From a virus (lineage: Duplodnaviria > Caudoviricetes), in the IMG/VR virus record IMGVR_UViG_3300025674_000051, positions 1 through 55,456 of that record: a stretch of DNA of 55,456 nt. One strand, given 5' to 3'. Below, in pieces: positions 1-55,456 of this stretch (position 1 is the first letter of the stretch; every line of letters starts with the position of its first letter). The notes under the pieces were generated by a model. The model worked only from the letters and a program-made list of their open reading frames with translations. It did no database searches and had not been told where the DNA came from. The position numbers were made by a program, and so were the translations under genes.

Positions 1-480
1 GCCGTTGCGATCCAATACCTTGTATTCACCCCAAGCACGTTTAGTTATAGGCTTGTCCCAGTTTTTTAGAATCCAACTACTGCTGTTCTTTTTATCTTCG
101 CCACCGACTCCAAATACAAACTCTACGTCAGGATGATTGCCATATATTTTTTGTTCTGGTATTTCGCCATCAACTCTATCGCCGCCGTTTGCAACAATAA
201 GTTTACCTGTAGTAGTTTGTAAAAGGTAACCTATGGCATTACTTGTTCCGCCTGTATCATCGTCTTTAACAGGGATAACACTATCTACCATATCTAGATG
301 TTTAACTATGCTTGCTCGTTCATCAAAAGGCATAAATGCTCTGCCTTTTTTATTTATAAGCCACTGGTCGCTATTAAGCCCTACCACTAGTTTATTACCT
401 AGTTTTTTTGCTGCTTTAAAATATTCAATATGTCCGCTGTGTAAAGGATCAAATCCACCGGTTACTAATACTGTAGTCAT
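1..480 (-). CDS. Cytidylyltransferase-like (HxGH) nucleotidyltransferase, probably fused to a C-terminal cupin (mannose-6-phosphate isomerase-like) domain; runs off the window edge
   Basis: Not in the ORF track because it has no stop inside the window. Manual translation from ATG 480 gives MTTVLVTGGFDPLHSGHIEY...VGLNSD...ER...ANGGDR...KKNSSS, then KRAWGEYKVL (RxWG cupin start). Confidence 0.85.
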   Translation of the reverse strand, partial: MTTVLVTGGFDPLHSGHIEYFKAAKKLGNKLVVGLNSDQWLINKKGRAFMPFDERASIVKHLDMVDSVIPVKDDDTGGTSNAIGYLLQTTTGKLIVANGGDRVDGEIPEQKIYGNHPDVEFVFGVGGEDKKNSSSWILKNWDKPITKRAWGEYKVLDRNG

Positions 481-484
481 ACGG

Positions 485-491
485 TATTTAA
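485..491 (-). promoter_or_regulatory. T4-type late promoter candidate (TTAAATA), 4 nt upstream of ATG 480
   Basis: Minus strand reads TAAATA-CCGT-ATG; overlaps the stop codon of the upstream gene. Confidence 0.55.
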
Positions 492-1114
492 TGTTTCCAA
501 CCAAATATGTAATCTTTTCTGACATTAGTAATTTCGTATGCACCAAATGATTTTAAATATTTTCCAGCACATTCATTTGTGTCTGCTTGCTGTTCGCATA
601 CTATTATTGGTTTGTATTTTAGTATTGTATCCATTGCACCTTTTAGTACTTCTAACTCATGTCTTTCGCAATCGATCTTTAATAATCCAAACTTAGGTAA
701 ATCTAAATCATCTAATCTTTTTATTTCAATGTTTCCTTTACCTATATTACTTACAAAACTACCACCTGTGTTTTCGCTATCGTAGACCATTTCAACTTTG
801 TCGTTTACACTTCCTAATGCAAACCGATTTATTGTTACCGGTAATCCCTGTACATTTTTTTCTAAGCAACTGTATACTTGTTCTAAAGGTTCGAAAGCTA
901 TTACATTTTTAAACTTTTTGGTTAAAGGCCTTGCCCACAATCCTACATTTGCTCCAATATCAATAGCGAGATCAAAATCTGTTACGTATTTGTAAGCTAC
1001 ATTTCTAACATCATCTTGGTATTCTGGTGGACCACCTTTTTTAACTCTTTTTGTTATTAATCTTTCAAAGTGATCATCTGTTTTAGGCATCCAATAGTCA
1101 TAAACTTTTTTCAT
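488..1114 (-). CDS. FkbM-family SAM-dependent methyltransferase
   Basis: IDIGANVG, AFEP, LKIDCE and EVLKGA motifs. Confidence 0.9.
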   Translation of the reverse strand: MKKVYDYWMPKTDDHFERLITKRVKKGGPPEYQDDVRNVAYKYVTDFDLAIDIGANVGLWARPLTKKFKNVIAFEPLEQVYSCLEKNVQGLPVTINRFALGSVNDKVEMVYDSENTGGSFVSNIGKGNIEIKRLDDLDLPKFGLLKIDCERHELEVLKGAMDTILKYKPIIVCEQQADTNECAGKYLKSFGAYEITNVRKDYIFGWKH

Positions 1115-1665
1115 ATTTTTTCCAATATCACAATATACTTAACAACATGTTTTGGCGGTCCTTTTTTGACAGGAGCGTGTCTTTCCTTTATTGTTTCGAA
1201 TATAATTTTCCACCCGTCTAATGCTTCAATTTTATTTTTCCACCATGTGGGATTTTCAACAATCAAATGCGCATTGCGACCATCGCTAAGTGCTTTTTTT
1301 GCAGGATGACATGCAATTAAATGATATTGATAACGTGTTGATCTAGATGATAAATCTTGTAACGTTTCGTCAATAAGATCAGGTTCAATATGTTCTAGCA
1401 CATCACTGCTATAAGTCAGTTCGACTTTTTCTGGTAAAGGGTAAGGGAATGTCGCAGGATCGTATGTATATAATTTTATTTTTGGATATTCTTTTTTTAT
1501 AGTATCACTAGTAAGACCTTTGCCAGCGCCAAAATCTAAAAAACTTTTAATATTGTGTTGTTGAATTAAGTTATGTACAACTTCAGGAATATTTCTATTT
1601 TGACCAAAAGTTTTTTTACTATGTAGAACTTTTAGTTCTTCTAAATATTCATGTGAATAAGACAT
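1111..1665 (-). CDS. Class I SAM-dependent methyltransferase
   Basis: FLDFGAGKG, YDPA and SDVLEHI motifs. Confidence 0.85.
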   Translation of the reverse strand: MSYSHEYLEELKVLHSKKTFGQNRNIPEVVHNLIQQHNIKSFLDFGAGKGLTSDTIKKEYPKIKLYTYDPATFPYPLPEKVELTYSSDVLEHIEPDLIDETLQDLSSRSTRYQYHLIACHPAKKALSDGRNAHLIVENPTWWKNKIEALDGWKIIFETIKERHAPVKKGPPKHVVKYIVILEKI

Positions 1666-1674
1666 ATATTTTCC

Positions 1675-2130
1675 TTATAAAGTTGCGTCTTCCATTCCTG
1701 CAACTCTTAACTTTACAATATTAGTTATCTGCCATTGCTTTTGATCAAGTGCTTTAAGGACGCCCAGCCATTTATTTCTTACTAATGCAAACTCGTTAAT
1801 AATCATTTCATAATCACAAACATCTTTTTCACCATCTACATATTTTTCTACGTCACGACTACTTAACGAACGTTGATAGTTTTCAAGATATTTTTTAAAA
1901 TATGAGCTGCGTAGTTTTCGCAGCTCAATATTCATGTATTCTAAGATTGCTTCAATCTCTTGAAGTTGGTTAAATCGGTGTTCAACAATGCCTGGCATTG
2001 TTGCTGCTTGTTTTTCAACATTTCCAATAAGTTTGACTTCTGTTTTAGCAGTTGCTAATTCAGCTTCAAAATATTGTATTGCAGCAGGTATCTGACCGAT
2101 ATCTCTGCTTACACTGCTGTACCACCCCAT
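1675..2130 (-). CDS. uvsY: UvsY-like recombination mediator
   Basis: 151-aa helical protein with LSSRDVEKYVDGE and ALDQKQWQITNIVKLRVAG; lies next to uvsX and gp32. Confidence 0.75.
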   Translation of the reverse strand: MGWYSSVSRDIGQIPAAIQYFEAELATAKTEVKLIGNVEKQAATMPGIVEHRFNQLQEIEAILEYMNIELRKLRSSYFKKYLENYQRSLSSRDVEKYVDGEKDVCDYEMIINEFALVRNKWLGVLKALDQKQWQITNIVKLRVAGMEDATL

Positions 2131-2133
2131 ATA

Positions 2134-2355
2134 TTAATCCCAGTCATCGTCTTCGTAATCGCCGTCGTCGTCTAAATAATATTGAATTGCGCTGTCTAGA
2201 TCTTTGTCATTGCCTAAAGCTTCTTTTAAAGTAATATCGTCAACGCCATAGTCAGCCAGCAGATCAATAAACTTTTCTGCTGCTATTTCTACTTGTTTTT
2301 TGTCTAAGTTTGGTTTAAACAAGTTCCAGATATCAACAATCTGATCTTCATTCAT
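2134..2355 (-). CDS. Small acidic hypothetical protein
   Basis: 73-aa ORF overlapping the uvsX stop; acidic C-terminus. Confidence 0.7.
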   Translation of the reverse strand: MNEDQIVDIWNLFKPNLDKKQVEIAAEKFIDLLADYGVDDITLKEALGNDKDLDSAIQYYLDDDGDYEDDDWD

Positions 2356-3442
2356 TCTCGGTTAACTCCTCGTTATGATCAATCACAACTTCTTCGTCGG
2401 TTGCGTTAGCGATATTTACCATTTGTGCTTCTTTTGCCGGTAAATCGGCCATGATCATTTCGAGTAGTTCACCTGTCCAGTTCTTACGATATTCTAGTGT
2501 TTCATTTCCATCGCTATCAATATACTTGTAGCGATTGCCTTGTTTTTCAAGTAATCCTTTTGCTTCTAACAAATCAAACATACCTGAATATGGATCCATT
2601 CCTGTTTCATACGGAATCTTAACTTGTACTGCTTCAAATGGTTTAGCATAACGTGTTTTCATAACTTTACACGCTGCTCTAATACCATTTACTGTGCTGG
2701 TTTTGTTGCCTTCTGCATCTTCTTTTAGTTTTAGTTTTTTCATTGCTACAACCATAGAACTTGCATACACAAAGCCACTGCCACCTGAAATCTTATCGTC
2801 AGGATCAAACATATCTTGCGATGCATATGTGTGGTTAGTAACACACATACCTACGTTGTATGAACCAAACATATTAACACAGTTAGTTACAAGTGCTTTT
2901 AGTGCCTTAGCCTTACGACCCATGTCACCTTTCATGTCACCTGCTTCAAACTGATTAACTTCAGTTGGTGACATAAGCATACCTAATGAGTCAACTACAA
3001 ACAATACTTTAGGACGATCTGCTTCATCCATAGAACGATAATCATCCATGAACGTACTAATAGTTTTAGCAACATCGTCAATCATTGCCATGTTAAGTTT
3101 AAGTAACTTATCGTCACTACAATCAACACCTAATGCTTCTAGCCATGTTTGGTCTAATGCATTTTCACTGTCAATAAGCACAACAAAGATACCTTGTTCT
3201 TGTGCTGACTTTACAATGTTACCAGACACAATGTAAGATTTACCTGCACCAGATTCGCCTGCAAATACACTTACTTTGCCTAGTGGAACACCTTTGCGGA
3301 AATTACCGCTGAGTAGATAGTTAAGTGCATAGTTGCCTGTGCTGATCCAATCTTGTGGATCATTAAAGCCTGCACTCATACCTTTAATAGATTTTGTTAA
3401 TGAGTTTCGAAACTTTGAAGGATCGAATGCTTTAGTAGCCAT
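2348..3442 (-). CDS. uvsX: UvsX/RecA-like recombinase
   Basis: Walker A GESGAGKS, IDSENA, Walker B FVVDSLG, DMGRKAK, ISGG, KTRY; SD AGGAG. Confidence 0.95.
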   Translation of the reverse strand: MATKAFDPSKFRNSLTKSIKGMSAGFNDPQDWISTGNYALNYLLSGNFRKGVPLGKVSVFAGESGAGKSYIVSGNIVKSAQEQGIFVVLIDSENALDQTWLEALGVDCSDDKLLKLNMAMIDDVAKTISTFMDDYRSMDEADRPKVLFVVDSLGMLMSPTEVNQFEAGDMKGDMGRKAKALKALVTNCVNMFGSYNVGMCVTNHTYASQDMFDPDDKISGGSGFVYASSMVVAMKKLKLKEDAEGNKTSTVNGIRAACKVMKTRYAKPFEAVQVKIPYETGMDPYSGMFDLLEAKGLLEKQGNRYKYIDSDGNETLEYRKNWTGELLEMIMADLPAKEAQMVNIANATDEEVVIDHNEELTENE

Positions 3443-3458
3443 ACATATCTCCTATTCT

Positions 3459-3489
3459 AAAAAGCAAAGGAAAGGGCCGAAGCCCTTTC
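3459..3489 (-). terminator. Hairpin with cUUCGg tetraloop between gp32 and uvsX (terminator or stabilising stem)
   Basis: GAAAGGGC-TTCG-GCCCTTTC followed by CTTTGCTTTT. Confidence 0.75.
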
Positions 3490-3491
3490 TA

Positions 3492-4478
3492 TTATTGATT
3501 TTGGCGTGCTCTGATCATTGCAAGAATGTCTTGTGCACCACCGGCTGGCGCTGCTTCTGCCGCTGCTTCTTCGTTTGATTTAAAAGGAATATCATCTTCA
3601 ACTGCTGCTGGAGCAGGAGCAGGTGCAGGTGCTGCTGATTGCGGAGCAGGTGTCGGCGTTGATGCTGCTACTGGATCACCAGTTTTTGCTTGCATACCTG
3701 CTGGGCGGAAGTATTGACTCCAACGATCAGAATCATATGCTTCACCATCTACACTTGCTTCAAACATTTCAGTAAGAACTTTTAGTTCTACTTCGCCTGG
3801 CTTTTTAGGTAGGAAGTCATTTAAGTTAAACAATCCATGATTGTTAACTGCTGACATCTCTGCGTCACCTAGTGGACGCTCTCTACGAGCCCAGTTACTT
3901 GCGCCGTAGTCTGCGTAACCACCTTTGGAACCTTTTGACAAACGGAAATCAACACCCGCAGTATAATCTGTTGGTAGTTCTTCCATGTCTGGATCCATAA
4001 GTGCTGCTTTGATTAGTTGGAAGATTTGTGGACCAATAATGAATCTACGAATTGGATTCTCTGGTTGTGAATCTTCTTTTAGTGGATCATCAACAACAAA
4101 GCCTTGGAAGATGTAAGAACGTTTTTTCCAATACTTACGACCCATATCTTCTAGACTTGGATCTTTGAACCAGCCACGCACCTCTGAAAGGATTGGACAT
4201 GATTCGCCATACATTTCCATGCATGGAACTTGTACTTGTACTGGACGTGAATCTGTTTCACCTTTCACACCAGCAAATGGAAGTTTAATCATCAAACGTT
4301 CTTTCCAAAAGAAAGTGTTTGAATCGTCGCCGTCAGGCAAAAAGCGTAACGTTGCTGTATCGCCTTCTTTCATATTCCAAAATGGGTAAATTGCGTTATC
4401 GCCGCCGCCGGTGCTTGTACCAGCTGTACGATTTTCTTGTTCTTTGAGCTTTGCTCTGATTTCTGCTAATGATGCCAT
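3492..4478 (-). CDS. gp32-like single-stranded DNA-binding protein
   Basis: LRFLP, CPIL, RKYWKKRSY, GPQIF, DFRLSK and GYADY motifs; SD AGGAGG. Confidence 0.9.
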   Translation of the reverse strand: MASLAEIRAKLKEQENRTAGTSTGGGDNAIYPFWNMKEGDTATLRFLPDGDDSNTFFWKERLMIKLPFAGVKGETDSRPVQVQVPCMEMYGESCPILSEVRGWFKDPSLEDMGRKYWKKRSYIFQGFVVDDPLKEDSQPENPIRRFIIGPQIFQLIKAALMDPDMEELPTDYTAGVDFRLSKGSKGGYADYGASNWARRERPLGDAEMSAVNNHGLFNLNDFLPKKPGEVELKVLTEMFEASVDGEAYDSDRWSQYFRPAGMQAKTGDPVAASTPTPAPQSAAPAPAPAPAAVEDDIPFKSNEEAAAEAAPAGGAQDILAMIRARQNQ

Positions 4479-4508
4479 AGTTATGCCTCCTTATATTGCC
4501 TATGTTCT

Positions 4509-4549
4509 ATGTGCCTTTTATGTGTAGCACATGTTTATTATACTACACA
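4509..4549 (-). promoter_or_regulatory. Candidate H-type pseudoknot in the gp32 5' leader (translational operator)
   Basis: Interleaved stems UGUGUA/UACACA and AUGUGC/GCACAU, ending ~30 nt before the ATG. Confidence 0.5.
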
Positions 4550-4568
4550 ATATTATTTATCTTGTCAA
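4540..4568 (-). promoter_or_regulatory. Sigma70-type promoter (TTGACA-17-TAGTAT) with a late promoter GATAAATA (4561-4554) nested in its spacer
   Basis: Read directly: TTGACA AGATAAATAATATTGTG TAGTAT. Confidence 0.75.
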
Positions 4569-5291
4569 CAAGAATTTCCAATCTTTTTCATTTTTATCAA
4601 ATTTTACAAAAGGTTGTCTATTGATTGTAAAAAGTTTTTCATTCTTGTGATATGATAAGTTCCAAACTTTTTTATATTCCGGTTGCATAGCTCTATTTGT
4701 AACAAAGTTAATACCCGGCTGTGTATATGTTATAGTAACCTTTCCTAGCTTGTCAATATTCATAAGTTTTTCCCATTTTTCTTGAGGTGTATTGTGAAAA
4801 AAATGCATTTTTGTTAAAGTACAATATGTGTCAAACAGACTTGGTGTACTTTCTAAACACTTGTTCGCATCTAGTAAAAATGTAAGTAAACAGTTATCTC
4901 TTTGATAATCGAGCATTGCCATTCTAAAAAACCCCGGATGTATATCAAGCATTGAATGATTTGGAGAAATTGTTATAGGAGAATAATACTCATTGACTTG
5001 CGTATGAAAAAAATAATGTAACTTTGATATTTGCCATAATGGATCGTCATCAACCCAAGTGCCGCTTCTATTATCTATAGTTTTTTCATGATAATCGTGA
5101 TTTATTAAATTGTTTTCTATTTGAGCAGCTAATGCTGTAAGAACATCAAACCGATGCCGTTTAGGTGTCCATTTGTTAGGTATATTGTCTAAAAATCTTT
5201 TTTTTGTTATTTTAAATAAAACTAAATCATTGTTTTTTAACGCTTGTTTTAGCGCACTGTAAGAATAGGGAATTTTACTACCAGCATACAT
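4557..5291 (-). CDS. Hypothetical protein (very AT-rich)
   Basis: 244-aa ORF filling the gap; no confident motif. Confidence 0.65.
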   Translation of the reverse strand: MYAGSKIPYSYSALKQALKNNDLVLFKITKKRFLDNIPNKWTPKRHRFDVLTALAAQIENNLINHDYHEKTIDNRSGTWVDDDPLWQISKLHYFFHTQVNEYYSPITISPNHSMLDIHPGFFRMAMLDYQRDNCLLTFLLDANKCLESTPSLFDTYCTLTKMHFFHNTPQEKWEKLMNIDKLGKVTITYTQPGINFVTNRAMQPEYKKVWNLSYHKNEKLFTINRQPFVKFDKNEKDWKFLLTR

Positions 5292-5293
5292 GT

Positions 5294-5329
5294 AAAAAGG
5301 GGGCTTATCTATTTGTTTATGATAAGCCC
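5294..5329 (-). terminator. Terminator-like hairpin overlapping the stop of the upstream gene
   Basis: GGGCTTATC-11 nt-GATAAGCCC followed by CCTTTTT. Confidence 0.55.
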
Positions 5330-6897
5330 GCTAATGCCTTTACTCGTTCTGTTTCTGGATATCTTGATTGTGCTATTTCTTCAGCCTGACGTTGCGCAAC
5401 CATTGATTCTACTTTTTGCATAAACTTAGCAGCTGGTTCTACATATTGCGGACCATAATCTTTTTCTACCATAGTAAGAACTGCTGTTTCGCCTTTAGGA
5501 AATGTTCCGTTTTCTCTATCAAAGTAAGATAGAATGAACTCTCCGATTGGTGTTTTTTCTTTTTTTGGTTGTTGTGGTTGATCCATTGGTTCCATGCCTT
5601 GTGGGCCTACTTTTACATCCATTGTGTCGTCGTCTGATTCAAGTGCATCAGGTACTCCGTTGCCATTTTTGTCAACCCACCACGATCCTGTTTCATCATG
5701 TGAATCGTGTGGACAATCGCAACCTTCTTTACAGTTATGCATTTGGCATCCACAATCTTTGCAATGATAGTTTTGATATCCTGCCATATGTCCTTCGTTT
5801 ATGTCTGAAAACTGTCCCATTAACTTTTCTATTGCTGTTTCAAACATATCATTTAATGTTTCTTCGATGTTATTAAATGTTGTATTTTTCTTTTTTTCTA
5901 TACTTTGTATATTCAAGTTGTCAGGGCCTATTTCTTCTATTATGCCGTTGCCTATCAAGTTATATATGTATGGAAACACATCTTTTAGTTCTTCGTTAAA
6001 CTGTTTAACTGTAAGTTGTTCTACCCATGCATCTTCAATGTCTGTTGGTACATCTTCTAATACTGGTGAAACAAAGTTTTCAAATGTTTCTTTGTAGTAA
6101 GTATATTTTTGTAGGTTTGCAATTTCTTTTTTTACGTCTTTTACTCTGTTATTTACAATATCCATATACTCGCTTAATGCTTCTGCCATAACACTTTTGC
6201 GATTCATATATGTTTTGAATTTTCCTAAACTTGCAAGCTCTTCGCTTAATCCTGTAATATATCTACCAAAATCATCAAACGCATGACCACCTTCACTTAC
6301 ATGTAAAGCTAATGCTCTAGCACCTTGTAAATGTTTTACTGGATATTTAAACTTTTCACCTTCTGGGGTTTCTACAAATATAGATGAAATATTTTTTAAT
6401 CTATTTTCGCCTTCTCCAATAGGTGCAGAATGTTTTATTGTAACTTTTGCATTGCCTATTTTTTGAAAACTAGTTTTATTTGTACCATAAATTTTTGATT
6501 CTGCCATAGGATTTTCCTCGTTGCGATTTGTTGATAGATAGTTGTAATCTCTTTTTGATAAGTTTGATTTGTTTATATCTCTTACATCAAACTTTAACAT
6601 TCTTTTTTTTGCAAAGAATCTAAGTTCTTTTAAAAAGTTATACCAGTTGTCTTGAGAGCTTTCTGCTTGATTATCTACAAAATCTCTAGCTACAATAACA
6701 GCTAATCCTTCTTTTGGATCTAAACTAACACTAACTTTTCCTAATGATACACTGTCTGCAACAAAATCAAAATCAAAGTATCTAGCTTCTTCTGGAACAT
6801 TTGTAACCTGTCCATTTTCATCACCAATTGTTACGCTTTCAAAGCGTCCTCTAATCTTGTTAAAAAGATCTCTTGATATTACGTCAAACTTATTCAT
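5317..6897 (-). CDS. Late hypothetical protein (possible head/virion protein) with an internal Cys/His-rich insert
   Basis: Long ORF directly downstream of the terminase gene. Start moved to ATG 6897 (MNKFD), 5 nt after GATAAATA. Confidence 0.8.
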   Translation of the reverse strand: MNKFDVISRDLFNKIRGRFESVTIGDENGQVTNVPEEARYFDFDFVADSVSLGKVSVSLDPKEGLAVIVARDFVDNQAESSQDNWYNFLKELRFFAKKRMLKFDVRDINKSNLSKRDYNYLSTNRNEENPMAESKIYGTNKTSFQKIGNAKVTIKHSAPIGEGENRLKNISSIFVETPEGEKFKYPVKHLQGARALALHVSEGGHAFDDFGRYITGLSEELASLGKFKTYMNRKSVMAEALSEYMDIVNNRVKDVKKEIANLQKYTYYKETFENFVSPVLEDVPTDIEDAWVEQLTVKQFNEELKDVFPYIYNLIGNGIIEEIGPDNLNIQSIEKKKNTTFNNIEETLNDMFETAIEKLMGQFSDINEGHMAGYQNYHCKDCGCQMHNCKEGCDCPHDSHDETGSWWVDKNGNGVPDALESDDDTMDVKVGPQGMEPMDQPQQPKKEKTPIGEFILSYFDRENGTFPKGETAVLTMVEKDYGPQYVEPAAKFMQKVESMVAQRQAEEIAQSRYPETERVKALAGLS

Positions 6898-6902
6898 ATA
6901 GT

Positions 6903-6910
6903 TATTTATC
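6903..6910 (-). promoter_or_regulatory. Late promoter GATAAATA
   Basis: GATAAATA-ACTAT-ATG; overlaps the terminase TGA stop. Confidence 0.7.
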
Positions 6911-8489
6911 AATAATTACTACTTACAAAGATAGGCATTGGCATATCGTAACTATCTTCGGCTTCAATCTGAACAAAAGTATTATATATTTTTGGATCCC
7001 AATCTTTCATAACACTAATCATCCTTAATGCTAATAGAACAGCACTTATTAAATCGTCGTGAGCACCGGGCTTTGCTTGGTAACTACTTCCTGTTGCAAC
7101 AAAACCTTTAAGTTCAGAAATAAGTGGTTTACTTCTAATAACCATTTTATCGTTTTCTACCATAGTTTTAAGTCTTGCACATGCAGTCACTTTACTACTA
7201 TGTGTTGTATTAAATCCTTTGCGGAATTTACGAACATGTCCTTTTCGCATTGGTTCACTTATAAACATACCAGGTATATTTTCTTCGCCAAAATCATTAA
7301 TAACAATAAGTGCAGCTTCACCTAGTCCATTGTTTTCTACACTCCAATATAAGCCGTTGTCACTACCACGCTCATCTCTAAGATACTTGCATATATCTCT
7401 TAGTACTCTTACTTGTCCTGGTATACCTGTTGTGTTATGTTGCCACTCAGCAACTTGTTCGTATGTAGGCAATTCTATAACTTGTATTGCAGAAAAATCG
7501 CCACCGGTGCCCATACTAGGGTCTAGTGCAACTGCATAGTTATACTTAGGATTTGGTTTTTTATACCATCTTGTTTGTCCATGACTTATTAAAGGAGATA
7601 CTCCTTCCAAGACAGCAAGTTTTAAACTATTAATCAAAGTTTCATCATAAACTAAAAACTCACAACCGTATTCACGTCTAAACTTTTCTTCGCCGATGCG
7701 TCCAATTTCTTCCTTTTTCCATTTTTCGTCTCGATCAGGATGTTGCCACCAATCTGCTCTAAATGAATGAAAGCCATTTATGCCAACTTCATTTTCATTA
7801 CCATATTCGTCAAATTTGTCTTCAGCTTGCTTCCATATAGTTGCAAATGTATCCTCATCAGAGTTAGGTGTACTTGTAATAATAGCACGACCACCAGTTG
7901 CTAGTGTAGGTGATATTGAAGTCCAAAACTCTTCCGCAATATTAGGTTGCACAAACGCAAACTCGTCACAGTATAGTAGCGAGATAGACAAACCACGTCC
8001 TGTGTTGCCCGTTGTTGTTTGACTTATAATACGTGAGCCATTTTCAAACTCTATGCTACCTTTGTTGTAACTTGTAACACCTGCTCTAATATAATCTGGA
8101 CAAGTTTCATATACATATCGTATACGTTGCATGATTTCTTGAGCACCTGTGTATTTGTGAGCAGCAATAAGAATAGTTTGATCTGGATTAAACATTGCAT
8201 ACCAACACAAATAGATACTAGCACAAGTTGTTTTACCTGTTTGTCTCGGCATCATGTTGATATTAAATCTATATCTATGATATGATTCTAATAATCCAAG
8301 TTGATAATCATAGGGATCAAAAAGTAGTTTACCTTTTACAGGATGTTGTATGTTTGCAAAATGTTTTGCAAAGTACAAATAACCAGTATCGGTATTCATA
8401 CAGGCAAGAAGATCTTGTACTTGATCTTCGGTAAATGTTTCTTGTTTGTTGGCTTTTTTTATTAATACGCCGTCTAATGACTTACTCAT
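6909..8489 (-). CDS. terL: Terminase large subunit (gp17-like)
   Basis: Walker A PRQTGKTT, Walker B LLYCDEFAF, ITSTPN, nuclease motifs ALDPSMG and HDDL. Start moved to ATG 8489. Confidence 0.97.
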   Translation of the reverse strand: MSKSLDGVLIKKANKQETFTEDQVQDLLACMNTDTGYLYFAKHFANIQHPVKGKLLFDPYDYQLGLLESYHRYRFNINMMPRQTGKTTCASIYLCWYAMFNPDQTILIAAHKYTGAQEIMQRIRYVYETCPDYIRAGVTSYNKGSIEFENGSRIISQTTTGNTGRGLSISLLYCDEFAFVQPNIAEEFWTSISPTLATGGRAIITSTPNSDEDTFATIWKQAEDKFDEYGNENEVGINGFHSFRADWWQHPDRDEKWKKEEIGRIGEEKFRREYGCEFLVYDETLINSLKLAVLEGVSPLISHGQTRWYKKPNPKYNYAVALDPSMGTGGDFSAIQVIELPTYEQVAEWQHNTTGIPGQVRVLRDICKYLRDERGSDNGLYWSVENNGLGEAALIVINDFGEENIPGMFISEPMRKGHVRKFRKGFNTTHSSKVTACARLKTMVENDKMVIRSKPLISELKGFVATGSSYQAKPGAHDDLISAVLLALRMISVMKDWDPKIYNTFVQIEAEDSYDMPMPIFVSSNY

Positions 8490-8493
8490 AAAG

Positions 8494-8500
8494 TATTTAC
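8494..8500 (-). promoter_or_regulatory. Late promoter GTAAATA
   Basis: GTAAATA-CTTT-ATG, immediately after a terminator. Confidence 0.7.
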
Positions 8501-8502
8501 TC

Positions 8503-8529
8503 AAAAAAATAGCGCCTGCGGGCGCTATT
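8503..8529 (-). terminator. Rho-independent terminator
   Basis: AATAGCGCC-CGCA-GGCGCTATT followed by TTTTT. Confidence 0.85.
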
Positions 8530-8543
8530 GAGTTCTGGGGGAA

Positions 8544-9371
8544 TTACATTTTTACGCAGTTATCCACACGCTTGCCACCTTTCATTTTGGTGCCCATGCG
8601 CTTGTAGCCTTTCCAGCATACTTTGCCGTCTACGCCTTTTTGTTTTTCTTCTGGCAGTGTAGTGTAGCTAGGCTTTCCACACTCACTGCATGTCGACTTT
8701 TTTTCGTTTAAAGCTGCCCATAAACGATCTTTGATAGATGCTGTTTCCACAGCTGGATCTTTTACACGAATTGCTTTCATGTCTTTTTGACGATGCAAGT
8801 CATCACCGCTTGGAAGCATATCCGGTGTGTCCATATATTCTTCTTCTGGCTCGTTAGCATATGCTTCGTCCATATCTCCCATATAATCTTCAATATATTC
8901 TTGAGCCCTCTGCATTATCATGTCAAACTTATCACTGCCGCCATCTTGATCAGCCATAGCATCTGCCATTTCTCCGGCAGCATCCTCTATATTACCTTGT
9001 TTGATTAATGCACCTACTTTAGCAACGTCAGGTTCGCCATAGTACATCATATCTGTATCCATTTCGTCTACAAACTTAGCAATCATTGACGCAACTTTAG
9101 GATCAGCATCTTCTTCAATACTTTCTTCTGGAGCAGGCATCATAGGTGCATCTTGCACATTATTTACACTACCGCTTGTTATTGCTTGCAGTGCCATTAG
9201 CACTTTTGCCATTTGTGCAGTATCGTCTAACTTGATACTGATTTCGCCACCTTGTGCGCCCATGCCGTTATCCATTCCCATTGGAGGACATTCTGCGATT
9301 GCTGATTCCTGCAATGTTTTCTTCTCAACATTGTCGAAACCTTTCAAGATGTTTAACATTGCATTATCCAT
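8544..9371 (-). CDS. Acidic modular hypothetical protein (candidate internal head polyprotein) with C-terminal CxxC and CWKGY...NCV modules
   Basis: SD GGAG; segments separated by LQE/IEE/MDE/LNE/LPE motifs. Confidence 0.75.
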   Translation of the reverse strand: MDNAMLNILKGFDNVEKKTLQESAIAECPPMGMDNGMGAQGGEISIKLDDTAQMAKVLMALQAITSGSVNNVQDAPMMPAPEESIEEDADPKVASMIAKFVDEMDTDMMYYGEPDVAKVGALIKQGNIEDAAGEMADAMADQDGGSDKFDMIMQRAQEYIEDYMGDMDEAYANEPEEEYMDTPDMLPSGDDLHRQKDMKAIRVKDPAVETASIKDRLWAALNEKKSTCSECGKPSYTTLPEEKQKGVDGKVCWKGYKRMGTKMKGGKRVDNCVKM

Positions 9372-9380
9372 AATAATCTC

Positions 9381-9920
9381 CTAGCTTAATACAGCCTTGT
9401 TGTTCATTTTATCATCAGCAGGTGTTTCTGCTTTGTAATCTTTATCGCCATCTTCTTTTTTGGCTTTTTCCAGTTCTTTGAGCAAGTCCATTACTCTTGT
9501 ACTGCCAACATCTGCTTGAGCACTTTCTCCGCCCATGTCTTCTTGTGTTAGCATTGTTTCGTATTCAGTGTCCTCTTTCTTTTCTTGATAAAGTTCTTGA
9601 GGCTCTTCAGGATTTCTTACAATAACATGGCTTGCAGGTACATCACAGCATTGTGCAATATATTCTTGTATTGCATCAGTTGTTGTTGGATATTTTACTT
9701 CTGCATCCCAGTAATACACATCAATATTTTCTAACTGTGGAAAATCTAATGGGCGTTCTTGAATAGGTGTTTTTTTGGCTTTGCTCCAACTTGCAACACT
9801 CCATTTTTCCATGCACTTGCGAATTTGTTCTTCGCATGTTTTACCGTAGTCACCTGCTACTCCAATTTTCCATGCATATGTTCTATGCGATTCTGTTAAT
9901 AACTCTTTAATACTTTTCAT
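9381..9920 (-). CDS. Hypothetical protein with a capsid-targeting-like N-terminus (candidate internal head protein)
   Basis: Begins MKSIKELLTE; preceded by a late promoter and SD AGGA. Confidence 0.75.
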   Translation of the reverse strand: MKSIKELLTESHRTYAWKIGVAGDYGKTCEEQIRKCMEKWSVASWSKAKKTPIQERPLDFPQLENIDVYYWDAEVKYPTTTDAIQEYIAQCCDVPASHVIVRNPEEPQELYQEKKEDTEYETMLTQEDMGGESAQADVGSTRVMDLLKELEKAKKEDGDKDYKAETPADDKMNNKAVLS

Positions 9921-9940
9921 TGTAAGGATCCTATTATATA

Positions 9941-10426
9941 CTATTTATCACTATCGATACCTTTTAGACGTTCTAACAAGCTGTTTCTATCAGTAACTAC
10001 AAACCCTTCTCCGCTAGTAAATCCATCTGTACTGCCAGAATCTTTGTCCATTTTTTCTTTTTTAAGTTGTAGTTCAACCATTTTTAATTTTTTATCTAGT
10101 TTTGCAACTTTGGCATCTAGATTAGTTTTTAACATAGTTCCTGCAACTTCAAATACTCTACCACTATAACGACTTTCGACATTCATACCTAAATCCATTA
10201 GATCCTCGTATGCCTGCATGGCTTTATCAGCAACTTCGTTTAATTCTTTATCAGCAAGTTCACCTAACCCTTTTACTTGAGGTAATGCAGCAGAAATTTT
10301 ATCTAGTTCATTTATGTCTCTAAATGTTTCTTCTACAGATGGCATTGAGACTTTTGAAGTTTTATTTTCTTCTACTATTTTTTTATTTTCTGGTAAATCA
10401 AAAAGATTTTCAAGTTTTTTTGTCAT
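9941..10426 (-). CDS. Terminase small subunit (gp16-like)
   Basis: Helical core with ESRYSGRVFEVAGTMLK and C-terminal FVVTDRNSLL, resembling gp16 motifs as I recall them; near terL. Start probably MTKKLE at 10426. Confidence 0.6.
   Translation of the reverse strand: MTKKLENLFDLPENKKIVEENKTSKVSMPSVEETFRDINELDKISAALPQVKGLGELADKELNEVADKAMQAYEDLMDLGMNVESRYSGRVFEVAGTMLKTNLDAKVAKLDKKLKMVELQLKKEKMDKDSGSTDGFTSGEGFVVTDRNSLLERLKGIDSDK
9942..9949 (-). promoter_or_regulatory. Late promoter GATAAATA
   Basis: Formed by the last codons (GAT AAA TAG) of the upstream gene. Confidence 0.65.
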
Positions 10427-10451
10427 AATAATATCCATTATATGCTAGTAT

Positions 10452-10459
10452 TATTTATC
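10452..10459 (-). promoter_or_regulatory. Late promoter GATAAATA
   Basis: Intergenic match. Confidence 0.7.
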
Positions 10460-10463
10460 TACA

Positions 10464-10898
10464 TTACCTAGTGCCGCTGTGGAAAATATCTTGTTCTGTG
10501 ACTACTCTAAATGTAATTTTGTTTTGTTTGCAATACGAATGTGCTGCTGACCATTTTGCATGATTTAATAATACATGAGCTTTGTTTTTTTGATTGCGGC
10601 CTGCGTTTTCCATAGTCATTTGATTACTAGGTTTTACTTCAATAAGTTCTGCTTTTTGCCTACCATTAGCATCTACATATGCAATAAAAAAATCAGGAAC
10701 ATATATTGTTTGTTTTCCAGTGAATGGATTTCTATATGGTATTTTTATTGCTTCGCTTGCCCATTTAGTAACACTAGGATGTTCATCACAAAACTTCATA
10801 AATGCAAACTCCCAACTACTTCTATAAGTTGGAGTTCTGCCACCTACATACTTTTCAGGATTCTTAATACTATATTTGCCTTGGGCCCATTTTGCCAT
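10464..10898 (-). CDS. Head completion nuclease (gp4-like, PD-(D/E)xK / TnsA-like fold)
   Basis: YRSSWE, WASE, IPY, YVPDF and LIEVKP motifs. Confidence 0.9.
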   Translation of the reverse strand: MAKWAQGKYSIKNPEKYVGGRTPTYRSSWEFAFMKFCDEHPSVTKWASEAIKIPYRNPFTGKQTIYVPDFFIAYVDANGRQKAELIEVKPSNQMTMENAGRNQKNKAHVLLNHAKWSAAHSYCKQNKITFRVVTEQDIFHSGTR

Positions 10899-11263
10899 TA
10901 CTCAATGATATTCCTTTCTTCAAAGGATACATTAACATTGTCTTGTTTAAATCCCAAAACACTTATTTTGTTTCTATTATTATTTAAAATAGCAGTAACT
11001 AATCCTGTCAGTTTTACTTTATCAAGATTTTTTAATGATTCTAGTAAATCAAATACTGGTTTGCCTTCTGCTTTAGCTTGACTTAGTACCAAAGTTCCTG
11101 TACTTATACTAGCTTGTTTATCAAACCCTTTGCTTTCAAAAAAAGAGATTACTGCATCAACATCATTGCTTGAAAAATTTATACTATCTTTTCCATAGTT
11201 AGAAAAAAAACTTTTTGTTTGTCCAGCACTATCTATTTGAGAAATATTTTTTTCGTAACTCAT
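10898..11263 (-). CDS. Hypothetical protein in the tail/head cluster
   Basis: 121 aa; abuts or overlaps both neighbouring genes. Confidence 0.75.
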   Translation of the reverse strand: MSYEKNISQIDSAGQTKSFFSNYGKDSINFSSNDVDAVISFFESKGFDKQASISTGTLVLSQAKAEGKPVFDLLESLKNLDKVKLTGLVTAILNNNRNKISVLGFKQDNVNVSFEERNIIE

Positions 11264-12286
11264 TTAAATAAACCTTTTTATAATAGCAGATGTTATATTT
11301 TGTGCATCTTGATTTTTTGGAAAAATATAGTTTGCAACTGTGTTGCTTATAACATTTTCTACAATATTAGGTGCTTGACCTGGATTAGATAATACATTAG
11401 ATGCATTTACAACCACATTAGATCCAAAAAGTTTTTGGTTTGTAGCTAAACTTTGACTGCCTAATAAAGCATTATCTCTACCATTTATTGAACTTGTTAT
11501 AGTTGCTTGTCCTAAAGGACTAGGAGTTTGATCATATCTATAATCTCCAAATCCTGCAGGTATATTTCCAATATCTGTTCTATTTACATCCATAATAACT
11601 GCTTCGTAACTTATTCTCATTCGATTTGTTGCAAACTCAGATCCTTGACTGTTAACTTCGTCATGATCCCAAGATTCTATAATAGGATTAATCAATGTAA
11701 AACTTGTTGATGTTGGTGTTAAATCGTTTGTATGTAACTGAAAAATTTGAATACTTGTAAAAAAGTTATCTGCCTTGTTAGGACGATCTAATCCAAACTT
11801 ATATCGCATAACTTCGCCATTATCGTATGAGCTATTTAAACCGTTGTTTCTAAGGTATGCAGGATCAGTAACTGGTGGAGATGTGTCAACTCCGTGATTA
11901 GCATCAGAGTAATAATAATCAAAGTATTTTTGAAACAAAAAGTTAGTAAGGTTAGCACTATCATCGTGCCATAACATATTGATTGGATCGTATTGAACAC
12001 CTGTTTGTATAACTTTTTTTCTATTATATTGATTTAGTGTTTCGGTGCGCATTTGATAACCAGGTAAATCACATTGTTTAACTAAAAGATGCATTTCTCT
12101 TTTAGCAACATTATCTAAACCATTTGTTGTTAATATAATATTTTCATTTATATTTAATACAACATGATAAAGATGTTTTAACTTAGGAGACAAACGCATA
12201 TTACCATCAACAAACACACGAGCTGCATGTTGATAATCTCTAAGTGTACTTCCTGTTACATTGTTTGCAAAGTTATATTGAGCCAT
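11264..12286 (-). CDS. Tail tube-like baseplate protein (gp48/gp54-like tube initiator)
   Basis: Tube-fold pattern LVKQCDLPGY...YDPINMLWHDD...FTLINPII...RISYE; follows the tube gene. Confidence 0.65.
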   Translation of the reverse strand: MAQYNFANNVTGSTLRDYQHAARVFVDGNMRLSPKLKHLYHVVLNINENIILTTNGLDNVAKREMHLLVKQCDLPGYQMRTETLNQYNRKKVIQTGVQYDPINMLWHDDSANLTNFLFQKYFDYYYSDANHGVDTSPPVTDPAYLRNNGLNSSYDNGEVMRYKFGLDRPNKADNFFTSIQIFQLHTNDLTPTSTSFTLINPIIESWDHDEVNSQGSEFATNRMRISYEAVIMDVNRTDIGNIPAGFGDYRYDQTPSPLGQATITSSINGRDNALLGSQSLATNQKLFGSNVVVNASNVLSNPGQAPNIVENVISNTVANYIFPKNQDAQNITSAIIKRFI

Positions 12287-12290
12287 ATAG

Positions 12291-12298
12291 TATTTATC
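12291..12298 (-). promoter_or_regulatory. Late promoter GATAAATA
   Basis: GATAAATA-CTAT-ATG. Confidence 0.7.
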
Positions 12299-12322
12299 TT
12301 GTATATTAAATGCGTATAAAAT

Positions 12323-12351
12323 AAAAAAGCAAGGAAAACTCCTTGCTTTTT
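12323..12351 (-). terminator. Rho-independent terminator (bidirectional form) after the tail tube gene
   Basis: AAAAAGCAAGGA-GTTT-TCCTTGCTTTTTT. Confidence 0.85.
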
Positions 12352-12376
12352 ATTATGCCAATAGTTTTTGTAAACC

Positions 12377-12985
12377 TTAGCCGCCGACGCCGGTAACGTT
12401 GTTTGTTAACGGTCCGTCTATTGTGACATCATTTGGGTTTTGGATTGCGTTATCATATTGAATATTTAAAGTGATTGATACAGGATCATTGTTTGCATAT
12501 GCTAAAGTATTATAGTTTACTTCAGTTACATAGCAACCAAAAAGTGCCCAAGTATCTAGTGTTCTTTCTTCAATAGCACCATTACCGCCGTCAAGAATAT
12601 CAATGTCCATTCTAAACTTATAATCTTGTCCTGATACCGGTGCTGCTTGTTCTGCAAAGTCAAACTGTTTTTGTATCTGTGCAGATACAGCAGCTTGAAC
12701 ATTATTTGAAACATCGTCTCTTAAGTTAAGTGTGACAGGATTCCATGTGTGTTTACCTGCTAAGTTAACCTTTGAGTTGTAAATTTCAATTGGCATGTTT
12801 TCAAATGTTAAGTTTGGTCTAGTTACGTCAATAACTTGCTTTGTAAGCTCATAGTTTGGCGGTGTACCTGTACCAAAGTTGATAAGTCTAACACGGAAAC
12901 GATATTGTAGTTTTGGCATTAGTAAGCCTTCGTTACTATTTGCTCCTGCGTTAGGTACTGTAATTTTATTTAAACCTATTGACAT
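12377..12985 (-). CDS. Tail tube protein (gp19-like)
   Basis: RFRV, LAGKHTWNPVTLNLRDD, W.LFGCY and ITLNIQYDNA; directly after the sheath gene; SD AGGAG. Confidence 0.9.
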   Translation of the reverse strand: MSIGLNKITVPNAGANSNEGLLMPKLQYRFRVRLINFGTGTPPNYELTKQVIDVTRPNLTFENMPIEIYNSKVNLAGKHTWNPVTLNLRDDVSNNVQAAVSAQIQKQFDFAEQAAPVSGQDYKFRMDIDILDGGNGAIEERTLDTWALFGCYVTEVNYNTLAYANNDPVSITLNIQYDNAIQNPNDVTIDGPLTNNVTGVGG

Positions 12986-13005
12986 ATTATACTCCTATTC
13001 ACAAG

Positions 13006-13013
13006 TATTTATC
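13006..13013 (-). promoter_or_regulatory. Late promoter GATAAATA for the tube gene
   Basis: Intergenic match followed by an SD-containing leader. Confidence 0.7.
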
Positions 13014-13017
13014 ATAT

Positions 13018-13043
13018 TAGGGGGTTATTTTATAAACCCCCTA
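13018..13043 (-). other. Stem-loop between the sheath and tube genes
   Basis: TAGGGGGTT...AACCCCCTA inverted repeat with no U tract. Confidence 0.5.
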
Positions 13044-13053
13044 TTTAATGATA

Positions 13054-16000
13054 TTATAAACCTGCAATCTCTCCTGTATTTTTAAGGCGAAGCGGAATGT
13101 AAATAAACTCTACTGCCTTAGTTGGTTCGATAGCAATATCTACATATAGTTCGTTTCTATCAATTCTTGCTGGTGTGTTGTTTGTTGTATCACAAACAAC
13201 TAAGAAGTCTTGAATAGCTCTTAAACTTTGTAGTTCTAGCATTAAACTTTCTGTTGCTGCTTTAATCTCATCTCTAGTAAACTTATCATTAGGTTCAAAG
13301 ATATAAGGTTTAGCAAGTTTTTTCAGTTGCGAACGTAAGTAAACAACTAGTCTTGCAACATTAACACGGTCTAATGCACTTGCATTTCTTGCACGAGTTT
13401 TTTGTCCATAAACTACTAAACCTGCGCCGTTTAAGAAAGTAATAGGGTTAACATTGTTTTCATAAAGGATGTTTCTTTGTCCTTCATTTAATGCAATACT
13501 TACAAACTCACCTTCGTTGTTGATATAACCAGTTGCAGTTGCGTTAGTTACGCCACCACGTCTAGTACCTGCTGGTGCAAACCATGGATAAGCAACTTGG
13601 TCATTTAGAGCAATAGTGCGTAGTGCAATGTGCGATGCTGGAACAACAATGTTGTTGCCTGCGTTGTCACTTGTGAATCCACTTGGATAGTAAACACCCA
13701 AATATTCATCACTTGTTACTAGACCATTTTTATCATCTTCTGCTGAAAGATTTTTGTTTGTTGCCCACTCGCTTAGTGATGTTGTATCACTTTTTAGTCT
13801 CATTGGCGAATCGCCTACAACAAATGCTGTCAATCCTCTATCAGTATTTAATGTGATCATTTCACCGATTAGTTCTGGATAACCAGGTGTTGCAATCAAG
13901 TTAAACACATTTCTTTCGTCATCACGGATGTCGTCATTGTTATTAACTGCTGCCTGTAGTCCTTGTACAACAACTTTACGTTGTGCATTACGTCCAAAGC
14001 TACCTGAACCATCTAGGTTGTTTGCACTTTCTGTAACCCAACGGTTTGCAAAGTATCCTGCCATTGATTCATCGCTGGCACGAGCATTAGTATCATCAAC
14101 ATCAATGTAGTTACGCTCATAACGTTTAACATTAAATCCACTTCTACGTGTGTTCCATAGCAGCATACCTTTTGGATATAGTGCTGGATCTGGAGCATCT
14201 GGATCTAAGTAGTTGCTTGATAGTAGATCTGCAATATCACCTGCGTCTTCACTGTTTGCACCTGCTGTGTTGTAACGTGCATCTGCAAATAGTACACCAT
14301 TTTCGGTTGTTTGATCTGTTTTATCTAGCAATACCCATTTGCTACTAGTACCGTTGTATCTGTAAACAGCTGGATAGTTTTCTAAATCTGCTGTGCTTAC
14401 CCAAACATCTCCATCAACAAGTCCTGATTTATCTGACTGCTCAGTTGGTTCACTTGCACTTACAATAGGACCTGCTGGATCTGCGTCAGTGTATTCATTT
14501 TTCAAACCAACCCATGTTGTACCATTATGTACCATGATGTCTACTTCATCAACAACACTGCTATACCATAGAGCGCCTTGTGCTGGGGTAGTTGTTGGCT
14601 CGCCATCTTTTGCTGTATATGATAATACATCCCAGTTACTTGCCATATATTCTAATGGAGTACTACTTGAGTCTGTGCCTGGCTTATAATAAAGATTTTT
14701 TGTGCTTGCTGTATTAGTAGCCACGTAAGGAGTAAAGATAGTGCCAAAAGATCCGTCAGTATCTGTAATACGAATATCTCCTCCTGTATTATGACTTACT
14801 ACAACACGATTATCACTTGAAACGCTTGCACGTACATTTGTTAATCCAGTTGCGTTAATAGCACTTGCCATTGCTTCTGCATCAGATGCATTTCCTGTTG
14901 CTGTCCATGAAACAGTTGCATTAGTAAACGCTGCGCTGTTTACACGGGTTTCTTGTAAAGTAAACGTATAAGTAGCAGCACCAAATTTACCTGTACCTAC
15001 AACAGAACTAGTAACTGTAGTTGCACCTGCATTTGCACGTCTGTACAACTTAAAGTTTGCTAGTTTATCTGTTGCTTCAGATGTATTTGGCATTGTATAA
15101 ACAGTACCAACTGCAATGTTTAATCCGCCTCCGGTGCTATCTAATCCATAAATTGCATCAGCATTTGTATTGTAGATTGGTGCATCTACTTCTGACCACT
15201 CATCTGATGTTGCATTGTAAGTTTTAACAAGAATGTTTGCACCATTGTTTGGTGTGCTTGTTTTAAACCATACACTACCTGTTGGGCGTGGCGTTGTATC
15301 TGATGATTTCCATTCTGGAACAGATGTATGCTTTGCTATAGCAAGTTGAGGAACAGCACGTTCTGTACCGTCTGCAGGTAATCCTAATGCATTTAATGTT
15401 GCATCATCGCCGTAAATAGCAACAGTACCTGAAGCAGCACCTGTATAAAATATGTGTAGGAATCCACTAACTGCCTCGGCTGTTAATCCAGAAATACCAG
15501 AGGCATTAATATCGTTTACTACTGTTGTTAATGTAGTACCACTCATTGTGATATCTACTTGGTCGCCTGTGCTATCTCCGCCTAAATCTACAGTGATAAC
15601 TTTTCCTGAAGTAACAGTTGGATTGTTAACAGTACCTTTTAAAAACGGATGACTTGCTACCCAATCTGGTGAACCAACATTTACCCAAGTACCTGATGAG
15701 TTTTTATACCATAATGTATTAGTTGTTGTTACTGCAACTAGGGCGTAATCTCCATTAATACCAACAGAACCCTTTGGAGTGTAATCTTCGCCTGCATAAT
15801 CAACAACTTTTGTTGTGTCTGTTATTACAATAGGTTCTTTATTAGTAAATGATTGTCCACCTGTTGTAGATGCAGCTTCGCCGTTCCATTCAAAAATACC
15901 ATAGTTTGAATCATTAGTATCAAACCAATAAGCACCATCGAGTGGTTTTCCTGCTGTAGGTGTTGAACTTGCAGTAATAGCATTTAAATCAATATCTGCT

Positions 16001-16335
16001 CTAACTACATATGCTCTATTTGCAACACCTAAATAACTATATGCTGCTTGTAAACCATATTCGTTTTGTTCGCCCCCATTAATAGAGTTGTTATTAGCAT
16101 CTGTATAAAATAGTGGATCACCAAAAGTTTCTGCAAGCTCTCTTTGTGAACTCATCACATAAACTTTACCTGCATTGGCTTTTGTTGTACCAGGCGCTAT
16201 ACCCGTACCGCCTGGATTTGTTTTGTTTTCCTTTGTAGCTACAAAGATAAGCGGTGTTGTGCCTGGTTCAGCTGGAGTGTAAAAACTCTCGTCAATAACC
16301 GAAACCTGAACACCTGGTGATGTTAATCCTGCCAT
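13054..16335 (-). CDS. Contractile tail sheath protein (gp18-like), enlarged to 1093 aa
   Basis: N-terminal SPGVQVSVIDES; C-terminal PWFAPAGTRRG, NPI, GQKT, ALDRVNVARL, FEPND and PTKAVEFIYI. Confidence 0.95.
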   Translation of the reverse strand: MAGLTSPGVQVSVIDESFYTPAEPGTTPLIFVATKENKTNPGGTGIAPGTTKANAGKVYVMSSQRELAETFGDPLFYTDANNNSINGGEQNEYGLQAAYSYLGVANRAYVVRADIDLNAITASSTPTAGKPLDGAYWFDTNDSNYGIFEWNGEAASTTGGQSFTNKEPIVITDTTKVVDYAGEDYTPKGSVGINGDYALVAVTTTNTLWYKNSSGTWVNVGSPDWVASHPFLKGTVNNPTVTSGKVITVDLGGDSTGDQVDITMSGTTLTTVVNDINASGISGLTAEAVSGFLHIFYTGAASGTVAIYGDDATLNALGLPADGTERAVPQLAIAKHTSVPEWKSSDTTPRPTGSVWFKTSTPNNGANILVKTYNATSDEWSEVDAPIYNTNADAIYGLDSTGGGLNIAVGTVYTMPNTSEATDKLANFKLYRRANAGATTVTSSVVGTGKFGAATYTFTLQETRVNSAAFTNATVSWTATGNASDAEAMASAINATGLTNVRASVSSDNRVVVSHNTGGDIRITDTDGSFGTIFTPYVATNTASTKNLYYKPGTDSSSTPLEYMASNWDVLSYTAKDGEPTTTPAQGALWYSSVVDEVDIMVHNGTTWVGLKNEYTDADPAGPIVSASEPTEQSDKSGLVDGDVWVSTADLENYPAVYRYNGTSSKWVLLDKTDQTTENGVLFADARYNTAGANSEDAGDIADLLSSNYLDPDAPDPALYPKGMLLWNTRRSGFNVKRYERNYIDVDDTNARASDESMAGYFANRWVTESANNLDGSGSFGRNAQRKVVVQGLQAAVNNNDDIRDDERNVFNLIATPGYPELIGEMITLNTDRGLTAFVVGDSPMRLKSDTTSLSEWATNKNLSAEDDKNGLVTSDEYLGVYYPSGFTSDNAGNNIVVPASHIALRTIALNDQVAYPWFAPAGTRRGGVTNATATGYINNEGEFVSIALNEGQRNILYENNVNPITFLNGAGLVVYGQKTRARNASALDRVNVARLVVYLRSQLKKLAKPYIFEPNDKFTRDEIKAATESLMLELQSLRAIQDFLVVCDTTNNTPARIDRNELYVDIAIEPTKAVEFIYIPLRLKNTGEIAGL

Positions 16336-16366
16336 ATTTTTCTCCTTAGGATTATAATTATATTAA

Positions 16367-16374
16367 TATTTAGC
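16367..16374 (-). promoter_or_regulatory. Late promoter GCTAAATA for the sheath gene
   Basis: Upstream of SD AAGGAG; a small hairpin (16384-16402) lies just upstream. Confidence 0.65.
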
Positions 16375-16406
16375 AGGTATTGATAAAAACCACCGGTTTT
16401 TAGCGG

Positions 16407-16916
16407 TTATATACGTCTATTATGTAGAAAAAATATTAAATCATTTGTCCAAAATTCTAAGTCTGCTAATGTTCCATTATTATCTATATAATAATCAGCC
16501 ATCCAAGGTTCTATACTCATAGAGTCTTTTGATTCAGGCGGCAAATAATCACTACGATCTACCCAAATAGCATAGTCAAATACACCTGTATTTTTCATTG
16601 CAAAAAATTCACGTTTATTTCGCAAGCCGCAATAGATATCGTGTGCTTTGAAAATTTCTCTACCTAGTTTTGCAGCATCAGGATAGTTATAATCACAAAT
16701 AGCATTATACCATTCTGCTCTATGATTGTGCCTGTCGTTATAACATTCTTCTTCTGAAGTGTAGTTATATTTCTTTTTCAACATATCATAGATAAAAAGT
16801 TTAGAGCAAAATGCACTACTACTTTCAAAACTATATCCGTGTTTATCTCTTAATATTTCGCAGAGGGTATCTTTACCGTGTCTGCCATGTCCAACAACTA
16901 ATAACTTTTTTCGCAT
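16407..16916 (-). CDS. Deoxynucleoside monophosphate kinase (gp1-like P-loop kinase)
   Basis: N-terminal GHGRHGKDT, GLRNKRE and C-terminal IDNNGTL. Confidence 0.75.
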   Translation of the reverse strand: MRKKLLVVGHGRHGKDTLCEILRDKHGYSFESSSAFCSKLFIYDMLKKKYNYTSEEECYNDRHNHRAEWYNAICDYNYPDAAKLGREIFKAHDIYCGLRNKREFFAMKNTGVFDYAIWVDRSDYLPPESKDSMSIEPWMADYYIDNNGTLADLEFWTNDLIFFLHNRRI

Positions 16917-16921
16917 AAGTT

Positions 16922-16950
16922 ATATTACATTGATTGCATATATTTGTCAA
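16922..16950 (-). promoter_or_regulatory. Sigma70-type promoter TTGACA-17-TAATAT, 5 nt before the ATG
   Basis: TTGACA AATATATGCAATCAATG TAATAT AACTT ATG; no SD. Confidence 0.7.
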
Positions 16951-17711
16951 CCTATTGTAAATGCATATCCTGTGCCACCTGGAACTGCTAGTGCAACTTC
17001 TGCTTCTAGTTTTTCCATTTCAGACTGGGCTTCTGCTTTAAGACTCGCTCCATTAAGGCTAGTACCGCCTTGAGGACCTGCGATAGTAGCGAACTTTTCA
17101 CGTGCCTCTCCTAACATATATTTGCAGGCAGCAAGAGTGTAATCTTTTATCCACTGCTTTGCAATGTAATCTTTTAACAATTCACTGTCGGGTCTGTAGT
17201 TATAGCATTCTAATAGCACTTCTTCACCACCACGTGGACGTTGTAAAATAGTAAGTTTTTTTGTAGTTGAGTTCCATGTAAATTCTATAAAACTACCAAA
17301 CATTCTACCAACTAGTTCTTGCTGTTGGGCAAAAAGTTCATATGTAGCAAGACCTCCCATGCCTGAACCTGCTAGTAGATATGTATTTGTATAAGCTAAG
17401 TTAAATGGTTCATATAATGTGCCTCCGTCACCGCCGCCACTACGTGAACCAACGCTTCTACGAAATATCTGATTTACTTCTACAACTTCGTTTGGTAATG
17501 TGTATTCATTGGTATCTTCAACTAGTATTAAGCTAACATAACTTTCTTCAACACTATGATCACTACGCATTCTAAATCTAGTTAATGCTTTAGTTAATCC
17601 AGTTTCATAATGTATTGGATCAAGTTCGACATCAACCATGCCTCCGCCTAAAAATGCGTGTACATAATCAAATACTTCTTGTTTTTGGGTAACTAAGTTA
17701 TTATCTGCCAT
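16947..17711 (-). CDS. Neck protein / head-tail adaptor (gp13-like)
   Basis: LGGGMVDVELD, WIKDYTLA, KF..IAGPQGG.SLNG and a F.IG C-terminus. Confidence 0.85.
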   Translation of the reverse strand: MADNNLVTQKQEVFDYVHAFLGGGMVDVELDPIHYETGLTKALTRFRMRSDHSVEESYVSLILVEDTNEYTLPNEVVEVNQIFRRSVGSRSGGGDGGTLYEPFNLAYTNTYLLAGSGMGGLATYELFAQQQELVGRMFGSFIEFTWNSTTKKLTILQRPRGGEEVLLECYNYRPDSELLKDYIAKQWIKDYTLAACKYMLGEAREKFATIAGPQGGTSLNGASLKAEAQSEMEKLEAEVALAVPGGTGYAFTIG

Positions 17712-17727
17712 TTTTTATCTCCATTTG

Positions 17728-17742
17728 TATTTATGCTAAATA
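17728..17742. promoter_or_regulatory. Back-to-back divergent late promoters (minus CATAAATA 17735-17728; plus GCTAAATA 17735-17742)
   Basis: TATTTATGCTAAATA lies in the 36-bp gap between divergent gp13 and gp14. Confidence 0.75.
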
Positions 17743-17747
17743 TACAT

Positions 17748-18902
17748 ATGCCAAGACTTAGTTTATATAGACCAAACAAAACAGCCGATTACGAGTTTTT
17801 AGATAAGGTTATCTATGAACAGTTTAGTGTTGGCGGAACAGATCTTTTTGTACACAAATACCTCGGTACAGAAAATCCTAGTGAGGATGATGCCACAGCT
17901 GATCAACCTCGATATGATAATATCAAAGAAACAAATATTCAAGACATGTTGTTTTTAGAAAATCGTGATAGAAAATACGATAAAGATATTTACACAATGA
18001 GAGGTATCTATAATGTATCAGATACTGATTTTAATCTTAGTCAGTTTGGATTATTTTTAAGTAATGATACATTGTTTATAACTATACATCAAAATGCAAG
18101 TGTAAAAACACTAGGTAGAAAAATAATGAGCGGCGATGTTATTGAGTTGCCACACTTAGCAGACGAATATGCACTTAATGATTTCAGTGTAGCATTGAAA
18201 AGATTTTATGTTGTTGAAGATGTAAACAGAGCAGCAGAAGGCTTTAGCCAAACTTGGTATCCTCATTTGTATAGATTAAAATGCAAACAAATGGTAGACA
18301 GTCAAGAGTTTAAAGATATTTTAGATTTACCAGCTGGAGATGAAGAGGGTAACACTTTAAAAGATTTGTTAAGCACCTTTGAAACTGAAATGCAAATCAA
18401 TAATGCAGTTGTTGCTCAAGCCGAGGCTGACGCTCCAAATAGTGGAGCAAATACAAAACATTTATACACATTACAAGTTGACGACCAAGGGCGTCCAGAG
18501 CTACAAACAGTAGATGTAACAGACTTAGATGCATCAACTACTATGGAAGCAGATAGAATAAACAAAGCACCAGAAAGAACTGGATATACAGGTTACTTGC
18601 TAGGTGACGGTATACCTCCTAACGGAGAAGCATTTGGTAGTGGCATATCTTTTCCAACAGATACTCACATTGGAGACTATTTTTTAAGAACAGACTTTTT
18701 GCCAAATAGATTATTTAGATACGATGGAAGTAGATGGGTTAAAATGGAAGATGCAGTTAGACATACATTGTCAAATTCAGATACAAGAAATACACAAAGA
18801 ACTGGTTTTGTTAACAATACAAAAGAAAGCAATATTGCAGGCGATGTTGTAAAAGAAAGACAATCACTAAGTAAAGCTCTAAAACCAAAGGCAGATAACT
18901 AA
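17748..18902 (+). CDS. Neck / head closure protein (gp14-like) with a C-terminal extension
   Basis: LSQFGLFL.ND, GDVIELP, YRLKC and SQE motifs. Start moved to ATG 17748 (MPRLSLY). Confidence 0.8.
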   Translation: MPRLSLYRPNKTADYEFLDKVIYEQFSVGGTDLFVHKYLGTENPSEDDATADQPRYDNIKETNIQDMLFLENRDRKYDKDIYTMRGIYNVSDTDFNLSQFGLFLSNDTLFITIHQNASVKTLGRKIMSGDVIELPHLADEYALNDFSVALKRFYVVEDVNRAAEGFSQTWYPHLYRLKCKQMVDSQEFKDILDLPAGDEEGNTLKDLLSTFETEMQINNAVVAQAEADAPNSGANTKHLYTLQVDDQGRPELQTVDVTDLDASTTMEADRINKAPERTGYTGYLLGDGIPPNGEAFGSGISFPTDTHIGDYFLRTDFLPNRLFRYDGSRWVKMEDAVRHTLSNSDTRNTQRTGFVNNTKESNIAGDVVKERQSLSKALKPKADN

Positions 18903-20389
18903 TGCAACATTTTTATGATGGACAAATAAGACGTTACATAACACAAATTGTAAGATTAATGAGTGGGTTTACATATAAAACAAATGATGGTACTATTTCT
19001 TCTATACCTGTAATGTACGGAGACTTAACTAGACAAGTTGCAAATATTATTAGAGACAACAGTGAAAACAAAATGCCAAGTGTGCCACGTATTTCTGTTT
19101 ATGTTACAAGTTTAGAGATGGACAGGACACGTTCTAGTGACGCTACTTTTGTAAGTAAGATGAACATTAGAGAACGTGCATACGACAGCAGTAATAACGA
19201 ATATTTAAATACTCAAGGCAAAAACTATACTATAGAACGTGCGATGCCAAGTCCGTATACATTAGGAGTTTCTTGTGATATTTGGTCCAGTAATACTGAT
19301 CAAAAACTACAGATATTAGAGCAAATATTAATGTTGTTTAATCCTAGTTTAGAAATACAAACAACCGATAACTACATCGACTGGACAAGTCTCAGTGTAG
19401 TAAACTTGGATAGAGTAAGTTTTTCAAATAGAACAATACCTGTTGGCATTGATAGTGAAATAGATGTTGCTACACTAGAATTTAGCACTCCGATATTTAT
19501 TAGCCTACCTGTTAAAGTTAAAAAGCTAGGTGTTGTGACAAATATTATTGCTAATATTTTTAATGAAGCTACAGGAAGTATTGACTTAGGACAAAGCATG
19601 CCTGAACTAAACGCTTATAGCGAAACTCCTCATCCAATAGAAAAGGTTACCGACAAAGATCTAAATACTACTACAAGGATAGACGATGTGACAAACAACA
19701 GAGTAACAACATCTACAACATTTAGAGATTATGGAGTTTATGTACTAGGGAATACAGTACAACTTATTGATGGTAGAGATGTTGGAGTAGTAAACTGGAG
19801 AGAAATTATCGAGTCTTATCCAGGCCAATATGTAGCTGATGTTTCTCGAATAACTTTAAGGAAAAATAATACTGATAGTTTAATTGTAGGAACATTTACA
19901 TTAAATGCTTTAGATGAAACAAAAATAACAGTAAACTGGGACACAGACACTTTACCTACAGGCGATATTATTGCAGGTCCTGCAAGAGATACAAATAGTT
20001 TAACAAGTATTGATAAAATAGTAGATCCTTCAAACTACAATCCGTCTAACGACAAAGTAAGTGGCTTTAGAGTTTTAATATTAGGAGATATTAATCCTAG
20101 TGAAAATGTAGGACAGGATGTAGGAGAAACGCCTTACAACTTTGTATATGACGGTCCTGATGCATGGAAAAACAACGACGGTAACGATTTTGTAGCAAGT
20201 GAAAATGATATTATTGAATGGGATGGTGCAAAATGGAATATTATATTTGATGCAAGCGAAACCAGTGCAGTAACTAACACACAAAATCTTACAACGAATA
20301 TAATATATTCATGGACTGGTATAGAGTGGATACAAGCCTACGAAGGCGAATATTCACATGGGAACTGGAATGTTCAGTTAGGCGGATAA
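18902..20389 (+). CDS. Tail sheath stabiliser / tail terminator (gp15-like) with a C-terminal extension
   Basis: FYDGQIRRY, PVMYG, PRIS, PSPY and QILEQILMLFNPS. Confidence 0.85.
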   Translation: MQHFYDGQIRRYITQIVRLMSGFTYKTNDGTISSIPVMYGDLTRQVANIIRDNSENKMPSVPRISVYVTSLEMDRTRSSDATFVSKMNIRERAYDSSNNEYLNTQGKNYTIERAMPSPYTLGVSCDIWSSNTDQKLQILEQILMLFNPSLEIQTTDNYIDWTSLSVVNLDRVSFSNRTIPVGIDSEIDVATLEFSTPIFISLPVKVKKLGVVTNIIANIFNEATGSIDLGQSMPELNAYSETPHPIEKVTDKDLNTTTRIDDVTNNRVTTSTTFRDYGVYVLGNTVQLIDGRDVGVVNWREIIESYPGQYVADVSRITLRKNNTDSLIVGTFTLNALDETKITVNWDTDTLPTGDIIAGPARDTNSLTSIDKIVDPSNYNPSNDKVSGFRVLILGDINPSENVGQDVGETPYNFVYDGPDAWKNNDGNDFVASENDIIEWDGAKWNIIFDASETSAVTNTQNLTTNIIYSWTGIEWIQAYEGEYSHGNWNVQLGG

Positions 20390-20392
20390 CTA
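20385..20392 (+). promoter_or_regulatory. Variant late promoter GATAACTA, 5 nt before the Nudix ATG
   Basis: One mismatch to GATAAATA; overlaps the gp15 stop; same spacing as the other leaderless cases. Confidence 0.45.
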
Positions 20393-20397
20393 TTTGT

Positions 20398-20832
20398 ATG
20401 AAAAAGATAGTTTGCAGCGGTACATTATTTTATACTTTAAATACAAATAGGTTTTTATTTTTACACAGAACTAGTAGTAAGCACCACAATGTTTGGGGAT
20501 TAGTTGGAGGCACCAACGAAAAAGAAGAAACTCCTTGGACGGGATTGCTTAGAGAAATCGAAGAAGAAATAGGGTTTGTACCAGATATTAAAAAAACTAT
20601 TCCTCTTGAAACTTTTATTAGTAAAGATGAACATTTTCATTTTCATACATACTTGTGTGTAGTAAATGAAGAGTTTATTCCAAATTTAAATAAAGAACAT
20701 GATGGATATTCTTGGGTAAGTTTTGGTAAATGGCCAAAGCCATTACATCAAGGATTAAGTAATACACTAAAAAATAAAACAAATCAAAATAAACTTTTAA
20801 CTGTTTTTGAAGTTATCAAACTGTTGTCTTAA
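20398..20832 (+). CDS. Nudix hydrolase
   Basis: Nudix box GGTNEKEETPWTGLLREIEEEIG; LNKEH..Y.W. Start moved to MKKIVCSG at 20398. Confidence 0.9.
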   Translation: MKKIVCSGTLFYTLNTNRFLFLHRTSSKHHNVWGLVGGTNEKEETPWTGLLREIEEEIGFVPDIKKTIPLETFISKDEHFHFHTYLCVVNEEFIPNLNKEHDGYSWVSFGKWPKPLHQGLSNTLKNKTNQNKLLTVFEVIKLLS

Positions 20833-23800
20833 CCAATTAAAGTCGTTGATTTTACGCAGTTCTTCTAGATTGCCTCTATTTGCTTCGCCGTATTCTTTAC
20901 CAGCTTTAGCGCCAGCAACACAGATTTTGCCAAACGGTTTATCTTTACCTCTTGTACACCAAGCATTTAATCTAAACTCAGTTTCTTCGTCAAGTTGTCC
21001 ATCAATAGCTCTTGCACTCAGTTTTACACATTCACGGAAAGCACTACGCCATGTGCTAAACTCATCTGTATTAAACTTGGTAATATTAGATACCCTATTA
21101 ACAGTTTTAAATAACGGACTAATACTTGTAGTCATATCAGGCTTGCTTGTATCCATATTAAGTGTTAAATCTCTCGGTAATAGTTTTACAGCACCATAAC
21201 CGTATATTAATCCGTTGATTGGATTTTGCGACTTCCACACATGCACAGTTTTTCTACTATCAGGGTCATATGCTGGTACATAGTAATCAAAGTTAAAGTT
21301 GTCTACTATTTCTGCATCAGCATCTACAATCCAAATCATATCTGTAGTACATTGTTTTGCTGCTTCAATGTGAGCTGCGTGAATACCTTCAACACCATGT
21401 ATGCGTTTTGCTCTTGGAAAACGTTCTAACAAACTTGCATAGTTATTATCTGCTTGTTCTTCGTCTTTGCTGATAAACACAATATCATAAGATTTAGGTT
21501 TACTAGCGACAATTTCATATTGTTTTTTGTGTGTTAAAAAACGCATATTAATTTCACGTTCTGTAATAGGAACTTTTTTACTTACAAGACTGATACCGTC
21601 CCATGCATTACCATTTTTAAACACATGATTAGTTTCTCTCTCAAACCATTGATTATGTGTAAAATAAGTTTCAAAGTTAAAATCTTTAGAAACAACAACT
21701 TCAGGTGGCACCATCCAAAACATCTCTGTAGAAGATTCTTTAATAGCACGTTCATAATCACTGTAAGTGTTTATTACAAACTTGTCATATTTAACAGGAC
21801 CACTGGCAACAATGTTCCATTCTTTTCTTTTAGCAACTAGTCTGTGCTCAATCTCTTTTTGTGTTAAAGGTGAACGTTTTGTAAGCAGGAACAATCCATT
21901 ATGAAAATCTTCATTATTTACTCTATGTATAAATGTATGATTGATATTTCTATCATAGCTGTTATGATGACTAAAATACATAGATAAGTCAAAGTCATTG
22001 TTTATTTTTATATTAGGAGTGGTTGCCCAAAACATTTCAGTGCTTGAATCTTCAATAGCTTCAAGATAATCATCATATGTTTCAATGTTAAATATATCAT
22101 ATTGTTTAGGCTTACTCGCTACTGTTTCCCATTTTTTACTATTTGCATAAAATCTATTTTCTACTTCTTTTCTAGTAACAGGATTATTTTTACTAAACAA
22201 TACAATACCGTCATAATGTTCGCCGTTTAAAAATACATGATTTGTTTCTCTATCGTACTTGTTATCATGTGAAAAGTATGTGTCAAACTTAAAATCTAAA
22301 ATATCTATGTCGCTAGGAACACCCCAAAACATTTCAGTTTTACTAGTATCTAATGCAGTTAAATAATCATTATAATTATCAATGGTAAACTTGTTGTACA
22401 TTATGGGTTTACTTGCAACAGTATTCCATTCTTTACCTGCAAGCAAGTGTCTATGCTCAACTTCACGTTGTGTTAATGGTCTATGCTTGCTAAACAAAAA
22501 TAATCCATTGCGTAGTTTTTTATCACCAACTTTGTGAATAAAACTATGATTTTGTTTTCTATCATAATCATAATCGTGGCTGAAGTAAATGTTAAAGTCA
22601 AAATCGCTTGTATCTATGTTATTACTGCATCCCCAAAACATTTCAGTATTAGACGATTCTAATGCATTAACATAATCCATGTAAGTTTCAATATTGAACT
22701 TATCGTACACAACTTTTGTACTTGCTTCAATATCCCATTCTTTAGCGTTTACTATATGTCTATATAATATTTCTTTTTCAGTAACAGGTGTATGTTTACT
22801 GAGTAAAAACAAACCATTATACATTTTTTTGCCATCTACATTATGAATAAATGCATGATTTGTTTTACGATCGTATTCATTATTCCAATCAAATACTATA
22901 TCAAAATTAAAATTATCAGTACTAATGTTGTGTGTGTTGGCCCAAAATAACTCTGTTTTAGCATTATCTAAAGCGTCTAAATAGTCTTCATATGTATCAA
23001 TATTGAATATATCGTATTGTTTAGATTCACTTAAAATAATATCCCATTCTTTTCTTTTTACAATATGTTTATGTTCAACTTCTTTTTCTGTAACCGGAGA
23101 ACGTTTACTGTAAAGTATTACTCCATTATAACTTGTTTGATTACCTTTGTGTAAGAACTGATGGTTAGTGTTTCTGTCATACTCGTTGTCATGAGTAAAA
23201 TATATGTCTAAAGGAGCAAGTAGCTTTGTATAACTGGACAAACCCCAAAACATTTCTGTTTGACTTTTACTAAATGCTTCAACATAATCGTCATATGTGT
23301 CAATAATAAAACTGTCATATTGTTTTGCTTTTGTGCAAGGACTTTTCCATTGTTTCACATCTATGATATGTCTATATTCGATTTCTTTACTTGTAATAGG
23401 TTTGTTAATACTTAGAAGAAAAATACCATTATACTTGTCATCACAATGCAAAAAGGCATGATTCATATTTCGATCAAATACGTTGTCATGACTAAAATAC
23501 AAACTATAATCAAAGTTAGAATCATCAACGTTTCTAGACGTAGCCCAAAACATTTCTGTTGTTGAGTTATCTAATGCTTCAAGATAATCGTCATAACTTT
23601 CAACAATAAACTTATCATAAGTTTTTGGTTTACTTCCTACAATATCCCAATACTTACATTCAGCAATGTGTCTATATTGGATTTCTTTTTCTGTAACAGG
23701 TTTGTTTATACTCATTAAAAACAAACCATTATATAGTTTTTTTTCTTTTACCTCATGAATAAAAGCGTGATTAGTATTTCTATCATACTCGTTATCATGT

Positions 23801-26800
23801 GTAAAATAGATATTAAAATCAAAGTTACTTGTGTCAATATTTTTACTTGTCATCCAAAACATTTCTGTTTCGCATGTATCCATTGCAAACTTGTAATCTT
23901 GCCAGCTATCAACTGTGTAAACTTCGTATTTTTTAGGTCCACTTGCAACAATATCCCATTCTTTTCGATTTACTAAAAACCTGTGTTCTACTTCTTTTTT
24001 ACTAATAGGACAATGTCTACTGATTAAAAATAAACCGTTATAATATTCTTTACCATCAACTACATGTTTAAATGCATGATTTATTTTTCTGTCATACTGA
24101 TTGTCATGACTAAAATAAACACTTGAAAAATCAAAATCACTAGTATCAATATTAGCACTACTCATCCAAAACATTTCTGGACCGTTATTATAAAATGCCA
24201 TTTCGTAATCTTCAAAACTATCCACAATATACAAAGGATATGTGATAGGCTTACTTGCTATTGTTAGCCATTCTTTAACATCGATGATGTGTCTATACTC
24301 TAACTCTTTGGGTGTAATAGGCGAATGCTTACTTAATAAGAATAATCCGTTGTAGAGAATATTACCATCTACGCCATGAGCAAATGCATGGTTGTGTGTT
24401 CTGTCATATGTATTATCATGAGTAAAATAGATACTAGAAAAATCAAAACTACTTGTGTCTATATTTTCACTATCTGCCCAAAATAACTCTGTTGTGCTTT
24501 TTTCAAGTGCAATTTTATAATCTTCATATGTTTCGATTATAAACTTGTCATATTGTTTTGCACCACTTGCAACAATATCCCAATGCTTTACATTTATTAA
24601 ATGTCTGTACTCAATTTCTTTTTCAGTAACTATACAGTTCTTTGAAAATAAAAATATACCATTGTAAAAATCTTCATTGTCTACTCTGTGAATAAATGCA
24701 TGATTAATATTTCTATCATATGTATTGTCATGAGAAAAGTATAAATCTTTTACCATGCCACTGTAAAAATCGACATTATTACTAGTTCCCCAAAACATTT
24801 CAGTTTTAGATTTTTTTAATGCATTAATATAATCATCATATGTTTCTATTACAAACTCGTCATAGATTACAGATCTACTTGCAACAACATTCCATTCTTT
24901 TTTCTGTATTAAATGTCTGTGTTCTATTTCTTTTTGAGATATAACTGAATGCTTACTTAATAACCATAATCCGTTGTATAACTCTTTATCGTCTACTTTA
25001 TGAATAAATGCGTGATTTGTTTTTCTATCATAAACATTACTGTGTTCAAAATAATGATTAAAATCAAAGTCTATTGAAATATTAGGTGTAGTTGCATAAA
25101 ACATTTCAGTTTTAGAGTTTTCTAATGCAGTAAGATAATCGTCATAGGTTTGGATAGTAAATACATCGTAAGGAACACTACCGCTTAAAACAATATCCCA
25201 TTCTTTACGTTTAGCAACAAACCTATGTTCAACTTCTTTTTTTGTAAGTTTTTTATTTTTATTAATCAAATATATACCAGTTCTAAACATTTCTCCATTT
25301 ACAGCATGTAAAAAACTGTGGTGTTGATTTCTATCTATAACACTATGATAGCTGATATAAAAGTCTTCAATAACATCATAATCTAGGATATTGAGATTTG
25401 CACTGCTCATCCAAAACAAATCTGTTGTTGTATTTTCTATTGCATCTAAGTAATCTTGGTAGTTGTCTATTTCAAAAATATCATAAGATTTTGGAAAACT
25501 TGCAACAACATTGTGCTCTTTCTTTTTTACAAAAAATCTATTGTTTATTTCTTTCTCAGTCAATGATACATTTTTACTAAGCAAAGAAATACCGTCATAC
25601 ATATCATTGTTCAAAAATACATGCGTGATGTTTCGATCGTACTGATTATGATGATCAAAGTATAGATTAAATTCAAAATCCGATTTAACAACAACATCAT
25701 CTGGCACTGCCCAAAACATCTCTGTTGAACTACGCTCTAATGCTAGTTTGTAATCATCGTAGTTATTGACTACAAACTGATCAAACTTTTTTGGGCGGCT
25801 TGCTACCACCTCGTGTTGTTTTTTGTTTGTATAAAATCTATGATTAAACTCTTTTTCAGTAACTTTTGCATTTTTTGAAAACAGAACTATACCATCATAC
25901 TCTTTATCATTTAAGAATACATGATTTATATTGCGATCGTATTGTATGTGATGATCAAAATACAAACTAAAATCAAAATCATCGTTAACATCTACATCGT
26001 CTGGAACATACCAAAACATTTCGGTTTTAGAGTTTTCTAATGCACTTAGATAATCTTCATAATTTTTAATACTGAACTTATCGTACTGTATAGGATTACT
26101 TGCTAATATTTTTACTTCTTTTTTGTTTACATAAAATCTGTGTTTAACTTCTTTTTCAGTAAGTTCATAGTATTTTGGTAATAGTAAAATACCATCTTGA
26201 CTGTCACCATTTCTAAACATGTGTGCATATTTGTGGCTCCAATCGTCGGGTTGATATGAAAACTTAAAAATAGGTGTAACGTCAACATCGTCAGGAACTA
26301 TCCAAAGCATATCAGTATCGCTTAGAGCTTGGGCAGTTTCTATTTCATCTACACACTGAGCATGAGGAAATCTTTCTAAAAGTTTTTTATACTGAATAGA
26401 ATCTTCTTGACCAATAAAAAACAAGTCAAACTTGTCTTTTCCTTGATAAACATCATACACTCCAGCAATGTGTTCTTGTTTCTCTTTTAACTCTGTAGTA
26501 AATCTAGTTGGACATAGTTTACACCATTCGTATGATTTTATTCTATGACTAGATTTATAAACATAAGGAAAAACTTGTACTTTTCCTTTTAATATAGGTT
26601 GAAAATATAATGGAAACGAATCTAGTATGTCTAAATCTTCATGAACAATCCATACCCAGTCTGCTTGGTCTTTGTATTGCAGTGCTTGTGTTTCGTCCTC
26701 TGGATTTGATGTTCTATGTATAGGCCATGTTTTTAAAAAATGATTTTTTAAAACATCTTGTGAATTATAAACTTTTTTTCCAAACTTTTCAAACTTATCA

Positions 26801-26814
26801 AATGCTGTGCTCAT
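20797..26814 (-). CDS. 2005-aa protein: tandem degenerate GT-A-like repeats plus a C-terminal glycosyltransferase-like domain
   Basis: C-terminal domain YDIVFIS...MIWIVDADA...YGYGAVKL...WRSAFRECVKL; the upstream repeats follow the same pattern (TEMFW...) but lack DxD. Confidence 0.85.
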   Translation of the reverse strand: MSTAFDKFEKFGKKVYNSQDVLKNHFLKTWPIHRTSNPEDETQALQYKDQADWVWIVHEDLDILDSFPLYFQPILKGKVQVFPYVYKSSHRIKSYEWCKLCPTRFTTELKEKQEHIAGVYDVYQGKDKFDLFFIGQEDSIQYKKLLERFPHAQCVDEIETAQALSDTDMLWIVPDDVDVTPIFKFSYQPDDWSHKYAHMFRNGDSQDGILLLPKYYELTEKEVKHRFYVNKKEVKILASNPIQYDKFSIKNYEDYLSALENSKTEMFWYVPDDVDVNDDFDFSLYFDHHIQYDRNINHVFLNDKEYDGIVLFSKNAKVTEKEFNHRFYTNKKQHEVVASRPKKFDQFVVNNYDDYKLALERSSTEMFWAVPDDVVVKSDFEFNLYFDHHNQYDRNITHVFLNNDMYDGISLLSKNVSLTEKEINNRFFVKKKEHNVVASFPKSYDIFEIDNYQDYLDAIENTTTDLFWMSSANLNILDYDVIEDFYISYHSVIDRNQHHSFLHAVNGEMFRTGIYLINKNKKLTKKEVEHRFVAKRKEWDIVLSGSVPYDVFTIQTYDDYLTALENSKTEMFYATTPNISIDFDFNHYFEHSNVYDRKTNHAFIHKVDDKELYNGLWLLSKHSVISQKEIEHRHLIQKKEWNVVASRSVIYDEFVIETYDDYINALKKSKTEMFWGTSNNVDFYSGMVKDLYFSHDNTYDRNINHAFIHRVDNEDFYNGIFLFSKNCIVTEKEIEYRHLINVKHWDIVASGAKQYDKFIIETYEDYKIALEKSTTELFWADSENIDTSSFDFSSIYFTHDNTYDRTHNHAFAHGVDGNILYNGLFLLSKHSPITPKELEYRHIIDVKEWLTIASKPITYPLYIVDSFEDYEMAFYNNGPEMFWMSSANIDTSDFDFSSVYFSHDNQYDRKINHAFKHVVDGKEYYNGLFLISRHCPISKKEVEHRFLVNRKEWDIVASGPKKYEVYTVDSWQDYKFAMDTCETEMFWMTSKNIDTSNFDFNIYFTHDNEYDRNTNHAFIHEVKEKKLYNGLFLMSINKPVTEKEIQYRHIAECKYWDIVGSKPKTYDKFIVESYDDYLEALDNSTTEMFWATSRNVDDSNFDYSLYFSHDNVFDRNMNHAFLHCDDKYNGIFLLSINKPITSKEIEYRHIIDVKQWKSPCTKAKQYDSFIIDTYDDYVEAFSKSQTEMFWGLSSYTKLLAPLDIYFTHDNEYDRNTNHQFLHKGNQTSYNGVILYSKRSPVTEKEVEHKHIVKRKEWDIILSESKQYDIFNIDTYEDYLDALDNAKTELFWANTHNISTDNFNFDIVFDWNNEYDRKTNHAFIHNVDGKKMYNGLFLLSKHTPVTEKEILYRHIVNAKEWDIEASTKVVYDKFNIETYMDYVNALESSNTEMFWGCSNNIDTSDFDFNIYFSHDYDYDRKQNHSFIHKVGDKKLRNGLFLFSKHRPLTQREVEHRHLLAGKEWNTVASKPIMYNKFTIDNYNDYLTALDTSKTEMFWGVPSDIDILDFKFDTYFSHDNKYDRETNHVFLNGEHYDGIVLFSKNNPVTRKEVENRFYANSKKWETVASKPKQYDIFNIETYDDYLEAIEDSSTEMFWATTPNIKINNDFDLSMYFSHHNSYDRNINHTFIHRVNNEDFHNGLFLLTKRSPLTQKEIEHRLVAKRKEWNIVASGPVKYDKFVINTYSDYERAIKESSTEMFWMVPPEVVVSKDFNFETYFTHNQWFERETNHVFKNGNAWDGISLVSKKVPITEREINMRFLTHKKQYEIVASKPKSYDIVFISKDEEQADNNYASLLERFPRAKRIHGVEGIHAAHIEAAKQCTTDMIWIVDADAEIVDNFNFDYYVPAYDPDSRKTVHVWKSQNPINGLIYGYGAVKLLPRDLTLNMDTSKPDMTTSISPLFKTVNRVSNITKFNTDEFSTWRSAFRECVKLSARAIDGQLDEETEFRLNAWCTRGKDKPFGKICVAGAKAGKEYGEANRGNLEELRKINDFNWLRQQFDNFKNS
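21490..26085 (-). repeat. 15 tandem ~102-aa coding repeats
   Basis: Consensus YDxFxIxTYxDYxxAL..S.TEMFW....N.....FD...YF.HDN.YDR..NH.F.H......YNG.FL.SK....T.KE.E.R.....K.W...AS; 15 units counted by hand. Confidence 0.9.
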
Positions 26815-27413
26815 TTTATATCTTTTAACCTAAATGATTTTGTGCCGTAATGTGCTATTTCTTGACTTAAACTAGCATCAACATATATTTCAAAACCAGC
26901 GTCATTTGCATTTTTACAGAAAAAAATGTCTTCACCGCTTAAATCTTTTGTATCTTCATTATACAAGTATTGATGCCATGGTTTAGAAATATATTTATAT
27001 ACGTGTGTTTTCACAAGCATACAACCCATTCCTACACCAAATACTTTATGTATTCCATTTTGTGCATCTAATCTAGAATCCAAGTTGTTTGCATCTGTAA
27101 ATGCAGTGCTTTTATAAGGAGGCACTCTAGTGCTATATGCTGCTGCAACAATGTCTTTGTCGTGTTCTAAGAGTTTATTCACTGTTGCAGTTGGAATGTG
27201 CATATCACTGTCTAACCACATAATATGAGTAGCATTATATTCTAATGCCTGATCTACTAATGTATTCCTTTGTTGCGGTATGACAGAACCTAAATTGATA
27301 TAAACTTTAAAATCTATATTATTTTTTGTTAACAAAGAAGAAATATTAGATAAGCTAAGTGCAAACCCTGCATGAACATTGTCTCGTGCAGGAATACATA
27401 ATGCTACTTTCAT
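26811..27413 (-). CDS. Glycosyltransferase (GT-A fold, family 2-like)
   Basis: VALCIP, QQRN, IMWLDSD (DxD), GMGCMLV and GEDIFFC. Confidence 0.85.
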   Translation of the reverse strand: MKVALCIPARDNVHAGFALSLSNISSLLTKNNIDFKVYINLGSVIPQQRNTLVDQALEYNATHIMWLDSDMHIPTATVNKLLEHDKDIVAAAYSTRVPPYKSTAFTDANNLDSRLDAQNGIHKVFGVGMGCMLVKTHVYKYISKPWHQYLYNEDTKDLSGEDIFFCKNANDAGFEIYVDASLSQEIAHYGTKSFRLKDIK

Positions 27414-27820
27414 TAAACGATTTCTTCAGAAATAGTATCCAAGTTAAGTTGTTTTTCAGCACCAATGGTACTTTCGTTAAGATCTCTTGCTTTTGCCACT
27501 GCAATTTTTACTGCTTCTTTAAAATCACTAGCAGGAAGAGAACTCATTACGACCATGTTTTCTGGTTGTACTTTTCCTATTGTTAACAGATCTGCTGCTG
27601 CTTTATGTGCAATAACATTAATCCAGTGAATTCTGTCATCTTGTTCTAAACGCTCGGGATGACAAACTTCTGCTTCAGACTCGCCAGCAAGAATAAGTTC
27701 TACAATATTGTTATAAAGATCTTCATCTTCAATTTTTAGTGTATCTAGTTTTGCAAGTTTTCTAGATTTTGTGTACTCAGTGGCAAGTTCGACATTGAGT
27801 ATTTGATATTTTGAATACAT
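27413..27820 (-). CDS. Hypothetical helical protein, first gene of the glycosyltransferase operon
   Basis: SD GGAG; TAATG coupling to the GT gene. Confidence 0.75.
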   Translation of the reverse strand: MYSKYQILNVELATEYTKSRKLAKLDTLKIEDEDLYNNIVELILAGESEAEVCHPERLEQDDRIHWINVIAHKAAADLLTIGKVQPENMVVMSSLPASDFKEAVKIAVAKARDLNESTIGAEKQLNLDTISEEIV

Positions 27821-27843
27821 ATATACATCTCCATTATTTTTAT

Positions 27844-27872
27844 ATAGTATATAACTTAGTTTGTTTTGTCAA
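27844..27872 (-). promoter_or_regulatory. Sigma70-type promoter TTGACA-17-TACTAT
   Basis: TTGACA AAACAAACTAAGTTATA TACTAT. Confidence 0.8.
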
Positions 27873-27879
27873 GTAAAAA

Positions 27880-29904
27880 TTATGGTATCTCATAACTATG
27901 TAGATAACCGAGGTTGTCTCTTAAAATAAGTGCTGTACCATTACCGTTGACATCCATTCCTGTTACACCTTGAATATACCAAGGTAGCGTAAAAGTAGCA
28001 GTTATACTAGCACTATTAAAACTCCAAGCAGTTGGTACTGTTATTTGATAAATTTGACATCTATAGAGTTGTCTAGTTTGATAATATTCTGGATTATAAG
28101 TCACCCAAAATGTTAATCCATCATCTGACATAGCAAAACATCTTGCAAAACGACCAAGATTTGCGCTTATACCTGTAATATTAACTAAGTTGAGCGAGCT
28201 CCAAAAACTTGCTGCACTTGGACTGCTCATAACACTGCTTGTACCTCTATAAATTGTTAGAGTTTGTGCGGAAGAAGAGCCCTGTATGTATGCATAATGA
28301 ATGTAAGGATAAGAGGTTAAGTATGTTGGACTGTATGAAACAAATCTTTGAACTTTAAAATCAGTTACAGGTAAAGTAGACCCTATTGTTCTAGTGCTAT
28401 AACTACCACTTATACCATTTTGTATAGTTCCCGCACTATTTGTGCGTCTATACATCAAGTAGTAAACGCCATTATAGTTATATGCTTGTGCTATCCCTAT
28501 GCCACTTATTGGATGCATCTGCATACTTAATACATTTTGGGCTGTTGTAGAACTAAATATAGTTGGCATTGTTGCGGTATAAGTCCACGCTCCCATAGCT
28601 TGTCCAGCACTAATAGTTGAAAAATCATAAGCAGTAGCCATGTCTTGTTCAACATATTTTCTATTAATGATCGATATAAATGCTGTACCATCTCCATTCC
28701 AGCATACACCGCCTTCAGTATAAGGCAAACTGGTTGGATTTAAACCAGTGTAATGACTAGCACTACCGGCGTCATCATAATGGTACATGCTTAAATGTGC
28801 CCCACTATGTCTAGCAGGTTTGTTAGTTTTATTATTAAAAGTACTAACGTCCCATGCTGTACCTAAAGTGTATTGTGAAACGTAGGCACCATAAAACCCA
28901 GGTGCGCCAGAGATAGCCTTTGTGCCAGTAGGATCCATTGTAAATGGTAATATTCTTCCATAGCTTCCTAAATCAGGTCCTCCATTTTGGCTAGTAGTAG
29001 TACTATTTTGCCAGTCAAACCATGCCTGTCCACCATGTGTTTTCATATCTACAGTTTTACCACTGATTCCACTACCCCAAAAATGTATACCATCGTCAGC
29101 AAAACCTCCAAAGGTATATGATGTAGAGGTATTGTCAACTATTCCAACTAGATTTGGAAACCCTCCATTGTCTAATCCAGAAATCGTATAAGGCGATTGA
29201 CCTGGCATTGTTCTATAAATTTCCCAAGAGCATTCTTTTGTAGATTTTTCACCCATGTAACAGAACATATAACCCGAATCTCTCCATGCTAGGCCATTTC
29301 TTTGATAGCCTGAACTGCGTTGCATATCGGTAAACGTTTCATCAGGCGTTGTACTAGCAGTTGAAGGATCAAAAGCTGTTGTAAGGTTTCTAACTATAGC
29401 ACCTTGTATATTAAAGCCTAGAGTGGATGAATGCTGAGTAAGCATTTTTGTACCAGTGTCGTTGAAATCTATTGCATGAGCACCTTTGTTTGTAGGTTCA
29501 GCAATATAAATGTCCGGTACACCGTCACCAACTAAACTTGTAAGATCATAGGGATTAGGAATATTCCAGATGAGAGTCTCTTCGCTACCTGAACTGCCTT
29601 GCCAAGATACAGCTAACTTTTGCCCTCCGTCTACCCAAGCACAATTGTAAACACCTGTATGACCTAAATAAAGATAAGGCACCGGCTTGTTTACTACACC
29701 ACCGCCGGGTACCAACGAAGCTACTTGCCAGTTATTTCCACTGTTTGTCAAACCTCCAAATGCAGCACTCATAGCAATAGTATTTCCAACAGCAATCCCA
29801 ATGTAAGAACCCAGTACACTCATAACAATAGGAGTTCCGCTTGCACTAAAATAGTTGCGTATTTCTGTCATTGTAATTTGAGATCCGGTGGGAGGTAATG
29901 CCAT
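27880..29904 (-). CDS. Putative tail-fibre tip adhesin / receptor-binding protein (short N-terminal adaptor plus beta-propeller-like repeats)
   Basis: Follows the S74-type fibre gene; repeated blade motifs (PNPYDLTS, LTTAFDPST, YTLGTAWDVST, MATAYDFST, VPTAWSFNS); rich in G/S/T/Y. Confidence 0.6.
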   Translation of the reverse strand: MALPPTGSQITMTEIRNYFSASGTPIVMSVLGSYIGIAVGNTIAMSAAFGGLTNSGNNWQVASLVPGGGVVNKPVPYLYLGHTGVYNCAWVDGGQKLAVSWQGSSGSEETLIWNIPNPYDLTSLVGDGVPDIYIAEPTNKGAHAIDFNDTGTKMLTQHSSTLGFNIQGAIVRNLTTAFDPSTASTTPDETFTDMQRSSGYQRNGLAWRDSGYMFCYMGEKSTKECSWEIYRTMPGQSPYTISGLDNGGFPNLVGIVDNTSTSYTFGGFADDGIHFWGSGISGKTVDMKTHGGQAWFDWQNSTTTSQNGGPDLGSYGRILPFTMDPTGTKAISGAPGFYGAYVSQYTLGTAWDVSTFNNKTNKPARHSGAHLSMYHYDDAGSASHYTGLNPTSLPYTEGGVCWNGDGTAFISIINRKYVEQDMATAYDFSTISAGQAMGAWTYTATMPTIFSSTTAQNVLSMQMHPISGIGIAQAYNYNGVYYLMYRRTNSAGTIQNGISGSYSTRTIGSTLPVTDFKVQRFVSYSPTYLTSYPYIHYAYIQGSSSAQTLTIYRGTSSVMSSPSAASFWSSLNLVNITGISANLGRFARCFAMSDDGLTFWVTYNPEYYQTRQLYRCQIYQITVPTAWSFNSASITATFTLPWYIQGVTGMDVNGNGTALILRDNLGYLHSYEIP

Positions 29905-29924
29905 TATTTTTTCCTATTTTATCT

Positions 29925-29953
29925 ATTATAACAAATATTTTTACATGTGTCAA
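29925..29953 (-). promoter_or_regulatory. Full-consensus sigma70 promoter TTGACA-17-TATAAT with extended -10 (TGn)
   Basis: TTGACA CATGTAAAAATATTTGT TATAAT. Confidence 0.85.
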
Positions 29954-29954
29954 T

Positions 29955-29976
29955 AGTAAGGACTTGCGTCCTTACT
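29955..29976 (-). terminator. GNRA-capped hairpin directly after the giant fibre stop (weak terminator or 3' stabiliser)
   Basis: AGTAAGGAC-GCAA-GTCCTTACT; poor U tract. Confidence 0.55.
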
Positions 29977-32900
29977 TTATTTATTTAACAAGTCTTTCAC
30001 CATTTGTTTAAGTTGATCTATTTCTTCCTGTTGTTCTTTGATAGCTTCGATTAAAAGAGGAACCATTTTTTCATACTTGACTGTTAAGTAATCTTCTCCT
30101 GACTTACTTCCAATGTCATCTCCTGACTGTTCATCGTATTTTCTATCAAACGGTGCATAAGTAACAGCTTGTGGTAATACTTTTTGAACTTGTTGTGCTA
30201 GTACACCCGCATCGTTAACTTTTATACTTGGATTAAATCCTAGTTCTTCTACTTCGTCAATCCAATCATAATGCACACCTTGTAGTTGTTTGACTTTATC
30301 AAGAGCATTTTCAATAGGACGAATATTTGTTTTCAATCTTTCATCCGATGAATAAGCTGTGACTTCGCCTGTTGCTGTAAACGATGCTGCAACATCAACA
30401 GTGGTGTTGTTACAAGTTAGTCGAGTACTACCATTGTAATATAATCTAAAGTAACTGTTTCTTACAGTCAAGAAATGTGCTTCGTTGTCAACATCGTTAT
30501 ATAGATATGTATTTGAACCACCATCGTGCATTAATACTATGCGTCCGTCAATGCTGTAACCTTCATAGCCGTTTATGCCGGAACCACTTGTTTGTATAGT
30601 ACCGTAGTCACCTGTAACATTGGTAATACCTCTAGTAGCATCAACATATGTTACTCCATCTACACGTAAGTTACCAGGTGTATAAACACCGTTTGTAAAT
30701 TCACTAGCATTGTTCAAGCGCAAATAACCGTCATTATAATCTGCACTTAAAGCAGTTCTATTATTAAATGCAATACCTCTGTTGTCGCTAGTAGAATTAC
30801 CAGTAAAATCGATAATATCGTCACTAGTGCTTGTGTAATCATAAGTTGCGCTTGCTGTATCATCTGCATCACTGCGTATAAATGATCCACTATCAATGCC
30901 ATCGATGGTGTCAGCATCAAGTCCCGATCCGGACCCTGTATTACCGCTATGCCATACAGTCCATGTAGTACCGTCGGTGTACGTCAAACCGTTTGTACCA
31001 TTTCCTATATCCACTCTACTACCGTGTTGATCACTTGCAAGTCTTAGTGTACCACCGTTAACAAACTGCATGTATGCACGGCGTGTTGCACCTTGATACC
31101 ATCCAATATACGGTGAGTTAGTTGTTGTAGGAGCAACAATTTTAAACACTTCGCCATCTTTTTGGAAAGTGATTTGACCTGTGGCAGTATCATCAGCATC
31201 ACTGCGTAAGAAACTAAGACTGTCTATTCCGTCAAGTGTATCAGCACTAACATTAGTCAATCCAGAACCGTTACCAGTAAATGTGCTTGTACCAATATTA
31301 ATATCACCAAAGTTGCTAGTAATACTACCTGCGTCTAATGCACCAGTTCCTGTTAAGTTACTGTATGTTCCATCAATACGTGCGTTTGCTACTGTACCAC
31401 TTGCAAGATTAGTTGCATTTAGATTTGTAACACTAGCACCATCACCTGTGATAGTACCTGTTACACTTAGATTGTTTTGAACAGTTGTGGTAGTGTTGTT
31501 AACTTCAAGTCTTTCGCCTCCTCCGGTTACAACACGCCATTGATCTGCTGCATGGAATTGCAAATATGTATCTACATCGTCTTTTGAAATAATTTGATCA
31601 TCTAATGTTAAGTCTGTAACACCTGTGATATTATTATTATTAAAACTGGTTGCACCTAGACTTACTGTACCAGTTGCAGTCAAGTTTGAAGAACCAATAT
31701 CAATATTACCAAAACCACTTGTGATGCTACCGCTGTTGAGTGCACCTGTACCAGTAATACTACCCTGGTGTTGTGTTACACTACTTGCAGCAATTCTACC
31801 ATCCGGTACTGTACCGCTGCTCAAGTTACTTGCATTTAGTGCTGTTAGGTTTGTACCTACACCACTATATCCAGTTGTACCTGTAAAGTTGAAAGTAGTT
31901 GTGCTCACTGTCAAGTTTACACCAGGTATTTTCAAACTGTTGTTGCTGCTGTTACCGATAACCATTTGGTTACTTGTTGTGTTTGCATCAGTTTCAACAT
32001 TATAACCAATCAATATGTTGTTTGAACCAGTTGTCAGTGTATCACCTGAGAACGCACCAATAACAGTATTGTTATCTCCTGTTACCAGTTCTAGTGCTTC
32101 AATACCGACACTGGTGTTGTAGTTACCAGCTGTACTGTTTGACTGCGAACTTTTACCAACTGCTGTGTTACCTTCACCTGCATTGGTTCTTTGCTCCATT
32201 GTATTTGCACCAACTGCTGTGTTGTTGCTCACAGTTGTTACAGCGTTTAATGCATTGTAGCCTAGTGCAGTATTTCTGTCACCTGTTAGTCCTCCTGCAA
32301 ATGTAGCATCACCAATGCCTGTGTTAAACTGTGCACCCGAACCAATGCTGCCGCCTTCACCAAATACTAGGTTAGTTGCTTCACCTTGATTACCTCTACC
32401 AATTCTATGACCGTTTACAGTAATATCACTGGTAAATGTTTTACCAGCCTGGCTAGTTGGTAATCTACCGTCCGGAACAGTACCACTTGTAAGTTGTGTA
32501 GCATTTAGTGCTGTAATGTTTGCACCATTACCATAGAAGCCGTCTCCTGTGTAAATCTTTTTAGTAACACCTAAACCGCCGCCAACACGCACAGCACCAC
32601 TAGTACTATTGCTTGCATCACTAGTATCACTAAATGTTTTTACGCCTGCCATTGTTTGGTTACCGCCTAGACGTGCACCTTGTACAGTTCCTGTTGTAAG
32701 CTGACTTGCATTTAAATCTGTAAGTCCACTACCGTTACCAGTAAATGTACTTGTGCCAATATTAATATTACCAAAACCACTTGTAATGCTACCTGCATTC
32801 AGTGCGCCTGTGCCTGTTATACTTAATTGATGCTGAGTAACATTGCTTACAGCAATACGAGCATCATCTAGTGTACCACTATCAATGTTACTTGCTGCAA

Positions 32901-35900
32901 TACTACCATTAAAGTTATCAGCATAAACTGCACCACCAACACCTAGTCCGCCTGTAATAACTACCGCACCTGTGCCTGTACTTGTAGCACTTGTAGTATT
33001 GGTTACTGTTGTCAGACCGCTTGCTGTAAGTGTTGTAAATGCACCTGTTGACGGTGTTGTTCCGCCAATTGGAACTCCATCAATAGCAGGAATAGTAAGA
33101 GTCCCGTCAATTGTAACATTTCCTGTGACATCAATATCATCTGCAAAGTTAACACTGCTTGTAGCTGCACCAATGTTTATAGCTGACGCACCCCCACCGA
33201 AATTAATCGTTGTAGCATTTGCATTCATAATGTTGCTAGTTGCTGTGTTTGTAGTAATGTCGCCACCGTCGACATTTAAATCACCATCAACATCTAAATC
33301 ATTGTTGATACTGGTTGTACCAGTTGTTGCACCAAGGTCAAGAGCTGTTGCATTTCCAAATGCGTTAATTGTTGTTGCATTTGTATTCAACAAGTTAAAT
33401 GTAGTTTGATTAGTTGTAATATCACCGCCATCAACATTAAGGTCTAAATCAATATCTAGATTGTTGTTAACACTTGTTGTACCAGTAGTTGCACCGATAT
33501 CAATTGCAGTAGCAGCACCACCAAAGTTAATAGTTGTTGCAGTATCATCAAACAATGCCATTGTAGTGCTTGCTGCTTCGATACCTGTAGTAAATTCAGG
33601 AGAAGTGCTTAAAACAAATACACCTGTACCTGTTTCATCACTAAGAACGCCAGCTAATTGTGCACTAGTTGTTGAAGCAAATTGATTTAGTCCTGTTTCA
33701 GTTCTTGCTAATGTACCACTTGTTGGCAATGTAACACTTGTATTACCTGTTGTTGTTAGTCCTAAAGTATGCGCACCAGTATGTGTAAAATTACCACCTA
33801 ATGTGATAGTTTTGCTACCATTGTTAACACCTGTACCACCGTATGTTGGATCAATGGTTGTACCTTGCCATACACCTGTATTAATTGTGCCAAGTTGCTG
33901 TAAACTACTATTAACAACTGTTACACCTATAGTTGTTGAACTTAAAATATCATTACCGTCAATGCGGAATTGTTTTCCGCTTGCAAGTTCAAAGTTCTCA
34001 CTGCTTGTCCAACTATCAGTTGAGTTAACCCAAATAATAGTCTTATCAGTTGCACCTTTAAGTGTAATACCTCCGCCATCTGCTGTTGTATCAGTTGGAC
34101 TTGCAACTGCACCTAGTTCAATATTTTTGTCGTCTACACTAAGTTCAGTTGTGTTAATTGTAGTTGTTGTACCATTTACTGTAAGGTCGCCTGATACAGT
34201 TAAGTCGTTGTTAACAGTTGTAGTACCTGTAGCTGCACCAATACTAACAGTTGTAGCATCACCACCAATATTTACAGTAGTAGCATTTGCATTTACAATA
34301 TTAAATGTAGTTGCATTAGTTGTAATATCTCCACCATCTACATTTAAATCAAGATCAATGTCAACATTGTTGTGCACAGTTGTGGTACCTGTTGCAGCAC
34401 CAATTTCAACTGTGGTTGCATCACCACCCATGTTAATTGTTGTAGCAGTATCATCTAATAGTCCAACTGTAGTTTCTGTTGTGCTAATTGTATCGTTTAC
34501 TTCAACTTCGCCGGTAAATGCTGCTTTACCATTTGTGTCAATTGTTAATCGTGTAGTTGAAGTTTGTGCTACTGCACCGCTTGTACCAACTTCACCTGTT
34601 TTGATAATAACACTACCGCTTGTTGCGTTACCTGTACTGATACCGCCTTGTATAGTAATGTCACCGCCGCCAATGTTTGTTCCTAAACCGCTTTCACCTT
34701 TGATTACTGCACTAACAGGCGATGCTCCTGTAACTGCACTACCAAATACAACATCACGATTTCTAATAACCATTGTGTTGTCTTTGGAAATAGTACCTTG
34801 TACTACTACATTTGCTGCTGTTACTAGGTTATCTGTCCTAATAGTAAATGAAGTTGCATCTGCTGTTGCACCACTTACTGGCCATGTACCATCCAAGTTT
34901 GTAACATTACTACCAGATATAATTATTGTATCGCCTACTCTAACACCTAATGTTTCTGGAGTATAGGTAAATGTCAATGTTGTGCTTGTTAGAACTGTAC
35001 CAGTAGTATTAGCACTTATGAACACTTCAGTGTCAGTTACACCTGTAACAGTGGTATTAGCTGGAATACTGCCACTGCCTGTAACAATCATACCATACTT
35101 AATACCAGTAGTGTCTGAGAAGACAAGAGCTGCTTCTCCATTACCTGTAGCATCACTAGTATCTACATTTATACTTGCTAAATTAACAACTACATCTCTA
35201 CTTGCTGTTGCTTCATAGTCTAAAGCAAAACTTGTTATAGCTCTACTATCAGAACTTTTACCAATTTTTACATTTTCAGCATCGCCGCCGAGTTCCAATG
35301 TTGTAACATTGTTGTTGTACACTTGACCGAGTGCGTCACTGCTTGAACTCAACTTTGCCGAACCAACATCTAAGCCTTCTGCAAGATCAAGTGCTGTGCC
35401 CCATTCGGGTGTAGTACCGTTTGATTTAAGGAATGTGTTTGCTCTACCAATGTTTAGTGTATTCAAACTACCTGCAGATTGTGCATAAATCAAATCGCCA
35501 ATGGCATATGTACCGATGTTAGTACCACCTCTACTTACAGGTACAAGGCTTGTAAGGTTGTTAGGGTTTAGGAAGTATGCACTGTCTAAACTATCAAGTG
35601 TACCAGCATCAATAACACCATCTTTAATAAACACTTCGCCCGAACCGTCAGAATTAACATCAAATTGTGTTTGTAAGAATTTACTCACACCTAATGTTGA
35701 AAATGTTCCACCAACATTTAGATCCGTGTTTGCAATACCAATGTTAACTGGATCTCCGTAATATTCTCCTGCTGTATTCAATCCTGTTAGTGTAATTGGG
35801 TTGTCGGTTGTTGCAGCAACTTTGATTGTTTGAACAACATTTTTATATGAACTATCGCCAAATAGTGCACTTTCGCTATTTGCAACACCCGATGCCGCAA

Positions 35901-38900
35901 GTCTGCTTGGCGAAATTGTACCAGAAATAATATTTTCTGCGTCAATGTTTGTAACAGCAAGTGTGTTCCAGTTTGCTTTTAATCTACTTGAAGTATTAAC
36001 AATAGCATTAACTTGAACATTGTTTCTAATAATTCTTGCACTACCAACACCATTTGCATCAATATTTCTTGCATTGGTTACAAGTCCATTGATACTGCTT
36101 AATGCATCACTTCTAAGTGCGTGAATTGTAAACGAGTTTGTTGTTACACTACCTACAAAGAATCGTGAACCACTTGCAATTTCAACACCATTAACATCTG
36201 GCAGCACATTAGATGTTGACCCGTCATCAAGTGAAACCATTCTAATAGCGTCACCAGTTGTAAATCCGTGATTGGCTACAACCATACTATTGTCAGTTAA
36301 GTTAACAGTGAATCTTGTAATGTTATGGTTGTTGTTAGCTGGTGTTGTTAAGAATGTAATTTGTGTGCCTAAGTTAAAATCGTCATACAACTCTATGTTG
36401 TCATTGTCAACAACTTTGACATAATAAACTTGATTGTTTAACAATCCGCCGATAGCAACATTCGCTAATGTGTCGTATGTTACAGGATCACCATTTGAGA
36501 ATCCATGAGCAGTAATAGCAATTCTACTATCAGTGTAATCAACTGCACCGCCTGCACCGTCAGAACCTGCTAAGAAGTTATGACTAATTGTATCATCAAA
36601 GTTAATATCGTTTGCATTTTGCACAGCAGTATTATCTTCAACAAAGTCAATACTTGAGCTACTTGCAACAAACAATTCTCCGCCTAATATGTTTACATAG
36701 GCTCTATCTTCAATTGCACTAATCTCAATTTGGAAGCCACTACCTGTGCCGCCTATGTCACTTGTATTAGCACCTAACAAGTCGCCAGCAACATATCCAG
36801 TACCGCCTCTAGTTAAGTCAACATCTGTAACAGCACCTGCTGTGACTGTAATGTTAGCTTTTGCACCTGTACCAGAACCTGAAATACTTGTCAATGAAAT
36901 ATTTTCGTAGATTAGACTTCCTGTAGTAGGTGTGTACAAGCTACCGCCAGTAATGTTTGCATTGTCTACACTAACTGCAATACCTTCTCGTGTTTCAGTA
37001 ACAGCACCTTGTGCGTTACCGTCTGCTGATGTAACAATGGTTCTAGCAGTACCACTTACTGCTTTTGTTGACTCATTGTCTCCTGTGTTCGTAATAGTAA
37101 AAGTAGTTGCACTAGGTACACTTAACACAAGACCGTTTTGATTATATGTTTCGTCTCCAGATACAATAACATTAACATTGTTATCAACATTTAAATTATG
37201 TGCGCCACTAGTTGTAATAGTTGCAATGTTTCCTGATCTTGCAACATTTGTCACAGTTGCACTTGTAAATGTATAAGTATCGTCACTATCAAGAATTAAG
37301 AACTGACTTGAGTTTGAGCTACGCAAGAAGTAGTTATCGATAATTTCACTGCTTAAACCTTTAGATGCAATATTTTCGCCAGAGTCTACACCGTTAATAA
37401 AAATGTTCCCTGCACTAACCTCCCACGGATCACCGGTGCTGTCATCAGTTTTATCCCATGCTTCTCCTTGTGTTGTAACAAGAATGTTAAGACTGTTTAA
37501 AAAATCACCTTTAGCATAACCGATAGCGCCTGTAACACCTGGTTGTGTAATAGTGTCACCGTCGCTTGCACTTACAGTACCAGACAGTGTAAGTTCTACC
37601 TGTTCATATTCTTCTGTACCAATGTCACCTGCTTTCAAGTCAACTGCTGGAATATCTTCGACTTGGTTTAGTCTTGATTGATATCCTTTGGTATTTGTGT
37701 TTGTAAACTGTCTAGTGGCAGGAATCAAGTCTGCGTTTAACTGTCCGTTAACATTGAGCTGTACAATAGCACCTGGAACAGCAGCCGAGCTAACTGTTTT
37801 GTCAATAAACCCACCTAGTCTGTTTGATAAGAAGCTTCTTACTGCAAGCTGTGTGCTAATACGAGTATCTTTTGCACCACCAATTTCGTTATCACCTAAG
37901 TTAACATCTGTTGAAATTTCTTCAATAGCAACATCACTAACACTCAATTTCAATGCATCAAGTTCGTCCACCTGCACTTTGTTTCTAAAGGTAATGTTAC
38001 CAGTTCTGTTAAACGCTGTAATAAAGTCACCAACTTTAAAGTCACCAAGTTCGTTTGTACCTGATGAGTAGCAACGTCCTGGCAGTTCTTCAAACTGTTC
38101 GTATTCTTCTCTAGTGTTACCGCCGTTCTGTGGTAATGCGTTATAATCTGTACCTGAACCTGCATATTCCCAAGTATGTGCAGATGAGTTAACAATACTT
38201 GGTCTATGGAACCAAAGTTGTTTCTCTGGCAAGTTTACTAGATTTGTGATACTACTACTACCGTCAGTTGCTGTTATTGAGAATGTAGCTGTACTTCTAT
38301 TTGTTACAGCACTAACTTCGTTAATACCAATACTTGTGTTTGGTGTATCACTGTGATCTTCTGTAATAGTACTTGTTGCATCAAATTGAATACGAAGAAC
38401 ACTTGATCCAACGGTCACTTGTTCAATACTAACTGTCAATTCTCTTTCAGCAGGAACCCATTTGCTAACAATTGCACTATTATTGCTTGCACCTGTTGTA
38501 CCTTGAATTGCTCTACCTGGAACAAAGTTATAACTTTCTGCTCCAGATTCTAAGATAAGTTTTTGGTATGTAGTATGCGAAGCTGTAACTTCTTCAACAA
38601 AGAATTCTATAATATTTGCTAGAAATTTATGAGTGCCTGTGTTACTAAAGTTGCTAAAGATTGTTGCGTCAAATTCACCACTATCGTCATTTGTTAGTGT
38701 AAATTCATTTTCGTCAATTAGTTTGATATAATATGTTTGTTCATTATTCAAACCACCAATTGTTGTATTTCCATTATTATCGTAGATAACTTTTTGTAAG
38801 TTTGTAAAGCCGTGACCTGTAATTGTAAAAATTCCAGTTGTTACATTAAGTGCTGTCGCTGCATCAAATGTAGTTTCGTCAGGTGTTGGAATAAAGTCTA

Positions 38901-41757
38901 GTGTTACATCGCCTTCACTACTCACATCGTTTGGATTTGGAATCGAATCTGGATCTCTAATAATGTCTGTGATGATATCAAATCTACTTTGCACAAAATC
39001 TTCAACTGCGGTAGTGATCTGTCCGTAACCTGTGATTTCTGTGTTTGAAAGAGTTGCTGCTTGCTGAATAGCCTTAATAGTTTGTAGCTCTTGACCTGAA
39101 ATTAAACTTCTAGAACTGTCTGCAATATTCGCTGTAAAATAACTCAAACCTGCGTTTCTTGAATATCTATTACCAGTGTCCCAAGTATCTTTTGCTACTG
39201 CTTCAACTATTAGTTTTGTATCACGCAAACATTTACTTTGATCATAGACAAAGTTATACCACATGCCTGCATCAATTTGTTCATTAATATATTTTGTAAC
39301 TCTTTGAGCAATATTAACTGCACCAGCTGAGTCAATTCCTAATGCATTGTTTGCATCTGCAACAAGAGCAGGTGATGGCCAAGATGTATCTGGTTCGCTT
39401 CTTACAATTTCGCCGCCGTCGTTATCAATGTGATCAACAACAACTTGTATAAGTGCTTCTGCTTGTGTGCTTGCTGCTGCACTACCTGCTGTGCCACTTG
39501 TATCTTGTGTTTCTGTGTTTCCACTTGAAACTGTGACAGTATTTTCTAATACAACATCACCTATAACATCTTTCAGTCTACCGTATGCAGCAATTGTTTC
39601 TTCTTTTTTACCTGTACCGTACTGTGCAGTTGTACCAACAAAATATTGGAATGCAGCATCTCTAGTAAGCAAGTTACCACCGTATGTTAAATCGTAGATA
39701 AGTGCATCAATGATTAAAGAAATATCTTTTTCGCATTTAGTTGCATTGTATGTAAAATCTGTTGCAAATGGTGATGTACCTGCAGCAACTTGAACTGCAA
39801 TCCATGCTGTAACTTCTTTTTTGATAAACTGTTTGTTTGCAAGCAATTGTTGCACAGCATTAGCATATCCTGCATCACTAGCATTACCTGTACCAGAACT
39901 TGGTGTTGGATATACAAATGTATCTGCAATTTCTCCAGGAACATCGTTACTACTACCATTTGTAATAATGTCAATTACTTCGTCCCATAGTGCATTTGCT
40001 CTACTAATAGCAGTTGCATCAGTAAGTGTTGCAGCGGTAAATGCCTTTGCTTGTGTAAATGATTCTACAGTTTGATCTCTTTGATCATTTATAACAGTGT
40101 CACTTGTTCCATTGTAATATTTTATTGCACTTGATATAGTTCTGTAATTACTATTAAACATGATATCATAGCGTATAGAATCTAGAATAAATCTTACATC
40201 TCTTCTACATTTTTCTTCATTGTATGTAAAGCCTGCCCATATATTGCTTGTTGCTGCGCTAACTTGACCATTAATCCAAGTAATTGTATCATTAGCAATA
40301 GCATCTCGTTTACTCAAAAGAACATCGTATGCTTCTTTATAACCCGGTTCTCTAAATCTTAAAACAAATTCTTCAACTGGTGCTGTTCTGTTTAATCCCA
40401 CCATTGTAATTGTTTGCTTGCCTTCAAATGCACCAGTACTTGTGACAAATGCACGGTCAAATTCAAACGCCTTCGGTGAATAGCCAGATGAACGCAAAGC
40501 ATATAAACCAAAGTTTGTAGCAGAGTTGGTAATCGAACAATATCCGCCTGATTGTGTATAAACACCGTTAAGTAGGAAGATTTGGAAACAGCTAACGATC
40601 TGTGCATAAGCATCGTTTAGTAGTCGCCAACCTGTACCACCAAACGAAAGCATGGTATATGCGTTAGCAACCATTGATTTACCTTGTTCAGGTATAGCAC
40701 CAATAACTGGATTCTCAGCTTCAATATTATATTGGGGCACATTGGGGCTGTTAACCAATGCACCGTCAATCTTAGCACCACTACCGCCTAAGAACGAAAT
40801 AATCGAACAGTTCTGTGTATACGGAGATGTAACAATAGTTGGTTTTGTATTTGGCAAGTTTGTATATTCAGCACGGTCGGTTACATCAGTAGCATCAGGA
40901 TCGTCAAATGTTGTAGCATAGTCCCATGTGATCAACGGAACAAAGTTAGCGTCAACACCATCTCTAAAGGTAAATTCACCAAAATAACATGCGTTTCTTA
41001 CACGCAACATGTCAAGGTTAGCATTAGCAGGACGAATAATACATCCACGCAAACCGTCACCTTTGATAACAACGTTATCTGGAACAATAATCGGGTTGTC
41101 TTCTGTGTAATCACCAACCGCAACTTTAATATTAACACGAGTATTTGTTAGTGTACCGTCTACATTATAAACAATAGCACTTGCAAGTTGACAGGCTCTC
41201 TTAACAGTTTTAACCGGAGCAGTTTGTCCATCGTTAGTGTCGTCGCCTTTTTCGGCACTAACATAGATAACATTACCACCAAACAAGTCTGAATCAACAA
41301 ATTCTAATTGTCCTGTAGCATCTGTTCTAAGTAATTGACCTTTTGTACCAGCAGTCAGAGGCAAAGTAAGATTGTAGCTAGTAGGAAGGGTATCTGGTGC
41401 TTTTAAACTAATTCCGTCTTCACCAGAAGCAGTAAGTTCTCTAAATGTAATGCTAGTTGCATTTTCCATGTCAATTGCTTCTTTAATGTTCATACCTTCG
41501 TTGGTAATTGTCATCTTTTCTGAGTCATTGACTGTAAATGAAATTTCAGCTGATGTACTGTCGCCAGCATCATCTACTTTAATTTCACTGTTATTTTCAA
41601 AAATTCTTTTTGTAATATCTTGAACTGTGTTGTCATCACGCAGTAGGAATACTTTACCGTCTGCTGTGTTAATTGCCAATTCACCTGATTCAAGTTGAGA
41701 AACTATAGGCTGTTTTCCAGCCACACTACTACGCTTGTGTCTAATCTTTGTTGCCAT
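29977..41757 (-). CDS. Giant tail fibre (3926 aa): beta-helix domain, 3 CxR/KD globin-like repeats, fibre shaft repeats and a C-terminal intramolecular chaperone (peptidase S74)
   Basis: N-terminal KIRHKRS...GELAINTADGKVF; YVSAEKGDDTNDG...PVKTVKRA; NVDGGDITT repeats; NTAxG repeats; DTxDGIDS..F.RSDADD twice; C-terminal SDERLKTNI...GVLAQQV...V.YEKMVPLLIEAIKE. Confidence 0.9.
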   Translation of the reverse strand: MATKIRHKRSSVAGKQPIVSQLESGELAINTADGKVFLLRDDNTVQDITKRIFENNSEIKVDDAGDSTSAEISFTVNDSEKMTITNEGMNIKEAIDMENATSITFRELTASGEDGISLKAPDTLPTSYNLTLPLTAGTKGQLLRTDATGQLEFVDSDLFGGNVIYVSAEKGDDTNDGQTAPVKTVKRACQLASAIVYNVDGTLTNTRVNIKVAVGDYTEDNPIIVPDNVVIKGDGLRGCIIRPANANLDMLRVRNACYFGEFTFRDGVDANFVPLITWDYATTFDDPDATDVTDRAEYTNLPNTKPTIVTSPYTQNCSIISFLGGSGAKIDGALVNSPNVPQYNIEAENPVIGAIPEQGKSMVANAYTMLSFGGTGWRLLNDAYAQIVSCFQIFLLNGVYTQSGGYCSITNSATNFGLYALRSSGYSPKAFEFDRAFVTSTGAFEGKQTITMVGLNRTAPVEEFVLRFREPGYKEAYDVLLSKRDAIANDTITWINGQVSAATSNIWAGFTYNEEKCRRDVRFILDSIRYDIMFNSNYRTISSAIKYYNGTSDTVINDQRDQTVESFTQAKAFTAATLTDATAISRANALWDEVIDIITNGSSNDVPGEIADTFVYPTPSSGTGNASDAGYANAVQQLLANKQFIKKEVTAWIAVQVAAGTSPFATDFTYNATKCEKDISLIIDALIYDLTYGGNLLTRDAAFQYFVGTTAQYGTGKKEETIAAYGRLKDVIGDVVLENTVTVSSGNTETQDTSGTAGSAAASTQAEALIQVVVDHIDNDGGEIVRSEPDTSWPSPALVADANNALGIDSAGAVNIAQRVTKYINEQIDAGMWYNFVYDQSKCLRDTKLIVEAVAKDTWDTGNRYSRNAGLSYFTANIADSSRSLISGQELQTIKAIQQAATLSNTEITGYGQITTAVEDFVQSRFDIITDIIRDPDSIPNPNDVSSEGDVTLDFIPTPDETTFDAATALNVTTGIFTITGHGFTNLQKVIYDNNGNTTIGGLNNEQTYYIKLIDENEFTLTNDDSGEFDATIFSNFSNTGTHKFLANIIEFFVEEVTASHTTYQKLILESGAESYNFVPGRAIQGTTGASNNSAIVSKWVPAERELTVSIEQVTVGSSVLRIQFDATSTITEDHSDTPNTSIGINEVSAVTNRSTATFSITATDGSSSITNLVNLPEKQLWFHRPSIVNSSAHTWEYAGSGTDYNALPQNGGNTREEYEQFEELPGRCYSSGTNELGDFKVGDFITAFNRTGNITFRNKVQVDELDALKLSVSDVAIEEISTDVNLGDNEIGGAKDTRISTQLAVRSFLSNRLGGFIDKTVSSAAVPGAIVQLNVNGQLNADLIPATRQFTNTNTKGYQSRLNQVEDIPAVDLKAGDIGTEEYEQVELTLSGTVSASDGDTITQPGVTGAIGYAKGDFLNSLNILVTTQGEAWDKTDDSTGDPWEVSAGNIFINGVDSGENIASKGLSSEIIDNYFLRSSNSSQFLILDSDDTYTFTSATVTNVARSGNIATITTSGAHNLNVDNNVNVIVSGDETYNQNGLVLSVPSATTFTITNTGDNESTKAVSGTARTIVTSADGNAQGAVTETREGIAVSVDNANITGGSLYTPTTGSLIYENISLTSISGSGTGAKANITVTAGAVTDVDLTRGGTGYVAGDLLGANTSDIGGTGSGFQIEISAIEDRAYVNILGGELFVASSSSIDFVEDNTAVQNANDINFDDTISHNFLAGSDGAGGAVDYTDSRIAITAHGFSNGDPVTYDTLANVAIGGLLNNQVYYVKVVDNDNIELYDDFNLGTQITFLTTPANNNHNITRFTVNLTDNSMVVANHGFTTGDAIRMVSLDDGSTSNVLPDVNGVEIASGSRFFVGSVTTNSFTIHALRSDALSSINGLVTNARNIDANGVGSARIIRNNVQVNAIVNTSSRLKANWNTLAVTNIDAENIISGTISPSRLAASGVANSESALFGDSSYKNVVQTIKVAATTDNPITLTGLNTAGEYYGDPVNIGIANTDLNVGGTFSTLGVSKFLQTQFDVNSDGSGEVFIKDGVIDAGTLDSLDSAYFLNPNNLTSLVPVSRGGTNIGTYAIGDLIYAQSAGSLNTLNIGRANTFLKSNGTTPEWGTALDLAEGLDVGSAKLSSSSDALGQVYNNNVTTLELGGDAENVKIGKSSDSRAITSFALDYEATASRDVVVNLASINVDTSDATGNGEAALVFSDTTGIKYGMIVTGSGSIPANTTVTGVTDTEVFISANTTGTVLTSTTLTFTYTPETLGVRVGDTIIISGSNVTNLDGTWPVSGATADATSFTIRTDNLVTAANVVVQGTISKDNTMVIRNRDVVFGSAVTGASPVSAVIKGESGLGTNIGGGDITIQGGISTGNATSGSVIIKTGEVGTSGAVAQTSTTRLTIDTNGKAAFTGEVEVNDTISTTETTVGLLDDTATTINMGGDATTVEIGAATGTTTVHNNVDIDLDLNVDGGDITTNATTFNIVNANATTVNIGGDATTVSIGAATGTTTVNNDLTVSGDLTVNGTTTTINTTELSVDDKNIELGAVASPTDTTADGGGITLKGATDKTIIWVNSTDSWTSSENFELASGKQFRIDGNDILSSTTIGVTVVNSSLQQLGTINTGVWQGTTIDPTYGGTGVNNGSKTITLGGNFTHTGAHTLGLTTTGNTSVTLPTSGTLARTETGLNQFASTTSAQLAGVLSDETGTGVFVLSTSPEFTTGIEAASTTMALFDDTATTINFGGAATAIDIGATTGTTSVNNNLDIDLDLNVDGGDITTNQTTFNLLNTNATTINAFGNATALDLGATTGTTSINNDLDVDGDLNVDGGDITTNTATSNIMNANATTINFGGGASAINIGAATSSVNFADDIDVTGNVTIDGTLTIPAIDGVPIGGTTPSTGAFTTLTASGLTTVTNTTSATSTGTGAVVITGGLGVGGAVYADNFNGSIAASNIDSGTLDDARIAVSNVTQHQLSITGTGALNAGSITSGFGNINIGTSTFTGNGSGLTDLNASQLTTGTVQGARLGGNQTMAGVKTFSDTSDASNSTSGAVRVGGGLGVTKKIYTGDGFYGNGANITALNATQLTSGTVPDGRLPTSQAGKTFTSDITVNGHRIGRGNQGEATNLVFGEGGSIGSGAQFNTGIGDATFAGGLTGDRNTALGYNALNAVTTVSNNTAVGANTMEQRTNAGEGNTAVGKSSQSNSTAGNYNTSVGIEALELVTGDNNTVIGAFSGDTLTTGSNNILIGYNVETDANTTSNQMVIGNSSNNSLKIPGVNLTVSTTTFNFTGTTGYSGVGTNLTALNASNLSSGTVPDGRIAASSVTQHQGSITGTGALNSGSITSGFGNIDIGSSNLTATGTVSLGATSFNNNNITGVTDLTLDDQIISKDDVDTYLQFHAADQWRVVTGGGERLEVNNTTTTVQNNLSVTGTITGDGASVTNLNATNLASGTVANARIDGTYSNLTGTGALDAGSITSNFGDINIGTSTFTGNGSGLTNVSADTLDGIDSLSFLRSDADDTATGQITFQKDGEVFKIVAPTTTNSPYIGWYQGATRRAYMQFVNGGTLRLASDQHGSRVDIGNGTNGLTYTDGTTWTVWHSGNTGSGSGLDADTIDGIDSGSFIRSDADDTASATYDYTSTSDDIIDFTGNSTSDNRGIAFNNRTALSADYNDGYLRLNNASEFTNGVYTPGNLRVDGVTYVDATRGITNVTGDYGTIQTSGSGINGYEGYSIDGRIVLMHDGGSNTYLYNDVDNEAHFLTVRNSYFRLYYNGSTRLTCNNTTVDVAASFTATGEVTAYSSDERLKTNIRPIENALDKVKQLQGVHYDWIDEVEELGFNPSIKVNDAGVLAQQVQKVLPQAVTYAPFDRKYDEQSGDDIGSKSGEDYLTVKYEKMVPLLIEAIKEQQEEIDQLKQMVKDLLNK
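38950..40300 (-). repeat. 3 globin-sized CxR/KD repeats (boundaries approximate)
   Basis: CRRD 40198-40209, CEKD 39724-39735, CLRD 39220-39231. Confidence 0.85.
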
Positions 41758-41830
41758 TAAGGCTGCCTCCTATTTAGGTACGGGTCAAGTTAAAAACGCC
41801 CAAACTACACGATAGAAATCGTTGTATAGT

Positions 41831-41838
41831 TATTTATC
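41831..41838 (-). promoter_or_regulatory. Late promoter GATAAATA for the giant fibre gene
   Basis: Intergenic match followed by a ~70-nt leader with SD AGGAGG. Confidence 0.7.
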
Positions 41839-41857
41839 ACAGGAGTAAAATGGCGGC

Positions 41858-44800
41858 TTAGAACTCGCCGCCATCTATGGTATCTGTCCAAATTGGTGTG
41901 TCATCGCCTGAATCTGTGACAGTTAGTATTTGGAACGATGTGCTAATATCGCTGCTGCCTGCTGCATCAGTAACTAGTAGTTGATTAGATCCATTACCGT
42001 ATACAATACCATTTGTAACAAAATTACTGCGTCCAGTACCACCATACTGTACTTCTAAGTCAGTTGTAAGTGTTAGTGTTCCCACTTCTGCATTTGTAAC
42101 AGTAATTTTGTTGTTAATACTATCGATGATCTCTGTACTATCATCTGCAAAAACACTTCCTCTAAATCCAGATGCATCCAAAATACCAGTTACAGTTAAG
42201 TCTTCGTCAACCTGTAAGCTAGTTTTAACAGTTGCTAATGTTTCACTTAATCTAAATTTTTCAGTAACAGCACCTGCAGACATTGTGCTAAACACCATGT
42301 CAAAGTCTTCTTGTGTACCTGTTATATCTTGTACAATACTATCAATTTGTCCACCTGTTTCAAAGTTGGCATTTGTTGTTTCAACTTCAAATTTCATACC
42401 AACACCAACACCTGCAACTGGTGTACCGCTTACACTATGATGAGCCAGTGTTACTGGATACACAATGTCATCTGCTGCACTATCTGGTGCATTTGAAACA
42501 ATTTTGAAATCATCAGGTGTTTCGATTGTGCCTGCTTTAATCAATAACTTATCAGTGTACAAATCTGTTAATTGCAGTGTTCCAGTTGTATCACCACCAA
42601 TAAATCCTTGTACAAATACATTTTCAGCAACACCTACACCACCTGCAATTGTTAGTGCACCTGTGTCGAATCTGTAACTAGTGCTGGTGTTTGCAATATC
42701 AACTTGTACTGTAGAATCAATATCTAAATCAGTGTTTGTTAACAGCATTCTTTGAGTGCCATTTGTGAAGAATTCTAATTGATCTTCATCCGAACCTGGT
42801 GTTGTTTCAGGTCTTATAAATGTGTCTTGGTCAACATCTTTTACGCCACCTAGTGATCCCCAGTTACTGCCATCGTATCCTTCAAACAAATTATCTTCAG
42901 AATTGAAGCGTATTTGACCAGTTGCTGCTGCTGTTCTTTCAGCAGTAGTACCAACTGGCAATTGAATGCTTGCAGTACTGTCAAAAATGAATATTTCATT
43001 GTTGAATGTGATTGTACCAGTACTTGCACCTATTGTAATATTATCAGCTGCACCAAATGCTTCAATAGTTTGAATGTTTTCATTTAACAATGTAAATGTA
43101 CCACTATCAACTCTTGTGCTAATACTTGTGCCGTTAACTTCAAGATTGTTTTCAGCAATAATATTTCGTTGTGCAGTGATATCCAATCCTGCAAACAGTG
43201 ATTTTTCTAAGCCAATACCGCCTACAACTTGCAATGCACCTTCTGTAGGAGCAGTTGCTTCTGATGTGTTTGCAATGCTTACAAACGGAGTCCCACCAAT
43301 TGCAATCTCTTCACTGCCGTTAGTTGTTTTGACATTCAAGTAAGGAGATGATGCTTGTCTAATTGTAAAAGATTCTGCTGTATTATCAGGAATATTAAAG
43401 TCTGCATCACCTGAAACATTTAATGTATCTAGTACAGCATCGTCACCAAATGTTAGTGAACCGTCAACTTGCATGTCTCCTGTAACAAAAACATTGCCGT
43501 CAATACCCACACCACCTGATACAACCAAGGCACCTGTTGTTGCACTTGTTGATTCAGTGGTATTTTGAATTTTTACCACTGGATTTGCACCAAACAGCAC
43601 TTCTTCTGTGCCGTCAGTTGTATTCAATTTAAAATAACTGTTTGCACCTTCTAGTATTTCAAATGCACCTGTAGTAGAATCATATACATTGTATGTTGCA
43701 TTTGCATTGACTGTAAGTGTGTCTACAACACTATCATTTGTACCAATAGTAACACTACCGTCAACATCAAGAGCTCCATTAATTAATGTGTCATTATAAA
43801 CTCTTAAATCACCTCTTACATTGAGATTTTTCTCAATGCCCATACCGCCTTCTATCACCAGTAAACCGCTATCTGGGCTGTTTGATTGAGTAGTGCCTTC
43901 AAATGTTATACTTGTTATAGTATCGTCTAAACGGAATGCTGTTGTGCTTAGATTCATTCTTTCTAAGCCATCAGTAACAAAACTTAGTTCATTTTCGTTT
44001 GAACCTGGAGAGCTTTCTGCTTCGATGTATGTGTTACCATCAACATCTCTAACACCGCCTAGTGTGTTCCAAGCAATACCATCGTAGCCTTCAAAAATAC
44101 CCAAGTCTGTGTTGAAGCGAATATAACCTTCTTCTGGTACACTTCCTCTTTCACCTGTTGTACCGGTTGGTATTTTCATATTATAGCTACTAGTAAATCT
44201 AATGTAATCATTGTTAACAATAAAGTTACCAGGTACAATACCCGAACTACCAAGTTGAATTTCTGTAGCATCACCGAACGCATTAACTGTTCCGGCAGTG
44301 TCATTAAACAAGCTCAAGTTTGCACTATTAGTGCTAACAATACTACCTTCAAAGAAAATATCTCCGCCGACGTTTAAGTTTTTACCAACACCTAAACCGC
44401 CGCCTACAACTAAAGAACCGTTGGTTTTATCTGTACTTTGTGATGTATTTAGAATTCTTATAACAGGCACATTACCAAATGCAACTGTTTCTTGTGCATC
44501 TCTAGTATCTATAGTAATGTAATCTTCAGTGTTCATTGTAATGTTGAACGCTTGTTGTAACTCGTCAGGTATAGTAATATCAACATCACCAACAATAGTT
44601 GTATTTCCACCTATATCTAGTGATCCTCCAACTATAACATCATGCCTAATTTCTGTGGTGCCCACTCCGTTAGCACCAATCGTTATAGAAGTTGCGCCGC
44701 CTGCAAAGTTTACAAAACTCGCATTGTCGTTGACAAGATTAACTATAGTAGATGTAGTGGTAATGTCGCCGCCGTCTACTGCAATATCCTGTTCAAATAC

Positions 44801-47800
44801 AACATCAGCTTCAACAGTTCCGCCTGTTAGCTTATTTAAATACCTATTTGTCAAGTAGTTTACAACTGCTGTTTGAGTTGGAACAGTATTTTGGTCTGCT
44901 GCACCTGTGCTTGCTGTTAGGTCACTGTTGTTACTAACTTCTTTAAGTTCCACACCTACAGGAATATTAAATCGTCTGAATGGTCCAATGGCAGCAATAC
45001 CTGATAGATTGATTTCTTCAGCGTTAAGTGTAATAGATCCTGTAAGTGCATTAACATTAAAATAGTTACCAACTTTAAAGTTACCAATTTGGTCAACAGT
45101 ACCGCCGGCAAAAACTTTACCATTATTAGTTTCAACAAACTCGTTTGCTGCTATAGGAGATCCACCAAAGAATGGAAGAGCATTATATGTAATACCTGCG
45201 CCTACATATTCAAATGCATGACCCGAAGTACTAACTGTACTTACTCGTTGCATACTGCCAAGAGTACCCTCTTGTACAGCCACTATACCTGGGAATAATG
45301 TAAGGTCTGCAACTCCACCGTATTGTGCATTTAACAATCTAATACTTTCGTCTTCGATAGCTTGTAAGTCATTAAGTATAGTTGTTCTTTGTGTTTTTAC
45401 AAGAGATGTAAGTCCTAAGTTGTCATAGTCGTGGTCAATTTCATATGGAAGATATGTAGTGCCGCCTAGTAGTATAACATCAGCAATCTTGTTTACCATA
45501 TTATTTGCATATGCTCCAGAAGTTGCACTTCCTCCTATTGTTCCATAAGTTTGCGTTTCAGTTGTACCAGATGATGCTGTAACTTTTAGGTTTTGAGCAA
45601 CACTTTCTAACACTTCACCTAGGTGTCTGTAAGATAGTTCTGTTATCGATTCTTGTCCTGCAATGACTGCATTACTGTAATAGGCTTCTGCTGCTCTACG
45701 TGTTTGCTTGTTACCGCCAAAGAGTGTATCATAAACTGCTGCATCTACTATGTATGCAGTATCTCTTTCACATTTTTCAACATTGTAGCTAAAAGAAATA
45801 ATATTATCGGTAATAAACGTAATAGTGTCTGATTTTATATTTTCAATATTATTTTCTAAACTATTACATACTTCATTTAATCCAAATTCGATCCAATCTG
45901 TATCTGGATTGCTATTTGATGGAGTAGTTTCTAAACCTGTTGAATCGCTAATAGCAGTAATAACAATATCAAATAATGCTCCTACTTCTTCACTTTCTGC
46001 AGATGAACCATATAATCCTGTTAGGTTTTGTGGTTCAGGATTTCCTGTTTCAGGAACAACTGCTGCACCTTGTACGACTTGTATTGCTACATCACGTAGA
46101 TGTTCAAGTGCATCTTGAGTTTCTCCTGTTTGTCCATATATTTGTATTACTCCATCGTCAAAGTAAGATCTAGTGGCTATTAGTACACTTCTGTTGCCTA
46201 AATAAAGAACATCGTGAGTAACAGCATCAATCAAATATCCTGTATCTCTTCTGCACTTTTCTTCACTATAACTGAACCCATTTAGTACTGTGTTGATGTA
46301 GTTAATGTTATCGTCTAATATTGCAGTTCTGTTAGTTTCTATTAAGGTTTTGCTTGTTAAAAGATTAGAAGTATTCCATGTATCGTCTAATGCTTCGTCG
46401 GCTGGCAATAACTCTAAAGTATTTGCTTTTACTACATCTCTAATAATATTAGCAAGTTCTGTTGATTTATTTGCTTCTTCACTTGATACAAGTCCAGCAG
46501 ATGTATCTTGCCCCGAGTATGCTTCAAGTAAAACATCATATGTGATAAGACCAAGTTGTTCCATAGCATTGCCTGTAGCAGTCCTTTGGTCTGCTGGAAG
46601 TTGACTTGTAGTACCAACAAAATATGCTTTTGCTGCTTCTTTTGTTGCAAGATTTGTGTTATAGTTTAGGTCATGACTTATAGCATCGATAATATAACCT
46701 AGGTCTCTACGGCATGTAGCTTCATTATATACCAATGTTGGTTCATTAGCTCTAATCCATAATATAACTTCATCTTCAATAAGTTTTCTATTGTTTTGTA
46801 CTTGTATTCTAGCATTTGTATGATCAATATTATTACCAGTTGATGTCCATGTTAATGCATCAGCATTTGCAGATCCATTGGTTAAAATATCTATTACTTC
46901 ATCAAATGCTGCACTTACTGCTGTGATACTCGGACTGTCTGATAATACAGCTAATGTTTGTGTTTTTAATCTTGTAACTGCGGCTATAGTTTCCACCAAC
47001 TGATCCGAAATAACAACACTTGATTGAGCTCTACGATATGATAACCCATTTAATACAGCCCAATAGTTTGTTCCTAATGTAAGATCTTTTATTATACCAT
47101 CTAAAATTAATCCACTATCTCTTCTGCATTTTTCGCTGTCATAGATAAAATATTGGTTGTTAATATGTAATACTGTTTCTTCTATTAAAAAGTTTTTATT
47201 ATCTTGTAAAAGTCTTGCTGTATCTATTCTTTCTTGACTTGCAGGAGTTGGTGACGGATAAGTTGTACCTTCGCTAGGTTCAACATCGTATTCTACAATG
47301 TTAAAAAAGTTTTCAAAACCTTCTGTTATACGAGTTGTAGCTGTAGCATTTGTAGTAACATATGACAATGCAGTATCTCTAACATATCTCATTGCCATTA
47401 TAGTTGCAGGGTTTTGATTTACATTAAAGTAGTTTGCTGTTGCTCTTTTGTATGCTTGAGCAGCAACTATCATATTATGATTAGTTCCTAATCTTGCATC
47501 TCTTAAAACAGCTTCTAATATTAACTCAACATCTCTTTGACACTTATCTTGGTCGTAAGTAAAAGCTGGATAGTTTGCAAGAACAAAATCTGTTGTTTCT
47601 CTACCTAATGATTGTCTTGAACCATATACTGTTATACCTGCAACTTCTACATCATTTGATGCCCAAGTTAAATCTGGTAACACTTGAGTTTCAAGATTGT
47701 CTAGATCTCCATCATTAAGAACATCTATTATTATTTGCACTAAAACGGAAGCTAAGTTTGCTTGTGTACCTGATGCTGGAGCACCAGTAGTATCTTGAGT

Positions 47801-50800
47801 TTCATCATTTCCATTAGATCTAACAACTGCTCCTTCAAGTATAATTTGACTTACAACTGTTTGCAATCTTTCATATGCGGCTATTGTTGCAGTCACTTCT
47901 GCACTGTCAGTTCCTAACTGGTTTACTGTACCTACAAAATAAGATTGAGCACATATTCGAGTTGCAGAATTGCCGCCATACATAATATCATATGCTAGTG
48001 CATCAACAATATATCCTACATCTCTTTTACATTTTCTTTCATTGTAGCCATTACCATTATCGTAAACGCTAGGATAGTTTACATTAACATATGCTGCTAT
48101 TTCTTCTTGGATAAACTTTCTATTTGCTACAAGTTGTCCAACTGCATTTGGTAGATTTGAACTAGCACCAGTTGGTGTTGGATAACTTAATGTATCTGCG
48201 TTAGTGATGTTTACATCGATTTCTTCTAATACATCAACTTTGATTGCAGGCATATTATCTTGCCAGTTATTAAATGCGTATATAAGATTTTGATCTGTAA
48301 TGTGAGCTATACTTGGCTCTGTTAGTGTTGGTAAAGCCGAAGTACTACCTGCTTCAAGAACGTCTATTACAATTTGTACTAATGACCCTACTTCGTCAAC
48401 TTCAGACGATGATGCTGGATTTGTAGTTACTTGCTGACCTGAATATGTTTCTAATATTATGTTTTGCATAATATTAATCAATTCGTTATAAGCATCAATA
48501 GTTGCTGTTACTTCGTCTGTGCTTCCTAGTTGACTTACTGTTCCAACAAAGTAAGCATCGGCTGCTCTACGTGTAGCAAAGTTGCCTCCGTATTGTACGT
48601 CAAAACACACTGCATCTGTAATAAACTTTACATCTCTTTCACATGTTGCACTATCGTATGTTAAACTTGGGTAATAAGTTGCAATCCATGTTGTTAACTC
48701 AGAAGCAATATAATCTCTGTTAAGTTGTAGTAGTTCTCTAGCGTATCTTTTGTTTACATCAACACCAGGATCTGTATATGTTATTGCATCTACTACATTA
48801 GCATCTTGACTACTATCAGCATTAGAAATAATATCAATAATTTCATCAAATGCAGCTTCACTTCTAGTTACTGCTGTGTTGCTTAATGTCATATATGTAT
48901 TTGAGGCAATATCTTTCATGTATTGATATGTGCGAATAGTTTGTTGGAACTGGCTGCTTAAAACATATGCACTTGGTGCCCTTTGATAACTCAATCCTGT
49001 TGTTACTGCATTATAGTTAGTATTAAGTATAACATCCCACGCAACACTATCTACAACATATCCAATATCTCTTTCACATTTATCTTTATTAAAGTTTAAG
49101 CCTGCAAAAATATCCAAAAACTCTGTAAACAAGTTATTAACACGAGTTACTGCTGTTGGTGATCCTGAAACAGCACTAATAGCTAAAATACTATCTCTGG
49201 TATTTTCAAATGTTGCTTTTGAAACTTCATATTGAATATCTGACGAAACTTTACTAGCATTTGCTCTCGCATAACTTAGTGCAGCAAATATTGTTCTAAC
49301 ATTACTTCCTGTTGCAAGATCGTAACCTATAGCTTCAACTAATAGTTCTGTGTCTCTTTCACATTTTGCTTGATTGTATGACAGATTAGAAAACTGATTA
49401 GAAATATAGTTTGTTAGTTCGTTAACTATAAAATCTTTATTTGCAACAATGTTATCTGCTGCTGCTCTAGTACCTTCGTCTACTAGTGTATTAGTTCCTA
49501 AATCAATGTCAGGTGCAGCAGTGCTATCTCCTTGATTTAGATAAGACACTATTTCTGCAAAACGTTCTATTATAAAATATCTTGCATCTTCGTTAAGTGG
49601 GTCACTGTCAGGTATACGAGCAAGCATTTCGTCTCTAGCTGCTTCAATGCCATATATAGTTGGAGCAAGTTGTGCTGCAATAACTTTATTTGCTCTTGCA
49701 CGTAAATAGCTTCTACCAGCTGCTAACGATTGATAGTTTGTTCCTAATGCTAAATCTCCAACTACAGCATCTACAATACGTCTAACATCGCGTCTACATA
49801 CTGATTCGTTGTATATAAAAGGTTGTGTGGTAATATTAGTATTTGTTACATAGTATCCTTGTGAATCACCTTCAAAAGTTATTATACTACCAGTCTGAGG
49901 TATATCTCTTAATCCGTTTACAGTAATAACTTGATTAGTCACAAGATTAGCAGTAGCAGTTGCAATAACATCATAGCCGCCGCCAACTAGACTAACATTT
50001 GGCACTCTATCATAACCACTACCTTGATCTGTAATAGTTATAGCGGTAATTTGTCCTGTTGTAGCGTCTAACGATGCTGTGCCTGTAGCTGTAACACCAT
50101 TTATATCACCTAGTGGCGGATCTATTACAACAGTCGGTGCAGTAGTATAGTTAGCACCAGTATTGTTCATAGTAATACTACCCACACTTGAATAATAATC
50201 TTGGATTGGTCTAGCGGTGGTAAAGACTTTGTCAAATACACCGTCTGCAATAATAGCATATGTACCAAAGTCACTAACTGAGTTTGAAATACTTAGATAA
50301 CCACCTTTGGTTGCTTGGAAGCCAACTCTTGTAAAAACAGAGAAGCAGCTAACAATCTGTGTATAACCTTCGTTTGTAATATGGAACCCAATACCACCTT
50401 GTGCAATTTGTGTAAATGCATCAGCAACAAAAGATTTGACTAAGCTGTCAGGATGATATTGATTGCCATCAACTAGCATACCGTTGCCGCCACCTGTGGT
50501 ATTAACACGTTTACCTAAAGGAACATTTGGATCATTTTCAATAGGTCTAGCGCCAGGGTTTACACCTTCAATTTGAACAGTTTCAAAAGGTATAAATTCA
50601 GTACCGTCATTAAGCCAAGGACCGTTCATGTTAGTGCAGTTTTGTACATATGGTGAAACAGTTACAAGTGCATTTGGTTTAATCTCAGCGCACCAACCTG
50701 GATCACGCAATGCTCTAAATGTAAGTTGGAATAGATAACATGCATTATCCATAAAAAATATTGTTTGTGTATTATTTTTTGGATATATTTGTGTATTACG

Positions 50801-51163
50801 TAAACTATCACCTCTAACTGTTTGACGAGCTTTAAGAGTAATAGGATTTTCTTCATAGTAATCTCCAGGAGCAACTTGTATAGTTGCACCAGCAGGAGCA
50901 GCATCAACTGCTGCTTTTACAGTTCTTTTTGCCTGTCCTGGTCCAGCACCTGTTCCTGTATTAGAATCATTACCTTCTAAGCTAACGTAGTATACAAGTT
51001 GGTTTGTTGCGCCTGGACTATTTCCAGTAACATTTAAGTTTCCATCAATCCTTACTTCTTTACCTGCTAACGGTTTTATGTCAATGCTACCATCAGCATT
51101 TAATACAAAAGACTGATCTTTAACTTTTCTTTCGTGTAATATCTGCTTCTTTAAATACTTCAT
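41858..51163 (-). CDS. Giant virion structural protein (3101 aa), paralogous to the fibre's beta-helix region, with 10 CxRD globin-like repeats
   Basis: YYVSLEGNDSN...KRTVKAA...PGDYYEENPI...GDSLR...SPYVQNC...QIVSCF; GHAFEYVGAG; two G.IRFN....FEGYDG..W..LGGV.D.D modules; ends IDGGEF. Confidence 0.9.
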   Translation of the reverse strand: MKYLKKQILHERKVKDQSFVLNADGSIDIKPLAGKEVRIDGNLNVTGNSPGATNQLVYYVSLEGNDSNTGTGAGPGQAKRTVKAAVDAAPAGATIQVAPGDYYEENPITLKARQTVRGDSLRNTQIYPKNNTQTIFFMDNACYLFQLTFRALRDPGWCAEIKPNALVTVSPYVQNCTNMNGPWLNDGTEFIPFETVQIEGVNPGARPIENDPNVPLGKRVNTTGGGNGMLVDGNQYHPDSLVKSFVADAFTQIAQGGIGFHITNEGYTQIVSCFSVFTRVGFQATKGGYLSISNSVSDFGTYAIIADGVFDKVFTTARPIQDYYSSVGSITMNNTGANYTTAPTVVIDPPLGDINGVTATGTASLDATTGQITAITITDQGSGYDRVPNVSLVGGGYDVIATATANLVTNQVITVNGLRDIPQTGSIITFEGDSQGYYVTNTNITTQPFIYNESVCRRDVRRIVDAVVGDLALGTNYQSLAAGRSYLRARANKVIAAQLAPTIYGIEAARDEMLARIPDSDPLNEDARYFIIERFAEIVSYLNQGDSTAAPDIDLGTNTLVDEGTRAAADNIVANKDFIVNELTNYISNQFSNLSYNQAKCERDTELLVEAIGYDLATGSNVRTIFAALSYARANASKVSSDIQYEVSKATFENTRDSILAISAVSGSPTAVTRVNNLFTEFLDIFAGLNFNKDKCERDIGYVVDSVAWDVILNTNYNAVTTGLSYQRAPSAYVLSSQFQQTIRTYQYMKDIASNTYMTLSNTAVTRSEAAFDEIIDIISNADSSQDANVVDAITYTDPGVDVNKRYARELLQLNRDYIASELTTWIATYYPSLTYDSATCERDVKFITDAVCFDVQYGGNFATRRAADAYFVGTVSQLGSTDEVTATIDAYNELINIMQNIILETYSGQQVTTNPASSSEVDEVGSLVQIVIDVLEAGSTSALPTLTEPSIAHITDQNLIYAFNNWQDNMPAIKVDVLEEIDVNITNADTLSYPTPTGASSNLPNAVGQLVANRKFIQEEIAAYVNVNYPSVYDNGNGYNERKCKRDVGYIVDALAYDIMYGGNSATRICAQSYFVGTVNQLGTDSAEVTATIAAYERLQTVVSQIILEGAVVRSNGNDETQDTTGAPASGTQANLASVLVQIIIDVLNDGDLDNLETQVLPDLTWASNDVEVAGITVYGSRQSLGRETTDFVLANYPAFTYDQDKCQRDVELILEAVLRDARLGTNHNMIVAAQAYKRATANYFNVNQNPATIMAMRYVRDTALSYVTTNATATTRITEGFENFFNIVEYDVEPSEGTTYPSPTPASQERIDTARLLQDNKNFLIEETVLHINNQYFIYDSEKCRRDSGLILDGIIKDLTLGTNYWAVLNGLSYRRAQSSVVISDQLVETIAAVTRLKTQTLAVLSDSPSITAVSAAFDEVIDILTNGSANADALTWTSTGNNIDHTNARIQVQNNRKLIEDEVILWIRANEPTLVYNEATCRRDLGYIIDAISHDLNYNTNLATKEAAKAYFVGTTSQLPADQRTATGNAMEQLGLITYDVLLEAYSGQDTSAGLVSSEEANKSTELANIIRDVVKANTLELLPADEALDDTWNTSNLLTSKTLIETNRTAILDDNINYINTVLNGFSYSEEKCRRDTGYLIDAVTHDVLYLGNRSVLIATRSYFDDGVIQIYGQTGETQDALEHLRDVAIQVVQGAAVVPETGNPEPQNLTGLYGSSAESEEVGALFDIVITAISDSTGLETTPSNSNPDTDWIEFGLNEVCNSLENNIENIKSDTITFITDNIISFSYNVEKCERDTAYIVDAAVYDTLFGGNKQTRRAAEAYYSNAVIAGQESITELSYRHLGEVLESVAQNLKVTASSGTTETQTYGTIGGSATSGAYANNMVNKIADVILLGGTTYLPYEIDHDYDNLGLTSLVKTQRTTILNDLQAIEDESIRLLNAQYGGVADLTLFPGIVAVQEGTLGSMQRVSTVSTSGHAFEYVGAGITYNALPFFGGSPIAANEFVETNNGKVFAGGTVDQIGNFKVGNYFNVNALTGSITLNAEEINLSGIAAIGPFRRFNIPVGVELKEVSNNSDLTASTGAADQNTVPTQTAVVNYLTNRYLNKLTGGTVEADVVFEQDIAVDGGDITTTSTIVNLVNDNASFVNFAGGATSITIGANGVGTTEIRHDVIVGGSLDIGGNTTIVGDVDITIPDELQQAFNITMNTEDYITIDTRDAQETVAFGNVPVIRILNTSQSTDKTNGSLVVGGGLGVGKNLNVGGDIFFEGSIVSTNSANLSLFNDTAGTVNAFGDATEIQLGSSGIVPGNFIVNNDYIRFTSSYNMKIPTGTTGERGSVPEEGYIRFNTDLGIFEGYDGIAWNTLGGVRDVDGNTYIEAESSPGSNENELSFVTDGLERMNLSTTAFRLDDTITSITFEGTTQSNSPDSGLLVIEGGMGIEKNLNVRGDLRVYNDTLINGALDVDGSVTIGTNDSVVDTLTVNANATYNVYDSTTGAFEILEGANSYFKLNTTDGTEEVLFGANPVVKIQNTTESTSATTGALVVSGGVGIDGNVFVTGDMQVDGSLTFGDDAVLDTLNVSGDADFNIPDNTAESFTIRQASSPYLNVKTTNGSEEIAIGGTPFVSIANTSEATAPTEGALQVVGGIGLEKSLFAGLDITAQRNIIAENNLEVNGTSISTRVDSGTFTLLNENIQTIEAFGAADNITIGASTGTITFNNEIFIFDSTASIQLPVGTTAERTAAATGQIRFNSEDNLFEGYDGSNWGSLGGVKDVDQDTFIRPETTPGSDEDQLEFFTNGTQRMLLTNTDLDIDSTVQVDIANTSTSYRFDTGALTIAGGVGVAENVFVQGFIGGDTTGTLQLTDLYTDKLLIKAGTIETPDDFKIVSNAPDSAADDIVYPVTLAHHSVSGTPVAGVGVGMKFEVETTNANFETGGQIDSIVQDITGTQEDFDMVFSTMSAGAVTEKFRLSETLATVKTSLQVDEDLTVTGILDASGFRGSVFADDSTEIIDSINNKITVTNAEVGTLTLTTDLEVQYGGTGRSNFVTNGIVYGNGSNQLLVTDAAGSSDISTSFQILTVTDSGDDTPIWTDTIDGGEF
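45400..49820 (-). repeat. 10 globin-sized CxRD repeats (boundaries approximate)
   Basis: CxRD codon blocks at 49787, 49352, 49067, 48632, 48020, 47531, 47117, 46703, 46244 and 45761 (plus-strand left ends). Confidence 0.9.
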
Positions 51164-51495
51164 TATACTTCCAAATAACTAATAGTTGCACTAAGTTTGT
51201 CATCGTCGGGGCTGTTTAATATCACCCTATCACCTTCTTCTAATATTAATCTTTCAACATTAAAAGTAAATGTTTCTTGCGCAGGTAATGAAACATTGTT
51301 CAATACTAGATTGGTACTTGACTTAACTCCACCAGATCCTTTAATAACATACATATTAAAAGAACTGTCGTTTATACTATTAGTTGATGTTCCGTAGTTA
51401 CAAACTAGTAAGGTGGTTATAGCATACTTTTTACCAGCCGGAACTGATAATGCAGTTGTATCTGTTGATAGTATTAATACGTTGTTTATTGCCAT
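51163..51495 (-). CDS. Small putative virion protein (beta-rich)
   Basis: 110 aa; TAATG coupling to the 3101-aa gene; SD AAGGA. Confidence 0.7.
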   Translation of the reverse strand: MAINNVLILSTDTTALSVPAGKKYAITTLLVCNYGTSTNSINDSSFNMYVIKGSGGVKSSTNLVLNNVSLPAQETFTFNVERLILEEGDRVILNSPDDDKLSATISYLEV

Positions 51496-51506
51496 AATCT
51501 AATCCT

Positions 51507-52541
51507 TTAAAAAATAATACTGTAGAGTAATGCTTTGTTCCTACTAATAAGTTCGTCGTTTGTGCTATTTTCGTTTATAAAAAATATACCAGTTCCGCCG
51601 TCAGCCTCGCTTTTAGAATATAACTTAACTCCATCAGAAGGTGCTAACGGATCTGTTATTTTTTCAAATTGAACAGGAAAGTTTGTTATAATAGAACCTG
51701 TACCGTTTGCAGATATCCTTGTATCACCATTTAGGTTTGTTGTTCCAAAGTTTCCTGTTGAAAACTGATAGTCAAATATTTCAGCAAATGCTGTTTTAAA
51801 CGATGCATTGATTATGCCATCAATACTTATTTCAACTTTACTAATAGCTTGGGCAGGATCATCTGCATCATATGCTGTAACTCTTGTATCTGAGTCTTGT
51901 AAAGCAGCAATCCTATCTGAATAGTTAAATGCAAGATAACTTTTAACATAATCTTTAACACTACGAATATTTGGTATAATATCATCATCAACCGGTTGTG
52001 CTAATCTGTCTGGTGTGCTTGGATTATATATGATTAAGTTAGTGCCAGCATCGTATTGAAAAATTTGTTTTTCATAATCAGTAGTGCCTGTTACACTTAC
52101 ATACCCTGTTCCATTTTCACCAAGTAAGTACAGATTTTCGTTAGGATCTGCTTTAATACTTGCAACATGTATACCTACAAGATTTCCATTAGCCTCAGCA
52201 AAACTAAATGCTCCGGGCTGTGTATCATTGCCACCTGCATCAATAGTAGTTAGACTTTCATTCCACAGTAGTTGTGCGTCTGTTAGAGAACCACGATCAA
52301 TAATTAAACCAGCAGTTGTAAGACTAACACCTGCGCCAGTCTCGCCGCTATTAACTGTGATAGTGTTATCAGAAACAACCAAATCTGACGAACCAACTGT
52401 TGTTGTTGCACCTAATACATTTAAGTTACCATTAATAGTAACTGTACCTGTGCTATCAACAGTATCAAAAGTAAAGTTTCCACCAGGGGCAATCCTTACT
52501 TTGTATTCGCTAATCTGATCATACTGCTCTAACTTTAACAT
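51507..52541 (-). CDS. Putative virion structural / fibre-associated protein
   Basis: INGNLNVLG.TTTV...VSDNTITVN...AGLIIDRG...LLWNE module, similar to one in the giant fibre; SD GGAG. Confidence 0.7.
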   Translation of the reverse strand: MLKLEQYDQISEYKVRIAPGGNFTFDTVDSTGTVTINGNLNVLGATTTVGSSDLVVSDNTITVNSGETGAGVSLTTAGLIIDRGSLTDAQLLWNESLTTIDAGGNDTQPGAFSFAEANGNLVGIHVASIKADPNENLYLLGENGTGYVSVTGTTDYEKQIFQYDAGTNLIIYNPSTPDRLAQPVDDDIIPNIRSVKDYVKSYLAFNYSDRIAALQDSDTRVTAYDADDPAQAISKVEISIDGIINASFKTAFAEIFDYQFSTGNFGTTNLNGDTRISANGTGSIITNFPVQFEKITDPLAPSDGVKLYSKSEADGGTGIFFINENSTNDELISRNKALLYSIIF

Positions 52542-52551
52542 CTATCTCTCC

Positions 52552-52905
52552 TTAGATAGCAGTTAATCTAAGTAGCGATTCAGTTGAGTCGTCTTCTACA
52601 GTCCATGTATAACGATTGTTGTCATAATCTACCGCTGTTCTATTGAAAAGTTTTTTAACTGCAATAGCACCGCCGCCTGCGCCGATTCCAATAAGCTGTG
52701 CTTCGTTGTCAGCACTTGGTGCAGCTTGTACTAGTCTGCATACTGCTGTTGTAGATCCTGCATCGTTTGAACAGTTAAACTTATTTGTGCCACGTTGTGA
52801 TAAAATATAACCTTCAATTAATGATGTACTATAAAATCTGATTGGTATTTTTGGTGTTGCTCCTCCGGTTACACCGAAGTATCTTTTATTTACTGGACGT
52901 CCCAT
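52552..52905 (-). CDS. Late hypothetical protein (MGRPVNKRYFG...), probable virion component
   Basis: SD AAGGAG; own late promoter; first gene of the 117-344-110-3101 aa operon. Confidence 0.75.
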   Translation of the reverse strand: MGRPVNKRYFGVTGGATPKIPIRFYSTSLIEGYILSQRGTNKFNCSNDAGSTTAVCRLVQAAPSADNEAQLIGIGAGGGAIAVKKLFNRTAVDYDNNRYTWTVEDDSTESLLRLTAI

Positions 52906-52988
52906 TGTTTTTTCTCCTTTGTTGACGTTCTAAGTCTACGCGGTGGGTACCGCATAAGTCCTCAAAGAGGTTCTCCTCTTGACATAAG
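52906..52988 (-). promoter_or_regulatory. Structured 5' leader with two hairpins
   Basis: AAGAGG-AGAA-CCUCUU and UAUGCGGU-ACCC-ACCGCGUA; GACUUA direct repeat. Confidence 0.5.
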
Positions 52989-52996
52989 TATTTATC
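52989..52996 (-). promoter_or_regulatory. Late promoter GATAAATA
   Basis: Intergenic match downstream of a terminator. Confidence 0.7.
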
Positions 52997-53026
52997 CTTT
53001 TCGTAAAAATGGGTTATAATGTCCAC

Positions 53027-53059
53027 AAAAAAAGGCCTGCTAAAATATAGCAGACCTTT
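53027..53059 (-). terminator. Rho-independent terminator closing the ncRNA candidate
   Basis: AAAGGTCTGCTA-TATTT-TAGCAGGCCTTT followed by TTTT. Confidence 0.85.
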
Positions 53060-53273
53060 CTCTAATAATATGATAGGTTGGATTAAGGATTACCAACAAT
53101 CGCCTTTGTAGATCCTTCCATAAAAGCGAAGCCTAGCATCGGATAGTTACTTCCAAAAACACATCTTCAAGTCTCCTTGCTCATGCGCTGTCACTACAAC
53201 TACTAGCCAAGTTACTGCCTCTACCAAGCAGCGTTTCCTTGCACTATCTAACTCAGACCGTCGTCTTTGTTAT
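53027..53273 (-). ncRNA. Candidate structured non-coding RNA (~245 nt), family not recognised
   Basis: Bounded by its own sigma70 promoter and terminator; GC-richer than its flanks; several stems; no substantial ORF. Confidence 0.65.
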
Positions 53274-53279
53274 GTTTAT

Positions 53280-53308
53280 AATATAGCAAAAGAATACACA
53301 GAGGTCAA
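53280..53308 (-). promoter_or_regulatory. Sigma70-type promoter TTGACC-17-TATATT with extended -10
   Basis: TTGACC TCTGTGTATTCTTTTGC TATATT. Confidence 0.75.
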
Positions 53309-53316
53309 CCACTTTT

Positions 53317-53883
53317 TTATTTTTTTTCTATTAAATCTATTGCAACACTAATTCTTTCATTATCAGTTTTGTTTATAGTTGTTGAATGTAATAACCAGGC
53401 TGGAAAAAATACAATCTGTCCTGGTATTGGTTTTATTTTGTATATACTTCCTTGATCAATCCATCTACTTGCATCTATTGCTGGATTAGGACTATAAAGA
53501 GCAAGATCTCCATCTTCGCCATTAGTTTGCACATAGTAAACACAGGATATGTCAGCATCTCTGTGATTGTGAGGTGTTATTACTTCTCCTGGTAACGTTT
53601 TGGTTATCCAAGCAGTGTCTATCTCAAAATTTAAAATCTCACTTTGCACTTCATTTAGGTACTTTGATAAATGTTTTTGCATAACTGATTTAAAAAACTC
53701 AAAATCTCCATGCTCAAAAAAGTTATCATACAAGTGTGTAATCTGAACATCGCTTTCTAATCCAAAATCACTGCCTTTGATAAAATCAAAATCTGTGTTT
53801 AACATTGTTTGTTCTATTAAAGTTTGTTCCTCTATATCTACTTGAGATACATATATAGGAACTGAAAATATATTTTGTTTCAT
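53317..53883 (-). CDS. Putative 2OG-Fe(II) oxygenase (phage HxH type)
   Basis: AWIT, HNH...ISCVYY, GDL, FFPAWLLH and ERISVA motifs. Confidence 0.85.
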   Translation of the reverse strand: MKQNIFSVPIYVSQVDIEEQTLIEQTMLNTDFDFIKGSDFGLESDVQITHLYDNFFEHGDFEFFKSVMQKHLSKYLNEVQSEILNFEIDTAWITKTLPGEVITPHNHRDADISCVYYVQTNGEDGDLALYSPNPAIDASRWIDQGSIYKIKPIPGQIVFFPAWLLHSTTINKTDNERISVAIDLIEKK

Positions 53884-54482
53884 TTTACAATCTCTTTTAA
53901 AAAACTTGCTGTTTTTTTATGCCATTCTGGTCCAGGATGCTCGTTATCCAGTGCTTTGTAATCGTTAGTGTAAGGATTTTGATAAAAGTTTATATCTTTT
54001 AATTCTTTAAGTTCAATGTTTCCAAAGTCTACACAAGTTTGTATTGTATTTTTGTGTAGTTTATCAAGTGTTTTCATATAATATAAAGTTTTATATTTAG
54101 AATCAAGGTAATCTAACTTAGAATCTTCTTTTAAATAAGACTGATAAAAACTAATATTATCTATATTAGGATTTAAGTTAGTTCCATGTATATTTTGATA
54201 AAACAAAAATCTTGAATAACCAGTCCACATAACAATAATAATATCATTTTTTTGCCATTGATCGCAATCGTCTATTATATTTTGGAATATTTTTTGATTA
54301 CTATTGCCGCCAGCGCCTTTGTTTTTGCAAATCATTCCTAACTCAGTTGATAAAATACTTGGCCAACTGTATTTGCTTGTTTTATATTCGTCAAAATCCC
54401 AATCGTTGTTTTCAAATATACTGTTATCTTCTAAACACGAACCTTGTGTCCAACTACAACCATATGTCCATAGTGTTTTCAT
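53880..54482 (-). CDS. SGNH/GDSL-like hydrolase or acyltransferase
   Basis: YGCSWT (block I), GGNSN, IIVMWT...R and DNEHPG (DxxH). Start probably MKTLW at 54482. Confidence 0.7.
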   Translation of the reverse strand: MKTLWTYGCSWTQGSCLEDNSIFENNDWDFDEYKTSKYSWPSILSTELGMICKNKGAGGNSNQKIFQNIIDDCDQWQKNDIIIVMWTGYSRFLFYQNIHGTNLNPNIDNISFYQSYLKEDSKLDYLDSKYKTLYYMKTLDKLHKNTIQTCVDFGNIELKELKDINFYQNPYTNDYKALDNEHPGPEWHKKTASFLKEIVK

Positions 54483-54497
54483 AAAACTATATATCAC

Positions 54498-54524
54498 AAA
54501 AAAAGGCCCCGTAGGGCCTTTTTT
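54498..54524 (-). terminator. Rho-independent terminator of the major capsid gene
   Basis: AAAAGGCCC-TACG-GGGCCTTTTTTT (cUACGg loop). Confidence 0.9.
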
Positions 54525-54544
54525 ATTATTATAAAAAATATAAC

Positions 54545-55456
54545 TTAGCTGAAGCTTAGGTTACCTGAAGTAACTTCTACTTTTTCTAGGTAGTCAGCTG
54601 CGTTACCAAGTGACGAAGCTGTGTTTGATAGTTCCACATAACCGTAACGAGTCATGAAGCTCACGACTGGCTCGAATGTATCTGGATCTAGAACAACACC
54701 ACTGCTCATTAACGGAATGTATGGGCAGTAGAACGCTGCTGCGTCTGATTCTGATGAACCTTTGTAACCAACAAGTACATCGTCGTCGTCTGCATATGTG
54801 TTAACATAAATGCGCATTGCGTTGTTTAGTGTACCAACCATTTTTGTGTTTGTTGGTGCTTCAAATGAACCTTCAGTTGTACGTGCAAACGCTGAAGTTG
54901 TTGCTGATTGTAGTACAGTTAAGATTGCTGGTGATACAACTGCCCAGTTACCTGCACCACGGCGTGTACGCTGTGCAATGCGGTTTGCTGCACGGTTAAC
55001 TAGAACCGCTAGTGCTGCATGTTCGTCACCGACGAATGTTGCTGTACCAGAAACTGCTGCTTGGTTGTATGTATCTGTACCTGTGCCTGCTAGTGTGCTT
55101 AGGCTACGTAGTACTTCTTGGTCGATTTCAGCAGTAATCTCTTGAGCAAGTGCTGCCATGATTTCTGCTTCTACGTCGATACCATGCTGTGACTGAGCGT
55201 CTTGAGCTGCTTCGAATGTCCAACGTGCGCTTAGTTTGCGTGATTTGGCTTCGACTGTTTGCTTTAAGATCTGAATGCTTAGTCTGTTACCACGAGCGCC
55301 TTCAAGTGCTGATGTTGCTGCTGCTTTATCGTCAGCTGCACCAGAATAACCTTCAGCAATTTTGAATGGGCTAAGAGCTTCATCACCTGCTGCGGTATCT
55401 GTTCCACTTGATGAGTTGAATGCGTCTGCATAACGAACTCTCAATGTGTGGATTTG
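54545..55456 (-). CDS. Major capsid protein (gp23-like); 5' end outside the window
   Basis: Frame open to the window edge (QIHTLRVRY); VEAKSRKL.A.WT.E.AQD, EI.AEID, RTRRG.GN, VGYKG, FYCPYIP and FMTRYG. Confidence 0.97.
   Translation of the reverse strand, partial: QIHTLRVRYADAFNSSSGTDTAAGDEALSPFKIAEGYSGAADDKAAATSALEGARGNRLSIQILKQTVEAKSRKLSARWTFEAAQDAQSQHGIDVEAEIMAALAQEITAEIDQEVLRSLSTLAGTGTDTYNQAAVSGTATFVGDEHAALAVLVNRAANRIAQRTRRGAGNWAVVSPAILTVLQSATTSAFARTTEGSFEAPTNTKMVGTLNNAMRIYVNTYADDDDVLVGYKGSSESDAAAFYCPYIPLMSSGVVLDPDTFEPVVSFMTRYGYVELSNTASSLGNAADYLEKVEVTSGNLSFS

What the first reader, a model, noticed from the sequence alone, without database searches (positions are those of the whole stretch)
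53027..53308. Stand-alone ~245-nt structured ncRNA with its own host-type promoter, terminator and a possible kissing-loop pseudoknot
Seen: a complete transcription unit (TTGACC-17-TATATT, start ~53273, strong terminator 53059-53027) containing only tiny ORFs. Hand-identified pairings on the minus strand are: a long-range stem GGUCUG..GAUAGU with ACUAUC..UAGGCU; hairpin CUGCUU/AGGCAG; GCGCAU/AUGUGU enclosing CAAG-GAGA-CUUG (GNRA loop); CGCUUUU/AAAGGCG; and GUUGG/CCAAC. The apex of the CGCUUUU hairpin (AAGGAU, 53117-53112) is complementary to the loop of the last hairpin (AUCCUU, 53090-53085). I do not see the hallmarks of tRNA, tmRNA or RNase P. Inference: an early-expressed phage RNA (decoy, sponge or anti-defence RNA) placed between late operons.
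Basis: partly seen in the sequence, partly recalled or inferred. Interest (0 to 1): 0.78.

Follow-up and report, generated by a model that had tools for sequence, protein, structure and literature searches.

The report
Stand-alone manA-family RNA in a jumbo phage
The region encodes a divergent copy of the known phage "manA" structured RNA, here with its own promoter and terminator, and its paired loops match contacts recently reported to assemble manA RNAs into cages.

Summary
The observation largely holds. Window 53027-53308 (-) carries a sigma70-like promoter, a roughly 205-nt multi-stem RNA and a strong intrinsic terminator, with no conserved ORF.

It is not a new RNA class. It is a full-length but sub-threshold match to Rfam manA (RF01745: 42.8 bits against a cut-off of 55.2, E 9.5e-8 over the window). 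Four syntenic orthologues pass the cut-off. A model built only from this clade also finds the canonical manA RNAs of cyanophages P-SSM4 and P-SSM2.

All nested helices covary (93.7% of cells paired, against 35-44% when partners are slid).

It appears to be the L8-L9 contact, which covaries across the family (0 of 3000 shuffles reach the observed score). A 2026 cryo-EM preprint reports L8-L9' and L5-L7' as intermolecular contacts that build pentamers, decamers and a 60-mer cage.

What is new here:
- The RNA sits in roughly 350-kb T4-like phages, not classical cyanophages.
- It is a present-or-absent promoter-to-terminator cassette.
- A T4-type late promoter and a freshwater-2 leader separate it from the next gene, which argues against a leader or riboswitch role in this clade.

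Its function is untested.

The parts
53303..53308 (-). -35 box TTGACC of the RNA's own sigma70-like promoter
   Evidence: TTGAC is invariant in 9 orthologues. A TTGAC-N16-19-TAnnnT promoter is present upstream of 20 of 20 distinct manA copies examined.
53280..53285 (-). -10 box TATATT (TG-extended). The transcription start is inferred at about 53273.
   Evidence: The start site is inferred from spacing, not measured.
53067..53268 (-). manA-family RNA core (Rfam RF01745, model positions 1-192 of 192)
   Evidence: 42.8 bits, E 1e-9, 2.2e-11 and 9.5e-8 over the whole window. The clade model R1 gives 230.9 bits at 53066-53271.
53253..53268 (-). P1 hairpin with GACG loop (53259-53262)
   Evidence: alignment. 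L1 is GACG in 18 of 19 rows. All 6 pairs show double changes.
53244..53248 (-). P2 5' strand GAUAG, which closes the multi-stem junction with 53072-53076
   Evidence: RNAalifold finds it independently. In one search, all 5 pairs have double changes and 97.9% of cells are paired.
53072..53076 (-). P2 3' strand CUAUC
53208..53241 (-). P3 (CAAG/CUUG plus CUGCUU/AGGCAG, loop GGUAG)
53133..53206 (-). P4 (CUAGUA/UGCUAG), enclosing P5, P6 and P7
   Evidence: In one search, all 6 pairs have double changes.
53190..53200 (-). P5 hairpin. Loop L5 UAGU (53193-53196) is complementary to L7.
   Evidence: (helix 7: 100% paired, AU to GC change).
53159..53188 (-). P6, extended relative to the Rfam consensus, with a 3x3 internal loop and the GNRA tetraloop GAGA (53172-53175)
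   Evidence: insertions in the alignment. L6 is GAGA or GAAA in 13 of 19 rows. All 10 pairs of the two P6 helices covary.
53139..53156 (-). P7 hairpin. Loop L7 ACUA (53144-53147) is complementary to L5.
53100..53129 (-). P8 hairpin. Apex L8 AAGGAU (53112-53117) is complementary to L9.
53077..53097 (-). P9 hairpin. Loop L9 contains AUCCUU (53085-53090).
53027..53059 (-). Intrinsic terminator (a 9-12 bp G+C-rich stem, then U7)
   Evidence: Compensatory changes and entirely different stems occur in orthologues. A hairpin of -11 kcal/mol or stronger followed by a T-run is present in 17 of 18 distinct copies of this clade.
52989..52995 (-). ATAAATA, a T4-type late-promoter motif of the next gene (not part of the RNA; it marks the boundary)
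   Evidence: 13 copies on the minus strand and 0 on the plus strand. 10 of 13 lie 11-90 nt upstream of an ORF. It sits at -80 to -102 in 55 of 68 related loci, with or without manA. The motif's meaning is taken from PMC2984593.
52903..52971 (-). freshwater-2 RNA motif (RF02980), the 5' leader of the 117-aa gene (neighbour, not part of manA)
   Evidence: 48.6 bits against a cut-off of 49.9. Orthologous leaders pass the cut-off in 15 distinct loci across.
52552..52905 (-). 117-aa gene of no known family, downstream neighbour
   Evidence: It was used to collect 68 related loci.
53317..53883 (-). 2OG-Fe(II) oxygenase gene, upstream neighbour. Its stop codon lies 9 nt before the -35 box.
   Evidence: (PF13759, 5.4e-18).

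Best explanation
The region is a divergent member of the manA RNA family (Rfam RF01745), carried by an uncultured T4-like phage of about 350 kb.

In this clade it is an independent gene. Host RNA polymerase with a primary sigma factor starts at a conserved TTGAC-17-TATATT promoter about 5 nt before helix P1. It transcribes the nine-helix fold and stops at a strong intrinsic terminator about 30 nt after the fold, giving a free RNA of about 245 nt.

The next gene has its own T4-type late promoter and its own leader, so the RNA is not that gene's 5' UTR. The cassette is an optional insert (a moron) in the gap between the capsid gene and the 117-aa gene.

The RNA most likely acts through its folded shape. 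Loops L5/L7 and L8/L9 pair with each other, probably between molecules, as the cryo-EM preprint reports for other manA RNAs. That would make pentamer-based closed oligomers.

Status of each step:
- Shown here: family membership, the fold, covariation of both loop pairs, conservation of promoter and terminator, and presence or absence of the cassette.
- Inferred: early timing, efficient termination, and intermolecular rather than intramolecular loop pairing.
- Unknown: any role in infection.
For: Membership:
- The Rfam match is full length, E 9.5e-8 over the window.
- Syntenic orthologues score 85.3, 62.5, 59.0 and 55.4 bits against a cut-off of 55.2.
- Model R1, built only from 9 sequences of this clade, hits P-SSM4 (35.5 bits, E 1e-11) and P-SSM2 (25.8 bits, E 4.6e-8) at the Rfam coordinates.

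Fold:
- 88.3% of cells are paired in a plain MAFFT alignment, against 31-42% when partners are slid. 31 of 70 pairs show double changes.
- 93.7% are paired in the wider model-fitted alignment, against 35-44% slid. 56 of 60 pairs show double changes.
- RNAalifold recovers P1, P2, P3, P4, P6 and P9 on its own.

Loop contacts:
- L8-L9 uses six different complementary cores within 14 loop combinations, and 0 of 5000 partner shuffles reach the observed score.
- With 59 combinations, including 47 from canonical manA copies, 0 of 3000 shuffles reach it.
- L5-L7 is reached by 58 of 5000 shuffles. Four control loop pairings are not significant.
- The preprint reports L5-L7' and L8-L9' as intermolecular kissing loops that form the pentamer of the 60-mer cage (passages read).

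Stand-alone unit:
- A promoter is present in 20 of 20 distinct copies and a terminator in 17 of 18 copies of this clade.
- Terminator stems differ in sequence between subclades.
- L020 has about 48 extra nt between fold and terminator.
- ATAAATA plus the freshwater-2 leader follow the terminator, and they are present whether or not manA is there.
- The cassette is present in 31 of 69 sources. Where it is absent, a 390-aa ORF like the capsid gene, with its terminator, abuts the late promoter.

Weak hint of abundance:
- In 2 of 4 metatranscriptome runs laid, contigs on 53110-53258 have word depths of 88-289 each. Contigs on the neighbouring gene in the same runs have 6.7-8.1.
- These are contigs, not reads.
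Against: - The window copy itself is below Rfam's gathering score (42.8 against 55.2).
- No transcript ends were measured. The RNA evidence is assembled contigs, whose depth the tool warns is a poor measure, and DNA carry-over is not excluded.
- No terminator separates the upstream oxygenase gene from the promoter, so read-through transcripts could also carry the RNA.
- Covariation cannot tell intermolecular from intramolecular loop pairing.
- The cryo-EM assemblies were made in vitro at about 3 mg/mL RNA with 10 mM Mg2+ and a 50 C step. I could not compare the window RNA with the sequences used, and my P1-P9 numbering is matched to theirs only by inference.
- In canonical cyanophage-type copies only 18 of 66 have a hairpin plus T-run downstream, and most have an ORF starting 10-50 nt after the fold. 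In P-SSM2 the fold ends about 16 nt before purL. A leader role remains plausible for the family at large.
- In one subclade (L068, L002, L006, L067) the L8-L9 complementarity is only 3 bp.
Confidence: 0.6

Rival explanations
1. It is a cis-regulatory leader or riboswitch, as Rfam and Weinberg 2010 classify manA. The fold would sense a metabolite and set how many polymerases pass the terminator into the 117-aa gene and the structural genes behind it.
For: - manA is listed as a riboswitch candidate usually found in 5' UTRs (PMC2864571, passages read).
- Most canonical copies lie 10-50 nt before an ORF.
- Here a terminator follows the fold on the same strand as the next gene.
Against: - A late promoter and a separate conserved leader lie between the terminator and the gene, and they exist without manA in many relatives.
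- The terminator does not overlap the fold. It is separated by a variable linker of about 10-15 nt, and by about 48 extra nt in L020.
- I saw no conserved alternative pairing. The GGUCUG shared by P1 and the terminator in the window is absent in L002, L030 and L048. This was judged by eye, not computed.
- The downstream genes are late structural genes, for which early read-through has no obvious use.
Confidence: 0.12
2. It is a free, monomeric early RNA in which L8-L9 and L5-L7 are intramolecular pseudoknots. They would lock a compact fold that binds and titrates a host or phage protein.
For: - The same stand-alone architecture and loop covariation as in the best explanation.
- Weinberg 2010 drew a 'pseudoknot?' within one molecule (figure legend read).
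- P8 and P9 are neighbours, 2 nt apart.
Against: - The only structural data reported give these contacts as intermolecular.
- P8 (about 10 bp plus internal loops) is much longer than P9 (5 bp), so their loops do not naturally meet within one molecule. This is my geometric inference, not computed.
- No protein partner is indicated by any result here.
Confidence: 0.22
3. The region is not an independent gene. It would be the structured 3' end of the upstream 2OG-Fe(II) oxygenase transcript, or it would encode a small peptide.
For: - The oxygenase stop codon lies only 9 nt from the -35 box, with no terminator between.
- Short ORFs exist: 26 aa at 53147-53227 and 30 aa on the other strand.
Against: - The promoter is conserved in 20 of 20 copies, although the upstream gene differs between loci. 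It is the capsid gene in L030, a 66-aa ORF in L025 and pstS in P-SSM4.
- The ORFs differ in frame, start and length in all 9 orthologues, and substitutions are compensatory in stems.
Confidence: 0.03

Closest known systems
manA RNA motif, Rfam RF01745 (Weinberg et al. 2010), for example the copies in Prochlorococcus phages P-SSM4 and P-SSM2
   Same: - The nine-helix architecture is the same.
- The GACG loop of P1 is shared.
- L5-L7 and L8-L9 are complementary in both.
- L6 is commonly a GNRA loop.
- A sigma70-type promoter lies immediately upstream: TTGACA-17-TATAAT in both isolates and a promoter-like match in 49 of 66 metagenomic canonical copies, against 6.6% of control windows.
   Different: - The score is below Rfam's cut-off.
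- P6 is extended by an internal loop and a second helix.
- The loop 'codes' differ: AGGAU/AUCCU and UAGU/ACUA instead of CUGUA/UACAG and UGGU/ACCA.
- A strong terminator follows directly, and a late promoter separates it from the next gene.
- The host phage is a T4-like lineage of about 350 kb. Its capsid protein is closest to jumbo phages of Proteobacteria (66-72% identity), not to cyanomyoviruses.
manA_A0F1 and related manA RNAs solved by cryo-EM (bioRxiv 10.64898/2026.07.01.735769)
   Same: - Complementary L5/L7 and L8/L9 loops, the two contacts reported to hold the A0F1 pentamer together.
- A GNRA L6.
- A sister subclade (L006, L048, L067) instead shows L3-L8 complementarity ACCA/UGGU, like the L3-L8' contact reported for the Photobacterium variant.
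   Different: - Nothing about oligomerisation was tested for the window RNA.
- The sequences and helix numbering of the solved RNAs are in supplements I could not see, so the correspondence of loop numbers is inferred.
- The preprint's main text holds no in vivo, covariation or promoter/terminator analysis (0 occurrences of those terms apart from the T7 promoter).
phi29 packaging RNA (pRNA). Recalled from general knowledge, not from a call.
   Same: A phage-encoded non-coding RNA of under 200 nt, made from its own promoter, that forms a closed ring through intermolecular loop-loop base pairs whose sequences covary between related phages.
   Different: There is no sequence or fold similarity. 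pRNA binds the portal and serves DNA packaging, and no such role is indicated for manA. Canonical manA copies sit next to metabolic genes. This is a comparison of mechanism only, not of family.
Phage morons (an independent promoter-gene-terminator insert between two conserved phage genes). The concept is recalled.
   Same: It has its own promoter and its own terminator, is present or absent between the same two flanking genes, and lies in a late structural cluster.
   Different: The cargo is an RNA, not a protein gene.

Membership tests
manA RNA (Rfam RF01745) | Significant full-length match to the family covariance model | tested here: met
   The match covers model positions 1-192 of 192 at 42.8 bits. 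E is 1e-9 over 601 nt, 2.2e-11 and 9.5e-8 over the whole window, both strands, all 4227 families.
manA RNA (Rfam RF01745) | Score at or above Rfam's curated gathering score (an annotation cut-off, not a biological feature) | tested here: not met
   The window scores 42.8 against 55.2. Syntenic orthologues meet it: L002 85.3, L030 62.5, L003 59.0 and L017 55.4. L005 scores 43.2.
manA RNA (Rfam RF01745) | Homology to undisputed members (reciprocal detection) | tested here: met
   Model R1, built from the window and 8 orthologues only, finds the P-SSM4 and P-SSM2 manA copies (Rfam 184.1 and 181.6 bits) at the same coordinates, with E 1e-11 and 4.6e-8.
manA RNA (Rfam RF01745) | Consensus secondary structure: a 5' hairpin, a closing helix, a three-hairpin domain inside P4, and two 3' hairpins, kept by covariation | tested here: met
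   with every helix covarying. Caveat: alignment A5 is fitted to the model. A3 and RNAalifold are not.
manA RNA (Rfam RF01745) | Loop-loop complementarity ('pseudoknot?' in Weinberg 2010; L8-L9 and L5-L7 in the cryo-EM preprint) | tested here: met
   AAGGAU/AUCCUU and UAGU/ACUA in the window. Cognate loops score above shuffled partners: 0 of 5000 and 0 of 3000 shuffles for L8-L9, and 58 of 5000 for L5-L7. Related sequences are not independent, so these counts are not probabilities.
manA RNA (Rfam RF01745) | Usual context: directly in the 5' UTR of a metabolic gene (typical of the family, not defining) | tested here: not met
   A terminator, a late promoter and a separate leader intervene.
Riboswitch with a terminator expression platform | Terminator overlapping the aptamer, with a conserved mutually exclusive anti-terminator pairing | tested here: inconclusive
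   There is no overlap, the linker is variable, and L020 has a 48-nt insertion. No conserved alternative pairing was seen by eye, but no dedicated computation was run.
Riboswitch with a terminator expression platform | Specific ligand binding | not testable with these tools
   No ligand is known for manA in the texts read.
Self-assembling manA oligomers (cryo-EM preprint) | Formation of pentamer-based closed oligomers by this RNA | not testable with these tools
   Only the sequence prerequisites (complementary L5/L7 and L8/L9, and a GNRA L6) could be checked, and they are met.
Phage moron | Own promoter and own terminator; present or absent between the same conserved flanking genes | tested here: met
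   A promoter in 20 of 20 copies and a terminator in 17 of 18. The cassette is in 31 of 69 sources. Flanks are conserved without it.
freshwater-2 RNA (RF02980), neighbouring element | Match to the family model, including the ribosome-binding site and start codon at its 3' end | tested here: inconclusive
   The window scores 48.6 against a cut-off of 49.9, over model positions 1-84 of 84. Orthologous leaders score 50.9-72.2 and pass the cut-off.

The most novel reading that the evidence does not exclude
manA RNAs may not be riboswitches at all. They may be phage-made, self-assembling RNA particles.

Three observations point that way:
- In this clade the RNA is a free-standing gene with no cis target.
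- Family-wide it sits at the very 5' end of a transcript driven by a near-consensus sigma70 promoter.
- The two loop pairs that the preprint reports as holding the cryo-EM pentamers and the 60-mer cage together covary in nature.

That would mean assembly is under selection, so infected cells would contain RNA-only cages or rings with a role in takeover, such as sequestering or scaffolding a host factor.
Probability: 0.3. Interest if true: 0.85.

Novelty: new member of a known kind. Interest (0 to 1): 0.5.

Why it matters
manA has been listed as a riboswitch candidate since 2010 with no ligand found. A 2026 preprint shows that it builds RNA-only cages in the test tube, but its main text says nothing about biology.

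This locus and its relatives offer a natural experiment. The same fold is kept as a terminated, free-standing gene in a different phage lineage. The loop sequences that match the reported inter-subunit contacts co-vary across the family.

Both points argue that the folded, and possibly assembled, RNA is itself the functional product. They also give concrete constructs for testing this: the window RNA, L8/L9 swap mutants and trans-rescue mixes.

There is a practical point as well. Standard Rfam annotation misses this clade (0 hits at gathering score in the window), so manA is under-counted outside cyanophages.

Tried and rejected
Searches that found nothing useful:
- Rfam at gathering score on the window gave 0 hits. 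The evalue mode was needed.
- blastn of the region and of L002's copy against 50,697 phage records gave no match.
- ARAGORN found no tRNA or tmRNA.
- manA was sought in cultured relatives by capsid similarity. 0 of 4 have it: Vibrio phage 2.275.O, Sinorhizobium phage Phosso, PA5oct and Erwinia phage Hallingskeid. The tool warns that a blank there does not prove absence.
- manA was sought in 4 larger contigs of more distant relatives, G002-G005, and found in 0 of 4. G001 holds only the syntenic copy.
- Syn9, S-PM2 and S-RSM4 gave 0 of 3.
- The literature search for 'freshwater-2' returned only unrelated papers.

Ideas tested and rejected:
- The small-peptide reading fails because no ORF is conserved.
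- Other loop-loop pairings served as controls and are not above shuffled partners: L3-L8 (2735 of 5000), L3-L9 (1584), L5-L9 (454) and L7-L8 (4433). L3-L8 complementarity is confined to one subclade.
- An anti-terminator through the GGUCUG shared by P1 and the terminator is not conserved outside the closest relatives. This was judged by eye.

Metatranscriptome limits:
- Runs X2 and X4 had no contig on the RNA.
- No run had cover over 53012-53062 or 53267-53725.
- Contigs of the 117-aa gene stop at 52962-52964 in three runs.
- None of this is used as evidence, because contigs cannot show ends or absence, and the unitig breaks coincide with variable positions.
- Adapter-tagged contig ends at 53252 and 53258 are not taken as a 5' end.

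Not used or not seen:
- No paper in the searched library describes manA as a terminated stand-alone unit, as far as searches and the passages read show.

Rows dropped:
- 3 spurious low-scoring rows of A5 were dropped from the loop analysis but not.
- Of the 120 stretches found, the 80 listed loci (L082-L161) were analysed. 13 were truncated and 1 was a duplicate, leaving 66. 1 of those 66 failed loop extraction.
- Some automatically extracted canonical loop cores (for example AUUU/GAAU) are probably extraction artefacts. They were kept, which is conservative.
Full report
**What is there**

On the minus strand, the stop codon of a 2OG-Fe(II) oxygenase gene (53317-53883; PF13759) is followed after 9 nt by TTGACC-17-TATATT at 53308-53280. 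This was the best promoter-like site in the 2.6-kb scan. It is also one of only two exact TTGAC-N16-18-TATATT matches in the window, against 0.30 expected.

About 5 nt after the inferred start (about 53273), a highly structured stretch begins. The 249-nt RNA folds at -81 kcal/mol, z -4.13, and 0 of 200 shuffles fold as well. It ends in a hairpin plus U7 at 53059-53027 (-22.6 kcal/mol, z -6.25). ARAGORN finds no tRNA or tmRNA. The short ORFs inside are not conserved in frame, start or length in nine orthologues.

**What it is**

Rfam finds nothing at its gathering scores. With E-value reporting, 53067-53268 (-) aligns to all 192 positions of manA (RF01745) at 42.8 bits, below the cut-off of 55.2. 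E is 1e-9 locally and 9.5e-8 over the whole window.

I collected 68 IMG/VR loci through the downstream 117-aa gene. At the same position, four of the 20 loci scanned pass the manA cut-off: L002 85.3, L030 62.5, L003 59.0 and L017 55.4 bits.

I built a covariance model (R1) from the window and eight orthologues, using the helices of the Rfam alignment. It finds the element in 30 of 69 sources, always on the gene's strand and, except in L067, about 140-370 nt before the start codon. Rfam adds L005 at 43.2 bits, giving 31 of 69. The same model finds the canonical manA RNAs of Prochlorococcus phages P-SSM4 and P-SSM2 at the Rfam coordinates, with E 1e-11 and 4.6e-8. I regard membership in the manA family as settled. 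The window copy is simply too divergent for Rfam's cut-off.

**The fold**

In a plain MAFFT alignment of nine sequences, 88.3% of cells form pairs, against 31-42% when partners are slid. 31 of 70 pairs show changes on both sides. In the wider alignment that includes the cyanophage copies, 93.7% are paired against 35-44% slid, and 56 of 60 pairs show double changes across every helix. That alignment is fitted to the model, which favours the structure. RNAalifold, which knows nothing of my structure, recovers P1, P2, P3, P4, P6 and P9.

They are P3, P6 with its GAGA tetraloop, P8 and P9. GAUAG instead pairs with CUAUC at 53076-53072 (P2), and GGUCU belongs to the P1 hairpin.

**The kissing loop**

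Among 14 distinct loop combinations the complementary core changes six times:
- AGGAU/AUCCU
- AUGA/UCAU
- CAGA/UCUG
- GUGG/UCAC
- GGU/ACC
- CUGU(A)/(U)ACAG

Cognate loops match better than shuffled partners in all 5000 permutations. With 47 more combinations from canonical copies, the result is 0 of 3000. New cores there include UAAUGU/ACAUUA and UUAUGU/ACAUAA.

A second contact, L5 UAGU with L7 ACUA (UGGU/ACCA in the consensus), is also above chance at 58 of 5000. Four control pairings are not. The sequences are related, so these counts overstate independence.

Weinberg et al. 2010 marked a 'pseudoknot?' in manA (figure legend read). A 2026 preprint (10.64898/2026.07.01.735769; abstract, sections 7-8 and passages read) reports cryo-EM structures in which manA RNAs form pentamers, decamers and a 60-subunit cage. 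In manA_A0F1 these are held by intermolecular kissing loops L5-L7' and L8-L9'. A Photobacterium variant uses L6-P6' (GNRA loop to receptor), L5-L7' and L3-L8'.

If helices are counted 5' to 3', the window's complementary loops are L5/L7 and L8/L9 and its L6 is GNRA. A sister subclade (L006, L048, L067) shows ACCA/UGGU between L3 and L8. This fourfold agreement makes me think my numbering equals theirs, but the supplements that would prove it are closed. It may be a contact between molecules, and covariation cannot decide that.

**Stand-alone or leader?**

In this clade the evidence favours a free RNA.
- A TTGAC-N16-19-TAnnnT promoter precedes 20 of 20 distinct copies.
- A hairpin of -11 kcal/mol or stronger followed by a T-run follows 17 of 18 copies of the clade, with unrelated stem sequences in different subclades.
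- The terminator does not overlap the fold, and L020 has about 48 extra nt between them.
- After the terminator comes ATAAATA (52995-52989). This motif occurs 13 times on the coding strand and never on the other. 10 of the 13 copies lie 11-90 nt before an ORF. It matches the T4 and cyanophage late-promoter consensus (PMC2984593, passages read).
- Next comes a freshwater-2 motif (RF02980, 48.6 against 49.9 bits) that runs into the start codon of the 117-aa gene.
- ATAAATA lies at -80 to -102 in 55 of 68 loci whether or not manA is present. Orthologous freshwater-2 leaders pass the cut-off in relatives with and without manA.
- Where manA is absent, a 390-aa ORF like the capsid gene, with its terminator, abuts the late promoter.

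The manA unit is therefore an optional promoter-to-terminator cassette, a moron, in the gap between the capsid gene and the 117-aa gene. In the window that gap also holds a 205-aa gene and the oxygenase gene.

**The family at large**

The picture is mixed.
- P-SSM4 and P-SSM2 both have a perfect TTGACA-17-TATAAT just before the fold.
- 49 of 66 distinct canonical copies from IMG/VR have a promoter-like match there, against 6.6% of control windows. The -10 box ends 22-33 nt before the search motif, that is, just before P1.
- Only 18 of 66 have a hairpin plus T-run downstream, and most have an ORF 10-50 nt after the fold.
- In P-SSM2 the fold ends about 16 nt before purL.

So manA typically heads its own early-type transcript. 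The terminated, gene-less form is characteristic of the window's clade.

**The phage**

The capsid protein (gp23 family) is closest to jumbo phages of Proteobacteria: Phosso at 72%, Vibrio 2.275.O at 70% and PA5oct at 66.5%. All other records in the search, cyanophages included, are below 60%. CheckV completeness values (15% for 55 kb, 71% for 250 kb, 53% for 187 kb) imply a genome of about 350 kb. None of four cultured relatives has manA. The host is unknown.

**Expression**

Four metatranscriptome runs that share words with the region were laid. In two of them, contigs on 53110-53258 carry word depths of 88-289 each. Contigs on the neighbouring 117-aa gene in the same runs carry 6.7-8.1. Several of the RNA contigs are variants that run on into related manA sequence. 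This fits an abundant discrete RNA. However, contigs give neither ends nor reliable levels, and DNA carry-over is not excluded, so I treat it as a weak hint only.

**Verdict**

The finding is real and well described, but it is a member of a known family. Four things are added here:
- a new lineage and a divergent subfamily that Rfam's cut-off misses;
- a corrected structure;
- natural covariation for both loop-loop contacts that the cryo-EM work reports between subunits;
- a genomic architecture that argues the RNA itself is the product, not a downstream gene.

Function remains unknown.

Noticed in passing
window 52903-52971 (-), and about 70 nt before the 117-aa gene in the related loci: The freshwater-2 motif (RF02980) appears to be the whole 5' leader of a late gene. 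It starts a few nt after the inferred late transcription start (ATAAATA at 52989-52995) and ends at the start codon. Orthologous leaders pass Rfam's cut-off in many relatives, which suggests this 'freshwater metagenome' motif belongs to large T4-like phages.
   Followed up: partly
whole window: ATAAATA occurs 13 times on the minus (coding) strand and 0 times on the plus strand. 10 of the 13 copies lie 11-90 nt before an ORF. The full TATAAATA is depleted (2 found, 8.7 expected).
   Followed up: partly
window 53317-54497 (-), compared with L011, L019, L030, L031, L037, L054, L055 and L060: The gap between the capsid gene and the 117-aa gene is an insertion hot spot. The window holds a 205-aa gene, a 2OG-Fe(II) oxygenase and manA there. 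Some relatives hold only manA, and others hold nothing beyond a terminator.
   Followed up: partly
L002:1714-1764 and L048:1965-2012: Glutamine riboswitch hits (RF01739, 56.2 and 51.3 bits, cut-off 35) lie just upstream of the manA cassette. In L002 the hit is followed by a 56-aa ORF at 1778-1948.
   Followed up: no
L077:1556-1729 (P-SSM4 record 164884-165057): The annotated hypothetical CDS PSSM4_169.1 overlaps most of the 184-bit manA RNA (record 164829-165014). It is probably a mis-called ORF.
   Followed up: no
L090, L097, L114, L120, L123, L125 and L140, about 50 nt after manA: A recurrent long hairpin (AGACCUAAGAUGCAACUC...GGGCAGAUGGUCU) followed by a T-run lies downstream of canonical manA copies. 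No Rfam family reaches its cut-off there in the four of these loci scanned.
   Followed up: partly
window 53001-53020 (-), and 20 of 68 related loci: A conserved block ATTATAACCCATTTTT sits between the manA terminator and the late promoter. It was seen only in a subset of loci and its role is unknown.
   Followed up: no
window 41858-51163 (-) and the ORF starting near 41757 (-): Two giant ORFs (3101 aa and about 3927 aa) follow the small structural genes. The second is preceded by ATAAATA at an 80-nt spacing.
   Followed up: no
L006, L035, L048 and L067: In this subclade L3 (ACCA) is complementary to L8 (UGGU), while L8-L9 drops to 3-4 bp. This hints at a switch of partner loops like the one the preprint reports between its two manA sets.
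   Followed up: partly
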